NCBI GenBank assembly: GCA_003523255.1
Contig: DPGH01000012.1
Coordinates: forward strand, 118,759-182,758
DNA length: 64,000 nucleotides
Origin: Clostridiales bacterium
GTDB lineage: Bacteria; Bacillota; Clostridia; Christensenellales; Borkfalkiaceae
Direction of reading: 5' to 3'
The translations under genes were made by a program, and so were the position numbers. Below are positions 1 through 64,000 of this stretch, one piece after another. The notes beneath the pieces were generated by a model that did not search any database, was not told the origin of the DNA, and saw only the letters and a list, made by a program, of their open reading frames with translations. Positions within the stretch are counted from its first letter, which is position 1, and each line of letters begins with the position of its first letter.

Positions 1-1
1 G

Positions 2-433
2 ATAGATAACCCTAAGGTAAAGTTGATTGTTTTTGGCTCGGTTGTTAACGAACTGAAACCTAAAATAGAAGAACTAACGCATGGATGTGATAACGTTTTA
101 TATGTCGGGTGGATTAGTTCGGAACAGTCTTACGATTATTTTGAGGCAGCAGACTTAGTTGTTTTTCCTGGGAGACACTCTGTTTTTTGGGAGCAGGTAG
201 TTGGACAGGGTAAACCAATGATTGTAAAATATTGGGATGGCACTACCCATGTTGATTTAGGTGGAAACGTGGAGTTTTTATATAACGATAGTGTTGAAGA
301 AATAGAAAAGAAATTATTGTGTGTAATGCAGCCTACCGTTATTTCAAAAATGAAAGAAGTGGCTGAGCAAGAGGGAATGCAGATGTTTTCTTATAAAGAA
401 ATAGCTAGACGAAGTATTGAATTAAATAGGTAA
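2..433 (+). CDS. Glycosyltransferase family 1 (GT4-like), C-terminal fragment; reading frame is open to the window edge
   Basis: Frame open from nt 2 with no upstream stop. Translation ([21 protein letters not shown]...) resembles the C-terminal lobe of GT1 sugar transferases. AT-rich codon usage matches the neighbouring polysaccharide genes. Confidence 0.55.
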
Positions 434-438
434 ATGAT

Positions 439-1623
439 ATGATGATAGCAGTAGCGGGTACTGGGTATGTTGGTTTGTCGATGGCGATATTGTTATCGCA
501 ACATAATGAGGTAAAAGCCGTAGACATTGTTTCCGAAAAAGTCGAAATGATTAATGCGAGAAAATCGCCCATAGTAGACAAAGAAATACAGGAATATTTA
601 TCAACTAAAGATTTAAATTTGATTGCTACGACTAATGGCGATTTCGCATATAAAGACGCAGAATATGTAATAATAGCCGCACCTACTAATTACGATCCTG
701 AAAAAAACCATTTTGACACATCGGCTGTGGAAAGCGTTATAGAACAAGTTCTTCGCGTGAACAAAAATGCGATAATGGTCATAAAGTCTACTGTTCCTGT
801 TGGCTATACGGAAAGCGTTCGTAAAAAATACGGTTGTGAAAATATAATTTTTAGTCCGGAATTTTTGCGTGAAGGACACGCTCTTTACGATAATCTATAT
901 CCAAGCCGAATAATAGTCGGCTATCCGAAAAGCGATGAAAGACTTTTAAACGTGGCTGAAAAGTTTGCAGGTCTTTTAAAAAACGGTGCGATAAAACAAG
1001 ATATAAACGTATTATACGTAGGTTTAACCGAGGCAGAAGCGATTAAATTATTTGCAAATACGTATCTTGCTTTAAGGGTTGCTTATTTTAATGAGTTAGA
1101 TACTTATGCTGAGTTGAAAGGGTTAGATGCTAAGTCTATAATTGACGGTGTATCTTTAGATCCAAGAATAGGAGATTTTTATAATAACCCGTCTTTCGGT
1201 TATGGGGGCTACTGCTTACCAAAAGATACAAAGCAATTAATGGCTAATTATGCAAATGTACCACAAAATTTGATTTCGGCAATAGTTGAATCAAACTGCA
1301 CAAGAAAAGATTTTATAGCAGATCAGATAATAAAAAAACATCCTAGGAAAGTTGGAATTTATAGACTTACGATGAAGGCAAACAGTGATAATTTTCGACA
1401 TTCGTCCATACAAGGTGTAATGAAACGAATTAAAGCAAAAGGGATAGAAGTTATTATTTATGAGCCGACTATGAAAGAAAGCAGTTTTTTTGATAGTCAA
1501 GTTATAAAAAGTTTGGAAGAATTTAAAAAACAATCTGATATAATCATAACGAATCGTTATTCGAATGAACTTAATGATGTGTCAGAAAAGATTTATACAC
1601 GTGATCTGTTTTTTAGAGATTAA
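439..1623 (+). CDS. ugd: UDP-glucose 6-dehydrogenase
   Basis: N-terminal Rossmann motif [11 protein letters not shown] and the catalytic-Cys motif [14 protein letters not shown] typical of the UDP-glucose/GDP-mannose dehydrogenase family. Length is 394 aa. Confidence 0.9.
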
Positions 1624-1639
1624 CCGTTAGGACGTAAAA

Positions 1640-2890
1640 ATGAAATTATTTAAAACATGGTTTCCGTATTTTATTATTTTAGGGCCAGTATCTTTTACAT
1701 TTATTACAACAATAATTGGTTACAACTATGCTGAGCATGATGCAGTATACAAATATTACAATATCGTAATAGCATTAATGTGCTATCTATATGTATTTTA
1801 TTTATCTGTCAGGAATAACTATAAGTTTAATGTTTATGGCCTTATACTTGCATTAGTTTTCGTTTCAGGCTATTTTTTTTCTTATCTTATTTTAAAAAAT
1901 AAATCAACTATTGCTTATGACATGTGGACATACTATATAATTTGGGCATTGCCCGCTTATTTATTAGGGATGGTGAGTTCACGTGATAAACTTTTCTTAA
2001 ATAATATGTGGAAATCCATTGACCTGTTTATGCTGGTAATTACAATTATAGTTGTAATAAATGGGGTTTATTTTTTGAAAAACGGTAGACAAACATTCTC
2101 AACATCTGGAACAATAACATATCAGACAATATCTTACTTGTCGGCTTTCGCTTTTGGCTTAAATTATTTTTTGTTAATTGATACAGAAAATACAAATAGA
2201 GCAGTTTTTTTCAGGAAGAATATATTCTATAAGATATTTAGCATATTGCTTTTATTTTTACAAGGTGTTTCTCTTGTGGTGACAGGAGGTAGAGGCGGGT
2301 TTATATTACTTGTAGTATATTTTTTTTATATAACTTTTTTTCAAAAAGCGGAAAAACGTAATTATTTTAAAATAGTAGTTGTGTTAGCGATTATTGCATT
2401 TGTTACAATCATTTTTACAAGTAATAATAAGGCAATTGACATGGGTCTGCAAAGAATATTTTCGTACATTACAGACGAAGGTATTGACATGAGTGAAACA
2501 TCCTATAGAGATGTAAATTATAAAGTAGCGTTAGACTTGATATCTCAAAGACCTGCGTTTGGGTATGGTATATATGGATTGTTTATGTACACTTTTTATC
2601 CGCACAATATAGTTTTAGAAATATTACTTGGCGGTGGAATTTGTTATCTTATTTTATTTGTTATTTTTTTAGTGTTTATATCAAAAAAATTTATAAGAAT
2701 TAAGAATTTAAATAAAAATTCCTTATTGATTTTTTTGATATTACTGTATGACTTAGTAATGCTTATGTTCAGTGGAACATACCTGAGTGCTACAGCATTG
2801 TGGTTTTTTATTGGATTTGTAATAAATTACAGGACTAAAAAAAACATTAATTATGCCACTAATTTGTTATCGGTAAAATACAATGTGTAA
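1640..2890 (+). CDS. Polytopic membrane protein, O-antigen/capsule repeat-unit polymerase (Wzy-like) or O-antigen ligase family
   Basis: 416 aa, about 10-12 hydrophobic segments and a large loop region. It sits between ugd and glycosyltransferases in a Wzx/Wzy-type locus. No recognisable catalytic motif, so the assignment rests on topology and context. Confidence 0.55.
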   Translation: MKLFKTWFPYFIILGPVSFTFITTIIGYNYAEHDAVYKYYNIVIALMCYLYVFYLSVRNNYKFNVYGLILALVFVSGYFFSYLILKNKSTIAYDMWTYYIIWALPAYLLGMVSSRDKLFLNNMWKSIDLFMLVITIIVVINGVYFLKNGRQTFSTSGTITYQTISYLSAFAFGLNYFLLIDTENTNRAVFFRKNIFYKIFSILLLFLQGVSLVVTGGRGGFILLVVYFFYITFFQKAEKRNYFKIVVVLAIIAFVTIIFTSNNKAIDMGLQRIFSYITDEGIDMSETSYRDVNYKVALDLISQRPAFGYGIYGLFMYTFYPHNIVLEILLGGGICYLILFVIFLVFISKKFIRIKNLNKNSLLIFLILLYDLVMLMFSGTYLSATALWFFIGFVINYRTKKNINYATNLLSVKYNV

Positions 2891-4001
2891 TCAAGTTTAT
2901 TTTTTTATATCATTATTGTTAAAGGCAAATGGTAAAGATTTCAGTATAGGTGGGGTTCAAACATATTGTTTTGAACTATCAAAATTATTCATGAAAAATC
3001 AGATGGCTGTTACGGTTTATCAATTTGCCGAGAAAGATTTTGATATCTTTTATGAGGGAATTCATGTAATCGGGAAAAAAGTTCCCATAAATAATTATAA
3101 TAAAGCAAAAAAAATGCTCTATAAAAAATTTTTAGAAGAAGCTAAACCTGATAAAATTAACGATATCTTGCTTTTTGCTACCGATTATATGATTGTCAAG
3201 AATGATTTTGTAAAGTCGATTGCAATTCAGCACGGAGTGGCATGGGATATTACTTCATATAAAAAAGAAGCAGACTTAAGTAATATTTTTAAAATTATTT
3301 ATAACTCTATTGGTTCAATAAAAAAGTATTTACGATTTAAGAAAGTAAACAACATTGTTGCCGTAGATTATAATTTTTTAAACTGGTATAGAACACAGGT
3401 TAAAAATATAAACAACAAAATCGTGGTGATACCTAACTTTGTCGATAGAGTAAAATATCGTGAATCGATAAATAGTAACGTTGTAAAAATTATTTTTGCG
3501 CGTAGATTTGTGCCTTATCGCGGAACTCGTTTGTTTGTAAACGTAATAGGAAAACTTCTTCAAGCGTATGACAATATACAGATAACTATTGCCGGCGAAG
3601 GACCTGATGAAGAGTACATCAAAGAAAATATAGGTGAAAATAAAAATGTGTTTATTACGCGCTTTTCTCCCGATGAAAGTTTTAATGTACATTTACAACA
3701 CGATATAGCGGTAATACCAACCCTTGGCTCTGAGGGTACATCTCTTTCTCTGTTAGAGGCTATGGGGGCAGGTTGCGCAGTCGTTTGTACAAATGTCGGA
3801 GGAATGACAAATATAGTTTTAGATCGGTTTAACGGCATCATGATTGCGCCTACGGAAGAAGAACTGGTTAACGCCTTAAAAGAACTTATAGATGATCGCG
3901 AATTGAGAAATGCCTTATCTCAAAGGGCGGTAGAAACTGTTCAATCATCTTTTAATAAAAAAAGATGGGAAAATGAATGGATGAAAATAGTTGCAAAATA
4001 A
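2883..4001 (+). CDS. Glycosyltransferase family 1 (GT4-type retaining sugar transferase)
   Basis: C-terminal EX7E-type motif EGTSLSLLEAMGAGCAVVCTNVGG and FARRFVPYRGTRL. Overlaps the previous gene by 8 nt (operon). Confidence 0.85.
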   Translation: MCNQVYFFISLLLKANGKDFSIGGVQTYCFELSKLFMKNQMAVTVYQFAEKDFDIFYEGIHVIGKKVPINNYNKAKKMLYKKFLEEAKPDKINDILLFATDYMIVKNDFVKSIAIQHGVAWDITSYKKEADLSNIFKIIYNSIGSIKKYLRFKKVNNIVAVDYNFLNWYRTQVKNINNKIVVIPNFVDRVKYRESINSNVVKIIFARRFVPYRGTRLFVNVIGKLLQAYDNIQITIAGEGPDEEYIKENIGENKNVFITRFSPDESFNVHLQHDIAVIPTLGSEGTSLSLLEAMGAGCAVVCTNVGGMTNIVLDRFNGIMIAPTEEELVNALKELIDDRELRNALSQRAVETVQSSFNKKRWENEWMKIVAK

Positions 4002-5010
4002 AACAAAGGATAAATATAGTATGAAATTATTAACAATTTCGATTGCGGCATATAAGGCGGAAGAGTATATAGTTAAAGCGTTAGAATCGATTATAGGATC
4101 AAAATATATAGATAAGATACAGGTTGTGGTTGTTAATGATGGGTCAAAGGATGGGACTGTAAACATAGTTAAAAAGTATATAGACAGATACCCGACCATT
4201 GTTGACTTAATAGACAAAGAAAATGGAGGCTATGGGTCTACTATTAATGCTTCGCTACAAATAGCAAAAGGTCGATATTATAAGCTTTTGGATGCTGATG
4301 ATTGGTTTAATACCTCGGAGTTGGACAAATTAGTGGAGGCATTGGAAAGCACGAATGCCGATATTGTCGTTTCTGATTATTGCCGCTATTATGAGCGGAA
4401 TGGACTTACAGAGAATATAAAAACTTTAAAAGTTGAGTATGATCATATTTATGATGTTAAAGAATTAAATACATTTACCATAAATCCAGCGCTTACAGTA
4501 AAGACCCAAATAATACAGGGGCAGATTAAAATTACCGAAAAATGCTTATATACGGACGTTGAGTTCTGTGCTAAAGCGATTATAAAAGCTAATAATTTTG
4601 TTTATTTCCCCTATTGTGTTTACTGTTATCGTATTGGCAGGGAAGGACAGAGTGTTTCTTCGGAAGGCAGGATGAAACATATAGCAGAGCATGAATATAT
4701 CATTAAAGAATTATACGAAACTGCATTTGATAAAATTCAAAATGAAGAATCTAAAAACAGTATTTACAGATTGTTTAGCGAGCATATTAAATATTATGCA
4801 TTTTATGCAAAACCGAATAAAGATAATTTAAACAGGTTCATTTCTTTTTGTAAATATTTGAAAAATAACGCTCCCGAAGCTGTTAATTATTTAAATAAGT
4901 GGAGTAAAAAATGTTATAAGCATCCAAAAATATATTATCTTCCTACATGCATTTTTATCAGGTGTGGGCATAAAGTAAAAAAGTTGTTCAGAAAAAAGGA
5001 CTTGAAATGA
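3991..5010 (+). CDS. Glycosyltransferase family 2
   Basis: N-terminal GT-A signature LTISIAAYKAEEYIVKALESI...VVVNDGSKDGT and the DxD motif LDADDWF. Confidence 0.85.
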   Translation: MQNKTKDKYSMKLLTISIAAYKAEEYIVKALESIIGSKYIDKIQVVVVNDGSKDGTVNIVKKYIDRYPTIVDLIDKENGGYGSTINASLQIAKGRYYKLLDADDWFNTSELDKLVEALESTNADIVVSDYCRYYERNGLTENIKTLKVEYDHIYDVKELNTFTINPALTVKTQIIQGQIKITEKCLYTDVEFCAKAIIKANNFVYFPYCVYCYRIGREGQSVSSEGRMKHIAEHEYIIKELYETAFDKIQNEESKNSIYRLFSEHIKYYAFYAKPNKDNLNRFISFCKYLKNNAPEAVNYLNKWSKKCYKHPKIYYLPTCIFIRCGHKVKKLFRKKDLK

Positions 5011-6488
5011 TATACAATAATTCTATAAAAAAGAATTATATTTTACAAAGCATTCTTACAATAGCAAATGTCCTAATCCCTTTGGTAACGTACCCGTACA
5101 TAACAAGGGTTTTGTTACCAGTCGGCACAGGTAAAGTCGCTTTCGCAAATTCGGTTGTTGCATATTTTATTATGTTTGCGCAATTAGGTATTCCTACTTA
5201 TGCGGTAAAGGAGTGCGCTGCGGTCAGGGAAGATGAACAGGCGTTATCAACTAAAGTTAAAGAGTTGATGATTATTTGTGTCTGCACTTCACTTTTTTCT
5301 TGTCTGTGTTTGTATGTTTGTGTGTTGTTTGTTCAAAAACTATATGCGGAAAAATGGTTGTATCTGATTTTGAGTTGTTCCATTTTTTTACAGGCAATAG
5401 GGATCGAATGGCTGTTTTCGGCAATTGAACAATATTCATATATAACTAAGAGATCGTTATTATTTAAATTGATTTCTATGATAGCGATTTTTATCTTGAT
5501 ACGCAAAGAAACAGATTATGTTCTTTATGCGGGCATATCTGTATTTTCTACGTCTGCTTCTTATATATTAAACTTTTTCTATTCTAAAAAGTTTATAAAT
5601 TTAAAGAAGACCCAAAAGTTGAATTGTAAAAAGCATTTTAAAGGGATATTGATGTTTTTTGCAATGACATGCGCGTCAACAATATATCTGAATCTTGATT
5701 CGGTAATGTTGGGTTTTATTGTCGGGGATACTGAAGTGGGGTTATATAGTACTGCGGTAAAAGTCAGGACTTTACTATTAACATTGATAACTTCACTGGG
5801 AACAGTTGTTTTGCCGCGAGCATCATATTATATTGCGCAAGATAAAATGGAAGAATTTTGGGGGTTGATAAAAAAGTCGGCTGAATTCGTGTTTTTGCTA
5901 TCAATTCCGTTGACGATCTATTTTATTATATTTGCGAGGCCGAGTATTTTATTGCTTGCAGGGAATGATTTTTATGGTTCAATACTGCCTATGCAAATAA
6001 TTATGCCAACGCTATTTTTAGTGGGGGCTTCAAATTTGACCGGTATTCAGATATTGATACCGCTTGGAAAAGGAAAAATCGTTTTAATATCAGAAATTGT
6101 CGGTGCGATAATTGATTTTGTGTTAAATTTATTTTTGATAAAAAAGTATGGGGCAGTCGGTGCGGCTTTTACAACTTTATTAGCGGAATTATTTGTTTTA
6201 TTGGTTCAATTGGTTGCATTAAGGAAAGAATTAAAGAAAATTTTTTACAATATAAAAATAATAAAATATTTAAGTGCGATAGTTTTGGCTATTATAGGTT
6301 CGTATTGGATACAATTTTTTATTACAAATAATTTTGTATTATTAGTTGTAACTGCGTTTTCTTTTTTTATTATTTATTATGTGGTATTGTTGATAATTAA
6401 AGAAACTATGGCGACGCAAATATTTAGGTTGTTTATATCAATTATGAAGAAAATTTTTAAAAGGAAACAAGAAAATGAAAAAGGTTAA
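5007..6488 (+). CDS. wzx: Polysaccharide repeat-unit flippase (Wzx, MOP/PST family)
   Basis: 493 aa, about 12-14 TM segments. N-terminal region is typical of polysaccharide biosynthesis protein (PST) flippases. 4-nt overlap with the upstream GT2. Confidence 0.75.
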   Translation: MIYNNSIKKNYILQSILTIANVLIPLVTYPYITRVLLPVGTGKVAFANSVVAYFIMFAQLGIPTYAVKECAAVREDEQALSTKVKELMIICVCTSLFSCLCLYVCVLFVQKLYAEKWLYLILSCSIFLQAIGIEWLFSAIEQYSYITKRSLLFKLISMIAIFILIRKETDYVLYAGISVFSTSASYILNFFYSKKFINLKKTQKLNCKKHFKGILMFFAMTCASTIYLNLDSVMLGFIVGDTEVGLYSTAVKVRTLLLTLITSLGTVVLPRASYYIAQDKMEEFWGLIKKSAEFVFLLSIPLTIYFIIFARPSILLLAGNDFYGSILPMQIIMPTLFLVGASNLTGIQILIPLGKGKIVLISEIVGAIIDFVLNLFLIKKYGAVGAAFTTLLAELFVLLVQLVALRKELKKIFYNIKIIKYLSAIVLAIIGSYWIQFFITNNFVLLVVTAFSFFIIYYVVLLIIKETMATQIFRLFISIMKKIFKRKQENEKG

Positions 6489-7725
6489 ATATTTAATTTT
6501 AGGCGCAGGAATAAGTGGTTTGACATTCGCGACACTTAAAAGACAAGAAGATTATTTAATTATAGAAAAGAGTAATAAAGCAGGCGGCTTATGTAAATCG
6601 TTTTATGAAAATGGATATGTGTGGGATGTGGCAGGACATTTTTTCCATTTTCATTCTGAAGAAACAAAAAAGTATTATATAGAATTGATGAATGGGGTAG
6701 AACAAAAAAATGTAAAAAAATGTGCAAAAGTATATTATTCCGAAAAAATGATGGATGCACCTTTTCAATTTAATATTCATCAATTAAAAACCAAAGAGTT
6801 TATTGAATGTTTGACTGATTTGTATTTTGCGCATAGTGGTGATAGTGCGGAAAATTTCGAAGACTATGTCAAATGTAAATATGGTAACGGAATAGCCAAT
6901 AAGTTTTTGATACCTTATAACGAAAAATTATATGCTTGTAAAATGAACGAATTGGAAAAAAATTCTATGGGGGCATTTTTACCAAAACTAGATTTTTGTT
7001 CTTTAATGAATTATTATCGCATGGATAATAATTTGAATGGAAAGACTTATAATGATTTTTTTATGTATCCCGTAAACGGATGTATGGAAGTGATCAATTC
7101 CTTGATGAAAAAACTTGATAAAGAAAAAATAAAACTAAGCGAAAAGGTGATAGAAATTGACGTAGACAAAAAAGAAGTCGTAACGGATAGAGAGATTTAT
7201 AATTATGAATACTTGATAAGTTCTGTATCTTTGTCAACTTTTATTGAATGTGAGAAGGGAAAGAAAGAAAATATTTTAAATTGGAATAAGGTTCTGGTAT
7301 TGAATATCGGTTTTGACAGACCGAGTATAGACAAAAATGTTTCGTGGATTTATTTCCCGGGGAGTGAAATATTTTATAGAGTTGGTTTCTATAACAATAT
7401 AGCCGAGACTCAAAAGTTAAGCGTATATGTAGAGATAGGCTACAGTAAGGAAGAAGAAATAGACATTGAATATGCTTTTAAACAAACAATCAATGATCTT
7501 AAAAAAGTAGGGATAATCGGAGATCATAATGTGGATTCATGGCAACCGTATATCATCGATCCTGGGTATGTACATATTACTACTGAATGTACATCGATGA
7601 TCAATAATTATATGTCAAAAATGAAAGAAAAAAACGTGTATATGATTGGTCGATATGCTCGGTGGGAATATTCAGCAATGGATGATTCTTTTGAACAGGC
7701 TTTTAAACTAAACAAAGAGATTTAA
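6475..7725 (+). CDS. FAD-dependent oxidoreductase, UDP-galactopyranose mutase (Glf)-like
   Basis: N-terminal dinucleotide-binding motif LILGAGISGLTFA. C-terminal MIGRYARWEYSAMDDSFEQA resembles the Glf C-terminus (GRLGTYRYLDMD...). At 416 aa it is somewhat longer than canonical Glf. Confidence 0.5.
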   Translation: MKKVKYLILGAGISGLTFATLKRQEDYLIIEKSNKAGGLCKSFYENGYVWDVAGHFFHFHSEETKKYYIELMNGVEQKNVKKCAKVYYSEKMMDAPFQFNIHQLKTKEFIECLTDLYFAHSGDSAENFEDYVKCKYGNGIANKFLIPYNEKLYACKMNELEKNSMGAFLPKLDFCSLMNYYRMDNNLNGKTYNDFFMYPVNGCMEVINSLMKKLDKEKIKLSEKVIEIDVDKKEVVTDREIYNYEYLISSVSLSTFIECEKGKKENILNWNKVLVLNIGFDRPSIDKNVSWIYFPGSEIFYRVGFYNNIAETQKLSVYVEIGYSKEEEIDIEYAFKQTINDLKKVGIIGDHNVDSWQPYIIDPGYVHITTECTSMINNYMSKMKEKNVYMIGRYARWEYSAMDDSFEQAFKLNKEI

Positions 7726-7728
7726 ATT

Positions 7729-8820
7729 ATGAAAACTATAATGCTTGTATTCGGGACTAGACCCGAAGCGATAAAAATGTGTCCGCTCGTAAACGAGTTA
7801 AAGACGAGAAGAGGAATTAAAACGGTTGTATGCGTAAGCGGACAGCATAGACAAATGCTCGATCAGGTACTTGATGTATTCAATGTCGTTCCCGATTATG
7901 ATTTGTCTATAATGAAAGAAAAACAAACTTTGTTTGACATTACTACCAGTATATTGGACAAAATAAAAACCGTGCTCGAAGACGTAAAACCGGATGTGGT
8001 TCTTGTACACGGAGATACTTCTACGACGTTTGTAACGGCGCTTGCCTGTTTTTATTTGCAAATTCCTGTGGGACATGTCGAGGCGGGGCTCCGGACATAT
8101 AATATTTATTCGCCGTATCCGGAAGAGTTTAATCGGCAAGCGGTGAGCATTATATCAAAATATAATTTTGCTCCTACCGAACTTTCCAAAGAAAATTTAA
8201 TCCGAGAGGGTAAAGATCCTTCTTCGATTTATGTTACTGGAAATACTGCAATCGATGCTTTGAAAACGACGGTTAAACCCTGCTATACGCATTCTGATTT
8301 GGAATGGGCAAAGGATAGTAAACTTATAATTATAACAGCACATCGTAGAGAGAATCTCGGAGAGCCGATGCATCATATGTTTAGAGCCATAAGACGCATA
8401 ATGGATGAGCATAAAGATGTAAAAGCAATTTATCCGATTCATATGAACCCGATTGTAAGAAGTGAAGCGGAAGAGGAATTGAGCGGTTGTGATAGAATAC
8501 GAATAATAGAACCGCTCGAAGTTGTTGACTTTCATAATTTTCTTGCAAAAAGTTATATGATACTTACGGATAGCGGCGGTATTCAAGAAGAAGCGCCATC
8601 TCTTGGTAAACCGGTTCTTGTTATGAGAGATACGACTGAACGCCCGGAGGGAATTGCCGCCGGAACTTTAAAGTTAGTGGGAACAGACGAAGAAACGATT
8701 TATAAAAACTTTAAGTTGTTACTTGAGGATAAAACCGAGTACGATAAAATGGCACAGGCGAGTAATCCGTATGGCGACGGTTTTGCATGTAAAAGAATTG
8801 CGGATATTATAGGAGAGTAA
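7729..8820 (+). CDS. wecB: UDP-N-acetylglucosamine 2-epimerase (non-hydrolysing)
   Basis: MLVFGTRPEAIKMCPLV, HVEAGLRTYN and a DSGGIQEEAPSLGKPVLVMRDTTERPE block characteristic of WecB/MnaA. It is the last gene of the AT-rich segment. Confidence 0.9.
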   Translation: MKTIMLVFGTRPEAIKMCPLVNELKTRRGIKTVVCVSGQHRQMLDQVLDVFNVVPDYDLSIMKEKQTLFDITTSILDKIKTVLEDVKPDVVLVHGDTSTTFVTALACFYLQIPVGHVEAGLRTYNIYSPYPEEFNRQAVSIISKYNFAPTELSKENLIREGKDPSSIYVTGNTAIDALKTTVKPCYTHSDLEWAKDSKLIIITAHRRENLGEPMHHMFRAIRRIMDEHKDVKAIYPIHMNPIVRSEAEEELSGCDRIRIIEPLEVVDFHNFLAKSYMILTDSGGIQEEAPSLGKPVLVMRDTTERPEGIAAGTLKLVGTDEETIYKNFKLLLEDKTEYDKMAQASNPYGDGFACKRIADIIGE

Positions 8821-8823
8821 TTT

Positions 8824-9870
8824 ATGAATATTTTTAACAACAAAACTTTGATGATTACAGGGGGAACGGGGAGTTTCGGTAACGCCGTTCTCAATCGGTT
8901 TTTAAAAACCGATATCGGAGAAATTCGCATTTTTTCTCGCGACGAGAAAAAACAAGACGATATGCGCCACGAGTTTCAGGAAAGAATGCCCGAAGTTGCG
9001 GATAAAATAAAATTTTATATAGGCGACGTGCGCGACATTAACTCCGTCAGGGGTGCGATGCACGGTGTTGATTATATTTTTCATGCCGCCGCGCTTAAAC
9101 AGGTGCCGAGTTGTGAATTTTTCCCGATGGAAGCGGTCCGTACCAACGTTATCGGCACGGACAACGTTTTAACGGCGGCAATTGAGGAAGGCGTAAAGTC
9201 GGTTATATGTCTTTCCACGGACAAGGCGGCGTATCCTATTAACGCGATGGGGATGAGCAAAGCGGTAGAAGAAAAAATCGCCGTGGCGAAATCTCGCAAT
9301 AGCGGCAATACCAAAATATGCTGCACGCGTTACGGTAACGTAATGTGTTCGCGCGGGTCTGTTATTCCGCTGTGGATAGACCAGATAAAACACGGACAGC
9401 CCGTAACGCTTACAGAGCCCACGATGACGCGTTTTATAATGTCTTTGGATGAAGCGGTTGATTTAGTTCTTTTTGCGTTTGAACACGGCAAAAACGGCGA
9501 TTTGCTTATACAAAAAGCCCCCGCATGCACTATCCGTACGCAAGCGGAAGCGGTATGCGAACTTTTCGGCGGCAATAAAGAAGAGATAAAGGTGATAGGC
9601 ATACGCCACGGCGAAAAAATGTATGAAACGCTTTTAACCAAAGAAGAATGTGCAAAAGCTGTGGATATGGGTAATTTTTATCGAGTGCCGGCGGACAACC
9701 GCGACTTAAACTATGATAAGTATTTTAAGGACGGAAACGACAAGGCCGTTACCATAACCGAGTTCAATTCAAACAATACCAAAAGGCTTAACGTAGAAGA
9801 AACGAAAGCAAAAATCGCTTCGCTTGCCTACATACAGGACGAACTGAAAAAGTTACGTTCCGAAAAATAG
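8824..9870 (+). CDS. fnlA: UDP-N-acetylglucosamine 4,6-dehydratase/5-epimerase (FnlA/CapE/WbjB)
   Basis: N-terminus LMITGGTGSFGNAVLNRFL is almost identical in pattern to S. aureus Cap5E. Length 348 aa. This is the first gene of the higher-GC segment. Confidence 0.9.
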   Translation: MNIFNNKTLMITGGTGSFGNAVLNRFLKTDIGEIRIFSRDEKKQDDMRHEFQERMPEVADKIKFYIGDVRDINSVRGAMHGVDYIFHAAALKQVPSCEFFPMEAVRTNVIGTDNVLTAAIEEGVKSVICLSTDKAAYPINAMGMSKAVEEKIAVAKSRNSGNTKICCTRYGNVMCSRGSVIPLWIDQIKHGQPVTLTEPTMTRFIMSLDEAVDLVLFAFEHGKNGDLLIQKAPACTIRTQAEAVCELFGGNKEEIKVIGIRHGEKMYETLLTKEECAKAVDMGNFYRVPADNRDLNYDKYFKDGNDKAVTITEFNSNNTKRLNVEETKAKIASLAYIQDELKKLRSEK

Positions 9871-9874
9871 AGTT

Positions 9875-11071
9875 ATGAATATACTTGTAACCGGCGCGAA
9901 GGGTTTTGTCGGTAAAAACCTGTGTTACGCGTTAAAAAACGTAAAAGACGGCAAGGATAAGACCCGCCATAATCTTATCGTAAGCGAAATATACGAGTAC
10001 GATATCGACTCAAACGCGGCAGATTTGGCGTTATATTGTCAAAAAGCCGATTTCGTGTTTAACCTTGCGGGCGTAAATCGCCCGAAAGACCCTGAGGAGT
10101 TCAAAAAAGGCAATTTCGGTTTTGCGTCTACCCTTTTAAACGAGCTTGAAAAAGCAGGGAACAAGTGCCCCGTTATGCTCGCTTCGTCCATTCAGGCAAC
10201 GCTTATCGGCAGGTACGACGGCGAATACGGCAGAAGCAAAAAGGCGGGGGAACAATTGTTTTTCGACTATGCGGAAAGAACGGGCGCAAAAGTACTTGTA
10301 TACAGGTTTCCTAACCTGTTCGGCAAGTGGTGCCGCCCGAATTACAACAGCGCGGTCGCGACTTTTTGTTATAACGTCGCTAACGACTTACCTATAACCG
10401 TAAACGATCGTTCGACCGAACTCGAACTGCTTTACATAGACGATTTGGTTTGCGAAATGTTTGACGCGCTCGAAAATAAAGCGCATCGCGCCGAGTTTGA
10501 CGGATTAAAAACGGTAATAACCGAAAAAGGCAAATATTGCGCCGTACCCGTTACGCATAGGGTAACTCTCGGTGAAATAGCGGATTTATTGACGGAGTTT
10601 TCAAGACAACCGCAAACGCTTGTAATGCCGGAAATACCCGAAGGGTCTTTTGCGAAAAAATTGTATTCTACTTATTTGTCGTATTTGCCAAAAGAAAAAG
10701 TAACGTTTTCGCTAAAAACGAACTCGGACGCGCGCGGGAGTTTTACCGAACTGTTAAAAACCGAAAAATGCGGACAAATTTCCGTAAACGTTTCCGACCC
10801 GAAGATAACAAAAGGCAAGCACTGGCACAACAGTAAGTGGGAGTTGTTTATAGTCGTTTCCGGGCACGGACTGATACGCGAGCGCAAGATAGGCACGGAC
10901 GAGGTTATGGAGTTCGAGGTTTCGGGAGATAAAATAGAAGCCGTGCATATGCTCCCGGGGTATACGCACGAAATAATAAATTTAAGCGATACGGAAAAGT
11001 TGGTAACGGTAATGTGGGCGAACGAACAATTCGACGCCGCCCACCCCGATACTTATTTTGAGGAGATATAA
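9875..11071 (+). CDS. fnlB: UDP-2-acetamido-2,6-dideoxy-L-talose/L-QuiNAc reductase-epimerase with C-terminal cupin (FnlB/CapF/WbjC)
   Basis: N-terminus MNILVTGAKGFVGKNL (cf. Cap5F MNIVITGAKGFVGKNL), an SDR domain plus a C-terminal cupin-like region. 398 aa. Confidence 0.9.
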   Translation: MNILVTGAKGFVGKNLCYALKNVKDGKDKTRHNLIVSEIYEYDIDSNAADLALYCQKADFVFNLAGVNRPKDPEEFKKGNFGFASTLLNELEKAGNKCPVMLASSIQATLIGRYDGEYGRSKKAGEQLFFDYAERTGAKVLVYRFPNLFGKWCRPNYNSAVATFCYNVANDLPITVNDRSTELELLYIDDLVCEMFDALENKAHRAEFDGLKTVITEKGKYCAVPVTHRVTLGEIADLLTEFSRQPQTLVMPEIPEGSFAKKLYSTYLSYLPKEKVTFSLKTNSDARGSFTELLKTEKCGQISVNVSDPKITKGKHWHNSKWELFIVVSGHGLIRERKIGTDEVMEFEVSGDKIEAVHMLPGYTHEIINLSDTEKLVTVMWANEQFDAAHPDTYFEEI

Positions 11072-11073
11072 AA

Positions 11074-12252
11074 ATGAAAACAGATTATTCCGATATAAAG
11101 TTTAAAGGCGACGGGAGATTGAAACTACTTATAATCGTCGGCACCCGTCCCGAAATTATAAGGCTCGCCGCGGTTATAACCAAGTGCAGAAAGTATTTCG
11201 ACTGCGTACTGGCGCATACGGGGCAAAATTACGATTACAACTTAAACGGCGTGTTTTTTAAAGACCTTAAACTTGCCGACCCCGAAGTATATATGAACGC
11301 CGTGGGCGACGATTTGGGCGCGACGGTAGGCAACATAATAAACTGCTCGTATAAACTCATAAACGATATTAAGCCGGACGCGCTTTTAATTCTCGGCGAC
11401 ACTAATTCTTGCTTATCCGCCATTGCAGCGAAGCGTTTACACGTTCCGATATTCCATATGGAAGCGGGTAACAGGTGTAAAGACGAGTGTTTGCCGGAGG
11501 AAACCAACCGCCGTATAGTTGATATAATTTCCGACGTAAACATGGCTTATTCCGAACATGCGAGGCGGTACCTTGCGGAGTGCAGTTTACCGAAAGAAAG
11601 AACTTTCGTTACGGGTTCACCCATGGCGGAGGTGTTACGCGCGAATCTTACCGATATAGAAAAATCGGACGTACTGAAAAGGTTGAATTTACAACCGAAA
11701 AAATACATTTTGTTGTCTGCGCACCGCGAGGAGAATATCGATACCGAAAAGAACTTTACCGCGCTTTTTACGGCGATAAACGGTCTTGCGCAGAAATACG
11801 ATATGCCGATACTATATTCGTGCCATCCGCGCTCCAAAAAAAGACTTGACGAAAGCGGGTTTAAACTCGACGAGCGCGTTATAAGACACGAGCCGCTCGG
11901 TTTTCACGATTACAACAATTTGCAAATGAACGCTTTCGCGGTCGTTTCGGACAGCGGTACCTTGCCCGAAGAAAGCAGTTTTTACACGAGCATAGGCAAA
12001 CCGTTTCCCGCGGTGTGTATAAGGACTAGTACGGAACGTCCCGAGGCTTTGGATAAGGCATGCTTCGTTTTAGCGGGTATAGACGGCAACGGACTTATCC
12101 AGGCTGTTGATACCGCCGTAAGCATGAATGAAAACGGCGACGACGGCATACCCGTTCCCGATTACGTTGAAGAAAACGTGTCGACCAAAGTCGTTAAAAT
12201 AATACAGTCTTATACTTCTACCGTCAATAAAATGGTGTGGCGTAAGTTTTAA
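11074..12252 (+). CDS. fnlC: UDP-N-acetyl-L-talosamine/UDP-L-FucNAc 2-epimerase (FnlC/CapG/WbjD)
   Basis: LLIIVGTRPEIIRLAAVI, ILGDTNSCLSA and HMEAGNR motifs of the WecB-like 2-epimerase family. Positioned third in a conserved fnlABC arrangement. Confidence 0.9.
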   Translation: MKTDYSDIKFKGDGRLKLLIIVGTRPEIIRLAAVITKCRKYFDCVLAHTGQNYDYNLNGVFFKDLKLADPEVYMNAVGDDLGATVGNIINCSYKLINDIKPDALLILGDTNSCLSAIAAKRLHVPIFHMEAGNRCKDECLPEETNRRIVDIISDVNMAYSEHARRYLAECSLPKERTFVTGSPMAEVLRANLTDIEKSDVLKRLNLQPKKYILLSAHREENIDTEKNFTALFTAINGLAQKYDMPILYSCHPRSKKRLDESGFKLDERVIRHEPLGFHDYNNLQMNAFAVVSDSGTLPEESSFYTSIGKPFPAVCIRTSTERPEALDKACFVLAGIDGNGLIQAVDTAVSMNENGDDGIPVPDYVEENVSTKVVKIIQSYTSTVNKMVWRKF

Positions 12253-12281
12253 CGATTTTTGCATATTTGCTTTTATAAAAA

Positions 12282-13370
12282 ATGAACAAAACACTAAACT
12301 ATTTTTGCGAAAACTATACTTCTAACACGCTTGCGGGAACTTCCGTGCAGTCGTACTTTACGCCGCAGGGAAAGTTAGCGGCATACGCGTTTTATAAGCC
12401 GTTCTTGGCGGGCGAATTCGATTATTCGTTTTTGTTTACTAATACGGTAGACAGCACTTATTCGGACGGGAGCCTGACAAAGTGCAACGACCCTTGCGGA
12501 GAATGGAAGATATTCGATTGCAAGGTTATAATATGTAACGACGTAAACGCCGCGCTTAACGGTAGTTACGATAAGAGCAAGGAATTCGTTTTGACCTTTC
12601 GCGGTAGCCCTGAAAAAAAGGTTTTACCGAACGAAACTTTTTATACGGATTCCGCAAAACTTAACGTTACCGAAAACGAGTACATATGTATTAAAACGGT
12701 TTTCGAGGGGAAAAATATTCCTTGCCATATAGAAAATAAAATACTTACCTATATCGACGACGGTAACGGCGTTAAAGCGGATAAATACGTTCCGCTCCCT
12801 TCTATGATAGGCGTAAAAAGACACGTTAAAAAGAAAATCGCTTTTTGGGGCGACAGCATAACGCAGGGTATAGGTTGTAAAGAAGATTCTTACGCGCATT
12901 ATACCGCTGTCTGCGCCGAAATACTCGGCAACGAGTATTCGTTCTGGAACCTCGGTATAGGTTTCGGCAGGGCGGCGGACGCGGCGACAAACGGCGCGTG
13001 GGCGGATAAAGTTAAAACTTGCGATACGGTTATTGTTTGTTTCGGCGTGAACGACCTTTATAAAATAGGCGATTACGAAAAAATAAAAACGAGTTACGAT
13101 AGAATAATCGGGATACTGAAAGGGAAAAGGGTTATTTTTCAAACCATACCGCCGTTCGATTATCCCGATAACCTTTGCGAGATTTATTTAAAACTTAACG
13201 ACTATATTCGCAAAGAACTTTCAAAAAAAGTTTACGCCGTGTTTGACGAAACGCCTTATTTATCGGATAGCGAAAATCCTTTTGCCGCAAAGTACGGCGG
13301 GCATCCTGACGAAATCGGTTGCAAACTTTGGGGAGAGCGTTTAGCGGACTTTTTAAGGGACAAAATTTAA
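12282..13370 (+). CDS. SGNH/GDSL hydrolase-family protein with a ~180-aa N-terminal domain of unknown function (candidate polysaccharide/sugar O-acetyl esterase or transferase)
   Basis: Block I IAFWGDSITQGIG (GDS(L)), a GxND-like VCFGVNDL and block V GGHPDEIG (DxxH) in the C-terminal half. No signal peptide or TM. N-terminal half is Cys-rich (CNDPCGEWKIFDC) and I do not recognise it. Confidence 0.7.
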   Translation: MNKTLNYFCENYTSNTLAGTSVQSYFTPQGKLAAYAFYKPFLAGEFDYSFLFTNTVDSTYSDGSLTKCNDPCGEWKIFDCKVIICNDVNAALNGSYDKSKEFVLTFRGSPEKKVLPNETFYTDSAKLNVTENEYICIKTVFEGKNIPCHIENKILTYIDDGNGVKADKYVPLPSMIGVKRHVKKKIAFWGDSITQGIGCKEDSYAHYTAVCAEILGNEYSFWNLGIGFGRAADAATNGAWADKVKTCDTVIVCFGVNDLYKIGDYEKIKTSYDRIIGILKGKRVIFQTIPPFDYPDNLCEIYLKLNDYIRKELSKKVYAVFDETPYLSDSENPFAAKYGGHPDEIGCKLWGERLADFLRDKI

Positions 13371-13385
13371 TAAACGACGATTAAA

Positions 13386-13428
13386 AAGCGAACTTTGTTT
13401 TTACGACAGAGTTCGTTTTTTTTTTGCT
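13386..13428 (+). terminator. Rho-independent terminator closing the polysaccharide operon
   Basis: Stem CGAACTTTG/CAGAGTTCG (one mismatch), a 9-nt loop, followed by T9 (13416-13424). Confidence 0.7.
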
Positions 13429-13596
13429 TTTCGGCTTTTATGTTTAAAACCGACGGGTTTTGCTTACCGCCGTTATTTACCGCGATAAAAACGTTGTTAA
13501 ATTTATAAAAACAATCATAACGCTTTAAAAAGACACAAGACATATAGGGTAAACGGTAGTAAAATTTAATCGTAAAAGTATACTTGCGGGTAAATT

Positions 13597-13640
13597 TTTA
13601 GTCTTAATTTATAACTAAAATCTCCTATTAGGAGAATTAC
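13597..13640. promoter_or_regulatory. Two adjacent short inverted repeats (TTTTAGT-N11-ACTAAAA and TCTCCTA/TTAGGAGA palindrome) in the AT-rich intergenic region
   Basis: Perfect 7-nt arms read directly from the sequence. Candidate regulator binding sites upstream of the 14093 operon. Confidence 0.3.
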
Positions 13641-13775
13641 AAAGTAAATTTTACTCTTAGTTCGGGGTTGAAACGGTAAAAAAGTTATTGTATAATTAGA
13701 TAAACAAAGAATAAACGAAAATTATAAAAAAAACGAGCCATAATACGTATAAACGGTAAAAATAAAATTAAAAAA

Positions 13776-13815
13776 TATCAGATATATGTATTTTGTGCCA
13801 TTTTGTATCAGATAT
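13776..13815. promoter_or_regulatory. Direct repeat TATCAGATAT x2 (13776-13785 and 13806-13815) with internal ATTTTGT x2
   Basis: Exact 10-nt direct repeat spaced 30 nt, about 150 nt upstream of the small ORF and operon start. Plausible response-regulator-type tandem site or promoter-proximal element. Confidence 0.3.
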
Positions 13816-13959
13816 TATATTGCGGGAGTAAAATGCTATTATTAGATAGCGAAATATAGTTTAACCGCCGCGAGAGGGCGCTTTAAAGGCTTGAGATAAA
13901 AAAACAATACGGCAACGCCGTTTTATATATAAATATATTTTATAAGGAGTGTGTTTTTG

Positions 13960-14082
13960 ATGAAAAAACTATACGAACAACCGACAATCAAAATGACAGT
14001 TTTGCCTACGTGCGACGTGTTAAGCATATCGCCGACTTTCGACGATAAGAACTATTTGAAAGAAGAATGGTTCGATTTATAA
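13960..14082 (+). CDS. Unannotated small ORF (40 aa): MKKLYEQPTIKMTVLPTCDVLSISPTFDDKNYLKEEWFDL
   Basis: AAGGAG 10 nt upstream of the ATG. Ends 10 nt before the RBS of the 1006-aa secreted protein gene. Below the 60-aa cutoff of the ORF track. No homology assignable from memory. Confidence 0.4.
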   Translation: MKKLYEQPTIKMTVLPTCDVLSISPTFDDKNYLKEEWFDL

Positions 14083-14092
14083 GGGGGAAATT

Positions 14093-17000
14093 ATGAAAAC
14101 GAAAAGAATCACATTATTGCTTGCTATAATAGCGTTTTGCGCTTTTAGCCTTGCGCTGTCCTTTTCCGTCGTAAACAAAACCCGTGCGGAAGAGGTTACC
14201 GCCGCCGAGGGTATCGTGATGACGGAAGGCGCTTCCGTCCGGTACGACGCGGAAGAACCCGGCATAAGATTTACGACCGAAATGACTAAATCTTATTATG
14301 ACGAACTCGTTGCCGCCGCTACCGACGGCAAGGTCGATTTTTATACGATAATCACCGTAAACGGCAATACCGAAAAGTCCGCCCGCATAAACCACGAGCG
14401 CACGCTTCGGTTTGAAAACGGCGTTGCGACTTTTCAAGCCGCGCAACTTATAAAGCTTGTAAACCGCGAACTTACCGCCGAAGAGCGTAAAAAAGCCGCG
14501 GCGTTTGAGTTTACTGCGGACTTTTACGCGGAATACATAAATGCGAAAGGTGAAACCGTTACCGTTAAAGCGGACAAAAGCGGCGTTACGCGTTCTATGA
14601 GAGGCGTAGCAAGCTACGCGCTTTTAAACGGCAACGTAACGGACGAAAATAAAATAAACATGCTTAAAGGCTACCTCGGCACCGTTACCGAAAATACCGA
14701 AGTAAGGTATGCAGACCTTTCGGATAAATCCAAAGTAGACCTCGGTTTAGAGAGCGGTGCGGTATATTTAACCGCACAAAAAGCGGGCGATATAACGGAC
14801 GGCGTTGTAGACCTCTCCGCAGAAAATATTAAAACGGGTGTCGAAACGACCGTTTCCGTTTTCGACGCGGACAACAACGTTACCCGTTACAAATATATCT
14901 TTGCAGATAAAATAATCACCAAGGCAGAAGATTTGGCGGTTTTTGCGATAGCAGATCATAAAACGTACAAAAACGAAGGTTATTATATACTCGGTAATGA
15001 TATCGACGCGACGGGTTATACTCACAAACACGGTGCTTGGCTCGGTTGGGGAGAGAATCAACCCGGTTTTGAGGGCACCTTTGACGGCAGGGGGTATACG
15101 ATAAATAATCTTTCTATCGGTGCTTTCGGCTTATTCGGTTATATAAGACCGCATACCGTGCTTAAAAACTTTGCGCTGGTAAATATGAAACCCGTTCTTT
15201 CCCGCAGCGACGGCGTTGACGCCTTCGGCGGGCTTGCGTACATAGCGTATTCCACGCCGACGGCTTATCCCACGCTTGAAAACATTTATTTATCGTCGAG
15301 TTTTTTCCTTGACGACTACGTAATAACTTCGGGCAAGACTCAAGGTAAAACCCAAACGATAATAAGCTCTATGGTGTTTAGCGCGACTTGGGGTTACGAG
15401 CAAATTAAAAACTGTATATTCGAGTATACGGGAGACGTTGCAACCGGCGGGCGCGGCATATATTCCGGACTTCTCCAAGGCGGAAAGGACAAAATTACCG
15501 TTTTAGATTCGTTCGTAATAGGTAAAAACCCGGTCGTTCAAACCAAAAGCAACGATGTATACGACAGTGCGAACAATATAACCGAGGGTAGCGGTGCTAC
15601 CGTTTATCCGCTTACCCGTTACAGCGACTATGCCGGATTAACGGCGAACGTAACCGATTTCAGTTCGTTTGATACCGCTTACTGGGATATATCTAACGGC
15701 GCGCCTGTATTTAAGGGAGCGCAAAAGTATCTGAGTAAGCCCTACGTAACTATCGGCGGCAATACGGCGGCGAATTACGAACTCGGTATAAACGACGTAA
15801 AAACTCTCGGCGTAACTGCGTTTATCGGCGAGTTGAACGACGTAACTTATACCGTTACTTCGGGTAGCGAATACGTTACCGTAAGCGACGGAAATATAAC
15901 GGGCGTTGCGGTGGGCGATGCCGTAATTACCGCGCAATATACCCTCGGCGGCGAAGTTATGACCTCGTCGATAAACGTAACGGTCGTTCCCACCATAATA
16001 GAGGTAACGACTCCGTTAGAATTCAGTATGGCAGACGGAACGTTAACCGCGGCGGATAAAATCGCGATATTCGGAAACTCGGATATAGAGATACTTTCGG
16101 TAAACTGTTTTGACGCTTCGGTTGCGCTCTCTATTGCAGACGGCGTAATAACGGGCTTCCCCGAGTATACAGCAAAAAGCACGCCTAAAACGTATGCGGT
16201 TTCTTTCACGACCGCAGAGGCAATATATAAAGTAAACGTTACGCCGTATACGAAGATAATAAGGACTGCTGCGGATTTATCGGTGTTTAATTTCCCCGGT
16301 CATGACGGATACAAAAACGAAGGGTACTACGTACTCGGCAACAATATAGACGCGTCCGGGTATCTTCATAAACATACCACGGCGGCGGGTAATCCGACGT
16401 ATATAGACTGGAACACCAAAGGTACAACCGGGTTTGAGGGAACGATTGACGGCAGGGGTTACACGATAAGCAATATCACAATCGGTACAGGCGGATTGTT
16501 AGGGTATATAAGACCGAAGACGGTGCTTAAAAACTTTGCGATAACCGGCATAACGTTCCAAAGGACGCACGGAAACGGCGACCCGCTTACGGCGGCACTT
16601 GCTAAAATAATGTATTCTACGAAAGACAGTTATCCTATACTTGAAAATCTGTATATACAGGCAAACGCATTTATCGGCGGGGCGGATACGAACAGCAACC
16701 TTGTGGTAAACTGCACAACGGGTTATGAGAAAATCGTAAACTGCATATTCGAGTATTCGGGTGTAAAAGATACCACCGCAGGGCACGGAACGTATGCATC
16801 GCAAATAGCGGACAGAAACGTTACCGGGTTTAAGATTGAAAATTCTTACGTTATTTCGTTAAACCCCGTAGCGTGCGGCGGCAAAACCAACCCCGTATAC
16901 GACAGCGCGAACAAAATCGAGGCGACGACAGCGGAGTATACGGCGTTGTATCCGGATGGCTCAACGTTTCCTAAAAAGGATTTCTATACGGTTGAACTTA

Positions 17001-17113
17001 CTCGCTACGACGACTATACGGAACTTACCGCAAACGTAACCGACTTCAGTTCGTTCAGCGCTGATTACTGGGATATTTCAGCAGCGGGTTACCCCGTATG
17101 GAAAACAAAGTAA
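14093..17113 (+). CDS. Large secreted multi-domain protein (1006 aa) with two copies of a GLUG-like (GGLxGY) module and a bacterial Ig-like (Big_2-like) domain; paralog of 25925..29299
   Basis: Signal peptide MKTKRITLLLAIIAFCAFSLALSFS. Internally repeated ~150-aa module (KNEGYYILGNDIDATGY...FEGTFDGRGYTINNLSIGAFGLFGYI and KNEGYYVLGNNIDASGY...FEGTIDGRGYTISNITIGTGGLLGYI). Ig-like segment TYTVTSGSEYVTVSDGNITGVAVGDAVITAQYTLGG. AGGGGGA RBS. Confidence 0.7.
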   Translation: MKTKRITLLLAIIAFCAFSLALSFSVVNKTRAEEVTAAEGIVMTEGASVRYDAEEPGIRFTTEMTKSYYDELVAAATDGKVDFYTIITVNGNTEKSARINHERTLRFENGVATFQAAQLIKLVNRELTAEERKKAAAFEFTADFYAEYINAKGETVTVKADKSGVTRSMRGVASYALLNGNVTDENKINMLKGYLGTVTENTEVRYADLSDKSKVDLGLESGAVYLTAQKAGDITDGVVDLSAENIKTGVETTVSVFDADNNVTRYKYIFADKIITKAEDLAVFAIADHKTYKNEGYYILGNDIDATGYTHKHGAWLGWGENQPGFEGTFDGRGYTINNLSIGAFGLFGYIRPHTVLKNFALVNMKPVLSRSDGVDAFGGLAYIAYSTPTAYPTLENIYLSSSFFLDDYVITSGKTQGKTQTIISSMVFSATWGYEQIKNCIFEYTGDVATGGRGIYSGLLQGGKDKITVLDSFVIGKNPVVQTKSNDVYDSANNITEGSGATVYPLTRYSDYAGLTANVTDFSSFDTAYWDISNGAPVFKGAQKYLSKPYVTIGGNTAANYELGINDVKTLGVTAFIGELNDVTYTVTSGSEYVTVSDGNITGVAVGDAVITAQYTLGGEVMTSSINVTVVPTIIEVTTPLEFSMADGTLTAADKIAIFGNSDIEILSVNCFDASVALSIADGVITGFPEYTAKSTPKTYAVSFTTAEAIYKVNVTPYTKIIRTAADLSVFNFPGHDGYKNEGYYVLGNNIDASGYLHKHTTAAGNPTYIDWNTKGTTGFEGTIDGRGYTISNITIGTGGLLGYIRPKTVLKNFAITGITFQRTHGNGDPLTAALAKIMYSTKDSYPILENLYIQANAFIGGADTNSNLVVNCTTGYEKIVNCIFEYSGVKDTTAGHGTYASQIADRNVTGFKIENSYVISLNPVACGGKTNPVYDSANKIEATTAEYTALYPDGSTFPKKDFYTVELTRYDDYTELTANVTDFSSFSADYWDISAAGYPVWKTK

Positions 17114-17130
17114 AGTAAAAACTTTAAGCG

Positions 17131-17162
17131 GCGGTAAGCGGGCATAGCCACCCGCTTACCGC
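17131..17162 (+). other. Perfect 12-bp stem-loop (GCGGTAAGCGGG / CCCGCTTACCGC, 8-nt loop) between the secreted protein gene and the SBP gene
   Basis: Read directly. No downstream U-run, so more likely a partial terminator, RNA-processing or stability element giving differential expression within the operon. Confidence 0.45.
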
Positions 17163-17198
17163 ACCTTTAAGATAAAAAACAAATTCGGAGGAATTATA

Positions 17199-18938
17199 AT
17201 GAAAAAATTTTTTGCACTACTTTTATGTTTATTTACAGCGTTCTCCGTTACGGCATGCGGCTCGGCTGAAGAAGAGGATAACTCTACGACTACCGTTATC
17301 ACCGTACACAATTACAACGGCGGCGTAGGCAACAAATGGCTTGAAGACGCAGCCGCACGCTTTACCGCGCTTAAAACCGCCGACAGCTACGAAGAGGGTA
17401 AAACCGGCGTAAAAATCAATATCGTCGGCAACCAGCAGTCGGAACTCAGCACCATGGCGACTTCCGGTTACAACATGTTCTTTTTCGAGCAGCATTACGA
17501 TATAAGAAATCTTTCTCAAGGCGAAAAACTTCTTGATGTATCCGACGTGCTTACCGAAAAAAGCAACGACGAGCGCGACGGGGTAAAAGTTTCTATCGAA
17601 GATAAAATTCCCGAAGAGTACAGAAGCACTCTTAAAGGCGCGGACGGCAAATATTACGGCTTGCCGCATTACGCCTGGTATCCCGGTCTTACTTACGACA
17701 GAGAATTATTCGACAAATATAATTTCTATTTTGCCGCACCCGATGAAGCGAATAAACAAAAAATCGAAACGCAATTCGGCGGCGAGCATTACTTTATTGC
17801 CGACAAAAACGGCAAAAAGAGTTGCGGTTCCGACGGCAAATACGGCACTGCGGACGACGGACTTCCCTCGTCGGTAGAAGAATTTTTGGTTCTTTGCGCG
17901 TATATGAAAACCACGTACGGCGTTCAACCCGTTACTATGGCGGGTATGTATAAGTATTATTCTAACTATCTGGTTGAGGGGCTTTGGGCTTCGCTTTCCG
18001 GCGGGGAACAAATGAAAGTAAACTACACCTTTACCGGCGACGTAGACGTTGTAACCGGTTATACAAACGAAAACCTTTTTGAGGGTATAGACTACGTTAA
18101 AAAACCGATAGTGGAAACAAAGTCCGTTACCGAGGCGACCGGCTATCTCGCGTACGATTCCGTTTATCGTTACTATGCGGCTTCGCTCGTTAAAATACTC
18201 GAAAAAGAAAAGTTCTTCTCAAGCGACGCGACTATGGGCTCCGTTTCTCACACCACCGCGCAGGGCGACTTTATATTCAGCGGCAAGGCGCAAATGCCCA
18301 AAACCGCAATGCTTATAGAAGGTACCTACTGGTATAACGAAACCGAAGAAAAGGCTAACAACTTAACCGACTACTATTCCGACCCGAGAAATACCGAAAG
18401 GGACGTAAGGTGGATGAATTTACCGACCATTATAAGCGGCTCTGCCAAGCCCGTAGCGGACGACGCCCCCGCGAGAAAGAACACCGCGGTAGAAACTGGC
18501 GGTGCGTACCTTGTGGTAAATGCGAATATAGAAGGCAAAACCGGACTTATAAACGCTATTAAAGACTTTATCAAGTTCCTATACACCGACAGCGAACTCG
18601 AAGCGTTTACCGTTTCTACCGGTATACCCAAGGCTATGCTCGATTACGAAGTAAGCGACGCTAAAATCGCGGACCTTCCCGAGTTCAAAAAATCGGTTAT
18701 TAACTTTGCAAAAACGAGCGATGTAGTTTACGGCGCGGCGGATAACGAAACTTTCCTTAAAAACGGCAACGACGTGTTTAAGGTAAGGGTAAACGCACCC
18801 GTATTCGTACCCAAATACAAAAACGTATCTTACATGAGTTATTTCCAGGCGTATGAAAACGGCGCAACCGCGCAAGACGTATTCGAAGCCACGAGAATAA
18901 GCGCAGAGGGCTGGAAGGCGTATTATGTCGGCAATTAA
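17199..18938 (+). CDS. Extracellular solute-binding lipoprotein of a carbohydrate ABC transporter (LplA-like, family-1 SBP, unusually long at 579 aa)
   Basis: Lipoprotein signal with lipobox FSVTAC|G, followed by a Ser/Glu-rich linker. Size and context with two LplB/LplC-like permeases immediately downstream. Confidence 0.7.
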   Translation: MKKFFALLLCLFTAFSVTACGSAEEEDNSTTTVITVHNYNGGVGNKWLEDAAARFTALKTADSYEEGKTGVKINIVGNQQSELSTMATSGYNMFFFEQHYDIRNLSQGEKLLDVSDVLTEKSNDERDGVKVSIEDKIPEEYRSTLKGADGKYYGLPHYAWYPGLTYDRELFDKYNFYFAAPDEANKQKIETQFGGEHYFIADKNGKKSCGSDGKYGTADDGLPSSVEEFLVLCAYMKTTYGVQPVTMAGMYKYYSNYLVEGLWASLSGGEQMKVNYTFTGDVDVVTGYTNENLFEGIDYVKKPIVETKSVTEATGYLAYDSVYRYYAASLVKILEKEKFFSSDATMGSVSHTTAQGDFIFSGKAQMPKTAMLIEGTYWYNETEEKANNLTDYYSDPRNTERDVRWMNLPTIISGSAKPVADDAPARKNTAVETGGAYLVVNANIEGKTGLINAIKDFIKFLYTDSELEAFTVSTGIPKAMLDYEVSDAKIADLPEFKKSVINFAKTSDVVYGAADNETFLKNGNDVFKVRVNAPVFVPKYKNVSYMSYFQAYENGATAQDVFEATRISAEGWKAYYVGN

Positions 18939-19866
18939 AAACGAGGCAAAAACTATTTTTAACAGCAAAAGGCAACTGCACAGATTTTTATTCTGGTTAA
19001 GCATAGTCGTTTTGCCGCTTATACAGTTTTGCGTGTTTTACGTTTACGTAAACTTTAACATGATTGTAATGTCCTTTCAGCACTTCGAGGCTAAAACGGA
19101 CGCGTTAGGTTACGTAGTAAATTTTGCGGGATTAGAAAACTTTAAAGCGGCTTGGCAGTTCCTCGGCGCAAATCTTTACATGATTAAAAATTCGCTGATA
19201 TACTTCGTGTTCTGCACGTTGCTGACTATGGCGTTCTCGCTATGCTTTTCGTTCTATATCTATAAACAGTTTTTCGCTTCTAAGTTCTTTAAGGTGATGC
19301 TGTTTATGCCGCAAATCGTTTCAAGCGTGGTATTCGCGTTGCTGTTTAAGTATATCGTTACCGACGTTTACATAGGTATCGTCGGCGGCGAAAACGTTAT
19401 AGGGCTTTTGGATAACCCCGCAACGCGTTTCGGTACGGTGCTGTTTTACAACGTATGGATGGGCTTCGGCGTAAACATATTGCTGTTCAGCGGCGCGATG
19501 AGCGGTATAAACGAATCTATAGTAGAATCCGCCGAGATAGACGGCGCTACGCATTTAAGAGAATTCGTAAGTATAACCATACCTATGATATTCCCGACGA
19601 TTAAGTCGCTTTTGGTTCTCGGCATAGTCGGCGTGTTTACCAACCAGATGAATTTATTTACCCTTTTCGACAATCAGGCGGGGGACGTGTCTACGTTAGG
19701 TTACAGCATTTACCTGCAATCGGTACGAGCGGACATAATAAACAAAGACCCCAACAATCTCGACTTTTCGCAGTTGTCGGCTCTCGGTATAATCTTAACG
19801 CTTATACTTGTACCGATAACCACGGGCATTAAAAAACTGCTCGATAAGTACGGGGCAAGCGTGTAG
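18925..19866 (+). CDS. Carbohydrate ABC transporter permease (LplB-like, MalF/UgpA class)
   Basis: 6 TM segments. EAA-loop-like region ESAEIDGATHLREFVSITIPMIFP. 14-nt overlap with the SBP gene. Confidence 0.8.
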   Translation: MSAIKNEAKTIFNSKRQLHRFLFWLSIVVLPLIQFCVFYVYVNFNMIVMSFQHFEAKTDALGYVVNFAGLENFKAAWQFLGANLYMIKNSLIYFVFCTLLTMAFSLCFSFYIYKQFFASKFFKVMLFMPQIVSSVVFALLFKYIVTDVYIGIVGGENVIGLLDNPATRFGTVLFYNVWMGFGVNILLFSGAMSGINESIVESAEIDGATHLREFVSITIPMIFPTIKSLLVLGIVGVFTNQMNLFTLFDNQAGDVSTLGYSIYLQSVRADIINKDPNNLDFSQLSALGIILTLILVPITTGIKKLLDKYGASV

Positions 19867-19878
19867 GAGGAGCAAAAA

Positions 19879-20826
19879 ATGGATGATAAAAAAACTGCGT
19901 CCCGCGGGCGCGCTTTAAGTAACTTTTTTATAATTTTGCTCGGAACGATTATTTTGCTTTACGCGATATCGGTTATTCTTCCGCTTGTGTGGGGGCTTAT
20001 AACTTCGCTTAAATCGAATATGGACTTTCAGTACCAAAACAATAAACTTTGGTTTCCGAATGCAGAGTTCAGCGCGGCTGAAATAAAACTCGCCAACTAC
20101 TCGCTTATACTTAATAACTTTAACTTTTCCGAAACGGTAATGTTTTATTCGGGCAGCACTCTCGTAACGCATAAAGCGCAGGCAACGCTACCTTTACTTA
20201 TACTGAACACGTTTTTATACGCGGGGGTGGGTTGCCTTATACTCGCGATGGTACCCGCGGTTTGCGCATACGCCTGCACGAAATACAAGTTTAAGTTTAA
20301 CAAAGTAATTTTTATGCTTAACCTTGTCGTGATGACGTTGCCTATCGTAGGTTCTTACGCGACATCGCTTACGCTTTTGAGAAACTTGGGGTTATACGAT
20401 AACTTCTACGGTAACTATATACAAAAGTTTTCTTTTACCGGTATGTATTTCCTCGTGTTCGGCGCCTTTTACGAAACCTTTCCCGACGCGTATTTAGAGG
20501 CGGCGGAGATAGACGGCGCTTCGCATTACCGCGTGCTTTTCAATATAGTCATTCCGCTTTCGGCAAAAATGCTGGGCACGGTTGCGCTTATTCAGTTCGT
20601 TTCGCTCTGGAACGACTATCAAACGCCGCTTATGTATTTGCCCACGCATCCTACGCTTGCTTACGGCGTGTACTATATGGCTTTTAAAAACACTAACGGC
20701 GTGCTTTCCAAAACGCCGATAAAAATCGCGAGTTGTATGATACTCGCAGTGCCGATTTTAATTTTGTTCATCGTGTTTAAAGACAAACTCATGGGCAACA
20801 TTTCTGTCGGCGGAATTAAAGAATAA
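19879..20826 (+). CDS. Carbohydrate ABC transporter permease (LplC-like, MalG/UgpE class)
   Basis: EAA loop EAAEIDGASHYRVLFNIVIPL. 6 TM segments. Confidence 0.8.
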   Translation: MDDKKTASRGRALSNFFIILLGTIILLYAISVILPLVWGLITSLKSNMDFQYQNNKLWFPNAEFSAAEIKLANYSLILNNFNFSETVMFYSGSTLVTHKAQATLPLLILNTFLYAGVGCLILAMVPAVCAYACTKYKFKFNKVIFMLNLVVMTLPIVGSYATSLTLLRNLGLYDNFYGNYIQKFSFTGMYFLVFGAFYETFPDAYLEAAEIDGASHYRVLFNIVIPLSAKMLGTVALIQFVSLWNDYQTPLMYLPTHPTLAYGVYYMAFKNTNGVLSKTPIKIASCMILAVPILILFIVFKDKLMGNISVGGIKE

Positions 20827-20841
20827 ACCAAAAGGAGATGA

Positions 20842-23800
20842 ATGATGAAGGCAATAAAAAACAAATTGTTTGTTCTGGCGCTTTTGTGCGCGGCGGTATG
20901 TTTGCTTTCCGCGGGGTTTTTAACGATTAAACCCGTTTCCGCTTACGTCAGCGGCGAGTTTACCGAAACCGCGGTTAAAGACGAATACGTTGTGGGCGAT
21001 ACGTTTTCACTTAAAAACGCTAAAATCGAGTACGACTCCAAAGAGTACTCCGTAACGAGCGCGTCTATGCGTTATCCCGACGGCAGAGTTTTTGAAAAAT
21101 CCGAGTACGTTTTCGAGGACGCGGGTAAATACGTTTTAACCGCTTACGCAAAAACCGACGCGAACGAAACCGTGCGTACCGAAAAAGGAATAAGCGTTTT
21201 GTCGAGCGCGTACAGCGTTTCTGGCGAGGGTTCGCAAATCGAATATAAAGACGTTTTACCGATGAGCGCGGCGGAATATGCGGGATTGTATATAAAAGTC
21301 GCCGACGGAGAAACGTTTACCTATCACGAGGCAATCGATTTAACCGCGAACGGGGGAGTAAACACTTTTCTTTCGCTGTATCACTATAACTTTAATACTC
21401 GTCTCGAAGGGGCAGACGGTTCTTTAAGACAGGTAAACAATATAGTAATTCGCTTAACCGACTGCTACGACGAAAAGAATTATATCGAATACACCATGTA
21501 CTGGGGTCCTTCGATGATGTATTACAGGGCGGGCGCTTCTAACCAAAAGAGCACCGGCTTATATCAGAACTCCGCTACGGGCAATTACGTAACGATATAC
21601 GTTGACGGCGTTGCTTACCGCGTGTTCTATTCGGACTGGGGCACTCACTCCAACATGCGCGGGCACAATGCCGAAAACAGACAAGTTCCGTACGAATTTT
21701 CGTTCGACTACAACACCAAACGCTGCTATATCAAAGACTGCTATGCAAACTGGCTTGTAACCGACCTCGACAATACGGACATTCAGGCGGAAACGTTTAA
21801 CGGTTTTACCACGGGTGAAGTTTATCTTTCCATAAGGGGCGTAGATTATCAGCAGGCTCCGTACTTTGAAATAAACGTCTCCGAATTAAACGGCAAAACA
21901 GGCAAATCTCTCGATATGTCTTGCATCCGGGACAACGTTCCGCCGGAACTCGTTATAGACGTGCCGGAAGTCGACCCGATAAAAATCGCGAAGGGTGAAA
22001 AGTTCAAAACTTTCGACGCGACTGGTTACGATTTTAATCTGCTCGGCGACGTGTCCGTAAAAGTTTTTTACAATTACGGCACCAAATATCAGGTAAACGT
22101 ACCGACGGAAAACGGGTATTTTACGCCCGATAAAATCGGCGAATACACTTTTGTGTACACCGCAACGGACAAATACGGCAATAAAACCGAAAAGACGGTA
22201 AAAGTTTATTCCGTCGCGACCGAAAACGGCAAAACCATAGATTTTACCGTCGACAGGCTTACCGAACTTAAAACCGGTAAAGAGTGCGTTCTCCCCGAAT
22301 ATTCGGTACGCGGCATAAACGGCGGCGTTTCGGTAGAAACGTTTTACTCTTTCGGCGGAAAAGAAACAAAAATAATCGGCAACGCGTTTACTCCTACGGC
22401 TTTCGGCGAGTACGAGATAATCTACAGATATTTCGACGCGGTGTCTTATTACGAATATTCTTATAAAGTAAACAGCGTTTCTTCTGACGCGATAAGCCGT
22501 AAAACCGACGCGTTTTTACCCGAATACTTTATTAAAAACGCCGAATATTCTCTCGATAAACTTTTGGTAAACTCTTTCGATACGGGTAAGGTTTTAGACC
22601 ACGAAACGGAAATTTACGTAAGCGAGGACGGCGGAGAGTACAAAAAAATCTCTTACCAAAAATATAAGGTAAACGCCGAAAACAGTTTGAAGTTTAAGTA
22701 CGTTTACAAAGACTGGCAGTACGAAACGGGTGAAAAGAAAGTCGTAAACGTAGGTTTCGGCAGTTCGCTCGACTTAACCAAGTACTTTGTCGGCGGAGAA
22801 GCATCCGCAAACTTTAACAGCGCGACGCTTATCGCAAACGAAGAGGGTACTACTAAAATCGATTTTATAAATCCGATTTTAACGACGAATTTCAATATAG
22901 ACTTTTCCGTCCCGCAGGACGGCGCGGCTTACGAAGAACTTACGATAAGACTCATAAATTACTACAATTATCGCGAAGTGCTTGATATAAACTACAAAAA
23001 CATAAACGGCAAGGGCTATTTGGGTATTAACGACGGCGAGTATAAAACGCTTTTGAATACCGACTTTGCGGGAGTGCAGAGAACGCTTGCATATAATCAG
23101 AAATCCAACGAGTTCTCGACTTCCGGCGTAAATGTCGTTAGTCCGGTTAAGTTATCGTCGGAAAAGGTTTTCGTTTCGTTTATCGTTAAAAACGCAAGCG
23201 GCGTAGCCGGCGTAAAACTCAACGCGATAAACAATCAGGTGTTCTCTACGGTTAAAAACGACTTTATTTTGCCCGAATTTTCAGTAGGCGGCACCAACGG
23301 CATCTTCTCCAAAGGAGATTTGGTAACGATAGAGCCTATCGCGGTTTGCGACATGCTTTCGCCCGTTCTTGACGAAAACACGCTTTTAACGATAAAAGAC
23401 CCGAGCGGCAACGCGGTTACGGACGTTAACGGCGTAAAACTTACCGACGTTCCCGCGCAACTTAACTCTTACACGTTTGCGGCAAACGAGTTCGGAACTT
23501 ATATCTACACTTATACGGTAGAGGACGAAAGCGGTAACGTTGCGTATAGCAAAGACCTTGAAATAAAGGTTGCAGATACCGTTAAACCGCAAATTACGAT
23601 AAGCGGCATAAGTAACGGAGATAAATTAACCGCAAAATACGGCACCGTATACAAACTCCCCGATTGTACCGTTAGCGATAACAACACGGCGGTTTCGGAT
23701 ATTGTGGTAATAAAGGCGGTATTTACCCCCTCTAACGAGGTTATTACCGCGGGTGATACCGTGTATCTCGACAGGTGCGGTGTTTATACGATCGTATATT

Positions 23801-23868
23801 ACTGTTACGACGACGGCGGAAATTACGCTTCCGTTTCTTATACCTTACAAGTAGACAGAGGTGAATAA
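20842..23868 (+). CDS. Large secreted surface protein (1008 aa): N-terminal beta-sandwich (ConA-like?) region followed by several Ig-like (DUF5011-type) domains
   Basis: Signal peptide MMKAIKNKLFVLALLCAAVCLLSAG. Repeated Ig-like segments of the pattern P.I..G.....YG..Y.LP.......D.....V......G.YTIVY...D..GN (e.g. PQITISGISNGDKLTAKYGTVYKLPDCTVSDNNT...GVYTIVYYCYDDGGNYASVSYTLQV). No catalytic motif recognised. Confidence 0.6.
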   Translation: MMKAIKNKLFVLALLCAAVCLLSAGFLTIKPVSAYVSGEFTETAVKDEYVVGDTFSLKNAKIEYDSKEYSVTSASMRYPDGRVFEKSEYVFEDAGKYVLTAYAKTDANETVRTEKGISVLSSAYSVSGEGSQIEYKDVLPMSAAEYAGLYIKVADGETFTYHEAIDLTANGGVNTFLSLYHYNFNTRLEGADGSLRQVNNIVIRLTDCYDEKNYIEYTMYWGPSMMYYRAGASNQKSTGLYQNSATGNYVTIYVDGVAYRVFYSDWGTHSNMRGHNAENRQVPYEFSFDYNTKRCYIKDCYANWLVTDLDNTDIQAETFNGFTTGEVYLSIRGVDYQQAPYFEINVSELNGKTGKSLDMSCIRDNVPPELVIDVPEVDPIKIAKGEKFKTFDATGYDFNLLGDVSVKVFYNYGTKYQVNVPTENGYFTPDKIGEYTFVYTATDKYGNKTEKTVKVYSVATENGKTIDFTVDRLTELKTGKECVLPEYSVRGINGGVSVETFYSFGGKETKIIGNAFTPTAFGEYEIIYRYFDAVSYYEYSYKVNSVSSDAISRKTDAFLPEYFIKNAEYSLDKLLVNSFDTGKVLDHETEIYVSEDGGEYKKISYQKYKVNAENSLKFKYVYKDWQYETGEKKVVNVGFGSSLDLTKYFVGGEASANFNSATLIANEEGTTKIDFINPILTTNFNIDFSVPQDGAAYEELTIRLINYYNYREVLDINYKNINGKGYLGINDGEYKTLLNTDFAGVQRTLAYNQKSNEFSTSGVNVVSPVKLSSEKVFVSFIVKNASGVAGVKLNAINNQVFSTVKNDFILPEFSVGGTNGIFSKGDLVTIEPIAVCDMLSPVLDENTLLTIKDPSGNAVTDVNGVKLTDVPAQLNSYTFAANEFGTYIYTYTVEDESGNVAYSKDLEIKVADTVKPQITISGISNGDKLTAKYGTVYKLPDCTVSDNNTAVSDIVVIKAVFTPSNEVITAGDTVYLDRCGVYTIVYYCYDDGGNYASVSYTLQVDRGE

Positions 23869-25885
23869 CATGAAAAAAAGAATAATTGCGATTGCGCTGC
23901 TTATAGTTTGCTTGTTCGTTACGGGCTGTAATAAAGACGGCGACCTTCCTCACACGCCCGAAAGGCGTAACGACAAGGTTACTTACGAAGGCTCGCACAA
24001 CATGAGTTACGAATTTCTCGAAGACGATTTTATCAGCGACGGGCACAGCGATTACGTTTTGGTTTACTCCGCAAACGCTAAAAGTTACGACCTGACGGCT
24101 GTAAAAGAGTTCAATTCTATTTTTGAAAAAGCCACCGGTTTTACTCTTAACACGACGACGGACAGCGGGCTTTCTCATACGGCGGGCGGCAAATATATTT
24201 CTATCGGAAAAACCGCTTTGTTTGAAAGTTCGGGTTTAACCGTTAATTTCGACGAACTCGGCAACGAAGGCGTAAGAATACTTACCAAAGACAAAACGGT
24301 GTATATACTCGGCGGTAAAACTAACGGCGTTATATTCGGCGTTTACGATTTTATGAGCATAGCGTTTAATTACGAAACGTTTTATGAAGATTGCATTCAG
24401 ATAAACGAAGGCGTTAATAACCTTAAACTTATAAATTTCAACGTTACCGATATTCCGGATATCGCTTTGCGTGCGCGTAACTATTCCGTATATTCGAGAA
24501 AAAGCGAAGATTACGATATGAATATGTTCAAAACGCGTATGAGAATGACGAGCAACAGAGAACTTTTGCCGATACACAAAACGTATAGCCAGAGTTCGCC
24601 TTCAAGCATCTCGGACTCACATAACTCGACGTTCTTTCTCCCGAGAGAAGTTTATTATGCCGACCATCAGAAATGGTTTAGCGACAACGGCGACCAACTT
24701 TGCTACACCGCGCACGGCGACGCCGAAGAGTTCGAGGCGATGGCTTCAGAATGCGCTAAAAAGGTTGAATACAGCCTTACCTTGTACACTCCGGACGAGC
24801 ACCCCGAGTACGACGTGGTTGCGCTTAATATAATGGATAACCGCGCTATTTGCTCCTGCAAGGCGTGCGCGGCGTCGTTCAAAACGTACGATAACTGCAA
24901 CTCGGCGGCGGCTATAAAACTTATCAACAGAATGGCAGAACTTGTTGACGAGTGGATGGAAAAGCCCGAAAACGCGGCTTACAAAAGAGAAATGCACTAT
25001 ATATTCTTCGCATATCTCGATTTAGAACCGTGTCCCGCGCGCTATAACGAAGAAACCAAAAAGTACGAACCTATCGACGAAACGGTAAAAATGCGCGATA
25101 ACGTGGGCGTGTACCTTGCGCTTCTCGACCAACTCGATTATCAGGCGAGCATATACGACGCGGTAAACGACGACGGCAGAAAGATTATAGACGCATGGGG
25201 CGATATGACCGACTACGTATGGTACTGGCTGTACGAGATAAATTTCAGAAACGCCAACTATTTTTACGATTCGTTCAACTTTTTCGGAGAAGCGTATTCC
25301 TATATTTGCAATAAAGGCGCCACGCTTTTATACACGCAGGGTAAGTCTTACGAAATCGCTTGCGACACGGTATACGACAAGTTAAAACTTTACCTTAACT
25401 CCAAACTTTCGTGGGACAGTTCGCTCGACGTATCGGTTCTTACCGACAACTGGTTTAACGCGATGTTTAAAGAAGCCGCTCCCGCGATGAAACGGATATT
25501 CCTCGATACGCGTGCGTACAATGCTAAAATGATTCGCGATAACGGGTTTATCCATAAGCGTACTAATTATAACGAAGTAAACAACGCTAAATACTGGTCG
25601 CTTAACTATCTTAAACAGCAAATGGCTGCGTATGACGAGGCAAAACAAATTATCGCTACCGTATATGCGGAAGATTCCGTAACCAAAACGCGTATTTCGA
25701 GATATATCGAAGCGGAATGGTTTTCGCCGGCGTTTATAACTGCCCAGCTTTATGCCGTCAACCTTTCTACGGCGGAAAAGAGCGAACTCTACGCAAGAGT
25801 TTCCGCCGCGGTAGAAGATTTAGGCATCACCCGTACGGGAGAGTCCTCGGGAACGAGCGTTATGGACGTATTGAATAACATGTAA
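23861..25885 (+). CDS. Lipoprotein, DUF4838/GH20b-N-terminal-like putative glycoside hydrolase (674 aa)
   Basis: Lipobox LFVTGC|N. N-terminal region (YVLVYSANAKSYDLTAVKEFNSIFEKATGF...VYILGGKTNGVIFGVYDF) resembles the beta-hexosaminidase/GH67-type N-terminal domain seen in DUF4838 proteins. The family name is given from memory and is not verified. Confidence 0.4.
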   Translation: MNNMKKRIIAIALLIVCLFVTGCNKDGDLPHTPERRNDKVTYEGSHNMSYEFLEDDFISDGHSDYVLVYSANAKSYDLTAVKEFNSIFEKATGFTLNTTTDSGLSHTAGGKYISIGKTALFESSGLTVNFDELGNEGVRILTKDKTVYILGGKTNGVIFGVYDFMSIAFNYETFYEDCIQINEGVNNLKLINFNVTDIPDIALRARNYSVYSRKSEDYDMNMFKTRMRMTSNRELLPIHKTYSQSSPSSISDSHNSTFFLPREVYYADHQKWFSDNGDQLCYTAHGDAEEFEAMASECAKKVEYSLTLYTPDEHPEYDVVALNIMDNRAICSCKACAASFKTYDNCNSAAAIKLINRMAELVDEWMEKPENAAYKREMHYIFFAYLDLEPCPARYNEETKKYEPIDETVKMRDNVGVYLALLDQLDYQASIYDAVNDDGRKIIDAWGDMTDYVWYWLYEINFRNANYFYDSFNFFGEAYSYICNKGATLLYTQGKSYEIACDTVYDKLKLYLNSKLSWDSSLDVSVLTDNWFNAMFKEAAPAMKRIFLDTRAYNAKMIRDNGFIHKRTNYNEVNNAKYWSLNYLKQQMAAYDEAKQIIATVYAEDSVTKTRISRYIEAEWFSPAFITAQLYAVNLSTAEKSELYARVSAAVEDLGITRTGESSGTSVMDVLNNM

Positions 25886-25891
25886 AAAAAC

Positions 25892-25912
25892 GGGGTCGTA
25901 AAGGGCGACCCC
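25892..25912 (+). other. Short GC hairpin (GGGGTCG...CGACCCC) immediately before the RBS of the 25925 gene, no U-run
   Basis: Read directly. Possible intra-operon attenuator or stabiliser. Confidence 0.35.
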
Positions 25913-25924
25913 TAAGGAGGAAGT

Positions 25925-28900
25925 ATGAAGAAAAAATTAACAGTATTACTACTATCGTTATGCGCGTTGCTTTGCGTTTTCGGCGCGGCGGCGTGTAACG
26001 ACAATCCCGATACTCCGCCGGAACCGAGCGTTACCGAGAGTTTGACTCTTAACAGCGCGCGGTGCGAATTGCTCGTCGGCGACGAATTTAAACTCGTTGC
26101 AACGTATACGGGCAACGCGCAGGGCGAAGTAAGTTTCGTTTCCGATAACGCCGCCGTCGTGGAAGTGGCGAATGACGGAACGATAACCGCCGTAGCGGAG
26201 GGTGAAGCCAACGTTACCGCAAGCAAAGGCGAAAAATCCGCAAAATGCGCGGTTACCGTTTCTTTCGGTAGCGAAACGCCTTTGTTAAAGTTTGACGAAA
26301 GCGAATTGTCTTTAACGAGAAAAGATTCGCTCGATTTAAATGTTAAAGTACATTTCAACAACAAAACGTTTACTCCTACCGACGTCGAATATTCTGTAGA
26401 AGACGAAGAAATCGGTAAAGTCGAAAACGGAAAGTTTGTTCCCGAAAAACTCGGTTTTACTAAAATAACCGCAACGGGTAAGTGGGGCGGCAAAACTCTT
26501 ACGAGCGAAAGCATGACAGTAACCGTTACGCGTGATCTCAGACTTTATTTTAACGACGGCGGCGAGGATAAAGTAGAACTTTATTCTAAGGCGTCTTATA
26601 GGGGTCTGTCTTTCGTAACCGAGCAAGATTTTATCGTGCGCGCATTCGAGGACGGCGAAGCGCTTACCGGCAGGGGCGCAAGCGTTATCGAGGGAGATGA
26701 CGTTATCTCTTACGAAAACGGCAAAATTAAAGCCTTAAAAAAGGGAACTGCCAAAATAGAAATTTACTGCGTGGATAACGGCGGAGAAAGGTTTACTAAA
26801 ACGGTAGATGTGCTTGTAAAAGTTCCCGTGGCGGAAATTACCGACCCCGTGGAATTAAGCCTTAAAAAAGGAGTTTTCTCGTCCGAAGCGTTAAACGCTA
26901 TGTTTGAAAGCGGCTCGGTAGCCGTTACCGACATATCGTGCGATAACGACGATGTTACCGCTTCGGTTTCCGGCGGCAGAGTTTCTATCGGTGGCGACTT
27001 TGCCTTGGCAACACCCGTTTATTTCACCGTTTATACAGAAGAATACGGTTGCAAAGTTCCGCTCGTTCTTTATTCCGATATTATAACCGAGGCTTCAGAC
27101 TTCTCGTCTTTCGTAATAGCAAGACAAGATGATTATAAAAACGAAGGATATTATATACTCGGTAACGATATAGACGCATCGGGTTACTTGTATAAACATA
27201 CTACTGCCTCGGGCGGTAAACCGTGGATAAGCATGGGCGGCGGAAAGAACGGCTTTAACGGTACGTTTGACGGCAGAGGACACGTCGTAAACAATATGAC
27301 GATAGGTACTTTCGGAATATTCGGATATATAATGCCTAAAGCGACTATTAAAAACGTGGCGTTTACAAACGTTAAGTATCAAGACACTTACGGTAATAAA
27401 GAGATACTCGTAGCTACTCTTGCGACCTGTATCGACTCGTCAGAAAACGTTTATCCTACGTTAGAAAACTTGTATATACAGGCAAGTTCGTTTATCGGCG
27501 GAGAAAATACTATTTGTAACCTCGTAACCAACTCGACCGTCGGATACGAAAAAGTAAAAAATTGTATTTTTGAATTCAGCGGAGTTGATAATATTGCGGG
27601 GCACGGGGTATATTCAAGCCTTGTGTTTAGCAGCAATACCAAGTTAAAAGTAGAAAATTCTTACGTAATATCTACTTCTCCCGTTGCTTCCGGTAAAGGT
27701 TCCAACATAATTGCGGACAGCGAAAACAAACTTGCCGCAACGAAAGAAAAATATCAGGGCTTATATCCGAGTAAAACGGACGATAAATTTATTGCTTATC
27801 CGCTTACCCGTTATAACGACTATGCGGAATTTAAACAAAACGTTTCTAATCTGGCTGCTTTCGATACCGCATACTGGGATATATCTAACGGCGCGCCGAT
27901 ATTCAAAGGCGTGCAAAAAGTATTTAAGCCGTATATAACCGTAGACGGTAATCCAGCAAGCGAATTAGAGTTGATATTAAACGAAGAAAAAGAACTCGGC
28001 GTTACGTCGTTTATAGGTCAAATAGCAAACGTTACTTTTGCCGTTACTTCCGGTAGCGAAAACGTTACTATAGAAAACGGCGTGTTAAAGGGTATTAAAA
28101 CGGGTAAAGCAGTTGTTTCTGCCGTGTTCGCGCTCGGCGGTGAAAACGTTACCCTTACGTTAAACGTAAACGTGGTAAACGAAATTATAACCGTCAACAC
28201 TCCGATAGAATTCAGTATGATGGACGGCACGCTTACTTCTGCAGATAAAACCGCCATATTCGGTAGCGACGCGGTAGAAATTATCGATGTAAAGGCTACC
28301 GATATAACGGCTAACCTCTCGCTTGTAAACGGCAAAATAACGGGCTTCCCCGAATACACCGCGGGTGCCGCGCCTAAAACGTACGAGGTGTTGTTTACTA
28401 CGGCAGACGCTATTTATAAAGTAAACATTACGCCTTATACGAAAATAATAAAAACCGTTTCCGATTTATCGGTATTCAATTTCCAAGGTCATACGGGCTA
28501 CAAGAACGAAGGATATTACGTGTTAGACAACAACATAAACGCGTCCGGGTATCTGCATAAACATACCACGGCATCGGATAATCCGACGTATATAGACTGG
28601 AATACTAACGGCACAACCGGGTTTGAGGGAACGATTGACGGCAGAGGATATACGATAAGCAATATCACGATCGGCACCGGCGGTTTGTTAGGGTATATAA
28701 GACCTAAAACAACGATTAAAAATCTTGCCATAACCGGTATAACGTTCCAAAGAACGTACGGTAGTGATGACCCGCTTACAGCGGCGCTTGTCAAAATAAT
28801 GTATTCGACGAAAGACAGTTATCCTGTACTTGAGAATTTATATATAAAGGCAAACGCGTTTATCGGCGGGGCAGATACAAACAGTAACCTTGTGGTAAAC

Positions 28901-29299
28901 TGCACCTCCGGCTATGAAAAAATAGTGAACTGCATATTCGAGTATTCGGGGGCGAAAGATACCACCGCCGGACACGGCACGTACTCCTCGCAAATAGCGG
29001 GTAGAAACAACACAGGGTTTAAGGTAGAAAATTCTTACGTAATCTCGTTAAACACCGTAGCGTGCGGCGGCAAAACCAACCCCGTTTACGACAGCGCAAA
29101 CAAAATCGAGGCGACGACAGCGGAGTACACGGCGTTGTATCCGGATGGCTCAACGTATCCTAAAAAAGATTTCTATACCGTAGAGCTTACTCGTTACGAC
29201 GACTATGCGGAACTTACCGAAAACGTAACCGATTTCAGTTCGTTCAGCGACGCTTACTGGGATATTACCGCGGGCTATCCCGTGTGGAAAAACGCTTAA
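25925..29299 (+). CDS. Large secreted/lipoprotein multi-domain protein (1124 aa): two Big_2-like domains and two GLUG-like modules; paralog of 14093..17113
   Basis: Signal with lipobox FGAAAC|N. Big_2-like segments (LTLNSARCELLVGDEFKLVATYTGN...VTASKGEKSAKCAVTV). Modules KNEGYYILGNDIDASGYLYKHTT...FNGTFDGRGHVVNNMTIGTFGIFGYI and the C-terminal ~300 aa >90% identical to the C-terminus of the 14093 protein. AGGAGG RBS. Confidence 0.7.
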   Translation: MKKKLTVLLLSLCALLCVFGAAACNDNPDTPPEPSVTESLTLNSARCELLVGDEFKLVATYTGNAQGEVSFVSDNAAVVEVANDGTITAVAEGEANVTASKGEKSAKCAVTVSFGSETPLLKFDESELSLTRKDSLDLNVKVHFNNKTFTPTDVEYSVEDEEIGKVENGKFVPEKLGFTKITATGKWGGKTLTSESMTVTVTRDLRLYFNDGGEDKVELYSKASYRGLSFVTEQDFIVRAFEDGEALTGRGASVIEGDDVISYENGKIKALKKGTAKIEIYCVDNGGERFTKTVDVLVKVPVAEITDPVELSLKKGVFSSEALNAMFESGSVAVTDISCDNDDVTASVSGGRVSIGGDFALATPVYFTVYTEEYGCKVPLVLYSDIITEASDFSSFVIARQDDYKNEGYYILGNDIDASGYLYKHTTASGGKPWISMGGGKNGFNGTFDGRGHVVNNMTIGTFGIFGYIMPKATIKNVAFTNVKYQDTYGNKEILVATLATCIDSSENVYPTLENLYIQASSFIGGENTICNLVTNSTVGYEKVKNCIFEFSGVDNIAGHGVYSSLVFSSNTKLKVENSYVISTSPVASGKGSNIIADSENKLAATKEKYQGLYPSKTDDKFIAYPLTRYNDYAEFKQNVSNLAAFDTAYWDISNGAPIFKGVQKVFKPYITVDGNPASELELILNEEKELGVTSFIGQIANVTFAVTSGSENVTIENGVLKGIKTGKAVVSAVFALGGENVTLTLNVNVVNEIITVNTPIEFSMMDGTLTSADKTAIFGSDAVEIIDVKATDITANLSLVNGKITGFPEYTAGAAPKTYEVLFTTADAIYKVNITPYTKIIKTVSDLSVFNFQGHTGYKNEGYYVLDNNINASGYLHKHTTASDNPTYIDWNTNGTTGFEGTIDGRGYTISNITIGTGGLLGYIRPKTTIKNLAITGITFQRTYGSDDPLTAALVKIMYSTKDSYPVLENLYIKANAFIGGADTNSNLVVNCTSGYEKIVNCIFEYSGAKDTTAGHGTYSSQIAGRNNTGFKVENSYVISLNTVACGGKTNPVYDSANKIEATTAEYTALYPDGSTYPKKDFYTVELTRYDDYAELTENVTDFSSFSDAYWDITAGYPVWKNA

Positions 29300-29354
29300 C
29301 CATTCCGTGCGGCGCATAAAGCGTCCGCATTGTGAAGATCATCAATGCTCTTTT

Positions 29355-29400
29355 AATAACGACGGACGCCGATTAAAAGTCGGTGCCCGTCGTTATTTTA
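29355..29400 (+). terminator. Rho-independent terminator ending the 14093-29299 operon
   Basis: Stem AATAACGACGG / CCGTCGTTATT (11 bp) with a structured loop, followed by TTTT. Confidence 0.6.
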
Positions 29401-29516
29401 AATCAAATTGCATAACAATTAAAAGCGTTAAATCGGTTTATGCGCTGACAGCAAACGGGTATATTTCACTTTATAAAGCATAAAGCAATTACTAAAAACC
29501 GCAAAAAATTACAGTA

Positions 29517-29548
29517 AAAGACCCACGGGTGCACCCCGCGGGTCTTTT
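29517..29548. terminator. Bidirectional terminator hairpin adjacent to the tRNA-Ala 3' end
   Basis: AAAAGACCCACGGG-tgcac-CCCGCGGGTCTTTTT. 9/10-bp stem flanked by an A-run and a T-run. Confidence 0.6.
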
Positions 29549-29624
29549 TGGTGGAGATAACGAGATTCGAACTCGTGGCCTTTTGACTGCCAGTCAAACG
29601 CGCTACCAACTGCGCCATACCCCC
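29549..29624 (-). tRNA. tRNA-Ala (anticodon GGC), 76 nt with encoded CCA
   Basis: Manual fold of the minus strand: acceptor GGGGGTA/TATCTCC with the G3:U70 alanine identity pair; D-arm GCGC-AGTTGGTA-GCGC; anticodon stem TTTGA/TCAAA with loop CTGGCAG (GGC); T-arm ACGAG-TTCGAAT-CTCGT; discriminator A, CCA. Confidence 0.85.
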
Positions 29625-29737
29625 GCGCTTATAAAATTACGTAAGCGGGGCAAACCCGCCTGCAAACTTTATTTTATCATATCTGCGGCAAACGCGCAAG
29701 CGTATGCCGCAGATATTTTTAACTGACCGGCAAAAAT

Positions 29738-30835
29738 TTACACGTTAAAGCGGAATAAAACTACGTCGCCGTCGCGAATTACGTAATCTTTGCCTTCAAG
29801 CCGTACTTTGCCGTGTTCTTTGGCGGCGTTAAAACTGCCGAGTTCGACAAGAACGTCATAATCGACTATTTCGGCGCGAATAAACCCTTTCTCAAAGTCG
29901 GAATGTATTTTGCCTGCGGCTTGCGGGGCTTTGGTGCCTTGTTCGATGGTCCAGGCGCGTACTTCTTTTTCTCCCGCGGTAAGGTAACTTAAAAGTCCAA
30001 GTAAGCGGTAAGATGTTTTAACGAGTTTGTCGAGTCCGCTTTCCGTTTCTCCGAGTTCGTTTAAAAACATTTCTTTTTCATCGTCGGGGAGCCCGGAAAG
30101 TTCTTCTTCCGTCTTTGCGCAGATAACCATCGATTCGGCGTTTTCGCTTGCGGCGTAGTCGATGACTTTTTTTGCAAGCGGAAGTTCGTTTTCGTTTTTG
30201 CCCATATCCTTTTCGCTTATGTTTGCGGTGTATATAACGGGCTTTGCGGTTAATAGAAAAAGCGATTTTAAAATTTCTTTTTCTTCTTCCGTACAGGGGA
30301 GAGTTCTCGCGGGTTTTAAGTCGTTTAAATGCGCGTAAAGTTTTTCTAAAAACTCCGCCTCTGTTTTATATTTTTTATCGCCGGTTTTGACGAGCGAAAC
30401 GGATTTGTCCAGTCTTTTTTTAACCGCGTCCGTATCGGCGAAAATAAGTTCCGTGTTTATCGTTTCTATGTCGCGTACGGGGTCTATCGAATTGTCTACG
30501 TGCGTTACGTTTTCATCCTCGAAGCATCTTACTACGTGTACGATAGCGTCCGTTTCGCGAATGTTAGCCAAAAATTTGTTGCCGAGCCCTTCGCCTTTGC
30601 TTGCGCCTTTTACGAGCCCCGCGATGTCTACGAACTCGACTACGGCGGGGGTAACTTTTTTGGTGTTGTAAAGTTTTGCGAGCACGTCAAGCCTTTTATC
30701 TGGTACCGCAACCATACCGACGTTCGGTTCTATGGTGCAAAACGGGTAATTTGCGCATTCTGCGCCGGCTTTCGTTATCGCGTTGAACAGGGTGGATTTT
30801 CCCACGTTGGGAAGACCTACTACGCCTAATTTCAT
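29738..30835 (-). CDS. ychF: Ribosome-binding ATPase YchF (Obg-family GTPase)
   Basis: MKLGVVGLPNVGKSTLFNA P-loop, a C-terminal TGS domain, 365 aa. Confidence 0.92.
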   Translation of the reverse strand: MKLGVVGLPNVGKSTLFNAITKAGAECANYPFCTIEPNVGMVAVPDKRLDVLAKLYNTKKVTPAVVEFVDIAGLVKGASKGEGLGNKFLANIRETDAIVHVVRCFEDENVTHVDNSIDPVRDIETINTELIFADTDAVKKRLDKSVSLVKTGDKKYKTEAEFLEKLYAHLNDLKPARTLPCTEEEKEILKSLFLLTAKPVIYTANISEKDMGKNENELPLAKKVIDYAASENAESMVICAKTEEELSGLPDDEKEMFLNELGETESGLDKLVKTSYRLLGLLSYLTAGEKEVRAWTIEQGTKAPQAAGKIHSDFEKGFIRAEIVDYDVLVELGSFNAAKEHGKVRLEGKDYVIRDGDVVLFRFNV

Positions 30836-30944
30836 ATAAATTCTCCGATGTGGTTATTAGTTTTTCGGCAACGTAAAAACAAATCGCGTAGCCGAACGAC
30901 TTAATCAATTATATAGCATTTATTTATAAAATACAAGTTATTTG

Positions 30945-30973
30945 TTGATTTATTTACCGAAATGTGATATTAT
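30945..30973 (+). promoter_or_regulatory. Sigma-A-type promoter for argS: TTGATT -N17- TATTAT
   Basis: Consensus-like -35 and -10 hexamers with 17-nt spacing, 44 nt upstream of the argS ATG. Confidence 0.45.
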
Positions 30974-31016
30974 CGTGCTGACAGGGCTAAAGCCCGTTAC
31001 GCATCAAGGAAGTTTT

Positions 31017-32705
31017 ATGGATTACAAGAATTATATTGCGCAAAAATTATCGATTAGCGGATTAGACGTAAACGACGTGGCGTCTTTTATTGAAGTGCCT
31101 CCTTCGTCCGAAATGGGCGACTTCGCTCTTCCGTGCTTTAAACTCGCAAAAACGATGCGTTCTTCGCCGATAAAAATAGCGGAAGAACTCGCCGCGAAGT
31201 TTAACGCCGATGACGTGGTGTCAGAAGTTACGGCGGTAAACGGTTATCTTAATTTTAAAGTAAACAGAGCGGCTTTCGTAAAAGCGACGCTTGACGAGAT
31301 TTTAGATTGCGGCGAAAAATACGGCTCGTCGAACGAGGGTAACGGTAAAACCGTTTGCATAGATTATTCTTCCATAAACATCGCAAAGCCGTTTCATATC
31401 GGGCATTTAAGTACTACCGTTATAGGTAGCGCTCTTTGTAAAATATTCAGGTTTTTAGGCTACAAGGTAGTGGGCATAAACCATCTCGGCGATTACGGCA
31501 CGCAGTTCGGTAAACTCATCGTCGCGTATAAAAAATGGAGCGGCAGAGAAGCGGTGGAAAGCGGCAGACTTAAAGAACTTTCCCGCATATACGTAAAATT
31601 TCACGAAGAAGCCAAAATTCATCCCGAACTCGACGACGAGGCACGCGCTTATTTCAAAAAAATCGAGGACGGCGACAAAGAAAGCGTGGAACTTTTCGAC
31701 TTTTTCAAGAGGATAACTCTCGAAGAGGTGGATAAGATATATAAACTTCTTAAAGTGGATTTCGATTCTTACGCGGGCGAAAGTTTTTATAACGATAAAA
31801 TGGGCGCGGTTATAGACGAACTTAAAGAAAAAGGTTTGTTAAAAACTTCGGACGGGGCGTCCGTCGTAGACCTCGAAAAGTACGGAATGCCGCCCTGTCT
31901 TATACTTAAATCCGACGGTTCGTCTTTATACGCCACGCGCGATATAGCCGCCGCGATTTACAGAAAAAACACTTACGACTTTTATAAATGTCTTTACGTG
32001 GTCGCGTATCAGCAAAACCTTCACTTTAAACAGTTTTTCAAAGTACTCGAACTTATGGGTAAGGACTGGGCGAAAGATCTCGTACACGTGTCGTACGGCA
32101 TGGTGTCGCTCGAAAGCGGTTCGATGAGTACCCGAGAAGGTAAGGTGGTTCTACTTGAAGACGTTATCGATAAAACGATCGAAAAAGCGGGCAAGGTTAT
32201 AGAAGAGAAAAACCCGAACATTAAAGATAAAGATAAAATCGCGCGTGCGGTCGGCACGGGCGCGGTGATTTTTTCCGCGTTATGCAACAATAAAATAAAG
32301 GACATAGTTTTCAGTTACGACAGAGTTTTGTCTTTCGAAGGCGAAACTTGCCCCTACGTTCTTTATACGGTTGCACGTTGTAACAGCGTTTTAACCAAAT
32401 GCGGGTATACGGGCAAGGAAAGCGTATCTGTTCCGCAAATATCCGCCGACGAATACGAAACGGTTAAAATTCTCGCTAAGTTTAAAGAGACCGTTGTTTC
32501 CGCCGCCGAGAAATACGAACCGAGTCTTGTAACGAGATACGCGCTCGACCTTGCCGCGGCGTTTAACAAGTTTTATATTTCATCTAAAATCGCCGTGGAC
32601 GACGCCGAACTTAAAAACTTCCGTTTGTCGATAACTAAAGCGGTAAAAACCGTTTTGACTTCCGCGATGACGCTTCTCGGTATCGAAACCGTAGAGCAGA
32701 TGTAA
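31017..32705 (+). CDS. argS: Arginine--tRNA ligase
   Basis: HIGH-type motif PFHIGHLSTT, a GSMSTREG (KMSK-equivalent) motif and a DALR anticodon-binding C-terminus. Start moved from 30942 to the ATG at 31017, which has an AAGGAAG SD and matches the MDYKNY N-terminus length of ArgS. Confidence 0.9.
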   Translation: MDYKNYIAQKLSISGLDVNDVASFIEVPPSSEMGDFALPCFKLAKTMRSSPIKIAEELAAKFNADDVVSEVTAVNGYLNFKVNRAAFVKATLDEILDCGEKYGSSNEGNGKTVCIDYSSINIAKPFHIGHLSTTVIGSALCKIFRFLGYKVVGINHLGDYGTQFGKLIVAYKKWSGREAVESGRLKELSRIYVKFHEEAKIHPELDDEARAYFKKIEDGDKESVELFDFFKRITLEEVDKIYKLLKVDFDSYAGESFYNDKMGAVIDELKEKGLLKTSDGASVVDLEKYGMPPCLILKSDGSSLYATRDIAAAIYRKNTYDFYKCLYVVAYQQNLHFKQFFKVLELMGKDWAKDLVHVSYGMVSLESGSMSTREGKVVLLEDVIDKTIEKAGKVIEEKNPNIKDKDKIARAVGTGAVIFSALCNNKIKDIVFSYDRVLSFEGETCPYVLYTVARCNSVLTKCGYTGKESVSVPQISADEYETVKILAKFKETVVSAAEKYEPSLVTRYALDLAAAFNKFYISSKIAVDDAELKNFRLSITKAVKTVLTSAMTLLGIETVEQM

Positions 32706-32707
32706 AC

Positions 32708-33355
32708 GTGAATAAGGCGGTAATTTTCGATTTGGACGGAACGCTTATAGATTCCGTCCCGGATATAACGCTTAACCTAAATCTCGCGCTATCGAATTTC
32801 GGATTTAACGCCGTTGCCGAAATCGATGTTAAAGATATGATCGGGCACGGCGCGAGGAATCTCGTTTTTAACGCGATAGGTAAAAGCGTTTCAAGCGAAA
32901 CGCTTGACAAAGTTTTAAATTTTTACAATAATATTTATACGGCATCTCCTTTCGTAAAAACCAAAACGTATTTCGGCGTAAACGATATGCTGAGCGAACT
33001 CGTTAAGCGCGGGTATTTGCTCGCGGTGTGTTCTAATAAACCGCAAATTACTACCGAAAAAATAGTAAAAACGGCGTTTGCCCCGAGATTGTTTTCGGTT
33101 GTAAGCGGATACGCCTCGGGCGGGGCGTTAAAGCCCGATAAAAAAGCCGTAACGGACGTTTTGGATAAATTATGCGTTTTACCCGAAAACGCTTTTCTAA
33201 TCGGCGATATGGTAACCGACGCGGTCGCGGCGTTGCGCGCGGGCGTAAAATTCATAGCGGCGCAATGGGGCTACGGCAAAGTCGAAAGTCTTATTGCTTC
33301 GGGAGCAACGGCGTTTGCCGCTTTTCCCGCCGAAATTCTCAAATTCATTCGCTGA
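32708..33355 (+). CDS. HAD-superfamily hydrolase (phosphoglycolate phosphatase-like)
   Basis: Motif I VIFDLDGTLIDS, motif II-III pattern. GTG start. 215 aa. Confidence 0.8.
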   Translation: MNKAVIFDLDGTLIDSVPDITLNLNLALSNFGFNAVAEIDVKDMIGHGARNLVFNAIGKSVSSETLDKVLNFYNNIYTASPFVKTKTYFGVNDMLSELVKRGYLLAVCSNKPQITTEKIVKTAFAPRLFSVVSGYASGGALKPDKKAVTDVLDKLCVLPENAFLIGDMVTDAVAALRAGVKFIAAQWGYGKVESLIASGATAFAAFPAEILKFIR

Positions 33356-33401
33356 ATCCCACAACTAACTTTAAAAACGAGATAATAAACGGAGTATCGA
33401 T

Positions 33402-34610
33402 TTGCAGACATCATACGAAGTCGTTATCGTCGGCGGCGGCGTTTCCGGCGCGGCGTGTGCGATAGAACTTACGCGTGGCAAAACGCGCTTTAACGGAGAA
33501 AACGTTTTAATCGCCGAGCGTAACGACAGACTTTTAAAAAAACTTACCACGACGGGTAACGGACAGGGCAACCTTACAAATTCCTCACTCGGCGCGCGCG
33601 ATTATCACGGCAACGAAAATTTTATACGCGGTTTTTTTGCGGAACAAGAGGATTTAAAAGGTTACTTTGAATCGCTCGGCGTGCCCATCGTGTATACCGA
33701 AAGCGGCAAAGCGTATCCCGCTTCTAAACAGGCTTCCGCGGTAACGGACGCGTTGCGTGCTCATTTAGAGAGCGCCGACGTAAAAACCGTAACCGGAGCA
33801 AAAGTTATGTCGGTAAAAAAAGAGAAAGACGTTTTTATCGTAAAAACCGATAAAGCCGCGTTTACGGCAAAACGCGTCGTGCTCGCTTTCGGCGGGGCGG
33901 CGGCAAAGCAATTCGGTACGGACGGCACTTCGTATAATCTCGCAACTGAATTAGGGCACGGTTTAACAGACCTTAAACCGTCTATAGTTCAACTTAAAAC
34001 GGAAAGAGAGCCGATTAAAGGTCTCAAAGGTATAAAAGCATGCGCGCGCGTTACGTTGTTTGACGGCGCAAAACCGATAAAAAGCGCAACGGGCGACGTG
34101 TTGTTTACCGAATACGGGGTGTCCGGTTCGGCGATATTTTCGATTTCGTCTTATCTTTGGCAAACCCGAAATCCGTATATAAAAACGGAGTTTTTGCCCG
34201 AGTTCGATATCGATGCTACCGAAAGCGCGCTTGTCGCGGCGGCACGTTCTCCGTTATATAAAATCAATCCTTACGCGTGCGTTGTAAACAAAAAGATAGG
34301 CGAGGCGTTATATAAAACCGCGCGTGATAAATCGGTAAAAAGTTTAGCGTACGCGCTTAAAAATTTTACGCTTAAAGTTACCGGTACTCTCGGTTTTGAC
34401 AGTGCGCAAACCACGCACGGCGGAATAAACGCCGACGAAATCGACTATAATTCAATGGAAAGCAAATTGATTAAAAACCTGTATATAATCGGCGAAGCGT
34501 TAGACGTAGACGGCGATTGCGGAGGATATAATCTTTCGTTTGCGTTTCTGTCCGGCGTTAAGGCGGCAAATAGTATAAAAAATTCAATTAAAAACGAATT
34601 ACGTAAATAA
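33402..34610 (+). CDS. FAD-binding flavoprotein of the HI0933/YhiN (BaiN-like, aminoacetone-oxidase-type) family
   Basis: VVIVGGGVSGAACAIEL dinucleotide fold; C-terminal GEALDVDGDCGGYNLSFAFLSG typical of this family. TTG start. Confidence 0.7.
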   Translation: MQTSYEVVIVGGGVSGAACAIELTRGKTRFNGENVLIAERNDRLLKKLTTTGNGQGNLTNSSLGARDYHGNENFIRGFFAEQEDLKGYFESLGVPIVYTESGKAYPASKQASAVTDALRAHLESADVKTVTGAKVMSVKKEKDVFIVKTDKAAFTAKRVVLAFGGAAAKQFGTDGTSYNLATELGHGLTDLKPSIVQLKTEREPIKGLKGIKACARVTLFDGAKPIKSATGDVLFTEYGVSGSAIFSISSYLWQTRNPYIKTEFLPEFDIDATESALVAAARSPLYKINPYACVVNKKIGEALYKTARDKSVKSLAYALKNFTLKVTGTLGFDSAQTTHGGINADEIDYNSMESKLIKNLYIIGEALDVDGDCGGYNLSFAFLSGVKAANSIKNSIKNELRK

Positions 34611-34621
34611 GAGGTCATTTT

Positions 34622-36076
34622 ATGGGCAAATTCAAAAAACTTACGGCGGAAATGCTTGAAGACAAGCATCTTACCATTCTTCGCGCTCTCGGTAGAGAAA
34701 TGGGCGTAAAAACGCCCGCAGCAAAAAACAAAGAGCAACTTATAGGCGAAATACTCGATATACAAAGCGGCAGATTAAAACCCGAAGAGCCTAACGGCAA
34801 AGGCGCGCCGCTGAAAATAAAAATCGATTTATCGGAGTTTATAGCAACTCCCGAGGACGATGGAAAAGAGGAAAAGAACGAATATAAATTCGACCCGCCC
34901 GCAAAAATCGTCGTAAACGACAGCGTTAAACCCGCCGCCGACGAGAAAATAGTTGAAGGCGTGCTTGAACAGCATAATTCCGGTTACGGTTTTTTAAGGG
35001 TAAACAATTACGAAAACTCGAACGACGACGCGTACGTGTCCATTCAAAACATAAAAAAATACAATCTCCGTCGCGGAGATATAGTTAAAGGCATAGTAAA
35101 GGGTATCAGAGAGAAAGATTCCGCCGCCCTTCAATCGGTTATATCCATAAACGGAATGAGCCCCGAAAAATTTTTGTATCGCAAAAACTTTGACGACCTC
35201 GTTCCGTATTACCCCACGCGCAGATTAAAACTCGAAACGCCTGAAAGCGGTTCTGATCTCGCTATAAGGTGTATAGACCTTTTCGCGCCGCTCGGCATGG
35301 GGCAAAGAGGTTTAATCGTCGCGCCGCCGAAAACAGGTAAAACCACGCTTCTTAAAAAAATCGCGCAGTCGATTGAAAAAAATTATAAAGACGTTAAACT
35401 TATAGTTCTTTTAATCGACGAGCGTCCCGAAGAGGTTACCGACATTGAACGCTCCGTTTCGGGCGAAGTGGTATTTTCTACTTTCGACGAAAACGCGGAG
35501 CACCATATCCGTGCCGCCGAACTGGTTATAAACAGGGCTAAAAGGCTTGTAGAAGTCGGTAGTGACGTGGTTATTTTAATGGATTCCATAACCCGCCTTG
35601 CAAGGGCGTATAACAACGTATGCGAGTCGTCCGGCAAAACGCTTTCGGGCGGGTTGGACCCCGTTTCGCTTATCGGACCTAAACGCTTTTTCGGCGCGGC
35701 GAGAAATATTGAAAACGGCGGCAGTCTGACCATTCTTTCTACCGCTCTTATTGAAACCGGCAGTCGTATGGACGACGTTATTTACGAGGAGTTTAAAGGC
35801 ACGGGCAATATGGAAATACATCTTTCGAGAGAACTCAGCGAAAAACGTATTTTCCCCGCGATAGATTTATATAAGTCGGGTACGAGAAAAGAAGAACTTT
35901 TACTCTCCGAAAAAGAACTTTCGGTAGTTTACGGACTTCGTAAAATTCTGTCGGAGCGCGACGACGCGACCGACGCGCTTTTAGAAATGCTTAAAAAGAC
36001 TAAAGACAACGAAGAGTTTATTGCAAAAGTACCCACGTGGATAAAGCTTTACGGAAAAGACGATGAAATCAGGTAG
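34622..36076 (+). CDS. rho: Transcription termination factor Rho
   Basis: N-terminal Rho_N/insertion region, cold-shock-like RNA-binding segment, Walker A GMGQRGLIVAPPKTGKTTLL, RecA-type ATPase core. 484 aa. Confidence 0.92.
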   Translation: MGKFKKLTAEMLEDKHLTILRALGREMGVKTPAAKNKEQLIGEILDIQSGRLKPEEPNGKGAPLKIKIDLSEFIATPEDDGKEEKNEYKFDPPAKIVVNDSVKPAADEKIVEGVLEQHNSGYGFLRVNNYENSNDDAYVSIQNIKKYNLRRGDIVKGIVKGIREKDSAALQSVISINGMSPEKFLYRKNFDDLVPYYPTRRLKLETPESGSDLAIRCIDLFAPLGMGQRGLIVAPPKTGKTTLLKKIAQSIEKNYKDVKLIVLLIDERPEEVTDIERSVSGEVVFSTFDENAEHHIRAAELVINRAKRLVEVGSDVVILMDSITRLARAYNNVCESSGKTLSGGLDPVSLIGPKRFFGAARNIENGGSLTILSTALIETGSRMDDVIYEEFKGTGNMEIHLSRELSEKRIFPAIDLYKSGTRKEELLLSEKELSVVYGLRKILSERDDATDALLEMLKKTKDNEEFIAKVPTWIKLYGKDDEIR

Positions 36077-36986
36077 AAACAAAACCATAGATTTTGACTT
36101 GACGGAAGGCGAAAAGTATTTAAAGCGCGTTGTTTACGAAAAAGACGTAAAAAGTTTACCCGTAAATTCTGTCGTTTGCGGCGACGCGTTCAAATCGCTC
36201 GAAAAAGTCGAAAACGCTTGCGTAGACTTACTTATAGTAGACCCGCCTTATAACTTATTTAAAAATTATCACGGCAATTCGTTCAAAAAAACTTCTGACG
36301 AAGAATACGCCGCGTATACCGAAAAATGGATAAAAGCGGTTAAACCGAAACTTAAACCGACCGCGAGCGTTTACGTTTGTTGCGACTGGAAAAGTTCGAT
36401 TACGATAGGCAGGGTTCTTGCTGAAAATTTCGAATTAAAAAACAGAATAACCTGGCAGAGAGAAAAAGGCAGGGGGGCTTCTCGGAACTGGAAAAACGGG
36501 TTAGAGGACGTGTACTTTTGCACCGCCGGCGACGAATATATTTTTAACCTTGCCGCAGTCAAACAAAGAAAAAAAGTACTCGCGCCGTATAAAGAGAACG
36601 GCTCTCCAAAAGACTGGGTAGAAACGCCATGCGGGCGTTATCGCGATACTTGCCCGTCTAACTTTTGGGACGATATTTCCGTACCTTACTGGTCCATGGC
36701 GGAAAATACCGCGCACCCGACGCAAAAACCGGAAAAACTCATTGCGAAAATCATTCTGGCAAGTTCAAACGAAGGCGATTTGATACTCGACCCGTTCGCG
36801 GGGAGCGGAACGTCCGCGGTTACCGCAAAAAAACTCGGGAGAAATTACGTGGCGATAGAACAAAACCCGTTATACTGCGCCTGGGCTATAAAACGGCTCG
36901 AAACCGCCGAAACCGATAAGTCCATACAAGGTTACTTTGACGGCGTTTTTTGGGAACGTAACAGTCGCCCGCAGTCCGATAATTAA
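36063..36986 (+). CDS. Orphan DNA methyltransferase, beta-class N6-adenine/N4-cytosine (DPPY) type, CcrM/M.HinfI-like
   Basis: Motif IV LLIVDPPYN precedes motif I LDPFAGSGTSAV (beta-class order). Overlaps the rho stop by 14 nt. No restriction endonuclease candidate on either side. Confidence 0.8.
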   Translation: MKSGRNKTIDFDLTEGEKYLKRVVYEKDVKSLPVNSVVCGDAFKSLEKVENACVDLLIVDPPYNLFKNYHGNSFKKTSDEEYAAYTEKWIKAVKPKLKPTASVYVCCDWKSSITIGRVLAENFELKNRITWQREKGRGASRNWKNGLEDVYFCTAGDEYIFNLAAVKQRKKVLAPYKENGSPKDWVETPCGRYRDTCPSNFWDDISVPYWSMAENTAHPTQKPEKLIAKIILASSNEGDLILDPFAGSGTSAVTAKKLGRNYVAIEQNPLYCAWAIKRLETAETDKSIQGYFDGVFWERNSRPQSDN

Positions 36987-37000
36987 AATTTTGTATATAC

Positions 37001-37040
37001 AAAAAAACGCCGTCCGTTATGCTACGGACGGCGTTTATAC
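37001..37040. terminator. Bidirectional rho-independent terminator between the MTase gene and the convergent membrane-protein gene
   Basis: A7-CGCCGTCCGT-tatgct-ACGGACGGCG-TTTATACGTTTTTG. Confidence 0.7.
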
Positions 37041-37050
37041 GTTTTTGTAT

Positions 37051-38103
37051 TTATACCGGCGAAAATATTCCGAGCAATATTATGCCCGCAAACGTTAGAC
37101 CTATCGCGGTATAGTGCAGTGCGGAAAGTTTTTCTTTAAGGAAAATTCTGCTCCACAAAACCGAAAGCACGCAGTAAGCGGAAATCATGGGGAGCCCCGC
37201 GTCGAAATCCGAGAACACGACCGCCATATAGAAAATCTGACCTATCGTTTCGCACGCGCCGCCGAGTATAAGCGATTTTCTTAAAGTAAGTTTTTCTCCG
37301 ACCTCGCTCGGTTCGTTACCGTACGCAAAAAACTTTTCTTTTTTAATAAACTTAACTATTACGAAAGATATTATCGCAAACAAAAGCGCGGTAAACTCGA
37401 ACGACGTGTTAGAAGCGTATTCCGTCATATCGAACAACTCGAAATGTTCTATCGCTTTATCGCCTACGGTTCCGAGCGCGTCCATCAATAAGTAAATAAT
37501 CGGAATTAAAATCGCGATAAGACTTTTAGTGTATTTGAATTGTTTGCTGTCCTGGCGGGCGAGTTTAACCGCCTCGTCCTCGCGGTATTCCACCACGCCG
37601 AGCGAAACTATGCCTATCGTTATAAGAACCACGGCGACTATCGACCAGGCGTCAATCGTCGCCCACCCCGCGATAATGCAAATCAAAAGCGCAAGCGAAC
37701 CCGAAGAATTGCATATGGGGGAGGATACTGATAATTCGATGTATCTGAGCCCCGCATAGCCTATTACCATTGCCAACAGGTATACGGCGGCTACCGGTGC
37801 GTAGCGTAAAAAGTCCGCGGGTTTAAAGTCGGTGTAAATAATATTGCGCCACCACTCGGGGTCGGCGCCCTCTTCTATCGGGGGAATAAACGCGCTTACG
37901 ATAATGGTTATTATCGCGTGTAAACCCATTATAACGCCCACCGCAAACATAACTTTAAAGTGGCTGTTTTTGTCTTTTTGCGAAGTGCCTAATTTTGAAA
38001 ACAAGTCCGAACCGCTCCAGCATAAAAGAGCGATAAGGGCAAAAATAAAACTCATAATATAAAATCTCCTTGAAAAAAAGCGTAATATCCCCTTTAAAAC
38101 CAA
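37051..38103 (-). CDS. Integral membrane protein (about 10 TM; possible DMT/permease-type transporter), function unknown
   Basis: Hydrophobicity pattern only. No family signature recognised. Confidence 0.45.
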   Translation of the reverse strand: MVLKGILRFFSRRFYIMSFIFALIALLCWSGSDLFSKLGTSQKDKNSHFKVMFAVGVIMGLHAIITIIVSAFIPPIEEGADPEWWRNIIYTDFKPADFLRYAPVAAVYLLAMVIGYAGLRYIELSVSSPICNSSGSLALLICIIAGWATIDAWSIVAVVLITIGIVSLGVVEYREDEAVKLARQDSKQFKYTKSLIAILIPIIYLLMDALGTVGDKAIEHFELFDMTEYASNTSFEFTALLFAIISFVIVKFIKKEKFFAYGNEPSEVGEKLTLRKSLILGGACETIGQIFYMAVVFSDFDAGLPMISAYCVLSVLWSRIFLKEKLSALHYTAIGLTFAGIILLGIFSPV

Positions 38104-38116
38104 AAAAGGGGAAAAA

Positions 38117-38815
38117 TTATAAATCGTACCCGCGTAAACGGGTGTCGGGAATATAGGCTTTAAGAATTTCTTTAAATCTTAAAGCGTCGCTTTCTTCCAC
38201 GGGGGATAGATATGACTCGATACAGTCTTCGCTGTTTTTGAACTTCTGTAAAAAATACTTGTCCGCTCCTTTAATCCATTTTCCTATTTCCGTAATGCTG
38301 TTTAAGGTATGGAACTCTTTTACGAGCGTGGTACGGAATTCGTATTTTGCCGCTCCGCTTAAAAAATACGAAACGGTTTTTTCTATCTTCGACGTGTCGA
38401 ATTTATCGAAGCCGATTATCTCGGCATAATGCGCTTTATCGTTTTTAATATCCATCGCAAAGTAGTCGGCAAGCCCGTTTTCGTTAAGCGTTTTAACGGC
38501 TTCGGGATTTGTTCCGTTAGTGTCTACTTTTACGGAGTAGCCGAGTTTTTTAAGTCTTTCGCAAAACTCCGGCAAGTCTTTTTGTAAAGTGGGTTCGCCG
38601 CCGGTAACGCAAACTCCTTCGAGTATGCCTTTACGTTTAGTAAGGTAATCGAAAACTTCTTTTTCGTCCATCGCGGGCAGGCGGTCGTAATCTATAACGA
38701 GCGCGGAATTGTGGCAAAATCCGCACTTAAAATTGCAATTGCCGGTAAAAACCGTCGCCGCGACGAAACCGTCGTAATCGACGAGAGATAATTTTTCCAA
38801 ACCGTAAATTTTCAT
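38117..38815 (-). CDS. Radical-SAM glycyl-radical-enzyme activase, anaerobic ribonucleotide reductase activating protein (NrdG)-like
   Basis: N-terminal YDGFVAATVFTGNCNFKCGFCHN (CxxxCxxC cluster), a TGGEP SAM-binding motif, 232 aa. No nrdD adjacent. Confidence 0.55.
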   Translation of the reverse strand: MKIYGLEKLSLVDYDGFVAATVFTGNCNFKCGFCHNSALVIDYDRLPAMDEKEVFDYLTKRKGILEGVCVTGGEPTLQKDLPEFCERLKKLGYSVKVDTNGTNPEAVKTLNENGLADYFAMDIKNDKAHYAEIIGFDKFDTSKIEKTVSYFLSGAAKYEFRTTLVKEFHTLNSITEIGKWIKGADKYFLQKFKNSEDCIESYLSPVEESDALRFKEILKAYIPDTRLRGYDL

Positions 38816-38830
38816 AAATTCAAAGCCCCG

Positions 38831-39781
38831 CTAAACGTCTGTTTTTTCGTTTTCTTCTTTAATCAGTTGTTTTTCGGCTTCTTCAAGGTCGTTTATCGAA
38901 ACGGGGTTTACGTGCACCATGCAGTGTTTTATTCTCCCGTCCAGCCCTTCGATTGCCGAATGCGCTTTTTCCGCAATGTTATGCGCCGCTTTAAGAGAAA
39001 GATTTTCGTACGCGCCTATTTCCGCGTCCACGTAAATTTTATTGCCGAAAACTCTCGTTTTAAGGCTGTCTACCGAAAGTACCCCGTCGATGGACAAAAG
39101 CGCGTTTTTTATTTCTTCCGTTTGCTTTTCAGGACAAGACTTGTCGGTCAGTTCGTCGATGGATTCGATAAATATTTTTACCGCCGTTTTAATTATGAAC
39201 ACGCATACGATAACCGAGGCGATAACGTCGAATATTTTCATGTTAAAAGCGAGCGTCGCTCCGACGCCTAAAAGCGTGCCGAGCGAAGAAATCGCGTCCG
39301 ACCGGTGATCCCATGCCGCCGCTTTAAGAGAAACAGAGTTCGCTTTTTTCGCCTCGTAACGGGTAAACCTATACATAAATTCTTTTACGACTACCGAAAC
39401 CGCCGCCGCAATCAACGCAAGCGTTTCGGGAGCGGGGGCGGACTTGTACTCGCCGGTTACAAGACTTACGATTCCGTCGTAGCCTATGAGCGCGCCGGAA
39501 GCGAAAACCATTACGGCAAGAATAATAGAAGCGACGCATTCGAGTCGCTCGTGGCCGTACGGGTGGTCGGCGTCCGACGGTTTGTTTGCGACCGCAACGC
39601 CGATTATCACGATAATCGTGCTCAAAACGTCAGAACAGGAGTTTACCGCGTCGGAAACGAGCGCGGCGGAATTGCCGAGCAGACCGCCTGTAAGTTTTAA
39701 CGCCGCCAAAAAAAAGTTGACGACTATGGTTATAACGGAAACTTTGATAACCGTTTTTTTAGCAACGTCTGATTTAATCAA
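38831..39781 (-). CDS. Cation diffusion facilitator family metal efflux transporter (CzcD/FieF-like)
   Basis: Six TM helices with AALVSDAVNSCSDVLST and HRSDAISSLG motifs, and a C-terminal cytoplasmic domain. Confidence 0.85.
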   Translation of the reverse strand: MIKSDVAKKTVIKVSVITIVVNFFLAALKLTGGLLGNSAALVSDAVNSCSDVLSTIIVIIGVAVANKPSDADHPYGHERLECVASIILAVMVFASGALIGYDGIVSLVTGEYKSAPAPETLALIAAAVSVVVKEFMYRFTRYEAKKANSVSLKAAAWDHRSDAISSLGTLLGVGATLAFNMKIFDVIASVIVCVFIIKTAVKIFIESIDELTDKSCPEKQTEEIKNALLSIDGVLSVDSLKTRVFGNKIYVDAEIGAYENLSLKAAHNIAEKAHSAIEGLDGRIKHCMVHVNPVSINDLEEAEKQLIKEENEKTDV

Positions 39782-39886
39782 CTAAACGCCCCGCTTGCGC
39801 GTGAATTTATTTATTATTATACTTTTATTTTAACTTGCTTGTCAAACGAAACGCGTCGTGTTAAAATAAAAAAAAAGGAGCGCGGT

Positions 39887-40324
39887 ATGAAAGCGGTTTT
39901 GCAAAGAGTATTGTCGGCGACGCTTAAAGTCGACGAAAAAATTATATCCGAAACGGGTAAAGGTTACGTGGTTTTTCTCGGCGTGGGTACGGGCGATACG
40001 GAAGAAAACGCCGATTATTTTATAAAGAAAATACCGGGATTGCGCGTTTTTGAGGACGAAAACGGCAAAATAAACAAATCTATAACAGACGTCAAGGGGG
40101 AAATATTGCTAGTTTCGCAATTTACGCTGTACGCAAACGCTTCTCACGGCAACCGCCCCGATTTTCTATCGGCGATGGAGCCACGCCGCGCGGAGGAGTT
40201 ATATCTTTACGTCGCAAAAGGACTTAAAGAAAAGGGGATATGCGTTAAACTCGGCGTTTTCGGCGCGGATATGAAAATAAGCCAGGTAAACGACGGACCG
40301 TTTACGATTATTCTCGAAAAATAA
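39887..40324 (+). CDS. dtd: D-aminoacyl-tRNA deacylase
   Basis: MKAVLQRV..., SQFTLYA and NGPFT hallmarks. Start placed at ATG 39887 behind an AAAGGAG SD (the ORF-track start at 39839 adds an unlikely 16-aa extension). Confidence 0.88.
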   Translation: MKAVLQRVLSATLKVDEKIISETGKGYVVFLGVGTGDTEENADYFIKKIPGLRVFEDENGKINKSITDVKGEILLVSQFTLYANASHGNRPDFLSAMEPRRAEELYLYVAKGLKEKGICVKLGVFGADMKISQVNDGPFTIILEK

Positions 40325-40329
40325 ACGAT

Positions 40330-40366
40330 AAAAAAACGCCGCGGAGATTCGCGGCGATAGTTTTAA
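40330..40366. terminator. Bidirectional terminator between dtd and the convergent TSCPD gene
   Basis: A7-CGCCGCG-gagatt-CGCGGCG-ATAGTTTT. Confidence 0.6.
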
Positions 40367-40374
40367 AGTACGAA

Positions 40375-40629
40375 TTACACGGCGTGCGTCTGTTTGTATT
40401 TTTCGAGCGCGGTGGCGAACTGATCGCCGCAAGAGGTGTTGCCGCGGCACTTTATGCCTTTGAGTAAAGATATAACTTCGTCTATCTGCCTTCCTTCGAC
40501 GAGTTTGGATACGGCTTGAAGGTTGCCGGGGCATCCGCCGAAAAATTTAACGTCGGTAACTTTACCGTCGGGCGTAACGTCGAACGATATTTTTGTAGAA
40601 CACGTTCCTTTGGTAAAATAAGTTTCCAT
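40375..40629 (-). CDS. Small TSCPD-domain protein (TIGR03905-like, 84 aa)
   Basis: KFFGGCPGNLQAV...CRGNTSCGDQFA pattern of the TSCPD/NrdD-associated small-domain family. Assignment from memory. Confidence 0.5.
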   Translation of the reverse strand: METYFTKGTCSTKISFDVTPDGKVTDVKFFGGCPGNLQAVSKLVEGRQIDEVISLLKGIKCRGNTSCGDQFATALEKYKQTHAV

Positions 40630-40642
40630 AAAACTCCTTTGG

Positions 40643-41197
40643 TCAATCGACGAGGTTTTCGTAAACGGTGCGGTAAACGTCCGCCGCTTTCTCGTTCCAT
40701 TTTTTGTAAATGTCTTTCGCCGTCTGGCGGTTAGGCACTACGAGTTTCAGTTCGAGCACGGGCTGAACGGGCTCTATTATCTTAAGATAAACGGTATAAG
40801 TTCCGTCTTTATTCATAAAGTAATCTGCAACGCACTCCTGTTTTCTTCTGTAACGCGTGCGGTTGTTTTTTATGAAAAGCGAAATTTCTTCTCTGGTAGA
40901 GGCGGGTATGTTTATAAAAAAGTTCGCAAGACAAACGCGCCCGTCCGTCGTGATGGTATACATCGGTTCGGACCCGCCGCCTATATCGTAAATCCAGCCG
41001 TTTTCGAGCAGTTGACTGAGTATGGGTTGGCAGTCCATATAGGCAAGCCAGTTGTTGGAAGAACAGCACATGTCGAGCACCGTATTTTCGGACAGCGGCA
41101 CTTCCATTTTGTCGAAAACGAACAGGAGTATTAACTTGTTTAAGGACGAATCGCCTTTTACCTGCATTTGCTTTACTCCGATTTTACTACCGACCAT
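40643..41197 (-). CDS. Conserved hypothetical protein (possibly DUF4364 family)
   Basis: 184 aa, soluble. Co-oriented and 13 nt from the TSCPD gene. Family name uncertain. Confidence 0.4.
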   Translation of the reverse strand: MVGSKIGVKQMQVKGDSSLNKLILLFVFDKMEVPLSENTVLDMCCSSNNWLAYMDCQPILSQLLENGWIYDIGGGSEPMYTITTDGRVCLANFFINIPASTREEISLFIKNNRTRYRRKQECVADYFMNKDGTYTVYLKIIEPVQPVLELKLVVPNRQTAKDIYKKWNEKAADVYRTVYENLVD

Positions 41198-41345
41198 TAT
41201 ATTACAAAAAACGCCTTTTGTAAATAGGTTTATAGAAAATTTTGCAAAATTATAACGAAAAACGGTTTATAATCGGCGTGCAATGTGGTATACTTAATCA
41301 AAATAGGGTAGCCGTAACCGCGGCAATCATAGCGGAGGTAAGATT

Positions 41346-42158
41346 TTGAACACTCGCGAAGAGTTAGACGCGTTCGTTTTACGTGCGGACGAATTGATAC
41401 AAAGCAGTTATATTCTCGCCGACATAAAAATCGTAAACCTTTTAAAGGCGATAGCCGCTTCTAAAACCATTCTCGCGATTTTCGAAAACTGCATTTCGGG
41501 TTTCGATTTTGAAGAGGCGTGCAAAAAATATCTCGTAAAAAGTAAATATCTTGCGGGGGATAAGGGCGAATTCGTGCTTCCTTCCACCACGAGGGAGTTG
41601 CTCGCTTTCGTGTTTTACGTGCTCGTTAAGGTAGACGATAAGTCGATAGACCTTGCGGAGTTCATAAATAAATATTTTTACGTGGACGGCAGTTTTTCGG
41701 CGGGATATCACGCGTTTATAAAAGCGATGATTATTCCTATGCGCGATTCTGTTAAAACTCTTACCGAAAGCGTTATAGAGGGTAAACTTCAAAACCCCGT
41801 CGAGGCTTTGAAAGAAGAGGAAACCCGTCGCGAAAAAGAAAAAGAAGAAAACGCAAAAAAAGCGGAAATCGAGGCGGAAATACAAAAAAAAGGATACGCC
41901 GACAGCGTAAAAAAGATAAAAGCGATACTTTTAACCGACAAAGTTAAGATAAAATCCTCCAAACGAAAAGACGCGGTTAAAAACGAAATGCTTTTAATCG
42001 TCGACATGCTTGCAAACGTTATCACCGGCGGCGACGGAGACGCGATCGAATACGCGTTTACCGCTTATAAATATCTTGCCAAAGCGCACCCCTTTTCTAT
42101 GTGCGGCAGGGTAAGAAAAATAGGCAAACTTTTAGAGGGCGTTTATCGTGAACTTTGA
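41346..42158 (+). CDS. Hypothetical protein with lysine/glutamate-rich coiled-coil segment
   Basis: TTG start behind a GGAGGT SD. Central EEETRREKEKEENAKKAEIEAEIQKKG low-complexity region. Divergent from the DUF4364-like gene. Confidence 0.5.
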   Translation: MNTREELDAFVLRADELIQSSYILADIKIVNLLKAIAASKTILAIFENCISGFDFEEACKKYLVKSKYLAGDKGEFVLPSTTRELLAFVFYVLVKVDDKSIDLAEFINKYFYVDGSFSAGYHAFIKAMIIPMRDSVKTLTESVIEGKLQNPVEALKEEETRREKEKEENAKKAEIEAEIQKKGYADSVKKIKAILLTDKVKIKSSKRKDAVKNEMLLIVDMLANVITGGDGDAIEYAFTAYKYLAKAHPFSMCGRVRKIGKLLEGVYREL

Positions 42159-42669
42159 GGAAAAAACGCTTGTCAAAAATTACGTTTATAAAGGCAAAAT
42201 ATTAAACCTGCGTAACGACGAGGTTCTGCTTCCGGACGGTAAAACGTCTAAGCGAGAAATAGTCGAGCATAGCGGCGGCTCAGCCATGTATTGCGAAAAG
42301 GGCGGTAAGGTTTTACTCGTTAATCAGTTCAGGTACGCGTATAATCGGGTATTATACGAATTGCCTGCGGGTAAATTAAACCCGGGCGAAAACCCCGCGG
42401 ATACCGCGATAAGAGAACTCGAAGAAGAATGCGGCGTAAAAGCGGGTAAAGTCGAACTCATGTTTGAGATTTATCCTTCGCCGGGGTATACCGACGAGAT
42501 TATAAGGGTTTACCGCGCGACCGAATTGACCGAAACGAAAATTCGTCTTGACGAGGGCGAGTTTTTGACTTCGGAATGGTTCGATAAAAACGAATTGAAA
42601 AAAATGATTGCGCACGGCGAAATAAAAGACGGTAAAACGCTCGTTGCGCTTTTATCCGAAATAAAGTAA
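42148..42669 (+). CDS. NUDIX hydrolase (ADP-ribose pyrophosphatase-like)
   Basis: Nudix box GKLNPGENPADTAIRELEEECGV. Confidence 0.85.
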   Translation: MNFEEKTLVKNYVYKGKILNLRNDEVLLPDGKTSKREIVEHSGGSAMYCEKGGKVLLVNQFRYAYNRVLYELPAGKLNPGENPADTAIRELEEECGVKAGKVELMFEIYPSPGYTDEIIRVYRATELTETKIRLDEGEFLTSEWFDKNELKKMIAHGEIKDGKTLVALLSEIK

Positions 42670-42711
42670 ATATCGGGGAACTTGATAGATTATAGCAAAG
42701 GCAGAAAATAA

Positions 42712-44535
42712 GTGAAAAGAGAAGACGTAAGAAACGTTGCGATAATCGCGCACGTAGACCACGGCAAAACCACGTTGGTCAACGAAATGTTAAAACAAGG
42801 CGGTATATTCCGCAGCAATCAAGAAGTAATGGACAGAGTAATGGATTCCGGCGATCTCGAAAGAGAGCGCGGCATTACCATTCTCGCAAAAAATACTTCC
42901 GCGTTTTATAACGGTGTTAAAATCAACATAGTCGACACTCCCGGACACGCAGATTTCGGCGGAGAAGTGGAGCGCGTTTTGAAAATGGTAAACGGCGTAC
43001 TCGTCCTCGTGGACGCGTGCGAGGGACCTATGCCTCAAACTCGCTTCGTTATGCAAAAGGCGCTCGAACTTAACCACAAACTTATAATCGTAGTTAATAA
43101 AATCGACCGTCCGGACGCGAGGTTGAAAGAAGTGCAGGACGAAATACTCGAACTGCTTTTCGACCTGAACGCAAGCGACGACCAACTCGACAGCCCCATA
43201 GTGTTTTGCTCGGGGCGTAACGGTACCGCAACTACGGATTTAAGCGTACCCGGCGTAGACTTAAAACCGCTTTTCGAGAAAATAGTCAATTATTTCCCCG
43301 CGCAGGAAGTGGATACCGACGGACCTTTCCAGATGCTCGTTTCGTCGATAGACTATAACGAATACGTCGGGAGAATAGGTATCGGAAGAATAGAAAGGGG
43401 CGTCGCCTCCGTCAATATGGACGTGGAAACGTGTAATTATAACGTGTCCGGTTACGGCGCGAAAGGCAAACTCGTAAGCATGTATCAGATAGAGGGCTTA
43501 AACAGAGTTCCTTGCGACAGTGCGAAAGCGGGAGATATAGTATGTATAAGCGGGCTTGAAAACATTTCGATAGGCGACACCGTTTGCGCGCCGACCTGCG
43601 TTGAACCCGTGCCTTTCGTTAAAATTTCCGAACCGACCGTAGAAATGACTTTCTCGGTAAACGATAGTCCGTTTGCCGGTAAAGAGGGTAAATTCGTAAC
43701 AACCCGCCACCTTCGCGACAGACTGTTTAAGGAGATGCTTAAAGACGTTTCTCTCCGCGTCGAAGAAACGGATTCCGCCGACTCTTACCGCGTTTGCGGC
43801 AGGGGAGAAATGCATTTATCCATACTCATCGAAACGATGCGCCGCGGCGGCTATGAGTTTCAGGTGGGCGCGCCGAAAGTTTTGTATAAAGAAGAAAACG
43901 GCGTTTTGCTTGAACCTATGGAAAGACTCGTCGTAGACGTGCCGGAAGATAAGACGGGCAGCGTGTTTTCGAGTATGGGCGTAAGAAAAGGCGAACTTTT
44001 ACAAATGGAAAACGTGGGTAGCAGAATTCGCTTGGAATTCAAAATTCCCGCACGCGGCTTGTTCGGGTATAAAAGTCAGTTTTTGACCGATACCCGCGGC
44101 GAGGGCGTTTTCAATACCATATTTTACGGATACGAAGAGTTTAAAGGCGAAATTGAAAGACGAGCCACCGGTTCTCTCGTCGCGTTTGAAACGGGCGAAG
44201 CGGTTACTTACGGACTTTATAACGCGCAAGGGCGCGGTCAGTTGTTTATCGGCGCGGGCACGCAGGTCTACGAGGGTATGGTGGTGGGCGTATCTCCCAA
44301 AAACGAGGACATAACGGTAAACGTATGCAAGAAAAAACACCTTACAAACACTCGCGCTTCCGGTTCTGACGACGCTCTCAGACTCGAAACTCCTAAGATA
44401 ATGAGCCTTGAAGAGGCGATGGAATTTATCGCCGACGACGAACTGTTGGAAATTACTCCGAAAAACATTCGTATCAGAAAGAAAACTTTAGACACCGAAA
44501 CCCGCTTAAAAAGAAAAGCCCGCGGGCTCGAATAG
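42712..44535 (+). CDS. typA: Translational GTPase TypA/BipA
   Basis: [18 protein letters not shown]1, DTPGHADF G3, NKIDR G4. EF-G-like domain order. GTG start. 607 aa. Confidence 0.92.
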
Positions 44536-44581
44536 AAAGCCGTAAAATTTACTTGTTTTAAATAAAAATCATAACTGAAAC

Positions 44582-44614
44582 GAAGAGGTCGCCCGTTTAT
44601 CGGGCGACCTCTTC
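44582..44614. terminator. Perfect 14-bp hairpin (GAAGAGGTCGCCCG-tttat-CGGGCGACCTCTTC) between convergent typA and the Cys-rich small gene
   Basis: Read directly. The U-run is weak on both strands and slightly better for the minus-strand gene. Confidence 0.6.
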
Positions 44615-44667
44615 CGCTTGAAAGCGTCTACTTTATGAGTCGTCTTTCGTAAAATAACTTTTGCGGT

Positions 44668-44874
44668 TTATTTGCAGCCGCAGCCTAAGTTGCCGAAAAA
44701 GTTCCCGCCGCCTTTGCAGCAGCAGCAAATAAGGAGCAGAGCCACAGGCAGACAGTAGCAACTGTTGAAGATTCCGTTAAGGCAGCCGCTTTTTGCGAGG
44801 CAGATAATAAGTAAAATTATCAGAATCCATAAGCAGCAATTGTTGCCGCCGAATAAGTCAAAACATCCGTTCAT
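44668..44874 (-). CDS. Small cysteine-rich hydrophobic protein (68 aa, 13 Cys), YjcZ-like?
   Basis: Strong SD GGAGG 7 nt upstream of the ATG. Sequence MNGCFDLFGGNNCCLWILIILLIICLAKSGCLNGIFNSCYCLPVALLLICCCCKGGGNFFGNLGCGCK. A terminator hairpin lies downstream. The opposite-strand ORF 44765..44968 is rejected. Confidence 0.6.
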   Translation of the reverse strand: MNGCFDLFGGNNCCLWILIILLIICLAKSGCLNGIFNSCYCLPVALLLICCCCKGGGNFFGNLGCGCK

Positions 44875-45130
44875 ACGTTTACCTCCAAAGTATATACGAA
44901 CCTCCGCCTATGTAGTTTTAAGTGTTTCGGCGAAGTTTTCTACTATCAATATAGTCGCAAAATCTTAAAAATGTTACGACCGCCCTTTTTTTATTTGCTA
45001 CCGCAATTAAAATGTGTTAAAATAATGCAAAAGGCGGACAGAACTATTCGTTCGACCTAATAACATAAAAACAGGTTTTTTACTTAAAATTTCGACGGGT
45101 ATTCATTCGTAAACCCGATTGGAGGCAAAA

Positions 45131-45730
45131 ATGCAAAGTAACCTTACAAAGACCCGTAAAATCACGTATTTTGCGGTGCTTACGGCACTCGTTGTCGTTT
45201 TTCAACTTTTGTGCGGCACGTTACGCATCGGCGCGATAAATCTTAATTTTTCACTCGTTCCGATAGTCGTCGGCGCAATGCTGCTCGGGCCGTTGTTCGG
45301 CTCGATTATCGGTCTTATCGAAGGCGTCGTCGTGCTCGTCATGGGGGTAACGGGATTAGACCCGTTTACAAACGCATTGTTCGGTTTAGAGCCGGTCGTA
45401 ATCGCGGCAGTGTGTCTCGTCAAAACGGCGGCGGCAGGCGCGGTTTCGGGCTTGCTATTTAAACTTTGCGAAAAGAAAAATCGCACTCTCGGCGCGTTCG
45501 TCGCGTCGGCGGCGGCACCCGTCGTCAACACGCTTATATTCGTTATAGGTATGCTGTTTATTCAGGGTGCGCTCGTAGAACTCGGGTATACGGACGGAAC
45601 TTTCGTTTCTATACTCACCGCGCTCGTCGGATTTAATTTTTTCGTCGAACTGGTTATAAATCTCGTACTCGCGCCGGCGGTTTTACGCGTCGCCTGCGCG
45701 GTAGATAAAAATTTCGGGAGAGAACAATGA
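45131..45730 (+). CDS. ECF-transporter substrate-specific (S) component, putative pantothenate-specific (PanT-like) by linkage to coaX
   Basis: About 6 TM small membrane protein. GGAGG SD before ATG 45131. 4-nt overlap with type III pantothenate kinase. Confidence 0.5.
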   Translation: MQSNLTKTRKITYFAVLTALVVVFQLLCGTLRIGAINLNFSLVPIVVGAMLLGPLFGSIIGLIEGVVVLVMGVTGLDPFTNALFGLEPVVIAAVCLVKTAAAGAVSGLLFKLCEKKNRTLGAFVASAAAPVVNTLIFVIGMLFIQGALVELGYTDGTFVSILTALVGFNFFVELVINLVLAPAVLRVACAVDKNFGREQ

Positions 45731-46500
45731 TACTCGCGATAGACGTTGGCAATACCAACATAAAATACGGAGTTTACGATAAAGACGCGCTCGTCGCGTC
45801 GTTCAGGGTTTCGTCGCGGCTATCTCGCACGGCGGACGAATACGGGTCGGTACTCGTAAATCTATTATCCGATAAGGGTATAGAAAAGGGTGAAATAAAA
45901 GGCATTATAGTTTCTTCCGTCATACCGCACCTTAATTACACGATATGCCATATGTGCGAATACTTTTTCGACATTTCACCCTTAATGGTGGGGCCGGGGA
46001 TAAAAACGGGGCTCGACGTAAAGGTGGAAAGTCCGAAAGAGGTCGGCGCGGACAGAATAGTAAACAGCGTGTCCGCATATAATAAATACGGCGGACCGAT
46101 AGTCGTTATAGACTTCGGAACGGCAACCACTTTTAACGTGATAGACGGAAAGGGCGCGTTAATCGGCGGCGTAATCGCCCCGGGTATAAAAACCTCGCTC
46201 GAGAGTCTTGTAAAAAACACCGCGCAATTACCTATGATTGAACTCGTTTCGCCAAAATCGGTAATCGCCAAGAATACCGAAACCAACATGCAGGCGGGTA
46301 TTATTTTCGGCTTTGCGGGGCTTGTGGACAACATTCTTAACAAGATAAAAGCCGAACTCGGCAGCGAAAACGTAAAAGTCGTAGCGACGGGCGGACTCGG
46401 CGAAATAATCGCCAAAGAAGTAAAAAGCATTTCAATCGTCGACAGAACGCTTACTCTCGACGGGTTGAAAACGATATATAATCTCAACGTAAAAGGTTAA
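45727..46500 (+). CDS. coaX: Type III pantothenate kinase
   Basis: MILAIDVGNTNIKYGVY, GADRIVNSVSA and FGTATTF motifs of CoaX (Bvg accessory factor family). Confidence 0.88.
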   Translation: MILAIDVGNTNIKYGVYDKDALVASFRVSSRLSRTADEYGSVLVNLLSDKGIEKGEIKGIIVSSVIPHLNYTICHMCEYFFDISPLMVGPGIKTGLDVKVESPKEVGADRIVNSVSAYNKYGGPIVVIDFGTATTFNVIDGKGALIGGVIAPGIKTSLESLVKNTAQLPMIELVSPKSVIAKNTETNMQAGIIFGFAGLVDNILNKIKAELGSENVKVVATGGLGEIIAKEVKSISIVDRTLTLDGLKTIYNLNVKG

Positions 46501-46514
46501 ATAGGGTGAGAGAA

Positions 46515-47789
46515 ATGAAAAAAGTCGGTGTTGCGATTTTAGGGCTCGGCGTCGTCGGCGGCGGTACGTTCAAAATACTTACCGAAAAGAAAGAGTTTTT
46601 CAAAAAAACTCAACGGCTCGACGTTACCGTAGAAAGCGTTTTGGAGCGCGATAAAGAGCGCGCGATTAGAGCGGGTGCGAGCGAAGATATAATCGCCGGT
46701 AATATCGAAGAGGTCGTGTCTAATCCCAACGTCGATATCGTCGTAGAAGTTATGGGCGGAGTAGAGCCTGCCAAAACTTTCGTGCTTAAAGCGCTTAAAA
46801 GCGGCAAAAGCGTAGTAACTTCTAATAAAGAACTTTTCGCCAAATGCAGACACGAACTCGAAGCGGAAGCGCGCAAAAACGGCGCGGGACTGTATTTCGA
46901 AGCGACCTGCGTCGGCGGCGTTCCGATAATACGCACGCTTATAGACGGCATGCAGGCGAACGAAATCGCTTCGATTAAAGGTATAATAAACGGCACCACG
47001 AATTACGTGCTGACAAAAATGACTAAAGACGGGCTTTCATACGAAGCCGCTTTGAAAAACGCACAGGATCTCGGGTTTGCCGAACGCAACCCCGCGGCGG
47101 ACGTAGAGGGGTTTGACGCGACTTATAAACTTTCGATTCTCGCAAGCCTTGCCTTCCATAGCGATATTTCGATAGGACAAGTATATCGCGAGGGTATAAC
47201 CGCCGTAACCGCGGAGGATATCTCCGCGGGGGCAGAAGCGGGTTATGTACTTAAACTGCTTGCTATAGGTAAAAAATCGGAGGCGGGCGTAGAAGTTCGC
47301 GTTCATCCCGCCTTTATACCCGTAAATTCCGGACTTGCGGGAATCAGCGACTCCTTTAACGCCGTACTGTTAAACGGCGATTCCGTGGGCGAAATAATGC
47401 TTACCGGGCGCGGCGCAGGCGCGCTCCCTACCGGCAGTGCAATCGTGTCGGATGTTATTTACGCCGCAAAACATTCCGAAGATTTTCGAGCGCCGCTCTT
47501 CAGCGACGAAAAAACCGAAAAGGAAACGCCTGTCGTTTCGGACTTTATATCGGCAAGGTTCGTAAGACTTACCGCTTCTTCTTCGGCGTCCGTCGGCAAA
47601 ATCGTTTCCGCAATGGAAAAATCGGGCGTAAGCGTTAAATCTATAAAAGAAAAAGCGCAAAGCGGCGGCGTAGAGGTTACCGTTATAACCGCCCCCGCGA
47701 AGGAGAGCGCATTCAAAAAGGCAGAGGATAAAATCGCCTCTTCTTGCGGCGACGTAAAAATCGTTTCCGCGATAAGAGTGGAAGAATAG
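46515..47789 (+). CDS. hom: Homoserine dehydrogenase with C-terminal ACT domain
   Basis: VGVAILGLGVVGGG NAD fold, catalytic-domain consensus, C-terminal ACT. Start at ATG 46515 after AGGGTGAGAG. Confidence 0.85.
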   Translation: MKKVGVAILGLGVVGGGTFKILTEKKEFFKKTQRLDVTVESVLERDKERAIRAGASEDIIAGNIEEVVSNPNVDIVVEVMGGVEPAKTFVLKALKSGKSVVTSNKELFAKCRHELEAEARKNGAGLYFEATCVGGVPIIRTLIDGMQANEIASIKGIINGTTNYVLTKMTKDGLSYEAALKNAQDLGFAERNPAADVEGFDATYKLSILASLAFHSDISIGQVYREGITAVTAEDISAGAEAGYVLKLLAIGKKSEAGVEVRVHPAFIPVNSGLAGISDSFNAVLLNGDSVGEIMLTGRGAGALPTGSAIVSDVIYAAKHSEDFRAPLFSDEKTEKETPVVSDFISARFVRLTASSSASVGKIVSAMEKSGVSVKSIKEKAQSGGVEVTVITAPAKESAFKKAEDKIASSCGDVKIVSAIRVEE

Positions 47790-47805
47790 TTTATAACTAA
47801 TAAAA

Positions 47806-47839
47806 CAAAAACGCTCGCATATCAAGGCGAGCGTTTTTC
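47806..47839. terminator. Bidirectional rho-independent terminator (A-run-ACGCTCGC-atatcaag-GCGAGCGT-TTTT)
   Basis: Perfect 8-bp stem flanked by A/T runs, between hom and the convergent DnaD-like gene. Confidence 0.75.
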
Positions 47840-47850
47840 GTTGACTTTGT

Positions 47851-49533
47851 TTATTTTTTGTCAAAGCAGTCGCAACGATGCGTGCCGACGTAGCCCGTGT
47901 CTTTGCATTTTTCGCAAACGTAAACGGGGGTAAGGTCTTTCGTTTTAAGTCCTATCGAAGCGAGTTTTTTCTCGATTTCCGCGTTCAATTGCGCTTTTTC
48001 AGATTCCAACGCGGCAAGTTTGTCGTTTTGACCGGAAATTTCCGCAAAAGCAAGGTCTTTTTCTATGCTGAACGTTCTTTCGTAGTCGGCGGCAAAACCT
48101 TCTATTTCCATTGCCACGTCTAAATTCTTTTGCGCGACGGAAGCGGCTTTCGCGCGGCGTTTTTCGTATTCGCGGTTGTAAGCCTCCGGCGATAGTTCTC
48201 CGTCGAAAGATGACTTTTCGGTTATCGATTCCGCGGTAAATACGCCTTTGTTTTTCCAGTTTGACAAAACTCCGTTCACGTACGCTACGGGCGAATTTTT
48301 GCCCGCGGCGAGTTTTGCCGCTTCTAAAATCATATCCTCGCCGAAATTCCAACTTTTCCACGTGGCAAGATTTTCTCTGTCCCACGCGTTGGGTCTGCGA
48401 TTTACGCCCGCCGTCGCAAGGAATTTCGAAATAAATTCGTCCGCGATTTTAAGCGAACCGAAATAGTCGCTTACGCTCGATAAATCTATAAATCCGCGTT
48501 CTCTTAAATACTCTATAAGTTCATCCATGGCTTTAAGAGAGTTCTTGCCCGATTTAAAACATTCGGATGCGATAAACAAAAGCGTTTCGTCCGAATAGCC
48601 GTAAGAAAGCCATTTGTTGGTATATACGTCTATTACCGTTTCCATAACCTCGGTGTATACCGAAAGCGTTTTGTTTATCTTTATCGCAAGGTCGTAAACC
48701 GCTTGTTTTTTATCGAAATAACCTTTCATTTCGCTTACGGAAAAACATTTTACCGAATATAATTCGTTAAGCAGACGGTCGAGCGTTTCCATGCCGCCTT
48801 TTTTTACTTTGCTTGCGGCAAACGTAATCGCTTCCGTTTCGAACCCAAGGTCGCCGGTCCATTTTTTATAAAAATTCAAATCTTCGATTTCGGGCTTGCG
48901 TTTAAGCGAAAGCGCTTTGAAAATCTTTTCTATTTCCGCCGTACGCAAAACGTAAGAAGAAAGTTCTTTTTCAACCTTTTCTACGGTAACAACGCCTTTT
49001 TCGGCAAAATTTTTCGCCACGCGCGTTATATACTTATAGCCGATATCCGAGCCTTTAAGGTCAACGCAATAATTGACTATCATAATCATCGCTTCGGGCT
49101 TTATGCCGTACGTTTCCATCACGTTAAAGTATTCCGTGTATTCGTTCGTGCCTATCATGCGCGAAGATACCGCCTGTTGCACGGCTTTGGTAAACTCGGA
49201 GTATTTTTCGGTTTTGTATTTTCTCGGTTTTGAAAGAGAAGTCGCTTTCACCGGGAAGTATTCTACGGAAAGCGGGTCAGAGGAAAGCACGGAAACCAAG
49301 CCGAATTCTTCCCAGTACTTAAAGCAAGAAAGAACTTCTTCTTCAGAAAGTTTAAGGGTATCCGCAACGTCTTTAACAGACCTGTCGCCACGGTCGAATT
49401 TGCATAAATATAAACCGTAAAGGTAGACTTTAACCGCTTCTCCCGAAGAGAAAGGCATGTATTGACAGATAAATACGTTTTCTACGTCGGTAAATGCCGA
49501 CGACGTAAAATCTTTAGAATAAAAACAGGTCAT
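47851..49533 (-). CDS. DnaD-domain protein (replication initiation/membrane attachment, Bacillus DnaB-like) with C-terminal Cys cluster
   Basis: N-terminal winged-helix DnaD-like region and repeated DnaD-like C-domains. C-terminus VCEKCKDTGYVGTHRCDCFDKK. Start set to the MTCFY Met (49533), which has a GGAGAG SD. Confidence 0.6.
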   Translation of the reverse strand: MTCFYSKDFTSSAFTDVENVFICQYMPFSSGEAVKVYLYGLYLCKFDRGDRSVKDVADTLKLSEEEVLSCFKYWEEFGLVSVLSSDPLSVEYFPVKATSLSKPRKYKTEKYSEFTKAVQQAVSSRMIGTNEYTEYFNVMETYGIKPEAMIMIVNYCVDLKGSDIGYKYITRVAKNFAEKGVVTVEKVEKELSSYVLRTAEIEKIFKALSLKRKPEIEDLNFYKKWTGDLGFETEAITFAASKVKKGGMETLDRLLNELYSVKCFSVSEMKGYFDKKQAVYDLAIKINKTLSVYTEVMETVIDVYTNKWLSYGYSDETLLFIASECFKSGKNSLKAMDELIEYLRERGFIDLSSVSDYFGSLKIADEFISKFLATAGVNRRPNAWDRENLATWKSWNFGEDMILEAAKLAAGKNSPVAYVNGVLSNWKNKGVFTAESITEKSSFDGELSPEAYNREYEKRRAKAASVAQKNLDVAMEIEGFAADYERTFSIEKDLAFAEISGQNDKLAALESEKAQLNAEIEKKLASIGLKTKDLTPVYVCEKCKDTGYVGTHRCDCFDKK

Positions 49534-49742
49534 AAAATAACGCTCTCCGTAAAGCAAATCTTAAAAACGCTTGCTTTGGCGAATATATTGTTATATAATA
49601 TTATTTAAGTTATATCTACATATTCGGGTAGTATAACCATAACGCCGTATATCGACATTATAAACGAATAAACGTAAAAAATCAACCTTTATAAACGGCT
49701 CTTTTAAAAAACGGCGCATCGCGCCGTAGCCGACGGAGTAAC

Positions 49743-51428
49743 ATGGCAAGCGAAATTCTTACGCCCGCGCTCGTGTGGGAGGATTTTAAAATAGAACACT
49801 CTCCCGAACCGGAACTTATAGCCGAATATAAAAACGACGGCGTTACCGTAACGCGTTTCACCCTCCGCGGGAGAAGCGTAAAAGGCGGCGACGTTAAAAT
49901 TTACTGCGCCCTCGCGCGGGACGAAAGTCTTGAAAAAAGCCCGGGCGTTTTCGTCGTACAAGATTTTGCGGACGGCGCGGACGAAACGTTTATAACGTTT
50001 CTCGCACGCAAAGGTTTTACCGCGCTCGTTTTCGATCTGGCGGGGAGCGTAGGCGACAGGGGTAACAGAACCGTTTACCCCGACAGCGTTTCTTACGCGA
50101 ATTACGCTAATTGTAAAGATTCGATTTTGACCGTAAACGGTAGTATAAAAGATACGTGCTGGTACGAATGGGGTGTTGCGGCAAGGTATGCGTTCGATTA
50201 CCTCGCTTCGTTACCTTTTGTTACTGGTATAGGCGGAATAGGCACGGGAGAAGCGGCTACCGTATTGTGGCATCTCGCCGCGACGGAAAAACGCTTGAAA
50301 TGCGCCGCATTCGTTAAAAATTGCGGTTGGCTCGCTTATTCCGGCAGATTTAAATTCAGCGGAATTCCGGACGCGGATTTCAACGACGAAACTTTAAAAT
50401 TCGTTGCGGGGGTAGAGCCGCAAACTTACGCCGCGCATATCACTTGCCCGACGATGCTTTTGGTGCCGACGAATTGCAAGCGTTTCGACGCGGACAGGGC
50501 GTGCGATACCCTTTCCCGCATAAAAGACGGGATTTATTGCTTTTTAGACTACTCGGTCAAGTTCAGAGATTCCGTCTCGCATGACGAACTTAAAAACTGC
50601 GAGTTGTTTTTCGATAAATTTTTATGCGGCAAGTCCGTTGATTTACCGTCAAAAGCGGAAATATACGGCGAAGCGGAAAACGGCAAACTCAAAATAAGCG
50701 TTTCGCCGGACGAAAAAGAACTTGCGGGCGTTTCCGTTTACGTTGCGGAGGGTGTGGTAGACCCCGCGCTTCGGTCATGGAGAGAGATAAAAGAATTTTC
50801 GGTTACGGACGACGGAAAACACGTTTTCTGTTACGCTCCATATTCCGGCTCGGGTATCGTAACGTTTTTCGCGCGGATGCGATACAAAAACGGCGCGACC
50901 GTAGGAACGCCTGTGCTTTGTAAAAAGTTTTCCGAAAGCGAAGCCTCTCTTAAATATAAAAGCAACGTTATATATTCGTCGAGAGAATGCGAAACGGAAG
51001 GCGTTTTCGGCGCGGCTACGAGCGGCGTGCCCGCTCCGATAGATATAGATCTTTTTCCGGATAACGTCGTCGCGGTAGGCGAGGGACCTTGCGGAATAAA
51101 AGGCGTGAGGTGTACCGGCGGTTTGCTTACGTTTGCCGTCGGCGCGGAGAGATACCGTCCTTCGGAAGAGGCAAGCATACTTTTAGACGCGTACGTTAAA
51201 GAAGATTCGGTTTTATCCGCAAGCGTTTACACGGACTTTTTCGGTAACCGCGTCGAATACGTCGCACGGTTAAAATTACGCGGCGGCAACATCTGGCATA
51301 ACGTAAAGTTTTCGAGAACGGATTTTAAAACCGCCGAAGGCAGACCTCTTAAAAACTTCGATAGTATTCAGGGGCTTAAAATTGACGCCGTAGGGGAATA
51401 CTTGATTAACAACGTGTTGTGGGTGTAA
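49743..51428 (+). CDS. Hypothetical protein, N-terminal alpha/beta-hydrolase-like fold (no canonical GxSxG), 561 aa
   Basis: Weak resemblance to acetyl-xylan-esterase/dienelactone-hydrolase-type folds (GVFVVQDFADGADE...LVFDLAG). Catalytic nucleophile motif not evident. Confidence 0.35.
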   Translation: MASEILTPALVWEDFKIEHSPEPELIAEYKNDGVTVTRFTLRGRSVKGGDVKIYCALARDESLEKSPGVFVVQDFADGADETFITFLARKGFTALVFDLAGSVGDRGNRTVYPDSVSYANYANCKDSILTVNGSIKDTCWYEWGVAARYAFDYLASLPFVTGIGGIGTGEAATVLWHLAATEKRLKCAAFVKNCGWLAYSGRFKFSGIPDADFNDETLKFVAGVEPQTYAAHITCPTMLLVPTNCKRFDADRACDTLSRIKDGIYCFLDYSVKFRDSVSHDELKNCELFFDKFLCGKSVDLPSKAEIYGEAENGKLKISVSPDEKELAGVSVYVAEGVVDPALRSWREIKEFSVTDDGKHVFCYAPYSGSGIVTFFARMRYKNGATVGTPVLCKKFSESEASLKYKSNVIYSSRECETEGVFGAATSGVPAPIDIDLFPDNVVAVGEGPCGIKGVRCTGGLLTFAVGAERYRPSEEASILLDAYVKEDSVLSASVYTDFFGNRVEYVARLKLRGGNIWHNVKFSRTDFKTAEGRPLKNFDSIQGLKIDAVGEYLINNVLWV

Positions 51429-51442
51429 AGGCTTTCGGTAAA

Positions 51443-52030
51443 ATGTATTATAAAATTCGCAACAGTCTTATCGAGGACGAGCAAAAAGAAATTAAATCCG
51501 ATTTGCGTTTTCTGGCGATTATCGGCGTCCTTACGGCGATTTTTTTCGCTATAGTCATTGTTTTTAACGAGGTTTTTATAACCGTAACGGTAGACGGACC
51601 TTCTATGCAACCTAATTATTATACGGGGGACGTGCTTTTGGTAAACAAAGCCAAAACGCCCGAATACGGCGATGTGGTGATAGTTGACCTCGGCGAAAAA
51701 TGGCTTATAAAACGCGTAGTCGCAAAGGGCGGAGATACGGTTGAATTAAAAGACGGGTACGTATACAGAAACGGCGAAAAACTTATAGAAGATTACGTTA
51801 AAGAGCAGGGCAAAACCATTCGCGAAACGTTAGGCGATAAGTTCGTTTTGGGTAAAGACGAGATTTTTTATCTCGGCGATAACCGTGCGGAAAGCAGAGA
51901 CGCGAGACATTACGGCGCGTGTACTACGGGTGAAATCGTCGGCGTAGTTGAAAACGATTATCCTTTCGTATTGAAATTCGGAACGTTTTTGCGTAAACTG
52001 TTTTACGGTTTTACTTACGTAAAGGATTAA
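51443..52030 (+). CDS. lepB: Signal peptidase I (S26 family)
   Basis: GPSMQP (Ser nucleophile), IKRVVAKGGD (Lys box), GDNRAESRDAR box. An alternative GTG start at 51419 overlaps the upstream gene. Confidence 0.85.
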   Translation: MYYKIRNSLIEDEQKEIKSDLRFLAIIGVLTAIFFAIVIVFNEVFITVTVDGPSMQPNYYTGDVLLVNKAKTPEYGDVVIVDLGEKWLIKRVVAKGGDTVELKDGYVYRNGEKLIEDYVKEQGKTIRETLGDKFVLGKDEIFYLGDNRAESRDARHYGACTTGEIVGVVENDYPFVLKFGTFLRKLFYGFTYVKD

Positions 52031-52049
52031 CTAACGGAGAAAAGTAAAA

Positions 52050-52547
52050 GTGTTGCAACCTAAAAACCGACTCGTTTTCGGGGTCGTAAAAGGCGCCGTT
52101 AAAGGCGTGTTGAAAGCGATATATAAAGTGTTGTCAGTATTTAATCTGCACTTTACGCTTTTTCTTGCCGTTTTAGGTTTGATACTTTATCTTACGGGTA
52201 CGTTTGAAAAGGGCGGCGCGCTTTTGATATGTTACGTGTTGCTTTTGATTTTGTCGGTTATATTCGCGCTTTTTTCTACGATAAAAAAGGTTTTTAAAAT
52301 CGGCAAAAAGAAAGGTGGCGGCGTTACGATAGTTAATACCGATAGCGAAACCGAGAACGAAAACGTGGGAGTCCCGCACGAAGAGAAAAAAACATATTCG
52401 GGCGAGTCGAGAGAAGAATGCGAGCCGCGTTATTACAGGGTAAAGCAAGACCCGCGCTGTATTATGGCAGAGTACCCCGACAGGTACGTTTTGTATCGCA
52501 AAACAGAAAACGGGCTGAAAAGGATACGCACCGACTACAAAAGATAA
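52050..52547 (+). CDS. Hypothetical small membrane protein
   Basis: Two TM segments then a charged tail. GTG start after a GGAGAAAAG SD. Confidence 0.4.
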   Translation: MLQPKNRLVFGVVKGAVKGVLKAIYKVLSVFNLHFTLFLAVLGLILYLTGTFEKGGALLICYVLLLILSVIFALFSTIKKVFKIGKKKGGGVTIVNTDSETENENVGVPHEEKKTYSGESREECEPRYYRVKQDPRCIMAEYPDRYVLYRKTENGLKRIRTDYKR

Positions 52548-52558
52548 AAAGAGGACTT

Positions 52559-53083
52559 ATGACCGAGTATTTTAAGACGGAATATTACGAACAGGCTAAA
52601 AGACAACGTAAAAAAGTGCTGGCTATATATTTTATCGTTTTTGCCGTTTATCTGGCGGCAAGCGGGGTATTGCTCGGTTATTACGTTACGCTTACCTATC
52701 AATCGCCGAAAATCACCGTGGTAAAACTTATCGAATATCCCCTTACCGCGGTTTTTATAGTTTTTTCTTTTATCTATCTCGGCATTGCCGTAAGAAGGGT
52801 AAATAAATTTTACGCTATGTGCGTTAATATCATTACGGGGTTAAAAGAGACTTCCGAAGCGAACTTTTTCGAGTATGACGAAACTTTGACGGAAAAAGAC
52901 GGCGTGGATATGAAGTCGCTCGTATTTCTCGAATGGAACAAGTATAAAAAAGGCTATTACGAAAGAAAAGTTCTCGTTTTTTACGAAAAAGAATTTCCCG
53001 AGATACCCGAGGGGTCGGGCGTTAGGTTTATAACGCAGGGCAACGTTCTCGTGTCTTACGAAATTTTAGACGAAACCGTATAA
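52559..53083 (+). CDS. Hypothetical membrane protein (2 TM + cytoplasmic domain)
   Basis: ATG at 52559 behind an AGAGGA SD. The ORF-track start at 52418 overlaps the previous gene in another frame and is rejected. Confidence 0.45.
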   Translation: MTEYFKTEYYEQAKRQRKKVLAIYFIVFAVYLAASGVLLGYYVTLTYQSPKITVVKLIEYPLTAVFIVFSFIYLGIAVRRVNKFYAMCVNIITGLKETSEANFFEYDETLTEKDGVDMKSLVFLEWNKYKKGYYERKVLVFYEKEFPEIPEGSGVRFITQGNVLVSYEILDETV

Positions 53084-53121
53084 AAACGCGGCGCTACATA
53101 AAAATCTTAAAGGAGAAAAAC

Positions 53122-54873
53122 ATGACTTTAAAATACGACTGGAATACGCAGGAAATTTACGAAAACGCGGAAGCGTGGAACAAAGACTACGATACGGTTA
53201 AAAACGGAGCCGATTTTTCGGAGTTTAAAGGCAAACTCGGAGATGCCGAGCAATTTTTGCTCTGTATGAAAAAACAGGAAAAATTCGGTAGAATTCTTGA
53301 GAAGTTAAGCGTTTACGCCATGATGAAGCACGACGAAAACACGAAAGATTCGCTTGCGGATTCGCTTTATTCGCGCGTATCTTCGCTCGCTTCGGATTTT
53401 TCCGCGGCGGCGGCGTTTATCGTGCCCGAACTTACCGCGCTTCCAGAAGAAACGCTTAAAAGTTATATCGCAAACGAAAAATTTTCCGCATACGATTATT
53501 CGCTAAAATGTATATTAAAATCCAAACAACACGTTTTAAGCGAAAACGAAGAAAAAATACTTGCTATGGCGGGTGAAACTTTCGGTTCGTTCCGCGATAT
53601 CTTTACTAAAACGGACAACGCCGACCTTAACGCCGGCAGTATAAAAAAAGACGGTAAAAACGTTAAACTTACCCACGGCATGTACGGCGTTTTGATGCAG
53701 GACAAAGACCGCGATATAAGACGGAAAACTTTCCGTAAATATTATAAAGCGTATACTTCGCTTATAAACACCATATCCGCAACATATTACGGCAGCGTTA
53801 AAAAAGACGTGCTCGTTGCAAAGGTTAAAAAATATCCGTCCGCTCTCGCAATGGCGCTCGATTCCGAAGACGTGGACGTAAAGGTTTACGAAAACCTTAT
53901 TTCTTCCGTGCATCGCGCGTTTCCGCTTTTGCACCGCTATATGGCTGAAAAGAAAAAAATACTCGGTTACGACGAAATGCATATGTACGACATGTACGTT
54001 CCCGCAACCGAGGGAAAAGATATTAAACTTCCGTACGAAAAGGCTTACGACCTCGTTATAGAGGGACTTTCGGTATTCGGGGACGAATACGCGAATCTTC
54101 TTAAACGGGCGAGAGAAGAACGCTGGATAGACGTATACGAAAAGGACGGCAAAAAGAGCGGCGCGTACAGCGTAGCGGTTTACGACACGCACCCCTACGT
54201 ACTTTTAAACTATCAGCAAACCACGCACGAGATTTTTACCATCGCGCACGAGATGGGGCATAGCATTCACTCGTATTTTTCCAACAAAAATCAGCCGTAC
54301 GATAAATCCGATTATAAGATATTCGTGGCGGAAGTTGCGAGCACCGTGAACGAAGTGCTTCTCGTCAAATACTTGTTAAAGAAAGAAAAAGACGTTAAAA
54401 CCAGAAAGTTTTTACTTTCTTATTTCCTTGAAATGCTTCGCACCACCCTATTCCGTCAGACACAGTTCGCCGAGTTTGAAGAATTTTCGCATTCTTCGGT
54501 AGAAAAGGGCGAGCCGCTTACAAAAGAAAGCATGTGCGCGGAATATTTAAGACTTAATAAAGAATATTACGGAGACGCCGTCGTTTCAGACGACGAAATA
54601 AAGTACGAATGGGCAAGAATTCCGCATTTTTACCGCGCGTTTTACGTTTATAAATACGCGACGGGTATAATCAGCGCGACCGCAATCGTGAGGCGGATAC
54701 TTACCGAGGGCGAACCCGCCGTTAAAGATTATTTTAAGTTTTTGTCCTCCGGCAATTCTGCGGGACCTGTAGAACTTCTTAAAATCGCGGGTGCGGATTT
54801 AACTAAGGACGAACCCTTTAACGCGGCGTTCAAGGAGTTTGAGGACGCGCTTGAGGAATTTTGTAAACTATAA
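53122..54873 (+). CDS. pepF: Oligoendopeptidase F (M3B)
   Basis: HEMGH zinc motif (TIAHEMGHSIHSYF), 583 aa. Confidence 0.88.
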   Translation: MTLKYDWNTQEIYENAEAWNKDYDTVKNGADFSEFKGKLGDAEQFLLCMKKQEKFGRILEKLSVYAMMKHDENTKDSLADSLYSRVSSLASDFSAAAAFIVPELTALPEETLKSYIANEKFSAYDYSLKCILKSKQHVLSENEEKILAMAGETFGSFRDIFTKTDNADLNAGSIKKDGKNVKLTHGMYGVLMQDKDRDIRRKTFRKYYKAYTSLINTISATYYGSVKKDVLVAKVKKYPSALAMALDSEDVDVKVYENLISSVHRAFPLLHRYMAEKKKILGYDEMHMYDMYVPATEGKDIKLPYEKAYDLVIEGLSVFGDEYANLLKRAREERWIDVYEKDGKKSGAYSVAVYDTHPYVLLNYQQTTHEIFTIAHEMGHSIHSYFSNKNQPYDKSDYKIFVAEVASTVNEVLLVKYLLKKEKDVKTRKFLLSYFLEMLRTTLFRQTQFAEFEEFSHSSVEKGEPLTKESMCAEYLRLNKEYYGDAVVSDDEIKYEWARIPHFYRAFYVYKYATGIISATAIVRRILTEGEPAVKDYFKFLSSGNSAGPVELLKIAGADLTKDEPFNAAFKEFEDALEEFCKL

Positions 54874-54908
54874 TCTATTATTACCTAAAGAAAACAGGAT
54901 AATCACAG

Positions 54909-56420
54909 ATGGAAAAAACCAAAGTAACGGAAAAACTTAAAACTTACGGAGAAATGCCGCACAGTTTAGAGGCGGAACAAGCGCTTCTCGGCTGTATGCT
55001 GATGGACCCCGTTTTGCAAGTGGAAGTTTCTTCTTTCGTAAGAGAAGAGGATTTTTTCGCCGAGTCGCATAAATATATATTTAACGCGATGATAGGGCTT
55101 ATAAAGAACAATCAGCCGGTAGATCTCGTTACGCTTACCGACAAACTCGAAAAAGAGGGCTGGCTTGAACAGGCGGGCGGAATAACGTATATAAGCGGAC
55201 TTACCAACGTTTTGCCTTCCGCCGCTAATTATAAGCGGTATCTCGATATCGTTACGAGAGACAGCATGTTGCGTAAACTTATCTCGGGCGCTTCGGAAAT
55301 AATCGAGGAAAGCAGAAAAAGCACGGATAAAATAGCCGCGCTCGCTTTTGCGGAAAAAACGGTTTTCGATATTTCTAATACGGCGGATACGAGCACGATG
55401 GTAAAAATCGGCTCGATTATACCCGACGTAATGACTCGTTTCGACGAATTGTCTAAAGACAAATCGTCTTATCGCGGCATAAAAACGCAGTTCCGCGGCA
55501 TAGATAATCTGCTTAACGGTTTGCACGGCAGCGACCTTATCGTTTTAGCGGCGCGCCCGGCCGTAGGTAAAACGTCGTTTGCGATGAATATTGTTGAAAA
55601 CGTCGCGTTGCAGGGCTATTCCTGTGCCGTTTTCTCTCTTGAAATGGGCAAAGAGCAACTCGTGCAGAGAATGATGTGCTCGGTCGCCGGGGTCAGCATG
55701 GAACATGCCCTTAAAGGCACCATGAACAAAATGGAATGGCTTAAAATCGCGAAGGCGAGAGAACTCCTCGGCAGTGCGAAGATTTTTATAGACGATTCCG
55801 CGGCGGTAACCCCGCAGGAGTTGTTGTCCAAATGCCGCAGACTAAAACGCAAAAGCGGTTTAGACCTCGTTATGGTCGATTACATACAGTTAATGTCGTC
55901 GGGGTCGAAACGCAAAGACGATAACCGTCAGCAGGAAATAACCGAAATTTCGAGAAACCTTAAAATAATGGCGAAAGAACTTAACGTTCCCGTAATCGCA
56001 TTGTCTCAGCTTTCTCGTCAGGTAGAAGCGAGAAAGGGCAGACCTCAACTTTCGGATTTAAGAGAGTCGGGCGCAATAGAGCAGGACGCGGATATAGTTA
56101 TGTTTATTCACCGTCCGGATAAAAACGCGACGGAAAAAGAACTTGCCGAAGGCAAAATCAAAAAGAACGTTGCCGAAATTATAGTCGAAAAACACAGAAA
56201 CGGTCCGCAAGGGCTTGTCGAACTGTTCTTTAAGGGCGAATGTACTAAGTTCGTCAACTTAAACGAGTCGGGTGAACCCGAAGGCACGAAAGAGGAAACT
56301 TCCGCTCCGCAACGCGCGGGGGTTGCGGAGGCAGAAGATTTGCCTTTTGAAAACGCGCCGGACGATTCGCCGCTACCGGAGGAGCCGCCGACAACCGTAG
56401 ACGACGAATTATTCGAATAA
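54909..56420 (+). CDS. dnaB: Replicative DNA helicase (DnaB family; DnaC in Bacillus nomenclature) with acidic C-terminal extension
   Basis: N-terminal AEQALLGCMLMDP, Walker A ARPAVGKTSFAMNI, RecA-fold H2/H3/H4 motifs. About 50-aa Pro/Glu/Asp-rich tail. Confidence 0.92.
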   Translation: MEKTKVTEKLKTYGEMPHSLEAEQALLGCMLMDPVLQVEVSSFVREEDFFAESHKYIFNAMIGLIKNNQPVDLVTLTDKLEKEGWLEQAGGITYISGLTNVLPSAANYKRYLDIVTRDSMLRKLISGASEIIEESRKSTDKIAALAFAEKTVFDISNTADTSTMVKIGSIIPDVMTRFDELSKDKSSYRGIKTQFRGIDNLLNGLHGSDLIVLAARPAVGKTSFAMNIVENVALQGYSCAVFSLEMGKEQLVQRMMCSVAGVSMEHALKGTMNKMEWLKIAKARELLGSAKIFIDDSAAVTPQELLSKCRRLKRKSGLDLVMVDYIQLMSSGSKRKDDNRQQEITEISRNLKIMAKELNVPVIALSQLSRQVEARKGRPQLSDLRESGAIEQDADIVMFIHRPDKNATEKELAEGKIKKNVAEIIVEKHRNGPQGLVELFFKGECTKFVNLNESGEPEGTKEETSAPQRAGVAEAEDLPFENAPDDSPLPEEPPTTVDDELFE

Positions 56421-57409
56421 TGATAACCGAGATTTTACCGGTAACCGACGAAAGCGTTGCCGAGGCTGTGAAAATTTTAAAGGGCGGCGGAGTTATAGGC
56501 ATGCCGACCGAAACCGTATACGGTTTGGCGGCAATCGGAACCATTCCCGACGCCGTAAAAAAAATTTACGAAATAAAGGGCAGACCGTCCGATAATCCGC
56601 TTATCGCACACGTGCACGAAAATTACGATATAGAAAAACTCGTGCGGGTGGATAACGATTACGCTTACGAGTTGAAAAAACGGTTTACGCCAGGTCCGCT
56701 GACCATGGTTTTTTACAGTAAAGGCGTGGTTTGTAAAGAAGCGGTTTGCGGCGGAGATACGCTCGCCGTGAGAATACCTTCTCACAAGGGCGCGCAAAAA
56801 CTGCTTTCCGCGGTGAACGAGCCGATAGTTGCGCCGAGCGCGAACGTGTCTAAACATACAAGCCCCGTTACGGCTCGGCAGGTATACGACGATTTGAACG
56901 GTAAACTGTCGCTGATACTCGACGGCGGCAAATGTTCGGGCGGGATAGAAAGCACCGTTTTAGACGTAACGGGACCGGTTCCGCGCATATTGCGCCCCGG
57001 GCTTATCACGAGAGAAATGATAGAAAGCGTTACGGGCGCTTGCGAAATAGCGGAACATAAACAAACGGACAAAGTTCGTTCGCCCGGCGTAAAATACAGA
57101 CATTATCGTCCCAAATGCGAAACCGCCTTGTTTTCTGAGGATTGCCTTAGCGGTGCGGTTAATTTGTATAACGAAACGTTTGCGCAAGGCAAAACGCCGT
57201 ACATAATGTGTTCGGACGCGGTTGCGGAGAGCCTTGCCGGTAAAAACCTTTTAAGACTCGGAAACACCGGCGAAGAAATGGCGGCGAACTTATACGACAA
57301 ACTGTTAGAGGGCGAAAAAAAAGCCGATATAATTATAGCCGTATATACCGAGAGAACGGACGGCGTTTATCTCGGCGTAACCAACAGAATAAGGAAATCT
57401 TGCGGATGA
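56420..57409 (+). CDS. tsaC: L-threonylcarbamoyladenylate synthase (TsaC/YwlC/Sua5 family)
   Basis: GMPTETVYGLAAIG and KGRPSDNPLIAHV YrdC-domain motifs plus a Sua5 C-terminal domain. Confidence 0.88.
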   Translation: MITEILPVTDESVAEAVKILKGGGVIGMPTETVYGLAAIGTIPDAVKKIYEIKGRPSDNPLIAHVHENYDIEKLVRVDNDYAYELKKRFTPGPLTMVFYSKGVVCKEAVCGGDTLAVRIPSHKGAQKLLSAVNEPIVAPSANVSKHTSPVTARQVYDDLNGKLSLILDGGKCSGGIESTVLDVTGPVPRILRPGLITREMIESVTGACEIAEHKQTDKVRSPGVKYRHYRPKCETALFSEDCLSGAVNLYNETFAQGKTPYIMCSDAVAESLAGKNLLRLGNTGEEMAANLYDKLLEGEKKADIIIAVYTERTDGVYLGVTNRIRKSCG

Positions 57410-57876
57410 AAAAAATTCTTTTCGTGTGTACGGGCAACACTTGCCGCAGTCCTATGGCGGAAGTTATACTGAAAGCCAAAATAAAAAACGCAGGCGTTAA
57501 AGGCGTAAGGGTATCGAGCGCGGGACTTTCCGCCGAGACCGGCGGTAAAATGAGCAAAAACTCTATAACCGCGCTTAAGAATTTGGGATACGCGCCGCGC
57601 GGTTTCAAATCTAAACCCGCCGACGCGAAAACGCTTTTGTCAAGCGACATTATCGTTTGCATGACGGCGGAGCACAAAAACAGAATAAAAAACTTTCCGG
57701 GTACGGTTACCGTCAGAGAACTTACAGGTTTTTGCGACATATCGGACCCGTACGGCGCGGGGCTTGACGAATATGTTAAAACCTCGCACGAAATAGAAGA
57801 CGTTTGCAATATAATCGTAGAAAAAATAATATCAGGCGAGTTATGGACTTTGCCCGAAAGCGATAAAATCGTTTAG
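57400..57876 (+). CDS. ywlE: Low-molecular-weight protein phosphatase (YwlE-like protein-arginine phosphatase / LMW-PTP)
   Basis: P-loop CTGNTCRSPMAE and a DPYG motif. Synteny ywlC-ywlE-rpiB(ywlF). Confidence 0.85.
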   Translation: MRMKKILFVCTGNTCRSPMAEVILKAKIKNAGVKGVRVSSAGLSAETGGKMSKNSITALKNLGYAPRGFKSKPADAKTLLSSDIIVCMTAEHKNRIKNFPGTVTVRELTGFCDISDPYGAGLDEYVKTSHEIEDVCNIIVEKIISGELWTLPESDKIV

Positions 57877-57887
57877 GAGAATAGAAA

Positions 57888-58340
57888 ATGAAAATTGCTA
57901 TAGGTTGCGACCACGGCGGTATAAATCTTAAACCCGTCCTGCTCGCGCATTTGGACAAAAGAGGGATAGAATATCACGACTTCGGCTGTTATTCTAAAGA
58001 CTCCGTAGACTACAACGATTATGCGGAAAAAGTCGGCAAAGCGGTTGCCCGCGGCGAATACGACCTCGGCATATTGATTTGCGGAACGGGTATCGGCATG
58101 AGTATCGTCGCGAATAAAATAAAAGGCGTGCGTTGCGCGCATTGCCACGATGTTTTTTCGGCTAAAATGACAAAACTTCATAACGACGCCAACGTGCTTG
58201 CCTTCGGCGAAAGGGTGATAGGTCCGGGGCTTATGCTCGAAATCGTAGACGCTTTTATAAATACCGGGTTTTCGGGCGAAGAAAGGCACGTTCGCAGAGT
58301 CGATAAAATAAAAAAACTCGAAGACGAAAATTTTAAATAA
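57888..58340 (+). CDS. rpiB: Ribose-5-phosphate isomerase B
   Basis: MKIAIGCDHGG...ILICGTGIGMSIVANK RpiB/LacAB signature. Confidence 0.9.
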   Translation: MKIAIGCDHGGINLKPVLLAHLDKRGIEYHDFGCYSKDSVDYNDYAEKVGKAVARGEYDLGILICGTGIGMSIVANKIKGVRCAHCHDVFSAKMTKLHNDANVLAFGERVIGPGLMLEIVDAFINTGFSGEERHVRRVDKIKKLEDENFK

Positions 58341-58364
58341 ACGAAGGAATAAGGGAATTAGTTT

Positions 58365-59243
58365 ATGAAAGTAAAAAAAGCGGTTATACCGGCGGCAGGA
58401 CTCGGCACGAGATTTTTACCCATTACCAAAGCGGTGCCGAAACCTATGCTTCCCGTTCTCGACAAGCCGACGATTCAGTACATATGCGAAGAACTGACGC
58501 GTGCCGGGATAGACGATATTACGATAGTCGTTTCTCCTGACAGCGACGTTATAAAACGTCATTTCGGCGCGGCTCCCGCCCTTGAAAAGGCTCTTATCGA
58601 AGACGGAAAAACCAAACTTTACGAAGTAGAGCAAAAAACACGGAGTTTTAACGTTCGTTTCGTCGAGCAAAAAGTGCCTAACGGTCTTGCCGGCGCGATT
58701 TTATGCGCCGAAGAGTTTATTAAAGGCGAACCTTTTGCTCTTCTTCTCGGCGACGAACTTTTATATGCAGGAGAAAACGAAAAATCGTGTATGGAAAAAC
58801 TTGTTGACGCTTACGAAAAAACGGGTAAAACCGTGCTTTGCGCGATGGAGTTTTTCGGCGACGATTTATCTAAATACGGCAATATAGGCGTTTCCGGCGA
58901 GGACGGAGATATAATAAACGTATCCGCAATGATTGAAAAACCCTCCGTAAACGAGGCGTTAAGCAATTATGCCATAATAGGCAGATACGTTATCGCGCCG
59001 GGGGTTTTAGACGTATTAAAAACGCTTAAACCGCACGGCAGAGAAATATGCCCGACAGACGCCTATGACGAACTTGCAAAAGCGGGCAAAGTGGTTGCAG
59101 TGCGTTACGACGGAAAGCGTTACGACGTCGGCGATAAGTTCGGTTATTTAAAAGCAAACGCGGAGTTTTCGCTGATGAGTAAAGAGATAGGCGAGAGTGC
59201 CAAAGAATATTTTATCTCTCTTGCGGAAAAGTTAAAAAATTAA
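58365..59243 (+). CDS. galU: UTP--glucose-1-phosphate uridylyltransferase
   Basis: KAVIPAAGLGTRFLPITKAVPKPMLPV signature. Confidence 0.9.
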   Translation: MKVKKAVIPAAGLGTRFLPITKAVPKPMLPVLDKPTIQYICEELTRAGIDDITIVVSPDSDVIKRHFGAAPALEKALIEDGKTKLYEVEQKTRSFNVRFVEQKVPNGLAGAILCAEEFIKGEPFALLLGDELLYAGENEKSCMEKLVDAYEKTGKTVLCAMEFFGDDLSKYGNIGVSGEDGDIINVSAMIEKPSVNEALSNYAIIGRYVIAPGVLDVLKTLKPHGREICPTDAYDELAKAGKVVAVRYDGKRYDVGDKFGYLKANAEFSLMSKEIGESAKEYFISLAEKLKN

Positions 59244-59254
59244 CGGGATAGGCT

Positions 59255-59572
59255 ATGAACGAAAAAACTTGTTCTTTTTGCGGCACGACGCTTGCCGTGT
59301 TCAAAAAAACGGGTATGCTCGGTTGCGCGCAGTGCTACGAAACGTTTTCTAAAGAAGTGGCGGAATGGGTAAAAACCGTTCAGGAGGGCGACGAACACGT
59401 CGGCAAAACGCCGACTATGCTCCCCGAAAGAGAATACGTTAAAAGATACAACGAACTTAAACGCCTTAAAGAAAACGCAATCATAAACGGAGATTTTTCT
59501 TCCGCAAACGAAATCGCGGGCGAAATGACGGATATTATGTTTGCACTCGAAGATTCGGGGGAGTATTTATGA
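59255..59572 (+). CDS. mcsA: McsA-like protein (CxxC zinc-finger pair + UVR domain), short form
   Basis: CSFCGT...CAQC zinc ribbon and a UVR-like helix (YVKRYNELKRLKENAIINGDF). Immediately upstream of mcsB-clpC. Only 105 aa. Confidence 0.55.
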   Translation: MNEKTCSFCGTTLAVFKKTGMLGCAQCYETFSKEVAEWVKTVQEGDEHVGKTPTMLPEREYVKRYNELKRLKENAIINGDFSSANEIAGEMTDIMFALEDSGEYL

Positions 59573-60579
59573 CCGTAATCAATCCCGAAATTTACATGGG
59601 CAACGTCGTAAAAACGCGCGTAAGGCTTGCAAGAAATCTCGTAGGTTATCCTTTTCGTTTATCCGACGAAATCGTTTCGCGCGAGATAGTGAAAAAACTT
59701 AAACGCGCGTTGCAAAAAACGGGCGATTTTGCGGCGTTTATGACGGGCGACCTTTCTCCCATGACGCTCGAAGCGATGAAAGAAAAGCACCTTATAAGCT
59801 GTAATTTAATCGAAAACAGGGGCGTTTCCGCCGCGCTCGTATCGGACGACGAGAGCGTTTCGATTATGGTCGGAGAAGAGGACGTTTTGAGAGAGCAGTG
59901 TTTTATGAAAGGGCTGCGACTTAAAGAAGCGTACGAACGCATAGACGAGATAGACGATTGCGTGTCGACGGAGTTCGATTTTTCTTTCGACGACAAACTC
60001 GGCTATTTAACGGCGTGCCCGACTAATCTCGGTACGGGATTAAGGGCTTCGGTTATGACTTTTTTGCCTGCGCTTACCGAAAGCGGAAAAATAAAGCGAA
60101 CGGTTGATAACCTTAAAGAAAGAGGTCTTACCGTAAGGGGGCTTTACGGTGAAGGCAGTGCGGCTGAAGGTTTTTTGTATCAGATCAGCAATGAGGTAAC
60201 TCTCGGCGTTACCGAGTTTGAAATCATCAGGCGTGTAGAAAACGCGGTTTTAAGCATTTGCGAAGCGGAACGAAGAGAGGCGGAAAGACTGTATACAAGA
60301 AACGAACTTTTTACCATGGATAAAGCCAAAAAGTCTTTCGGCGTGCTGACTAACGCCGTACTTTTAAATTATAACGAGTTTTTGGAACATATGGCGAGAG
60401 TTAAAATCGCCGCAATGCTCGGTATGATAGACGTAACGGATTTCGGCGTGATTGACGACCTGACGGAAGCGGTGAGGCCCGCGAGTCTGTGCGTCAGATG
60501 CGGCAAAAAACTTTCCGAAACGGACGAAGATTTAAGCCGTGCCGAAACCGTAAGAAAAGAACTTTTGAAAATCATTTAA
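59569..60579 (+). CDS. mcsB: Protein-arginine kinase (ATP:guanido phosphotransferase)
   Basis: Phosphagen-kinase active-site motif CPTNLGTGLRASV. Position between mcsA and clpC. Confidence 0.88.
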   Translation: MTVINPEIYMGNVVKTRVRLARNLVGYPFRLSDEIVSREIVKKLKRALQKTGDFAAFMTGDLSPMTLEAMKEKHLISCNLIENRGVSAALVSDDESVSIMVGEEDVLREQCFMKGLRLKEAYERIDEIDDCVSTEFDFSFDDKLGYLTACPTNLGTGLRASVMTFLPALTESGKIKRTVDNLKERGLTVRGLYGEGSAAEGFLYQISNEVTLGVTEFEIIRRVENAVLSICEAERREAERLYTRNELFTMDKAKKSFGVLTNAVLLNYNEFLEHMARVKIAAMLGMIDVTDFGVIDDLTEAVRPASLCVRCGKKLSETDEDLSRAETVRKELLKII

Positions 60580-60591
60580 AAGGAGCGAAAT

Positions 60592-63087
60592 TTGATGTAT
60601 TACGACGCATTTTCGCGCAGCGTGAACGAAGTTATAGAACTTTCCACTACGCTTGCGAAGCGTTTCGGTTGCAGATATATCGGCAGCGAGCATATTTTGT
60701 TTGGACTGTTAAACGTTTCCGACGGGCGTGCGGCGGCGATTCTGCGTGAAGCGGAAGTCGATAACGACAGATATCTTTATTATTTTCAGAGAACGGTTGA
60801 AAAAGACCTTGTTATTCCCGGCAATATGTTTACGCCGAGGACGAAAAGACTTTTCGAAACGGCTATAGATATTTCGCTTAAAGCACACGCGGGTTTCGTC
60901 GGCACGGAGCATCTTTTGCTTGCGGTGCTTACCGATACCGGCAGCGTGGCGGTCGCAATACTTAAAGCAATGCGCGTACCCGTTGACGAAATAATAGAAG
61001 AACTTTCTTCCACTCTTTTCGGTGCGGACGATTTCGGCGACGAGGCGGACGAATACGAGGACGTTAAGTCTCCTTCCGTTTTATATGCCGGCGCTCAAAA
61101 AACCGCAGGGCAACCCCATACTACGGGCGAGCAGACCGACCTCGGCGAACTCGCTAAATTCGGCGTAAATCTTTGTAAACTCGCGTCCGACGGAAAACTC
61201 GACCCCGTTATCGGCAGGAAAAAGGAGATAGACCGAGTAATTCAGATTCTGTCCCGCAGAACGAAAAACAACCCCGTTCTTATCGGCGAACCGGGCGTAG
61301 GTAAAAGCGCGGTGGTAGAAGGACTTGCGGAGGCTATCGTAGAGGGCAGAGTTCCGGAAATTTTGGCGGATAAAACGGTATTTTCGCTTGACATTGCAAG
61401 TATGCTTGCAGGTGCGAGATACCGCGGAGATTTTGAGGAAAGACTGAAAAAAGCCATAGACGTAGTAAAAGACAACGGCAACATTATTTTATTTATCGAC
61501 GAAATTCACAACATCGTCGGCGCTGGCAGCACCGGCGAAGGCAATATGGACGCGGCTAATATTTTAAAACCCATGCTTTCACGCGGGGAATTGCAAACCA
61601 TAGGCGCGACTACTATAGACGAATATCGAAAGTATATCGAAAAAGACGCCGCGTTAGAACGCCGTTTTCAACCCGTTATAGTCGACGCGCCCTCGGTAGA
61701 CGAAACGGTGGAAATTTTAAAAGGGCTCCGCGACAAATACGAATCTCACCACGGCGTATCTATTCCGGACGACGCCATTACCGCCGCGGTTACGTTATCG
61801 GACAGATATATTACGGACAGATTTTTACCCGATAAAGCGATAGACCTTATCGACGAAGCGGCGTCCCGCGTGCGACTCGACAGTTATAATTCGCCGGTAG
61901 AAGCCCGTCAGAAAGAAAACGAACTCAATCTTTTAATCGCGCAAAAAAACGACGCCAAAAGAAGAGACGATTTTGAAAGGGCTATAAAACTGAACAAGGA
62001 CATTGACAGGGTTTCGGCGGAACTCGACGAAATCAAAGCGCGTGCCCAAAAGTCCTCCGGTTCGAGGGATAAACTCAGACTCACGCCGGACGACGTGGCT
62101 AAAGTCGTAAGCAATTGGACGGGCGTACCCGTAGTTAAACTTACCGAAACCGAGGCGCAAAAACTTTTAGACCTCGAGGATACTCTTCATAAACGCGTTA
62201 TCGGTCAAAGCGAAGCGGTAAAAGCGGTTGCGTACGCGATAAGGCGGGCAAGGGCAGGGTTAAAAGACCCCAACAGACCCGTCGGTTCGTTTATATTCGT
62301 AGGTCCTACGGGCGTAGGTAAAACCGAACTCGCAAAAGCGCTTGCCGAGACCGTTTTCGGCAACGAAAACAATCTTATCAGAGTAGATATGAGCGAGTTT
62401 ATGGAAAAGCATTCCGTCAGCAAACTCGTCGGCGCGCCGCCGGGATACGTCGGGTTCGACGAGGCGGGGCAACTTACCGAAAAGGTAAGGAGAAAACCGT
62501 ATTCCGTTATACTTTTCGACGAGATAGAAAAAGCCCATCCGGACGTTTTCAATCTGATGTTGCAAATTTTAGACGACGGCAGACTTACCGACAGCAAGGG
62601 TAGAGTCGTAAGTTTTAAAAATACCATCATAATAATGACGAGCAACGTCGGCGCGACGGAAATACAAAAAACCGCTTCTCTCGGATTTAAGGCGGGCAAA
62701 GCCGCGGAATACGACGATATGTGCGACAGATATAACGAAGCGCTTAAAGAAAAATTCCGCCCCGAATTTTTGAACAGGATAGACGAGATAATAGTATTCG
62801 AAAAACTGAAGAAAAGCGAAACGGCGCAAATAGCGGAACTTATGTTGTCGTCGCTGAAAAAACGCCTTGCCGCATTCGACGTAAAACTCGAAATAACCCC
62901 TTCAGCGATGGATCTGATAACCGAAAAGGGTTACGACGAAAATTACGGCGCGCGCCCGCTTAAAAGGGTGTTACAGCGGTATATAGAGGATAAACTGAGC
63001 GAAGAGATTCTGCTCGGCAATCTAAAAGAAAAATCGGTTATAGAAATAGACGCCGCGGGAGACGAATTTATTTTTATAAAAAAATAA
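60592..63087 (+). CDS. clpC: ATP-dependent Clp protease ATP-binding subunit ClpC
   Basis: Double Clp_N repeat, two AAA+ modules ([10 protein letters not shown] and [15 protein letters not shown]), UVR/linker segment, 831 aa. Confidence 0.92.
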
Positions 63088-63161
63088 TTTACCGATAAAA
63101 ACGACTAAAATAAAAAGGGTTTTAAGCCGCCTGCGGCGTAATAATATATAGGAGGCATCTT

Positions 63162-63698
63162 ATGAAACTTGAAATTTTGGCAAGAAACTGTGAAGTAAGC
63201 GACAAACTCAAACGCATCACCGAAAACAAACTCGAAAAACTCGATAAATATTTCGGCGAAGACGAGCCTTCCGCAAAGGTTGTGTTCAAAAAAGAAGGTC
63301 AACTTTTAACGACCGAAGTAATGCTTTCTTATGCAGGCAAATTCGTTCGCGCGGCGGCTTCGGGAGATAATTTTTACGACGACCTCGACGTGGTATTACC
63401 TAAACTCGAGGGGCAGATAAGAAAATACCGCACCCGCTTCGACAAGCATAATAAAAACAACGCTTATAAAACTCAGGCGGAATTCTCCGGCGAAAAAACT
63501 TACGAAGAAAAGAAAACTCGCCTGGTAAAAGAGAAGAAATTCGCGCTTTCTCCCATGACTGTGGATGAGGCGATAGAAGAAATGGAACTTTTGGGACACT
63601 CTTTCTACGTATTCAGAGAGGCGAAAAGCAACACGGTGCAAGTTCTGTACGCCCGTAACGACGGCGACCTTGCGCTTATAGAAACCGACGGCGAATAA
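63162..63698 (+). CDS. hpf: Ribosome hibernation-promoting factor, long form
   Basis: N-terminal sigma54-modulation/RaiA fold (MKLEILARNCEVSDKLK...) plus a C-terminal dimerisation domain. TAGGAGG RBS. Confidence 0.9.
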   Translation: MKLEILARNCEVSDKLKRITENKLEKLDKYFGEDEPSAKVVFKKEGQLLTTEVMLSYAGKFVRAAASGDNFYDDLDVVLPKLEGQIRKYRTRFDKHNKNNAYKTQAEFSGEKTYEEKKTRLVKEKKFALSPMTVDEAIEEMELLGHSFYVFREAKSNTVQVLYARNDGDLALIETDGE

Positions 63699-63727
63699 AC
63701 GCTTCGGATTACGGGGTAATCGTTCAA

Positions 63728-64000
63728 ATGAAAATCGGCGTTTCAACCGCGTCGTTGTTCGGCAGATATTTTACTGAGGACGCTTTAAAGTTTTTAAGCG
63801 ACGGCGGCGTCGAAACGGCGGAAGTTTTTCTCGAAACCTACCGTGAATATACGGCGGAATTCGGCGAAATACTTAAAAAAAACAAAGGTAAAACCGAAGT
63901 CCATTCGGTTCATACTTTGACGACGCAATTCGAGCCGCAATTGTACAGCCTTAACGTTCGTGCGAAAGAAGATTCTTTCGGTTTGCTCGAGGGAACCATG
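63728..64000 (+). CDS. Sugar-phosphate isomerase/epimerase (xylose-isomerase-like TIM barrel), N-terminal fragment; 3' end outside window
   Basis: MKIGVSTASLFGRY...ETAEVFLETYREY pattern typical of AP-endonuclease-2/TIM-barrel sugar isomerases. Truncated by the window edge. Confidence 0.45.
   Translation, partial: MKIGVSTASLFGRYFTEDALKFLSDGGVETAEVFLETYREYTAEFGEILKKNKGKTEVHSVHTLTTQFEPQLYSLNVRAKEDSFGLLEGTM

Follow-up and report, generated by a model that had tools for sequence, protein, structure and literature searches.

The question raised by this locus is whether a reading frame encoding a mere 68 amino acids, 13 of them cysteines, is a gene at all and, if it is, what its product might do. 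The reading frame lies within a window of 64,000 nucleotides (we use this term for the whole stretch of DNA that was analysed). A first-pass annotation of the sequence had seen here a stand-alone gene between terminators, with a perfectly positioned Shine-Dalgarno sequence, and had likened its product to the small YjcZ-family sporulation proteins of Firmicutes, with a spore-coat, a membrane metal-binding or a bacteriocin-like role offered as possibilities. The coordinates of the gene and of the features around it are collected in Table 1.

A conserved single-copy gene in gut Clostridia

The length of 68 aa and the 13 cysteines (C4, C13, C14, C25, C31, C39, C41, C50-53, C65 and C67) were confirmed both from the list of reading frames and from the DNA, and the sequence is exactly as it had been quoted, with each of the reported motifs (CC, CxC, CCCC and GCGCK) present. 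Cysteine makes up 19% of the peptide versus 1.0% in 18 long ORFs of the same window. What had been said about the placement of the Shine-Dalgarno sequence was also borne out, and its GGAGG is invariant in the 76 upstream regions, from 76 genomes, that we have aligned.

Close relatives of the peptide formed 19 clusters in a word-indexed search, and a scan of one genome per GTDB species found at least 117 loci encoding it, 80 of which were fetched. An exhaustive HMMER profile search of 1.84 billion representatives added little, with just 15 matches that comprised the same narrow family, a few more distant members and fusion or frameshift artefacts. Among 73 distinct coding sequences of the family, pS was 0.79 and pN 0.12 (pN/pS 0.15), and variability was 0.38 at third codon positions versus 0.04 at second positions. 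Synonymous codons are free to vary at every codon of the ORF, so that it is the protein, rather than an overlapping RNA, that is constrained. Purifying selection on the gene is strong. Conserved in at least 117 species genomes and with this low pN/pS, the ORF is a genuine protein-coding gene whose conservation goes far beyond chance, and the stand-alone gene for a small, hydrophobic, Cys-rich peptide that had been proposed is real.

The source genomes of the relatives are all uncultured MAGs, labelled Christensenellaceae, 'Christensenella sp.', Clostridia or Borkfalkiaceae, and the carriers come from ruminants, horses and humans (rumen, caecum, colon or faeces). Each locus examined, the window included, holds a single copy, and a search of 2.9 million viral contigs and 72,556 plasmids yielded no relative. 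The gene is passed on vertically in a clade of gut Clostridia that has the rank of an order (Christensenellales-like MAGs). Few gut bacteria are as heritable, or as strongly associated with health, as the Christensenellales, and to our knowledge almost nothing is known of their lineage-specific genes. The peptide is one such case, an order-wide, single-copy and strongly constrained microprotein that has been missed by current family databases.

The neighbourhood of the gene is a housekeeping one. Along the window, the genes for YchF, ArgRS, Rho, a DNA methylase, a CDF transporter, D-Tyr deacylase, DUF4364, a NUDIX protein and TypA/BipA lead up to the peptide gene, past which lie those for the S component of an ECF transporter (ECF-S), the type III pantothenate kinase CoaX, homoserine dehydrogenase (Hom), a DnaD-like protein, signal peptidase, PepF and DnaB. 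The flank with CoaX is constant. Wherever there is upstream sequence, the divergent partner of the peptide gene is CoaX, and nearly always the ECF-S/CoaX pair. In the main family 76 loci show this orientation relative to CoaX, with ECF-S lying in between in 63 (as judged by tblastn), and all distant members for which there is upstream sequence (P0019, P0025, P0029, P0031 and P0032, with peptides of 43-57% identity) keep the divergent CoaX arrangement, their CoaX proteins being 58-66% identical. In one locus (L016) the peptide gene adjoins CoaX apparently without ECF-S, the two being separated by a 349-bp gap with no tblastn match. On the opposite flank, by contrast, the first neighbour varies, 16 different genes occupying that place among 71 loci. 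The asymmetry could be due to a functional link with CoaX, or to nothing more than the poor tolerance of back-to-back promoters for insertions. No conserved metal-resistance, redox or metal-sensing regulator gene lies beside the peptide gene in the loci examined. An ArsR-type gene was seen near the peptide gene in one distant locus.

Table 1. Features of the peptide gene and of the divergent operon in the window (positions are those of the window; promoters, hairpins and terminator as predicted from the DNA).
Feature	Position	Strand	Details
Intrinsic terminator	44582..44614	-	14-bp stem with 10 G-C pairs, then T-rich tail
3'UTR hairpin	44620..44648	-	imperfect stem in the window; 8-nt loop CAUAAAGU at 44630-44637
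Cys-rich microprotein ORF	44668..44874	-	ATG start, 68 aa; from program-made ORF list
Shine-Dalgarno GGAGGT	44881..44886	-	7 nt before the ATG
5'UTR hairpin	44902..44935	-	5' arm CUUCGCC 44929-44935; 3' arm GGCGGAG 44902-44908; compensatory changes
Conserved promoter region	44939..44977	-	-35-like GTAACA 44972-44977, 18-nt spacer, -10-like TATATT 44948-44953
Conserved block TATATTGATAGTAGA	44939-44953	-	encloses the -10
Divergent promoter and leader of the ECF-S/CoaX operon	44995..45133	+	promoter TTGCTA-17-TAAAAT 44995-45023
ECF-S leader hairpin A	45034-45056	+	stem with bulged A
ECF-S leader hairpin B	45095-45119	+	stem with bulged A; abuts the Shine-Dalgarno sequence
Shine-Dalgarno sequence of the ECF-S gene	45121-45125	+	
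ECF transporter S-component gene (Pfam ECF_trnsprt), then type III pantothenate kinase CoaX	45131..46500	+	CoaX 45727-46500

Transcription signals and conserved RNA structures

The regions upstream of the peptide gene, compared in 74 genomes, show striking conservation. An arrangement of the form NNAACA, a spacer of 18 or 19 nt (19 nt in four cases) and a TATATT-like element was matched, as a regular expression, in 59 of 74 regions upstream of the peptide gene, and the remaining 15 deviated only slightly, for example by having CACA. The first-pass annotation had proposed to look for sporulation promoters here; expressed as regular expressions, the consensus strings of sigma-K (AC-N16/17-CATAnnnTA) and sigma-E (kmATA-N15-18-CATAYAnT) fit none of the 74 regions. 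Since the NNAACA/TATATT arrangement is conserved and neither of these strings fits, we take the promoter of the peptide gene to be sigma-A-like. Readings of the upstream region as a sigma-F/G, sigma-H or ECF-sigma promoter were rejected by eye against the consensus sequences. The conserved TATTGATAAT and UACAUAGG blocks were also considered as a Cop-box, a Fur/Zur-box or a CsrA (GGA) site and set aside, since they offered only half-sites of these sequences.

The mRNA leader of the peptide gene is about 65 nt long and contains a hairpin of 7-8 bp that starts some 10 nt past the -10 element. Compensatory changes are found at four of its eight pairs (e.g., CUUCGCC/GGCGGAG versus CUCCAC/GUGGAG), a covariation that is equalled by no shuffle and is much worse in slid controls. 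The loop is A-rich and variable except at its 3' end, where the hexamer UACAUA (44909-44914) shows conservation of 90% or more; this hexamer appears also beside a wholly different stem in a distant locus (L094). Searches of Rfam with both strands of the intergenic region and the gene gave nothing credible, this hairpin included. A pairing between the divergent leader and the peptide 5'UTR (GGCGGA with CUUCGCC) was also considered and discarded, no covariation being visible by eye across the clades.

A second conserved structure is located at the 3' end of the gene, where a hairpin presents a loop with the consensus C-R-H-A-A-H-G-U in the main subfamily, on stems that are wholly different. When hairpins with this type of loop were sought on both strands of about 1 Mb of related loci, 39 of the 41 found lay at the 3' end of the peptide gene, and 67 of 77 distinct loci have a hairpin followed by a T-run there. 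The conserved hairpin serves as the terminator in most relatives; in the window a second, strong intrinsic terminator comes after it. The description of the gene as lying between terminators was thus right for the downstream side, but there is none upstream, where we found instead a 245-bp region with two back-to-back promoters. Past the hairpin the 3' flank is not conserved, and the next gene is often just 55-90 nt away. Pairing of the 3' loop (AAAGU) with the ACUUU beside the Shine-Dalgarno sequence was often returned by RNAduplex and was rejected for its inconsistent covariation, and the RNAduplex comparison gave no convincing pairing partner for either the 5' or the 3' conserved loop. Judged from its sequence signals, the peptide gene is monocistronic, a transcription unit of its own with a putative sigma-A-type promoter, a structured mRNA and strong translation signals.

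The divergent ECF-S gene has a separate promoter and an unrelated leader, and a tandem hairpin is found on its side only. Over 73 sequences, pairing holds in 97.5% of the cells of the two leader hairpins, and compensatory changes occur at 13 of 16 pairs, values that no shuffle equals. A single structural descriptor covers both hairpins; it gave 139 matches in 1.03 Mb, of which about 128 fall within these leaders, versus 15 in shuffled DNA. In structure this leader resembles the pan motif, a stem broken by two conserved bulged A, mostly arranged in tandem and located upstream of pantothenate genes (PMC2864571). Compared by verbal description, the two are alike in having bulged-A hairpins in tandem and differ in the genes downstream, which here encode the S component of a transporter and a pantothenate kinase instead of being panB/C/D. 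The Rfam model of the pan motif (RF01749) gave no match at E<=10 in positions 44870-45140 of the window or in positions 2870-3010 of a related locus (L050). The pan-like hairpins lend support to calling the S component PanT-like.

Protein architecture and family assignment

The product is predicted to be an integral membrane microprotein with two short hydrophobic helices (residues 13-29 and 41-53, approximately) and an 11-residue polar loop between them. An AF2 model from 16 sequences, which had low confidence (pLDDT 51.5) and was used for helix positions only, places the helices at residues 13-29 and 41-51. The hydrophobic cores, of 12-15 residues, are short for a bilayer span. We have rejected a signal peptide or lipoprotein reading because the sequence has neither a positive n-region nor a lipobox and because its N-terminus is conserved.

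Family members are 65-72 aa long and have 9-14 cysteines each, although individual sites vary. Across the broad family, the invariant or near-invariant residues are M1, N2, F5, N12, C14, L15, W16, I19, I20 and L22 in the first part of the protein and G30, G34, C39, P43, L46, C50, G64, G66, C67 and K68 in the second, and the C-terminus is an invariant G-C-(K/R). The best-conserved cysteines of the peptide are C14, C25, C31, C39, C41, C50 and C67, while C4, C13, C52 and C53 are replaceable in relatives. Cys occupancy is 75-100% at positions 13, 14, 25, 27, 31, 39, 41, 50, 51, 65 and 67 (residue 27 is a Cys in most relatives) and 65-96% over the CC (13-14) and CCxC (50-53) motifs. High-occupancy cysteines are thus found at the ends of both helices (13/14, 25/27, 39/41 and 50-53), in the loop (31) and in the tail (65 and 67). 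CLC, CYC, CCxC and CGC are the conserved patterns, and there is no CxxC motif. The conserved K54 and K68 suggest that both termini face the cytoplasm. Such an N-in/C-in hairpin, read only from the three conserved positive charges (K28, K54 and K68), would bring C25, C27, C31, C39 and C41 together in an outer cluster and C13/C14, C50-53 and C65/C67 in a cytoplasmic one, both of CC or CxC type throughout.

Searches of Pfam, NCBIfam, PHROG and PDB sequences with the 68-aa peptide and 48 diverse members gave no credible match. What they returned was at chance level (e.g., SecE and PPR at E>0.01), and no PDB chain, MerF included, fits the family profile at E<=10. In GenBank the exact peptide of the window is HCH74712.1, named 'chorion class high-cysteine HCB protein 13', and several relatives bear the same name, which we take to belong to a silk-moth eggshell protein. 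On bacterial MAG proteins this label is most likely an automated artefact of composition or low complexity, the sole likely likeness being the Cys/Gly-rich composition (runs of the GCGC type). The family is therefore undescribed, in that it is absent from Pfam and NCBIfam and mislabelled in GenBank. A small Cys-rich membrane protein is not, as such, a new kind of system; what makes this family distinctive is the combination of 9-14 cysteines on a two-helix scaffold, the invariant GC(K/R) end and the conserved UTR loops.

The likeness to YjcZ is easy to see. Both are tiny Firmicutes proteins in which a Gly-rich N-terminus is followed by a highly hydrophobic Ile/Leu run (LFILLII in YjcZ, LIILLII in the peptide), and a few Cys or Gly occur in the tails of certain YjcZ members too. 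However, none of the 48 family members, nor the window peptide, matches the YjcZ models PF09680/TIGR01732 even at E<=10, whereas the genuine YjcZ proteins that we fetched for comparison do carry them. Profile-profile comparison (hhalign) with 44 genuine YjcZ proteins gave a probability of 8% over seven columns, corresponding to the ILLII run alone, so that the resemblance is compositional and not homologous. YjcZ proteins are 30-57 aa long, with one hydrophobic helix and an invariant F-L-VVLFILLII-G core, and of the matches with a named organism the great majority come from Bacillaceae and related Bacillales. The peptide family differs in its length of 65-72 aa, its two predicted helices and its 9-14 cysteines, and it occurs once per locus, with a sigma-A-like promoter, in Christensenellaceae/Clostridia MAGs only. 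Membership in the YjcZ family was therefore rejected on the evidence of the HMMs, the profile comparison, the size, the number of helices and the taxonomic range.

Candidate functions of the peptide

The most reasonable reading of these features is that of a protein with a membrane, possibly metal-binding role, as the first-pass annotation had offered among its possibilities. More specifically, we propose, tentatively and well short of conviction, a membrane thiolate microprotein that would bind or relay a soft metal or redox equivalents. Its thiolate clusters would bind a thiophilic ligand, or hand it over, at or across the membrane, candidates being metal ions of the Cu(I)/Zn/Cd type or redox or sulfane-sulfur equivalents, and the part played by the peptide would be that of a housekeeping buffer or relay, not that of an accessory weapon or of something belonging to the spore. 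In favour of this proposal, the number of cysteines is kept at 9-14 and their sites are concentrated at the ends of the predicted helices and the tail, and the gene is widespread, single-copy and under strong selection, with conserved signals of its own, housekeeping neighbours and no relative in the viral contigs and plasmids searched; the short cores, the low pLDDT (51.5), the topology read from three lysines, the replaceable cysteines, the lack of CxxC and the lack of a conserved metal or redox neighbour count against it.

Two kinds of known proteins can serve as analogues. MerF is an 81-aa two-helix hairpin that passes on a thiophilic metal by way of vicinal Cys pairs located close to the membrane faces. 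The peptide resembles MerF, MerT and MerE in design only, as a small predicted hairpin in which CC precedes helix 1 and CCCC follows helix 2, and has no sequence homology to them (no PDB match at E<=10 and no Pfam match). It is also far richer in Cys, including the loop cluster and the GCGCK tail, and its hydrophobic spans are much shorter. A mer operon context (merR, merP, merA) is lacking near the gene, the neighbours being TypA, NUDIX, ECF-S, CoaX, Hom and the DnaD-like gene. Metallothioneins and the CxC/CC Cu(I)-thiolate peptides (MymT, and the CCxC site of Cox17) contain 15-30% Cys with Gly, Asn, Ser and Lys in between, as the peptide does, and its tail (CCCCKGGG...GCGCK) looks like a metallothionein fragment. 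Metallothioneins, in contrast, are soluble and without hydrophobic helices, and they have no detectable homology to the peptide. We regard the likeness to both MerF and the metallothioneins as one of architecture and not of homology. If it is true that the Cys clusters bind metals or carry redox or sulfane equivalents, the peptide would be a minimal membrane thiolate device, and such a device could bear on copper, zinc and sulfide stress in guts and rumens.

Many bacterial microproteins of such size act as small subunits or regulators of membrane complexes, and the peptide could be another of these, with cysteines that, as small hydrophobic residues, only pack helices, or that are lipid-modified, and that take part in no metal or redox chemistry. 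That conservation is strongest in the helices and at non-Cys residues (N12, W16, I19, G30 and P43), and that L, F, V or A can stand in for Cys at single sites, would agree with this explanation. It accounts less well for the Cys richness that is kept throughout (9-14) and concentrated at the helix ends and tail, for the invariance of C39 and C67 and for the recurrence of CxC/CC patterns, and no partner complex is identifiable; we consider it unlikely. A sporulation-specific protein, be it YjcZ-like or a Cys-rich part of the membrane or coat of the spore, appears quite improbable. Cys-rich proteins are typical of the outer layers of spores, and there is the superficial YjcZ likeness of a Gly-rich N-terminus followed by an ILLII run, but this likeness amounts to 8% in hhalign, with no PF09680/TIGR01732 match in 48 members, and the conserved promoter is sigma-A-like, with none of 74 fitting sigma-K or sigma-E. 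There is no sporulation gene among the neighbours examined. A few Christensenellaceae MAGs are predicted to sporulate (PMC12536801; one of 19 Christensenellales MAGs in the sole host cohort with a stated total), a number that speaks for the possibility of a spore role but also sits uneasily with a gene found in at least 117 species genomes.

Toxic products fare worse. A small hydrophobic peptide, a very strong Shine-Dalgarno sequence and conserved structures in the 5' and 3' UTRs bring to mind the type I toxin mRNAs (of the hok, tisB, fst and bsrG type), in which case a membrane-damaging peptide would be made from a structured mRNA under the control of an antisense RNA. Unlike these, the gene is neither patchy nor multi-copy nor mobile; it is order-wide, each locus having a single copy and the place in the chromosome being the same throughout the clade, with a protein under strong purifying selection, and none was found in the phage contigs or plasmids searched. 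The 3' flank past the hairpin is short and unconserved. Signs of an antitoxin sRNA were also missing, in that synonymous variation in the ORF is free and not suppressed, with no overlapping antisense constraint visible, and no complementarity to the divergent leader holds across clades (by eye). We think a type I toxin very improbable. Least probable of all is a bacteriocin or RiPP precursor, e.g., a Cys-rich one of the sactipeptide or lanthipeptide type, for which the abundance of Cys and the paired Gly at residues 9-10 could be invoked. Against it, neither the window nor the related loci show a conserved gene for a maturase, a peptidase-ABC exporter or immunity close by, conservation at the N-terminus equals that of the remaining residues, two hydrophobic helices are predicted, and inheritance is vertical, once per locus. 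The bacteriocin-like product suggested at the outset is hard to sustain for a gene at a fixed site with no phage or plasmid relative found.

The constancy of the CoaX flank suggests yet another possibility, namely that the peptide is coupled to the pantothenate operon (PanT-like ECF-S plus CoaX), as a partner of the S component or as a part of CoA or low-molecular-weight-thiol homeostasis. The divergent arrangement with CoaX in 76 loci and in every distant member with upstream sequence, set against the 16 first neighbours in 71 loci on the other flank, argues for it, and the pan-like tandem hairpin in the operon leader points to pantothenate-related control. However, back-to-back promoters tolerate insertion poorly, so that the adjacency may be inherited and not functional. 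The separate promoters and unrelated leaders, with the tandem hairpin on the ECF-S side only, speak against coupling, as does the locus (L016) that apparently keeps the peptide gene by CoaX without ECF-S between them, and we know of no ECF transporter with such a subunit. Taken together, a coupling of this kind seems rather unlikely. It is improbable, too, that the peptide and the PanT-like/CoaX operon form one conserved thiol/CoA homeostasis module. In such a module a membrane Cys-thiolate relay (for metal, persulfide or CoA-disulfide exchange) would work with pantothenate uptake, and two unrelated RNA elements would control the two arms, the UACAUA hairpin and 3' loop on one side and the pan-like tandem hairpin on the other.

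As for the RNA itself, the peptide gene offers three compact elements for study, and the unregistered pan-like leader of the PanT-like/CoaX operon could make pantothenate/CoA sensing testable. In this leader (45024-45130) an extended -10 is followed by the two hairpins, which share the design N-CRG-N-Y-A ... G-A-N'. The true start of the ECF-S gene is probably the ATG at 45131 and not the TTG at 45119.

Tandem hairpins in front of the ECF-S/CoaX genes

The operon that diverges from the peptide gene, coding for a PanT-like ECF transporter S-component and the type III pantothenate kinase CoaX, is preceded by a leader that folds into two hairpins of the same design (see table). Across 73 genomes, compensatory changes were found at 13 of the 16 pairs and 97.5% of cells were paired, and the tandem structure was also found in the distant loci examined. 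It agrees with how the pan motif, an RNA found upstream of pantothenate genes, has been described in the literature; the Rfam pan model (RF01749) gave no match to the tandem hairpins, and none of the other Rfam families credibly matched the leader. We consider it a candidate for a pantothenate- or CoA-related riboswitch or a protein-binding leader.

The mechanically called ORF of the ECF-S gene begins with a TTG at 45119 (+), inside hairpin B and the SD. Since a conserved GGAGG (45121-45125, +) is followed by an ATG at 45131, the sequence indicates that the latter, and not the TTG, would be the real start.

Features of the window referred to in the text
Feature	Position	Strand	Description
ECF-S/CoaX operon leader	45024-45130	+	tandem hairpins A and B
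Hairpin A	45034-45056	+	stem with bulged A residues
Hairpin B	45095-45119	+	same design as hairpin A; abuts the SD
UACAUA, six loop bases	44909-44914	-	last loop bases before the 3' arm of the leader hairpin in the peptide mRNA
Peptide gene terminator hairpin	44620-44648	-	8-nt loop of the form C-R-H-A-A-H-G-U
DnaD/DnaB_2-domain replication protein	47851-49557	-	568 aa, Cys-rich C-terminal tail

Conserved loops at both ends of the peptide mRNA

In the loop of the peptide mRNA leader hairpin, the bases UACAUA show conservation of at least 90% across the aligned genomes, and they appear again in L094 (~5955-5985), a locus whose homologue is 43% identical, beside an unrelated stem (GGGAG...UACAUA-CUCCC). 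Neither a pairing partner nor a binding factor was found for them. At the other end of the gene, the terminator loop of the window is kept in the 3'UTRs of most related loci, on stems that are wholly different from one locus to another. When ~1 Mb was scanned for hairpins with this loop, 39 of 41 were located at the 3' end of the peptide gene. The AAAGU of the loop could pair with an ACUUU adjoining the SD, but the two do not covary consistently.

Two related loci have 3'UTRs in which the last codons of the homologue and its stop codon are present in tandem copies right after the ORF, three in L001 (6205-6290) and two in L002, with a unit of ~25 nt (...GGCGGTTGCTGCAAATAA...).

Annotation and genomic surroundings

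The exact peptide of the window is deposited in GenBank as HCH74712.1 under the name 'chorion class high-cysteine HCB protein 13', which several relatives also bear in NCBI records of bacterial MAGs; the label very probably stems from low-complexity sequence and is an artefact. In 21 loci (L026-L032, L040, L041, L046, L051, L052, L058, L067 and others), a gene for a 498-aa permease-like membrane protein, with its own conserved upstream sequence (AAACCTTGAAA...), is inserted between the peptide gene and typA, ~200 nt downstream of the former and on the same strand. A metal regulator was seen among the neighbours in just one locus, that of a distant member (L096, 6656-6997), where the peptide gene has an ArsR-type (HTH_5) gene and a 57-aa ORF ~450 bp downstream of it.

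Elsewhere in the window, eleven same-strand ORFs of ~340-490 aa each form a run that is followed by several very large ones, of 1006, 1008 and 1124 aa (439-13370 and 14093-29299, +). The tail of the DnaD/DnaB_2-domain protein, CEKCKDTGYVGTHRCDCFDKK, looks like a small zinc-binding knuckle.
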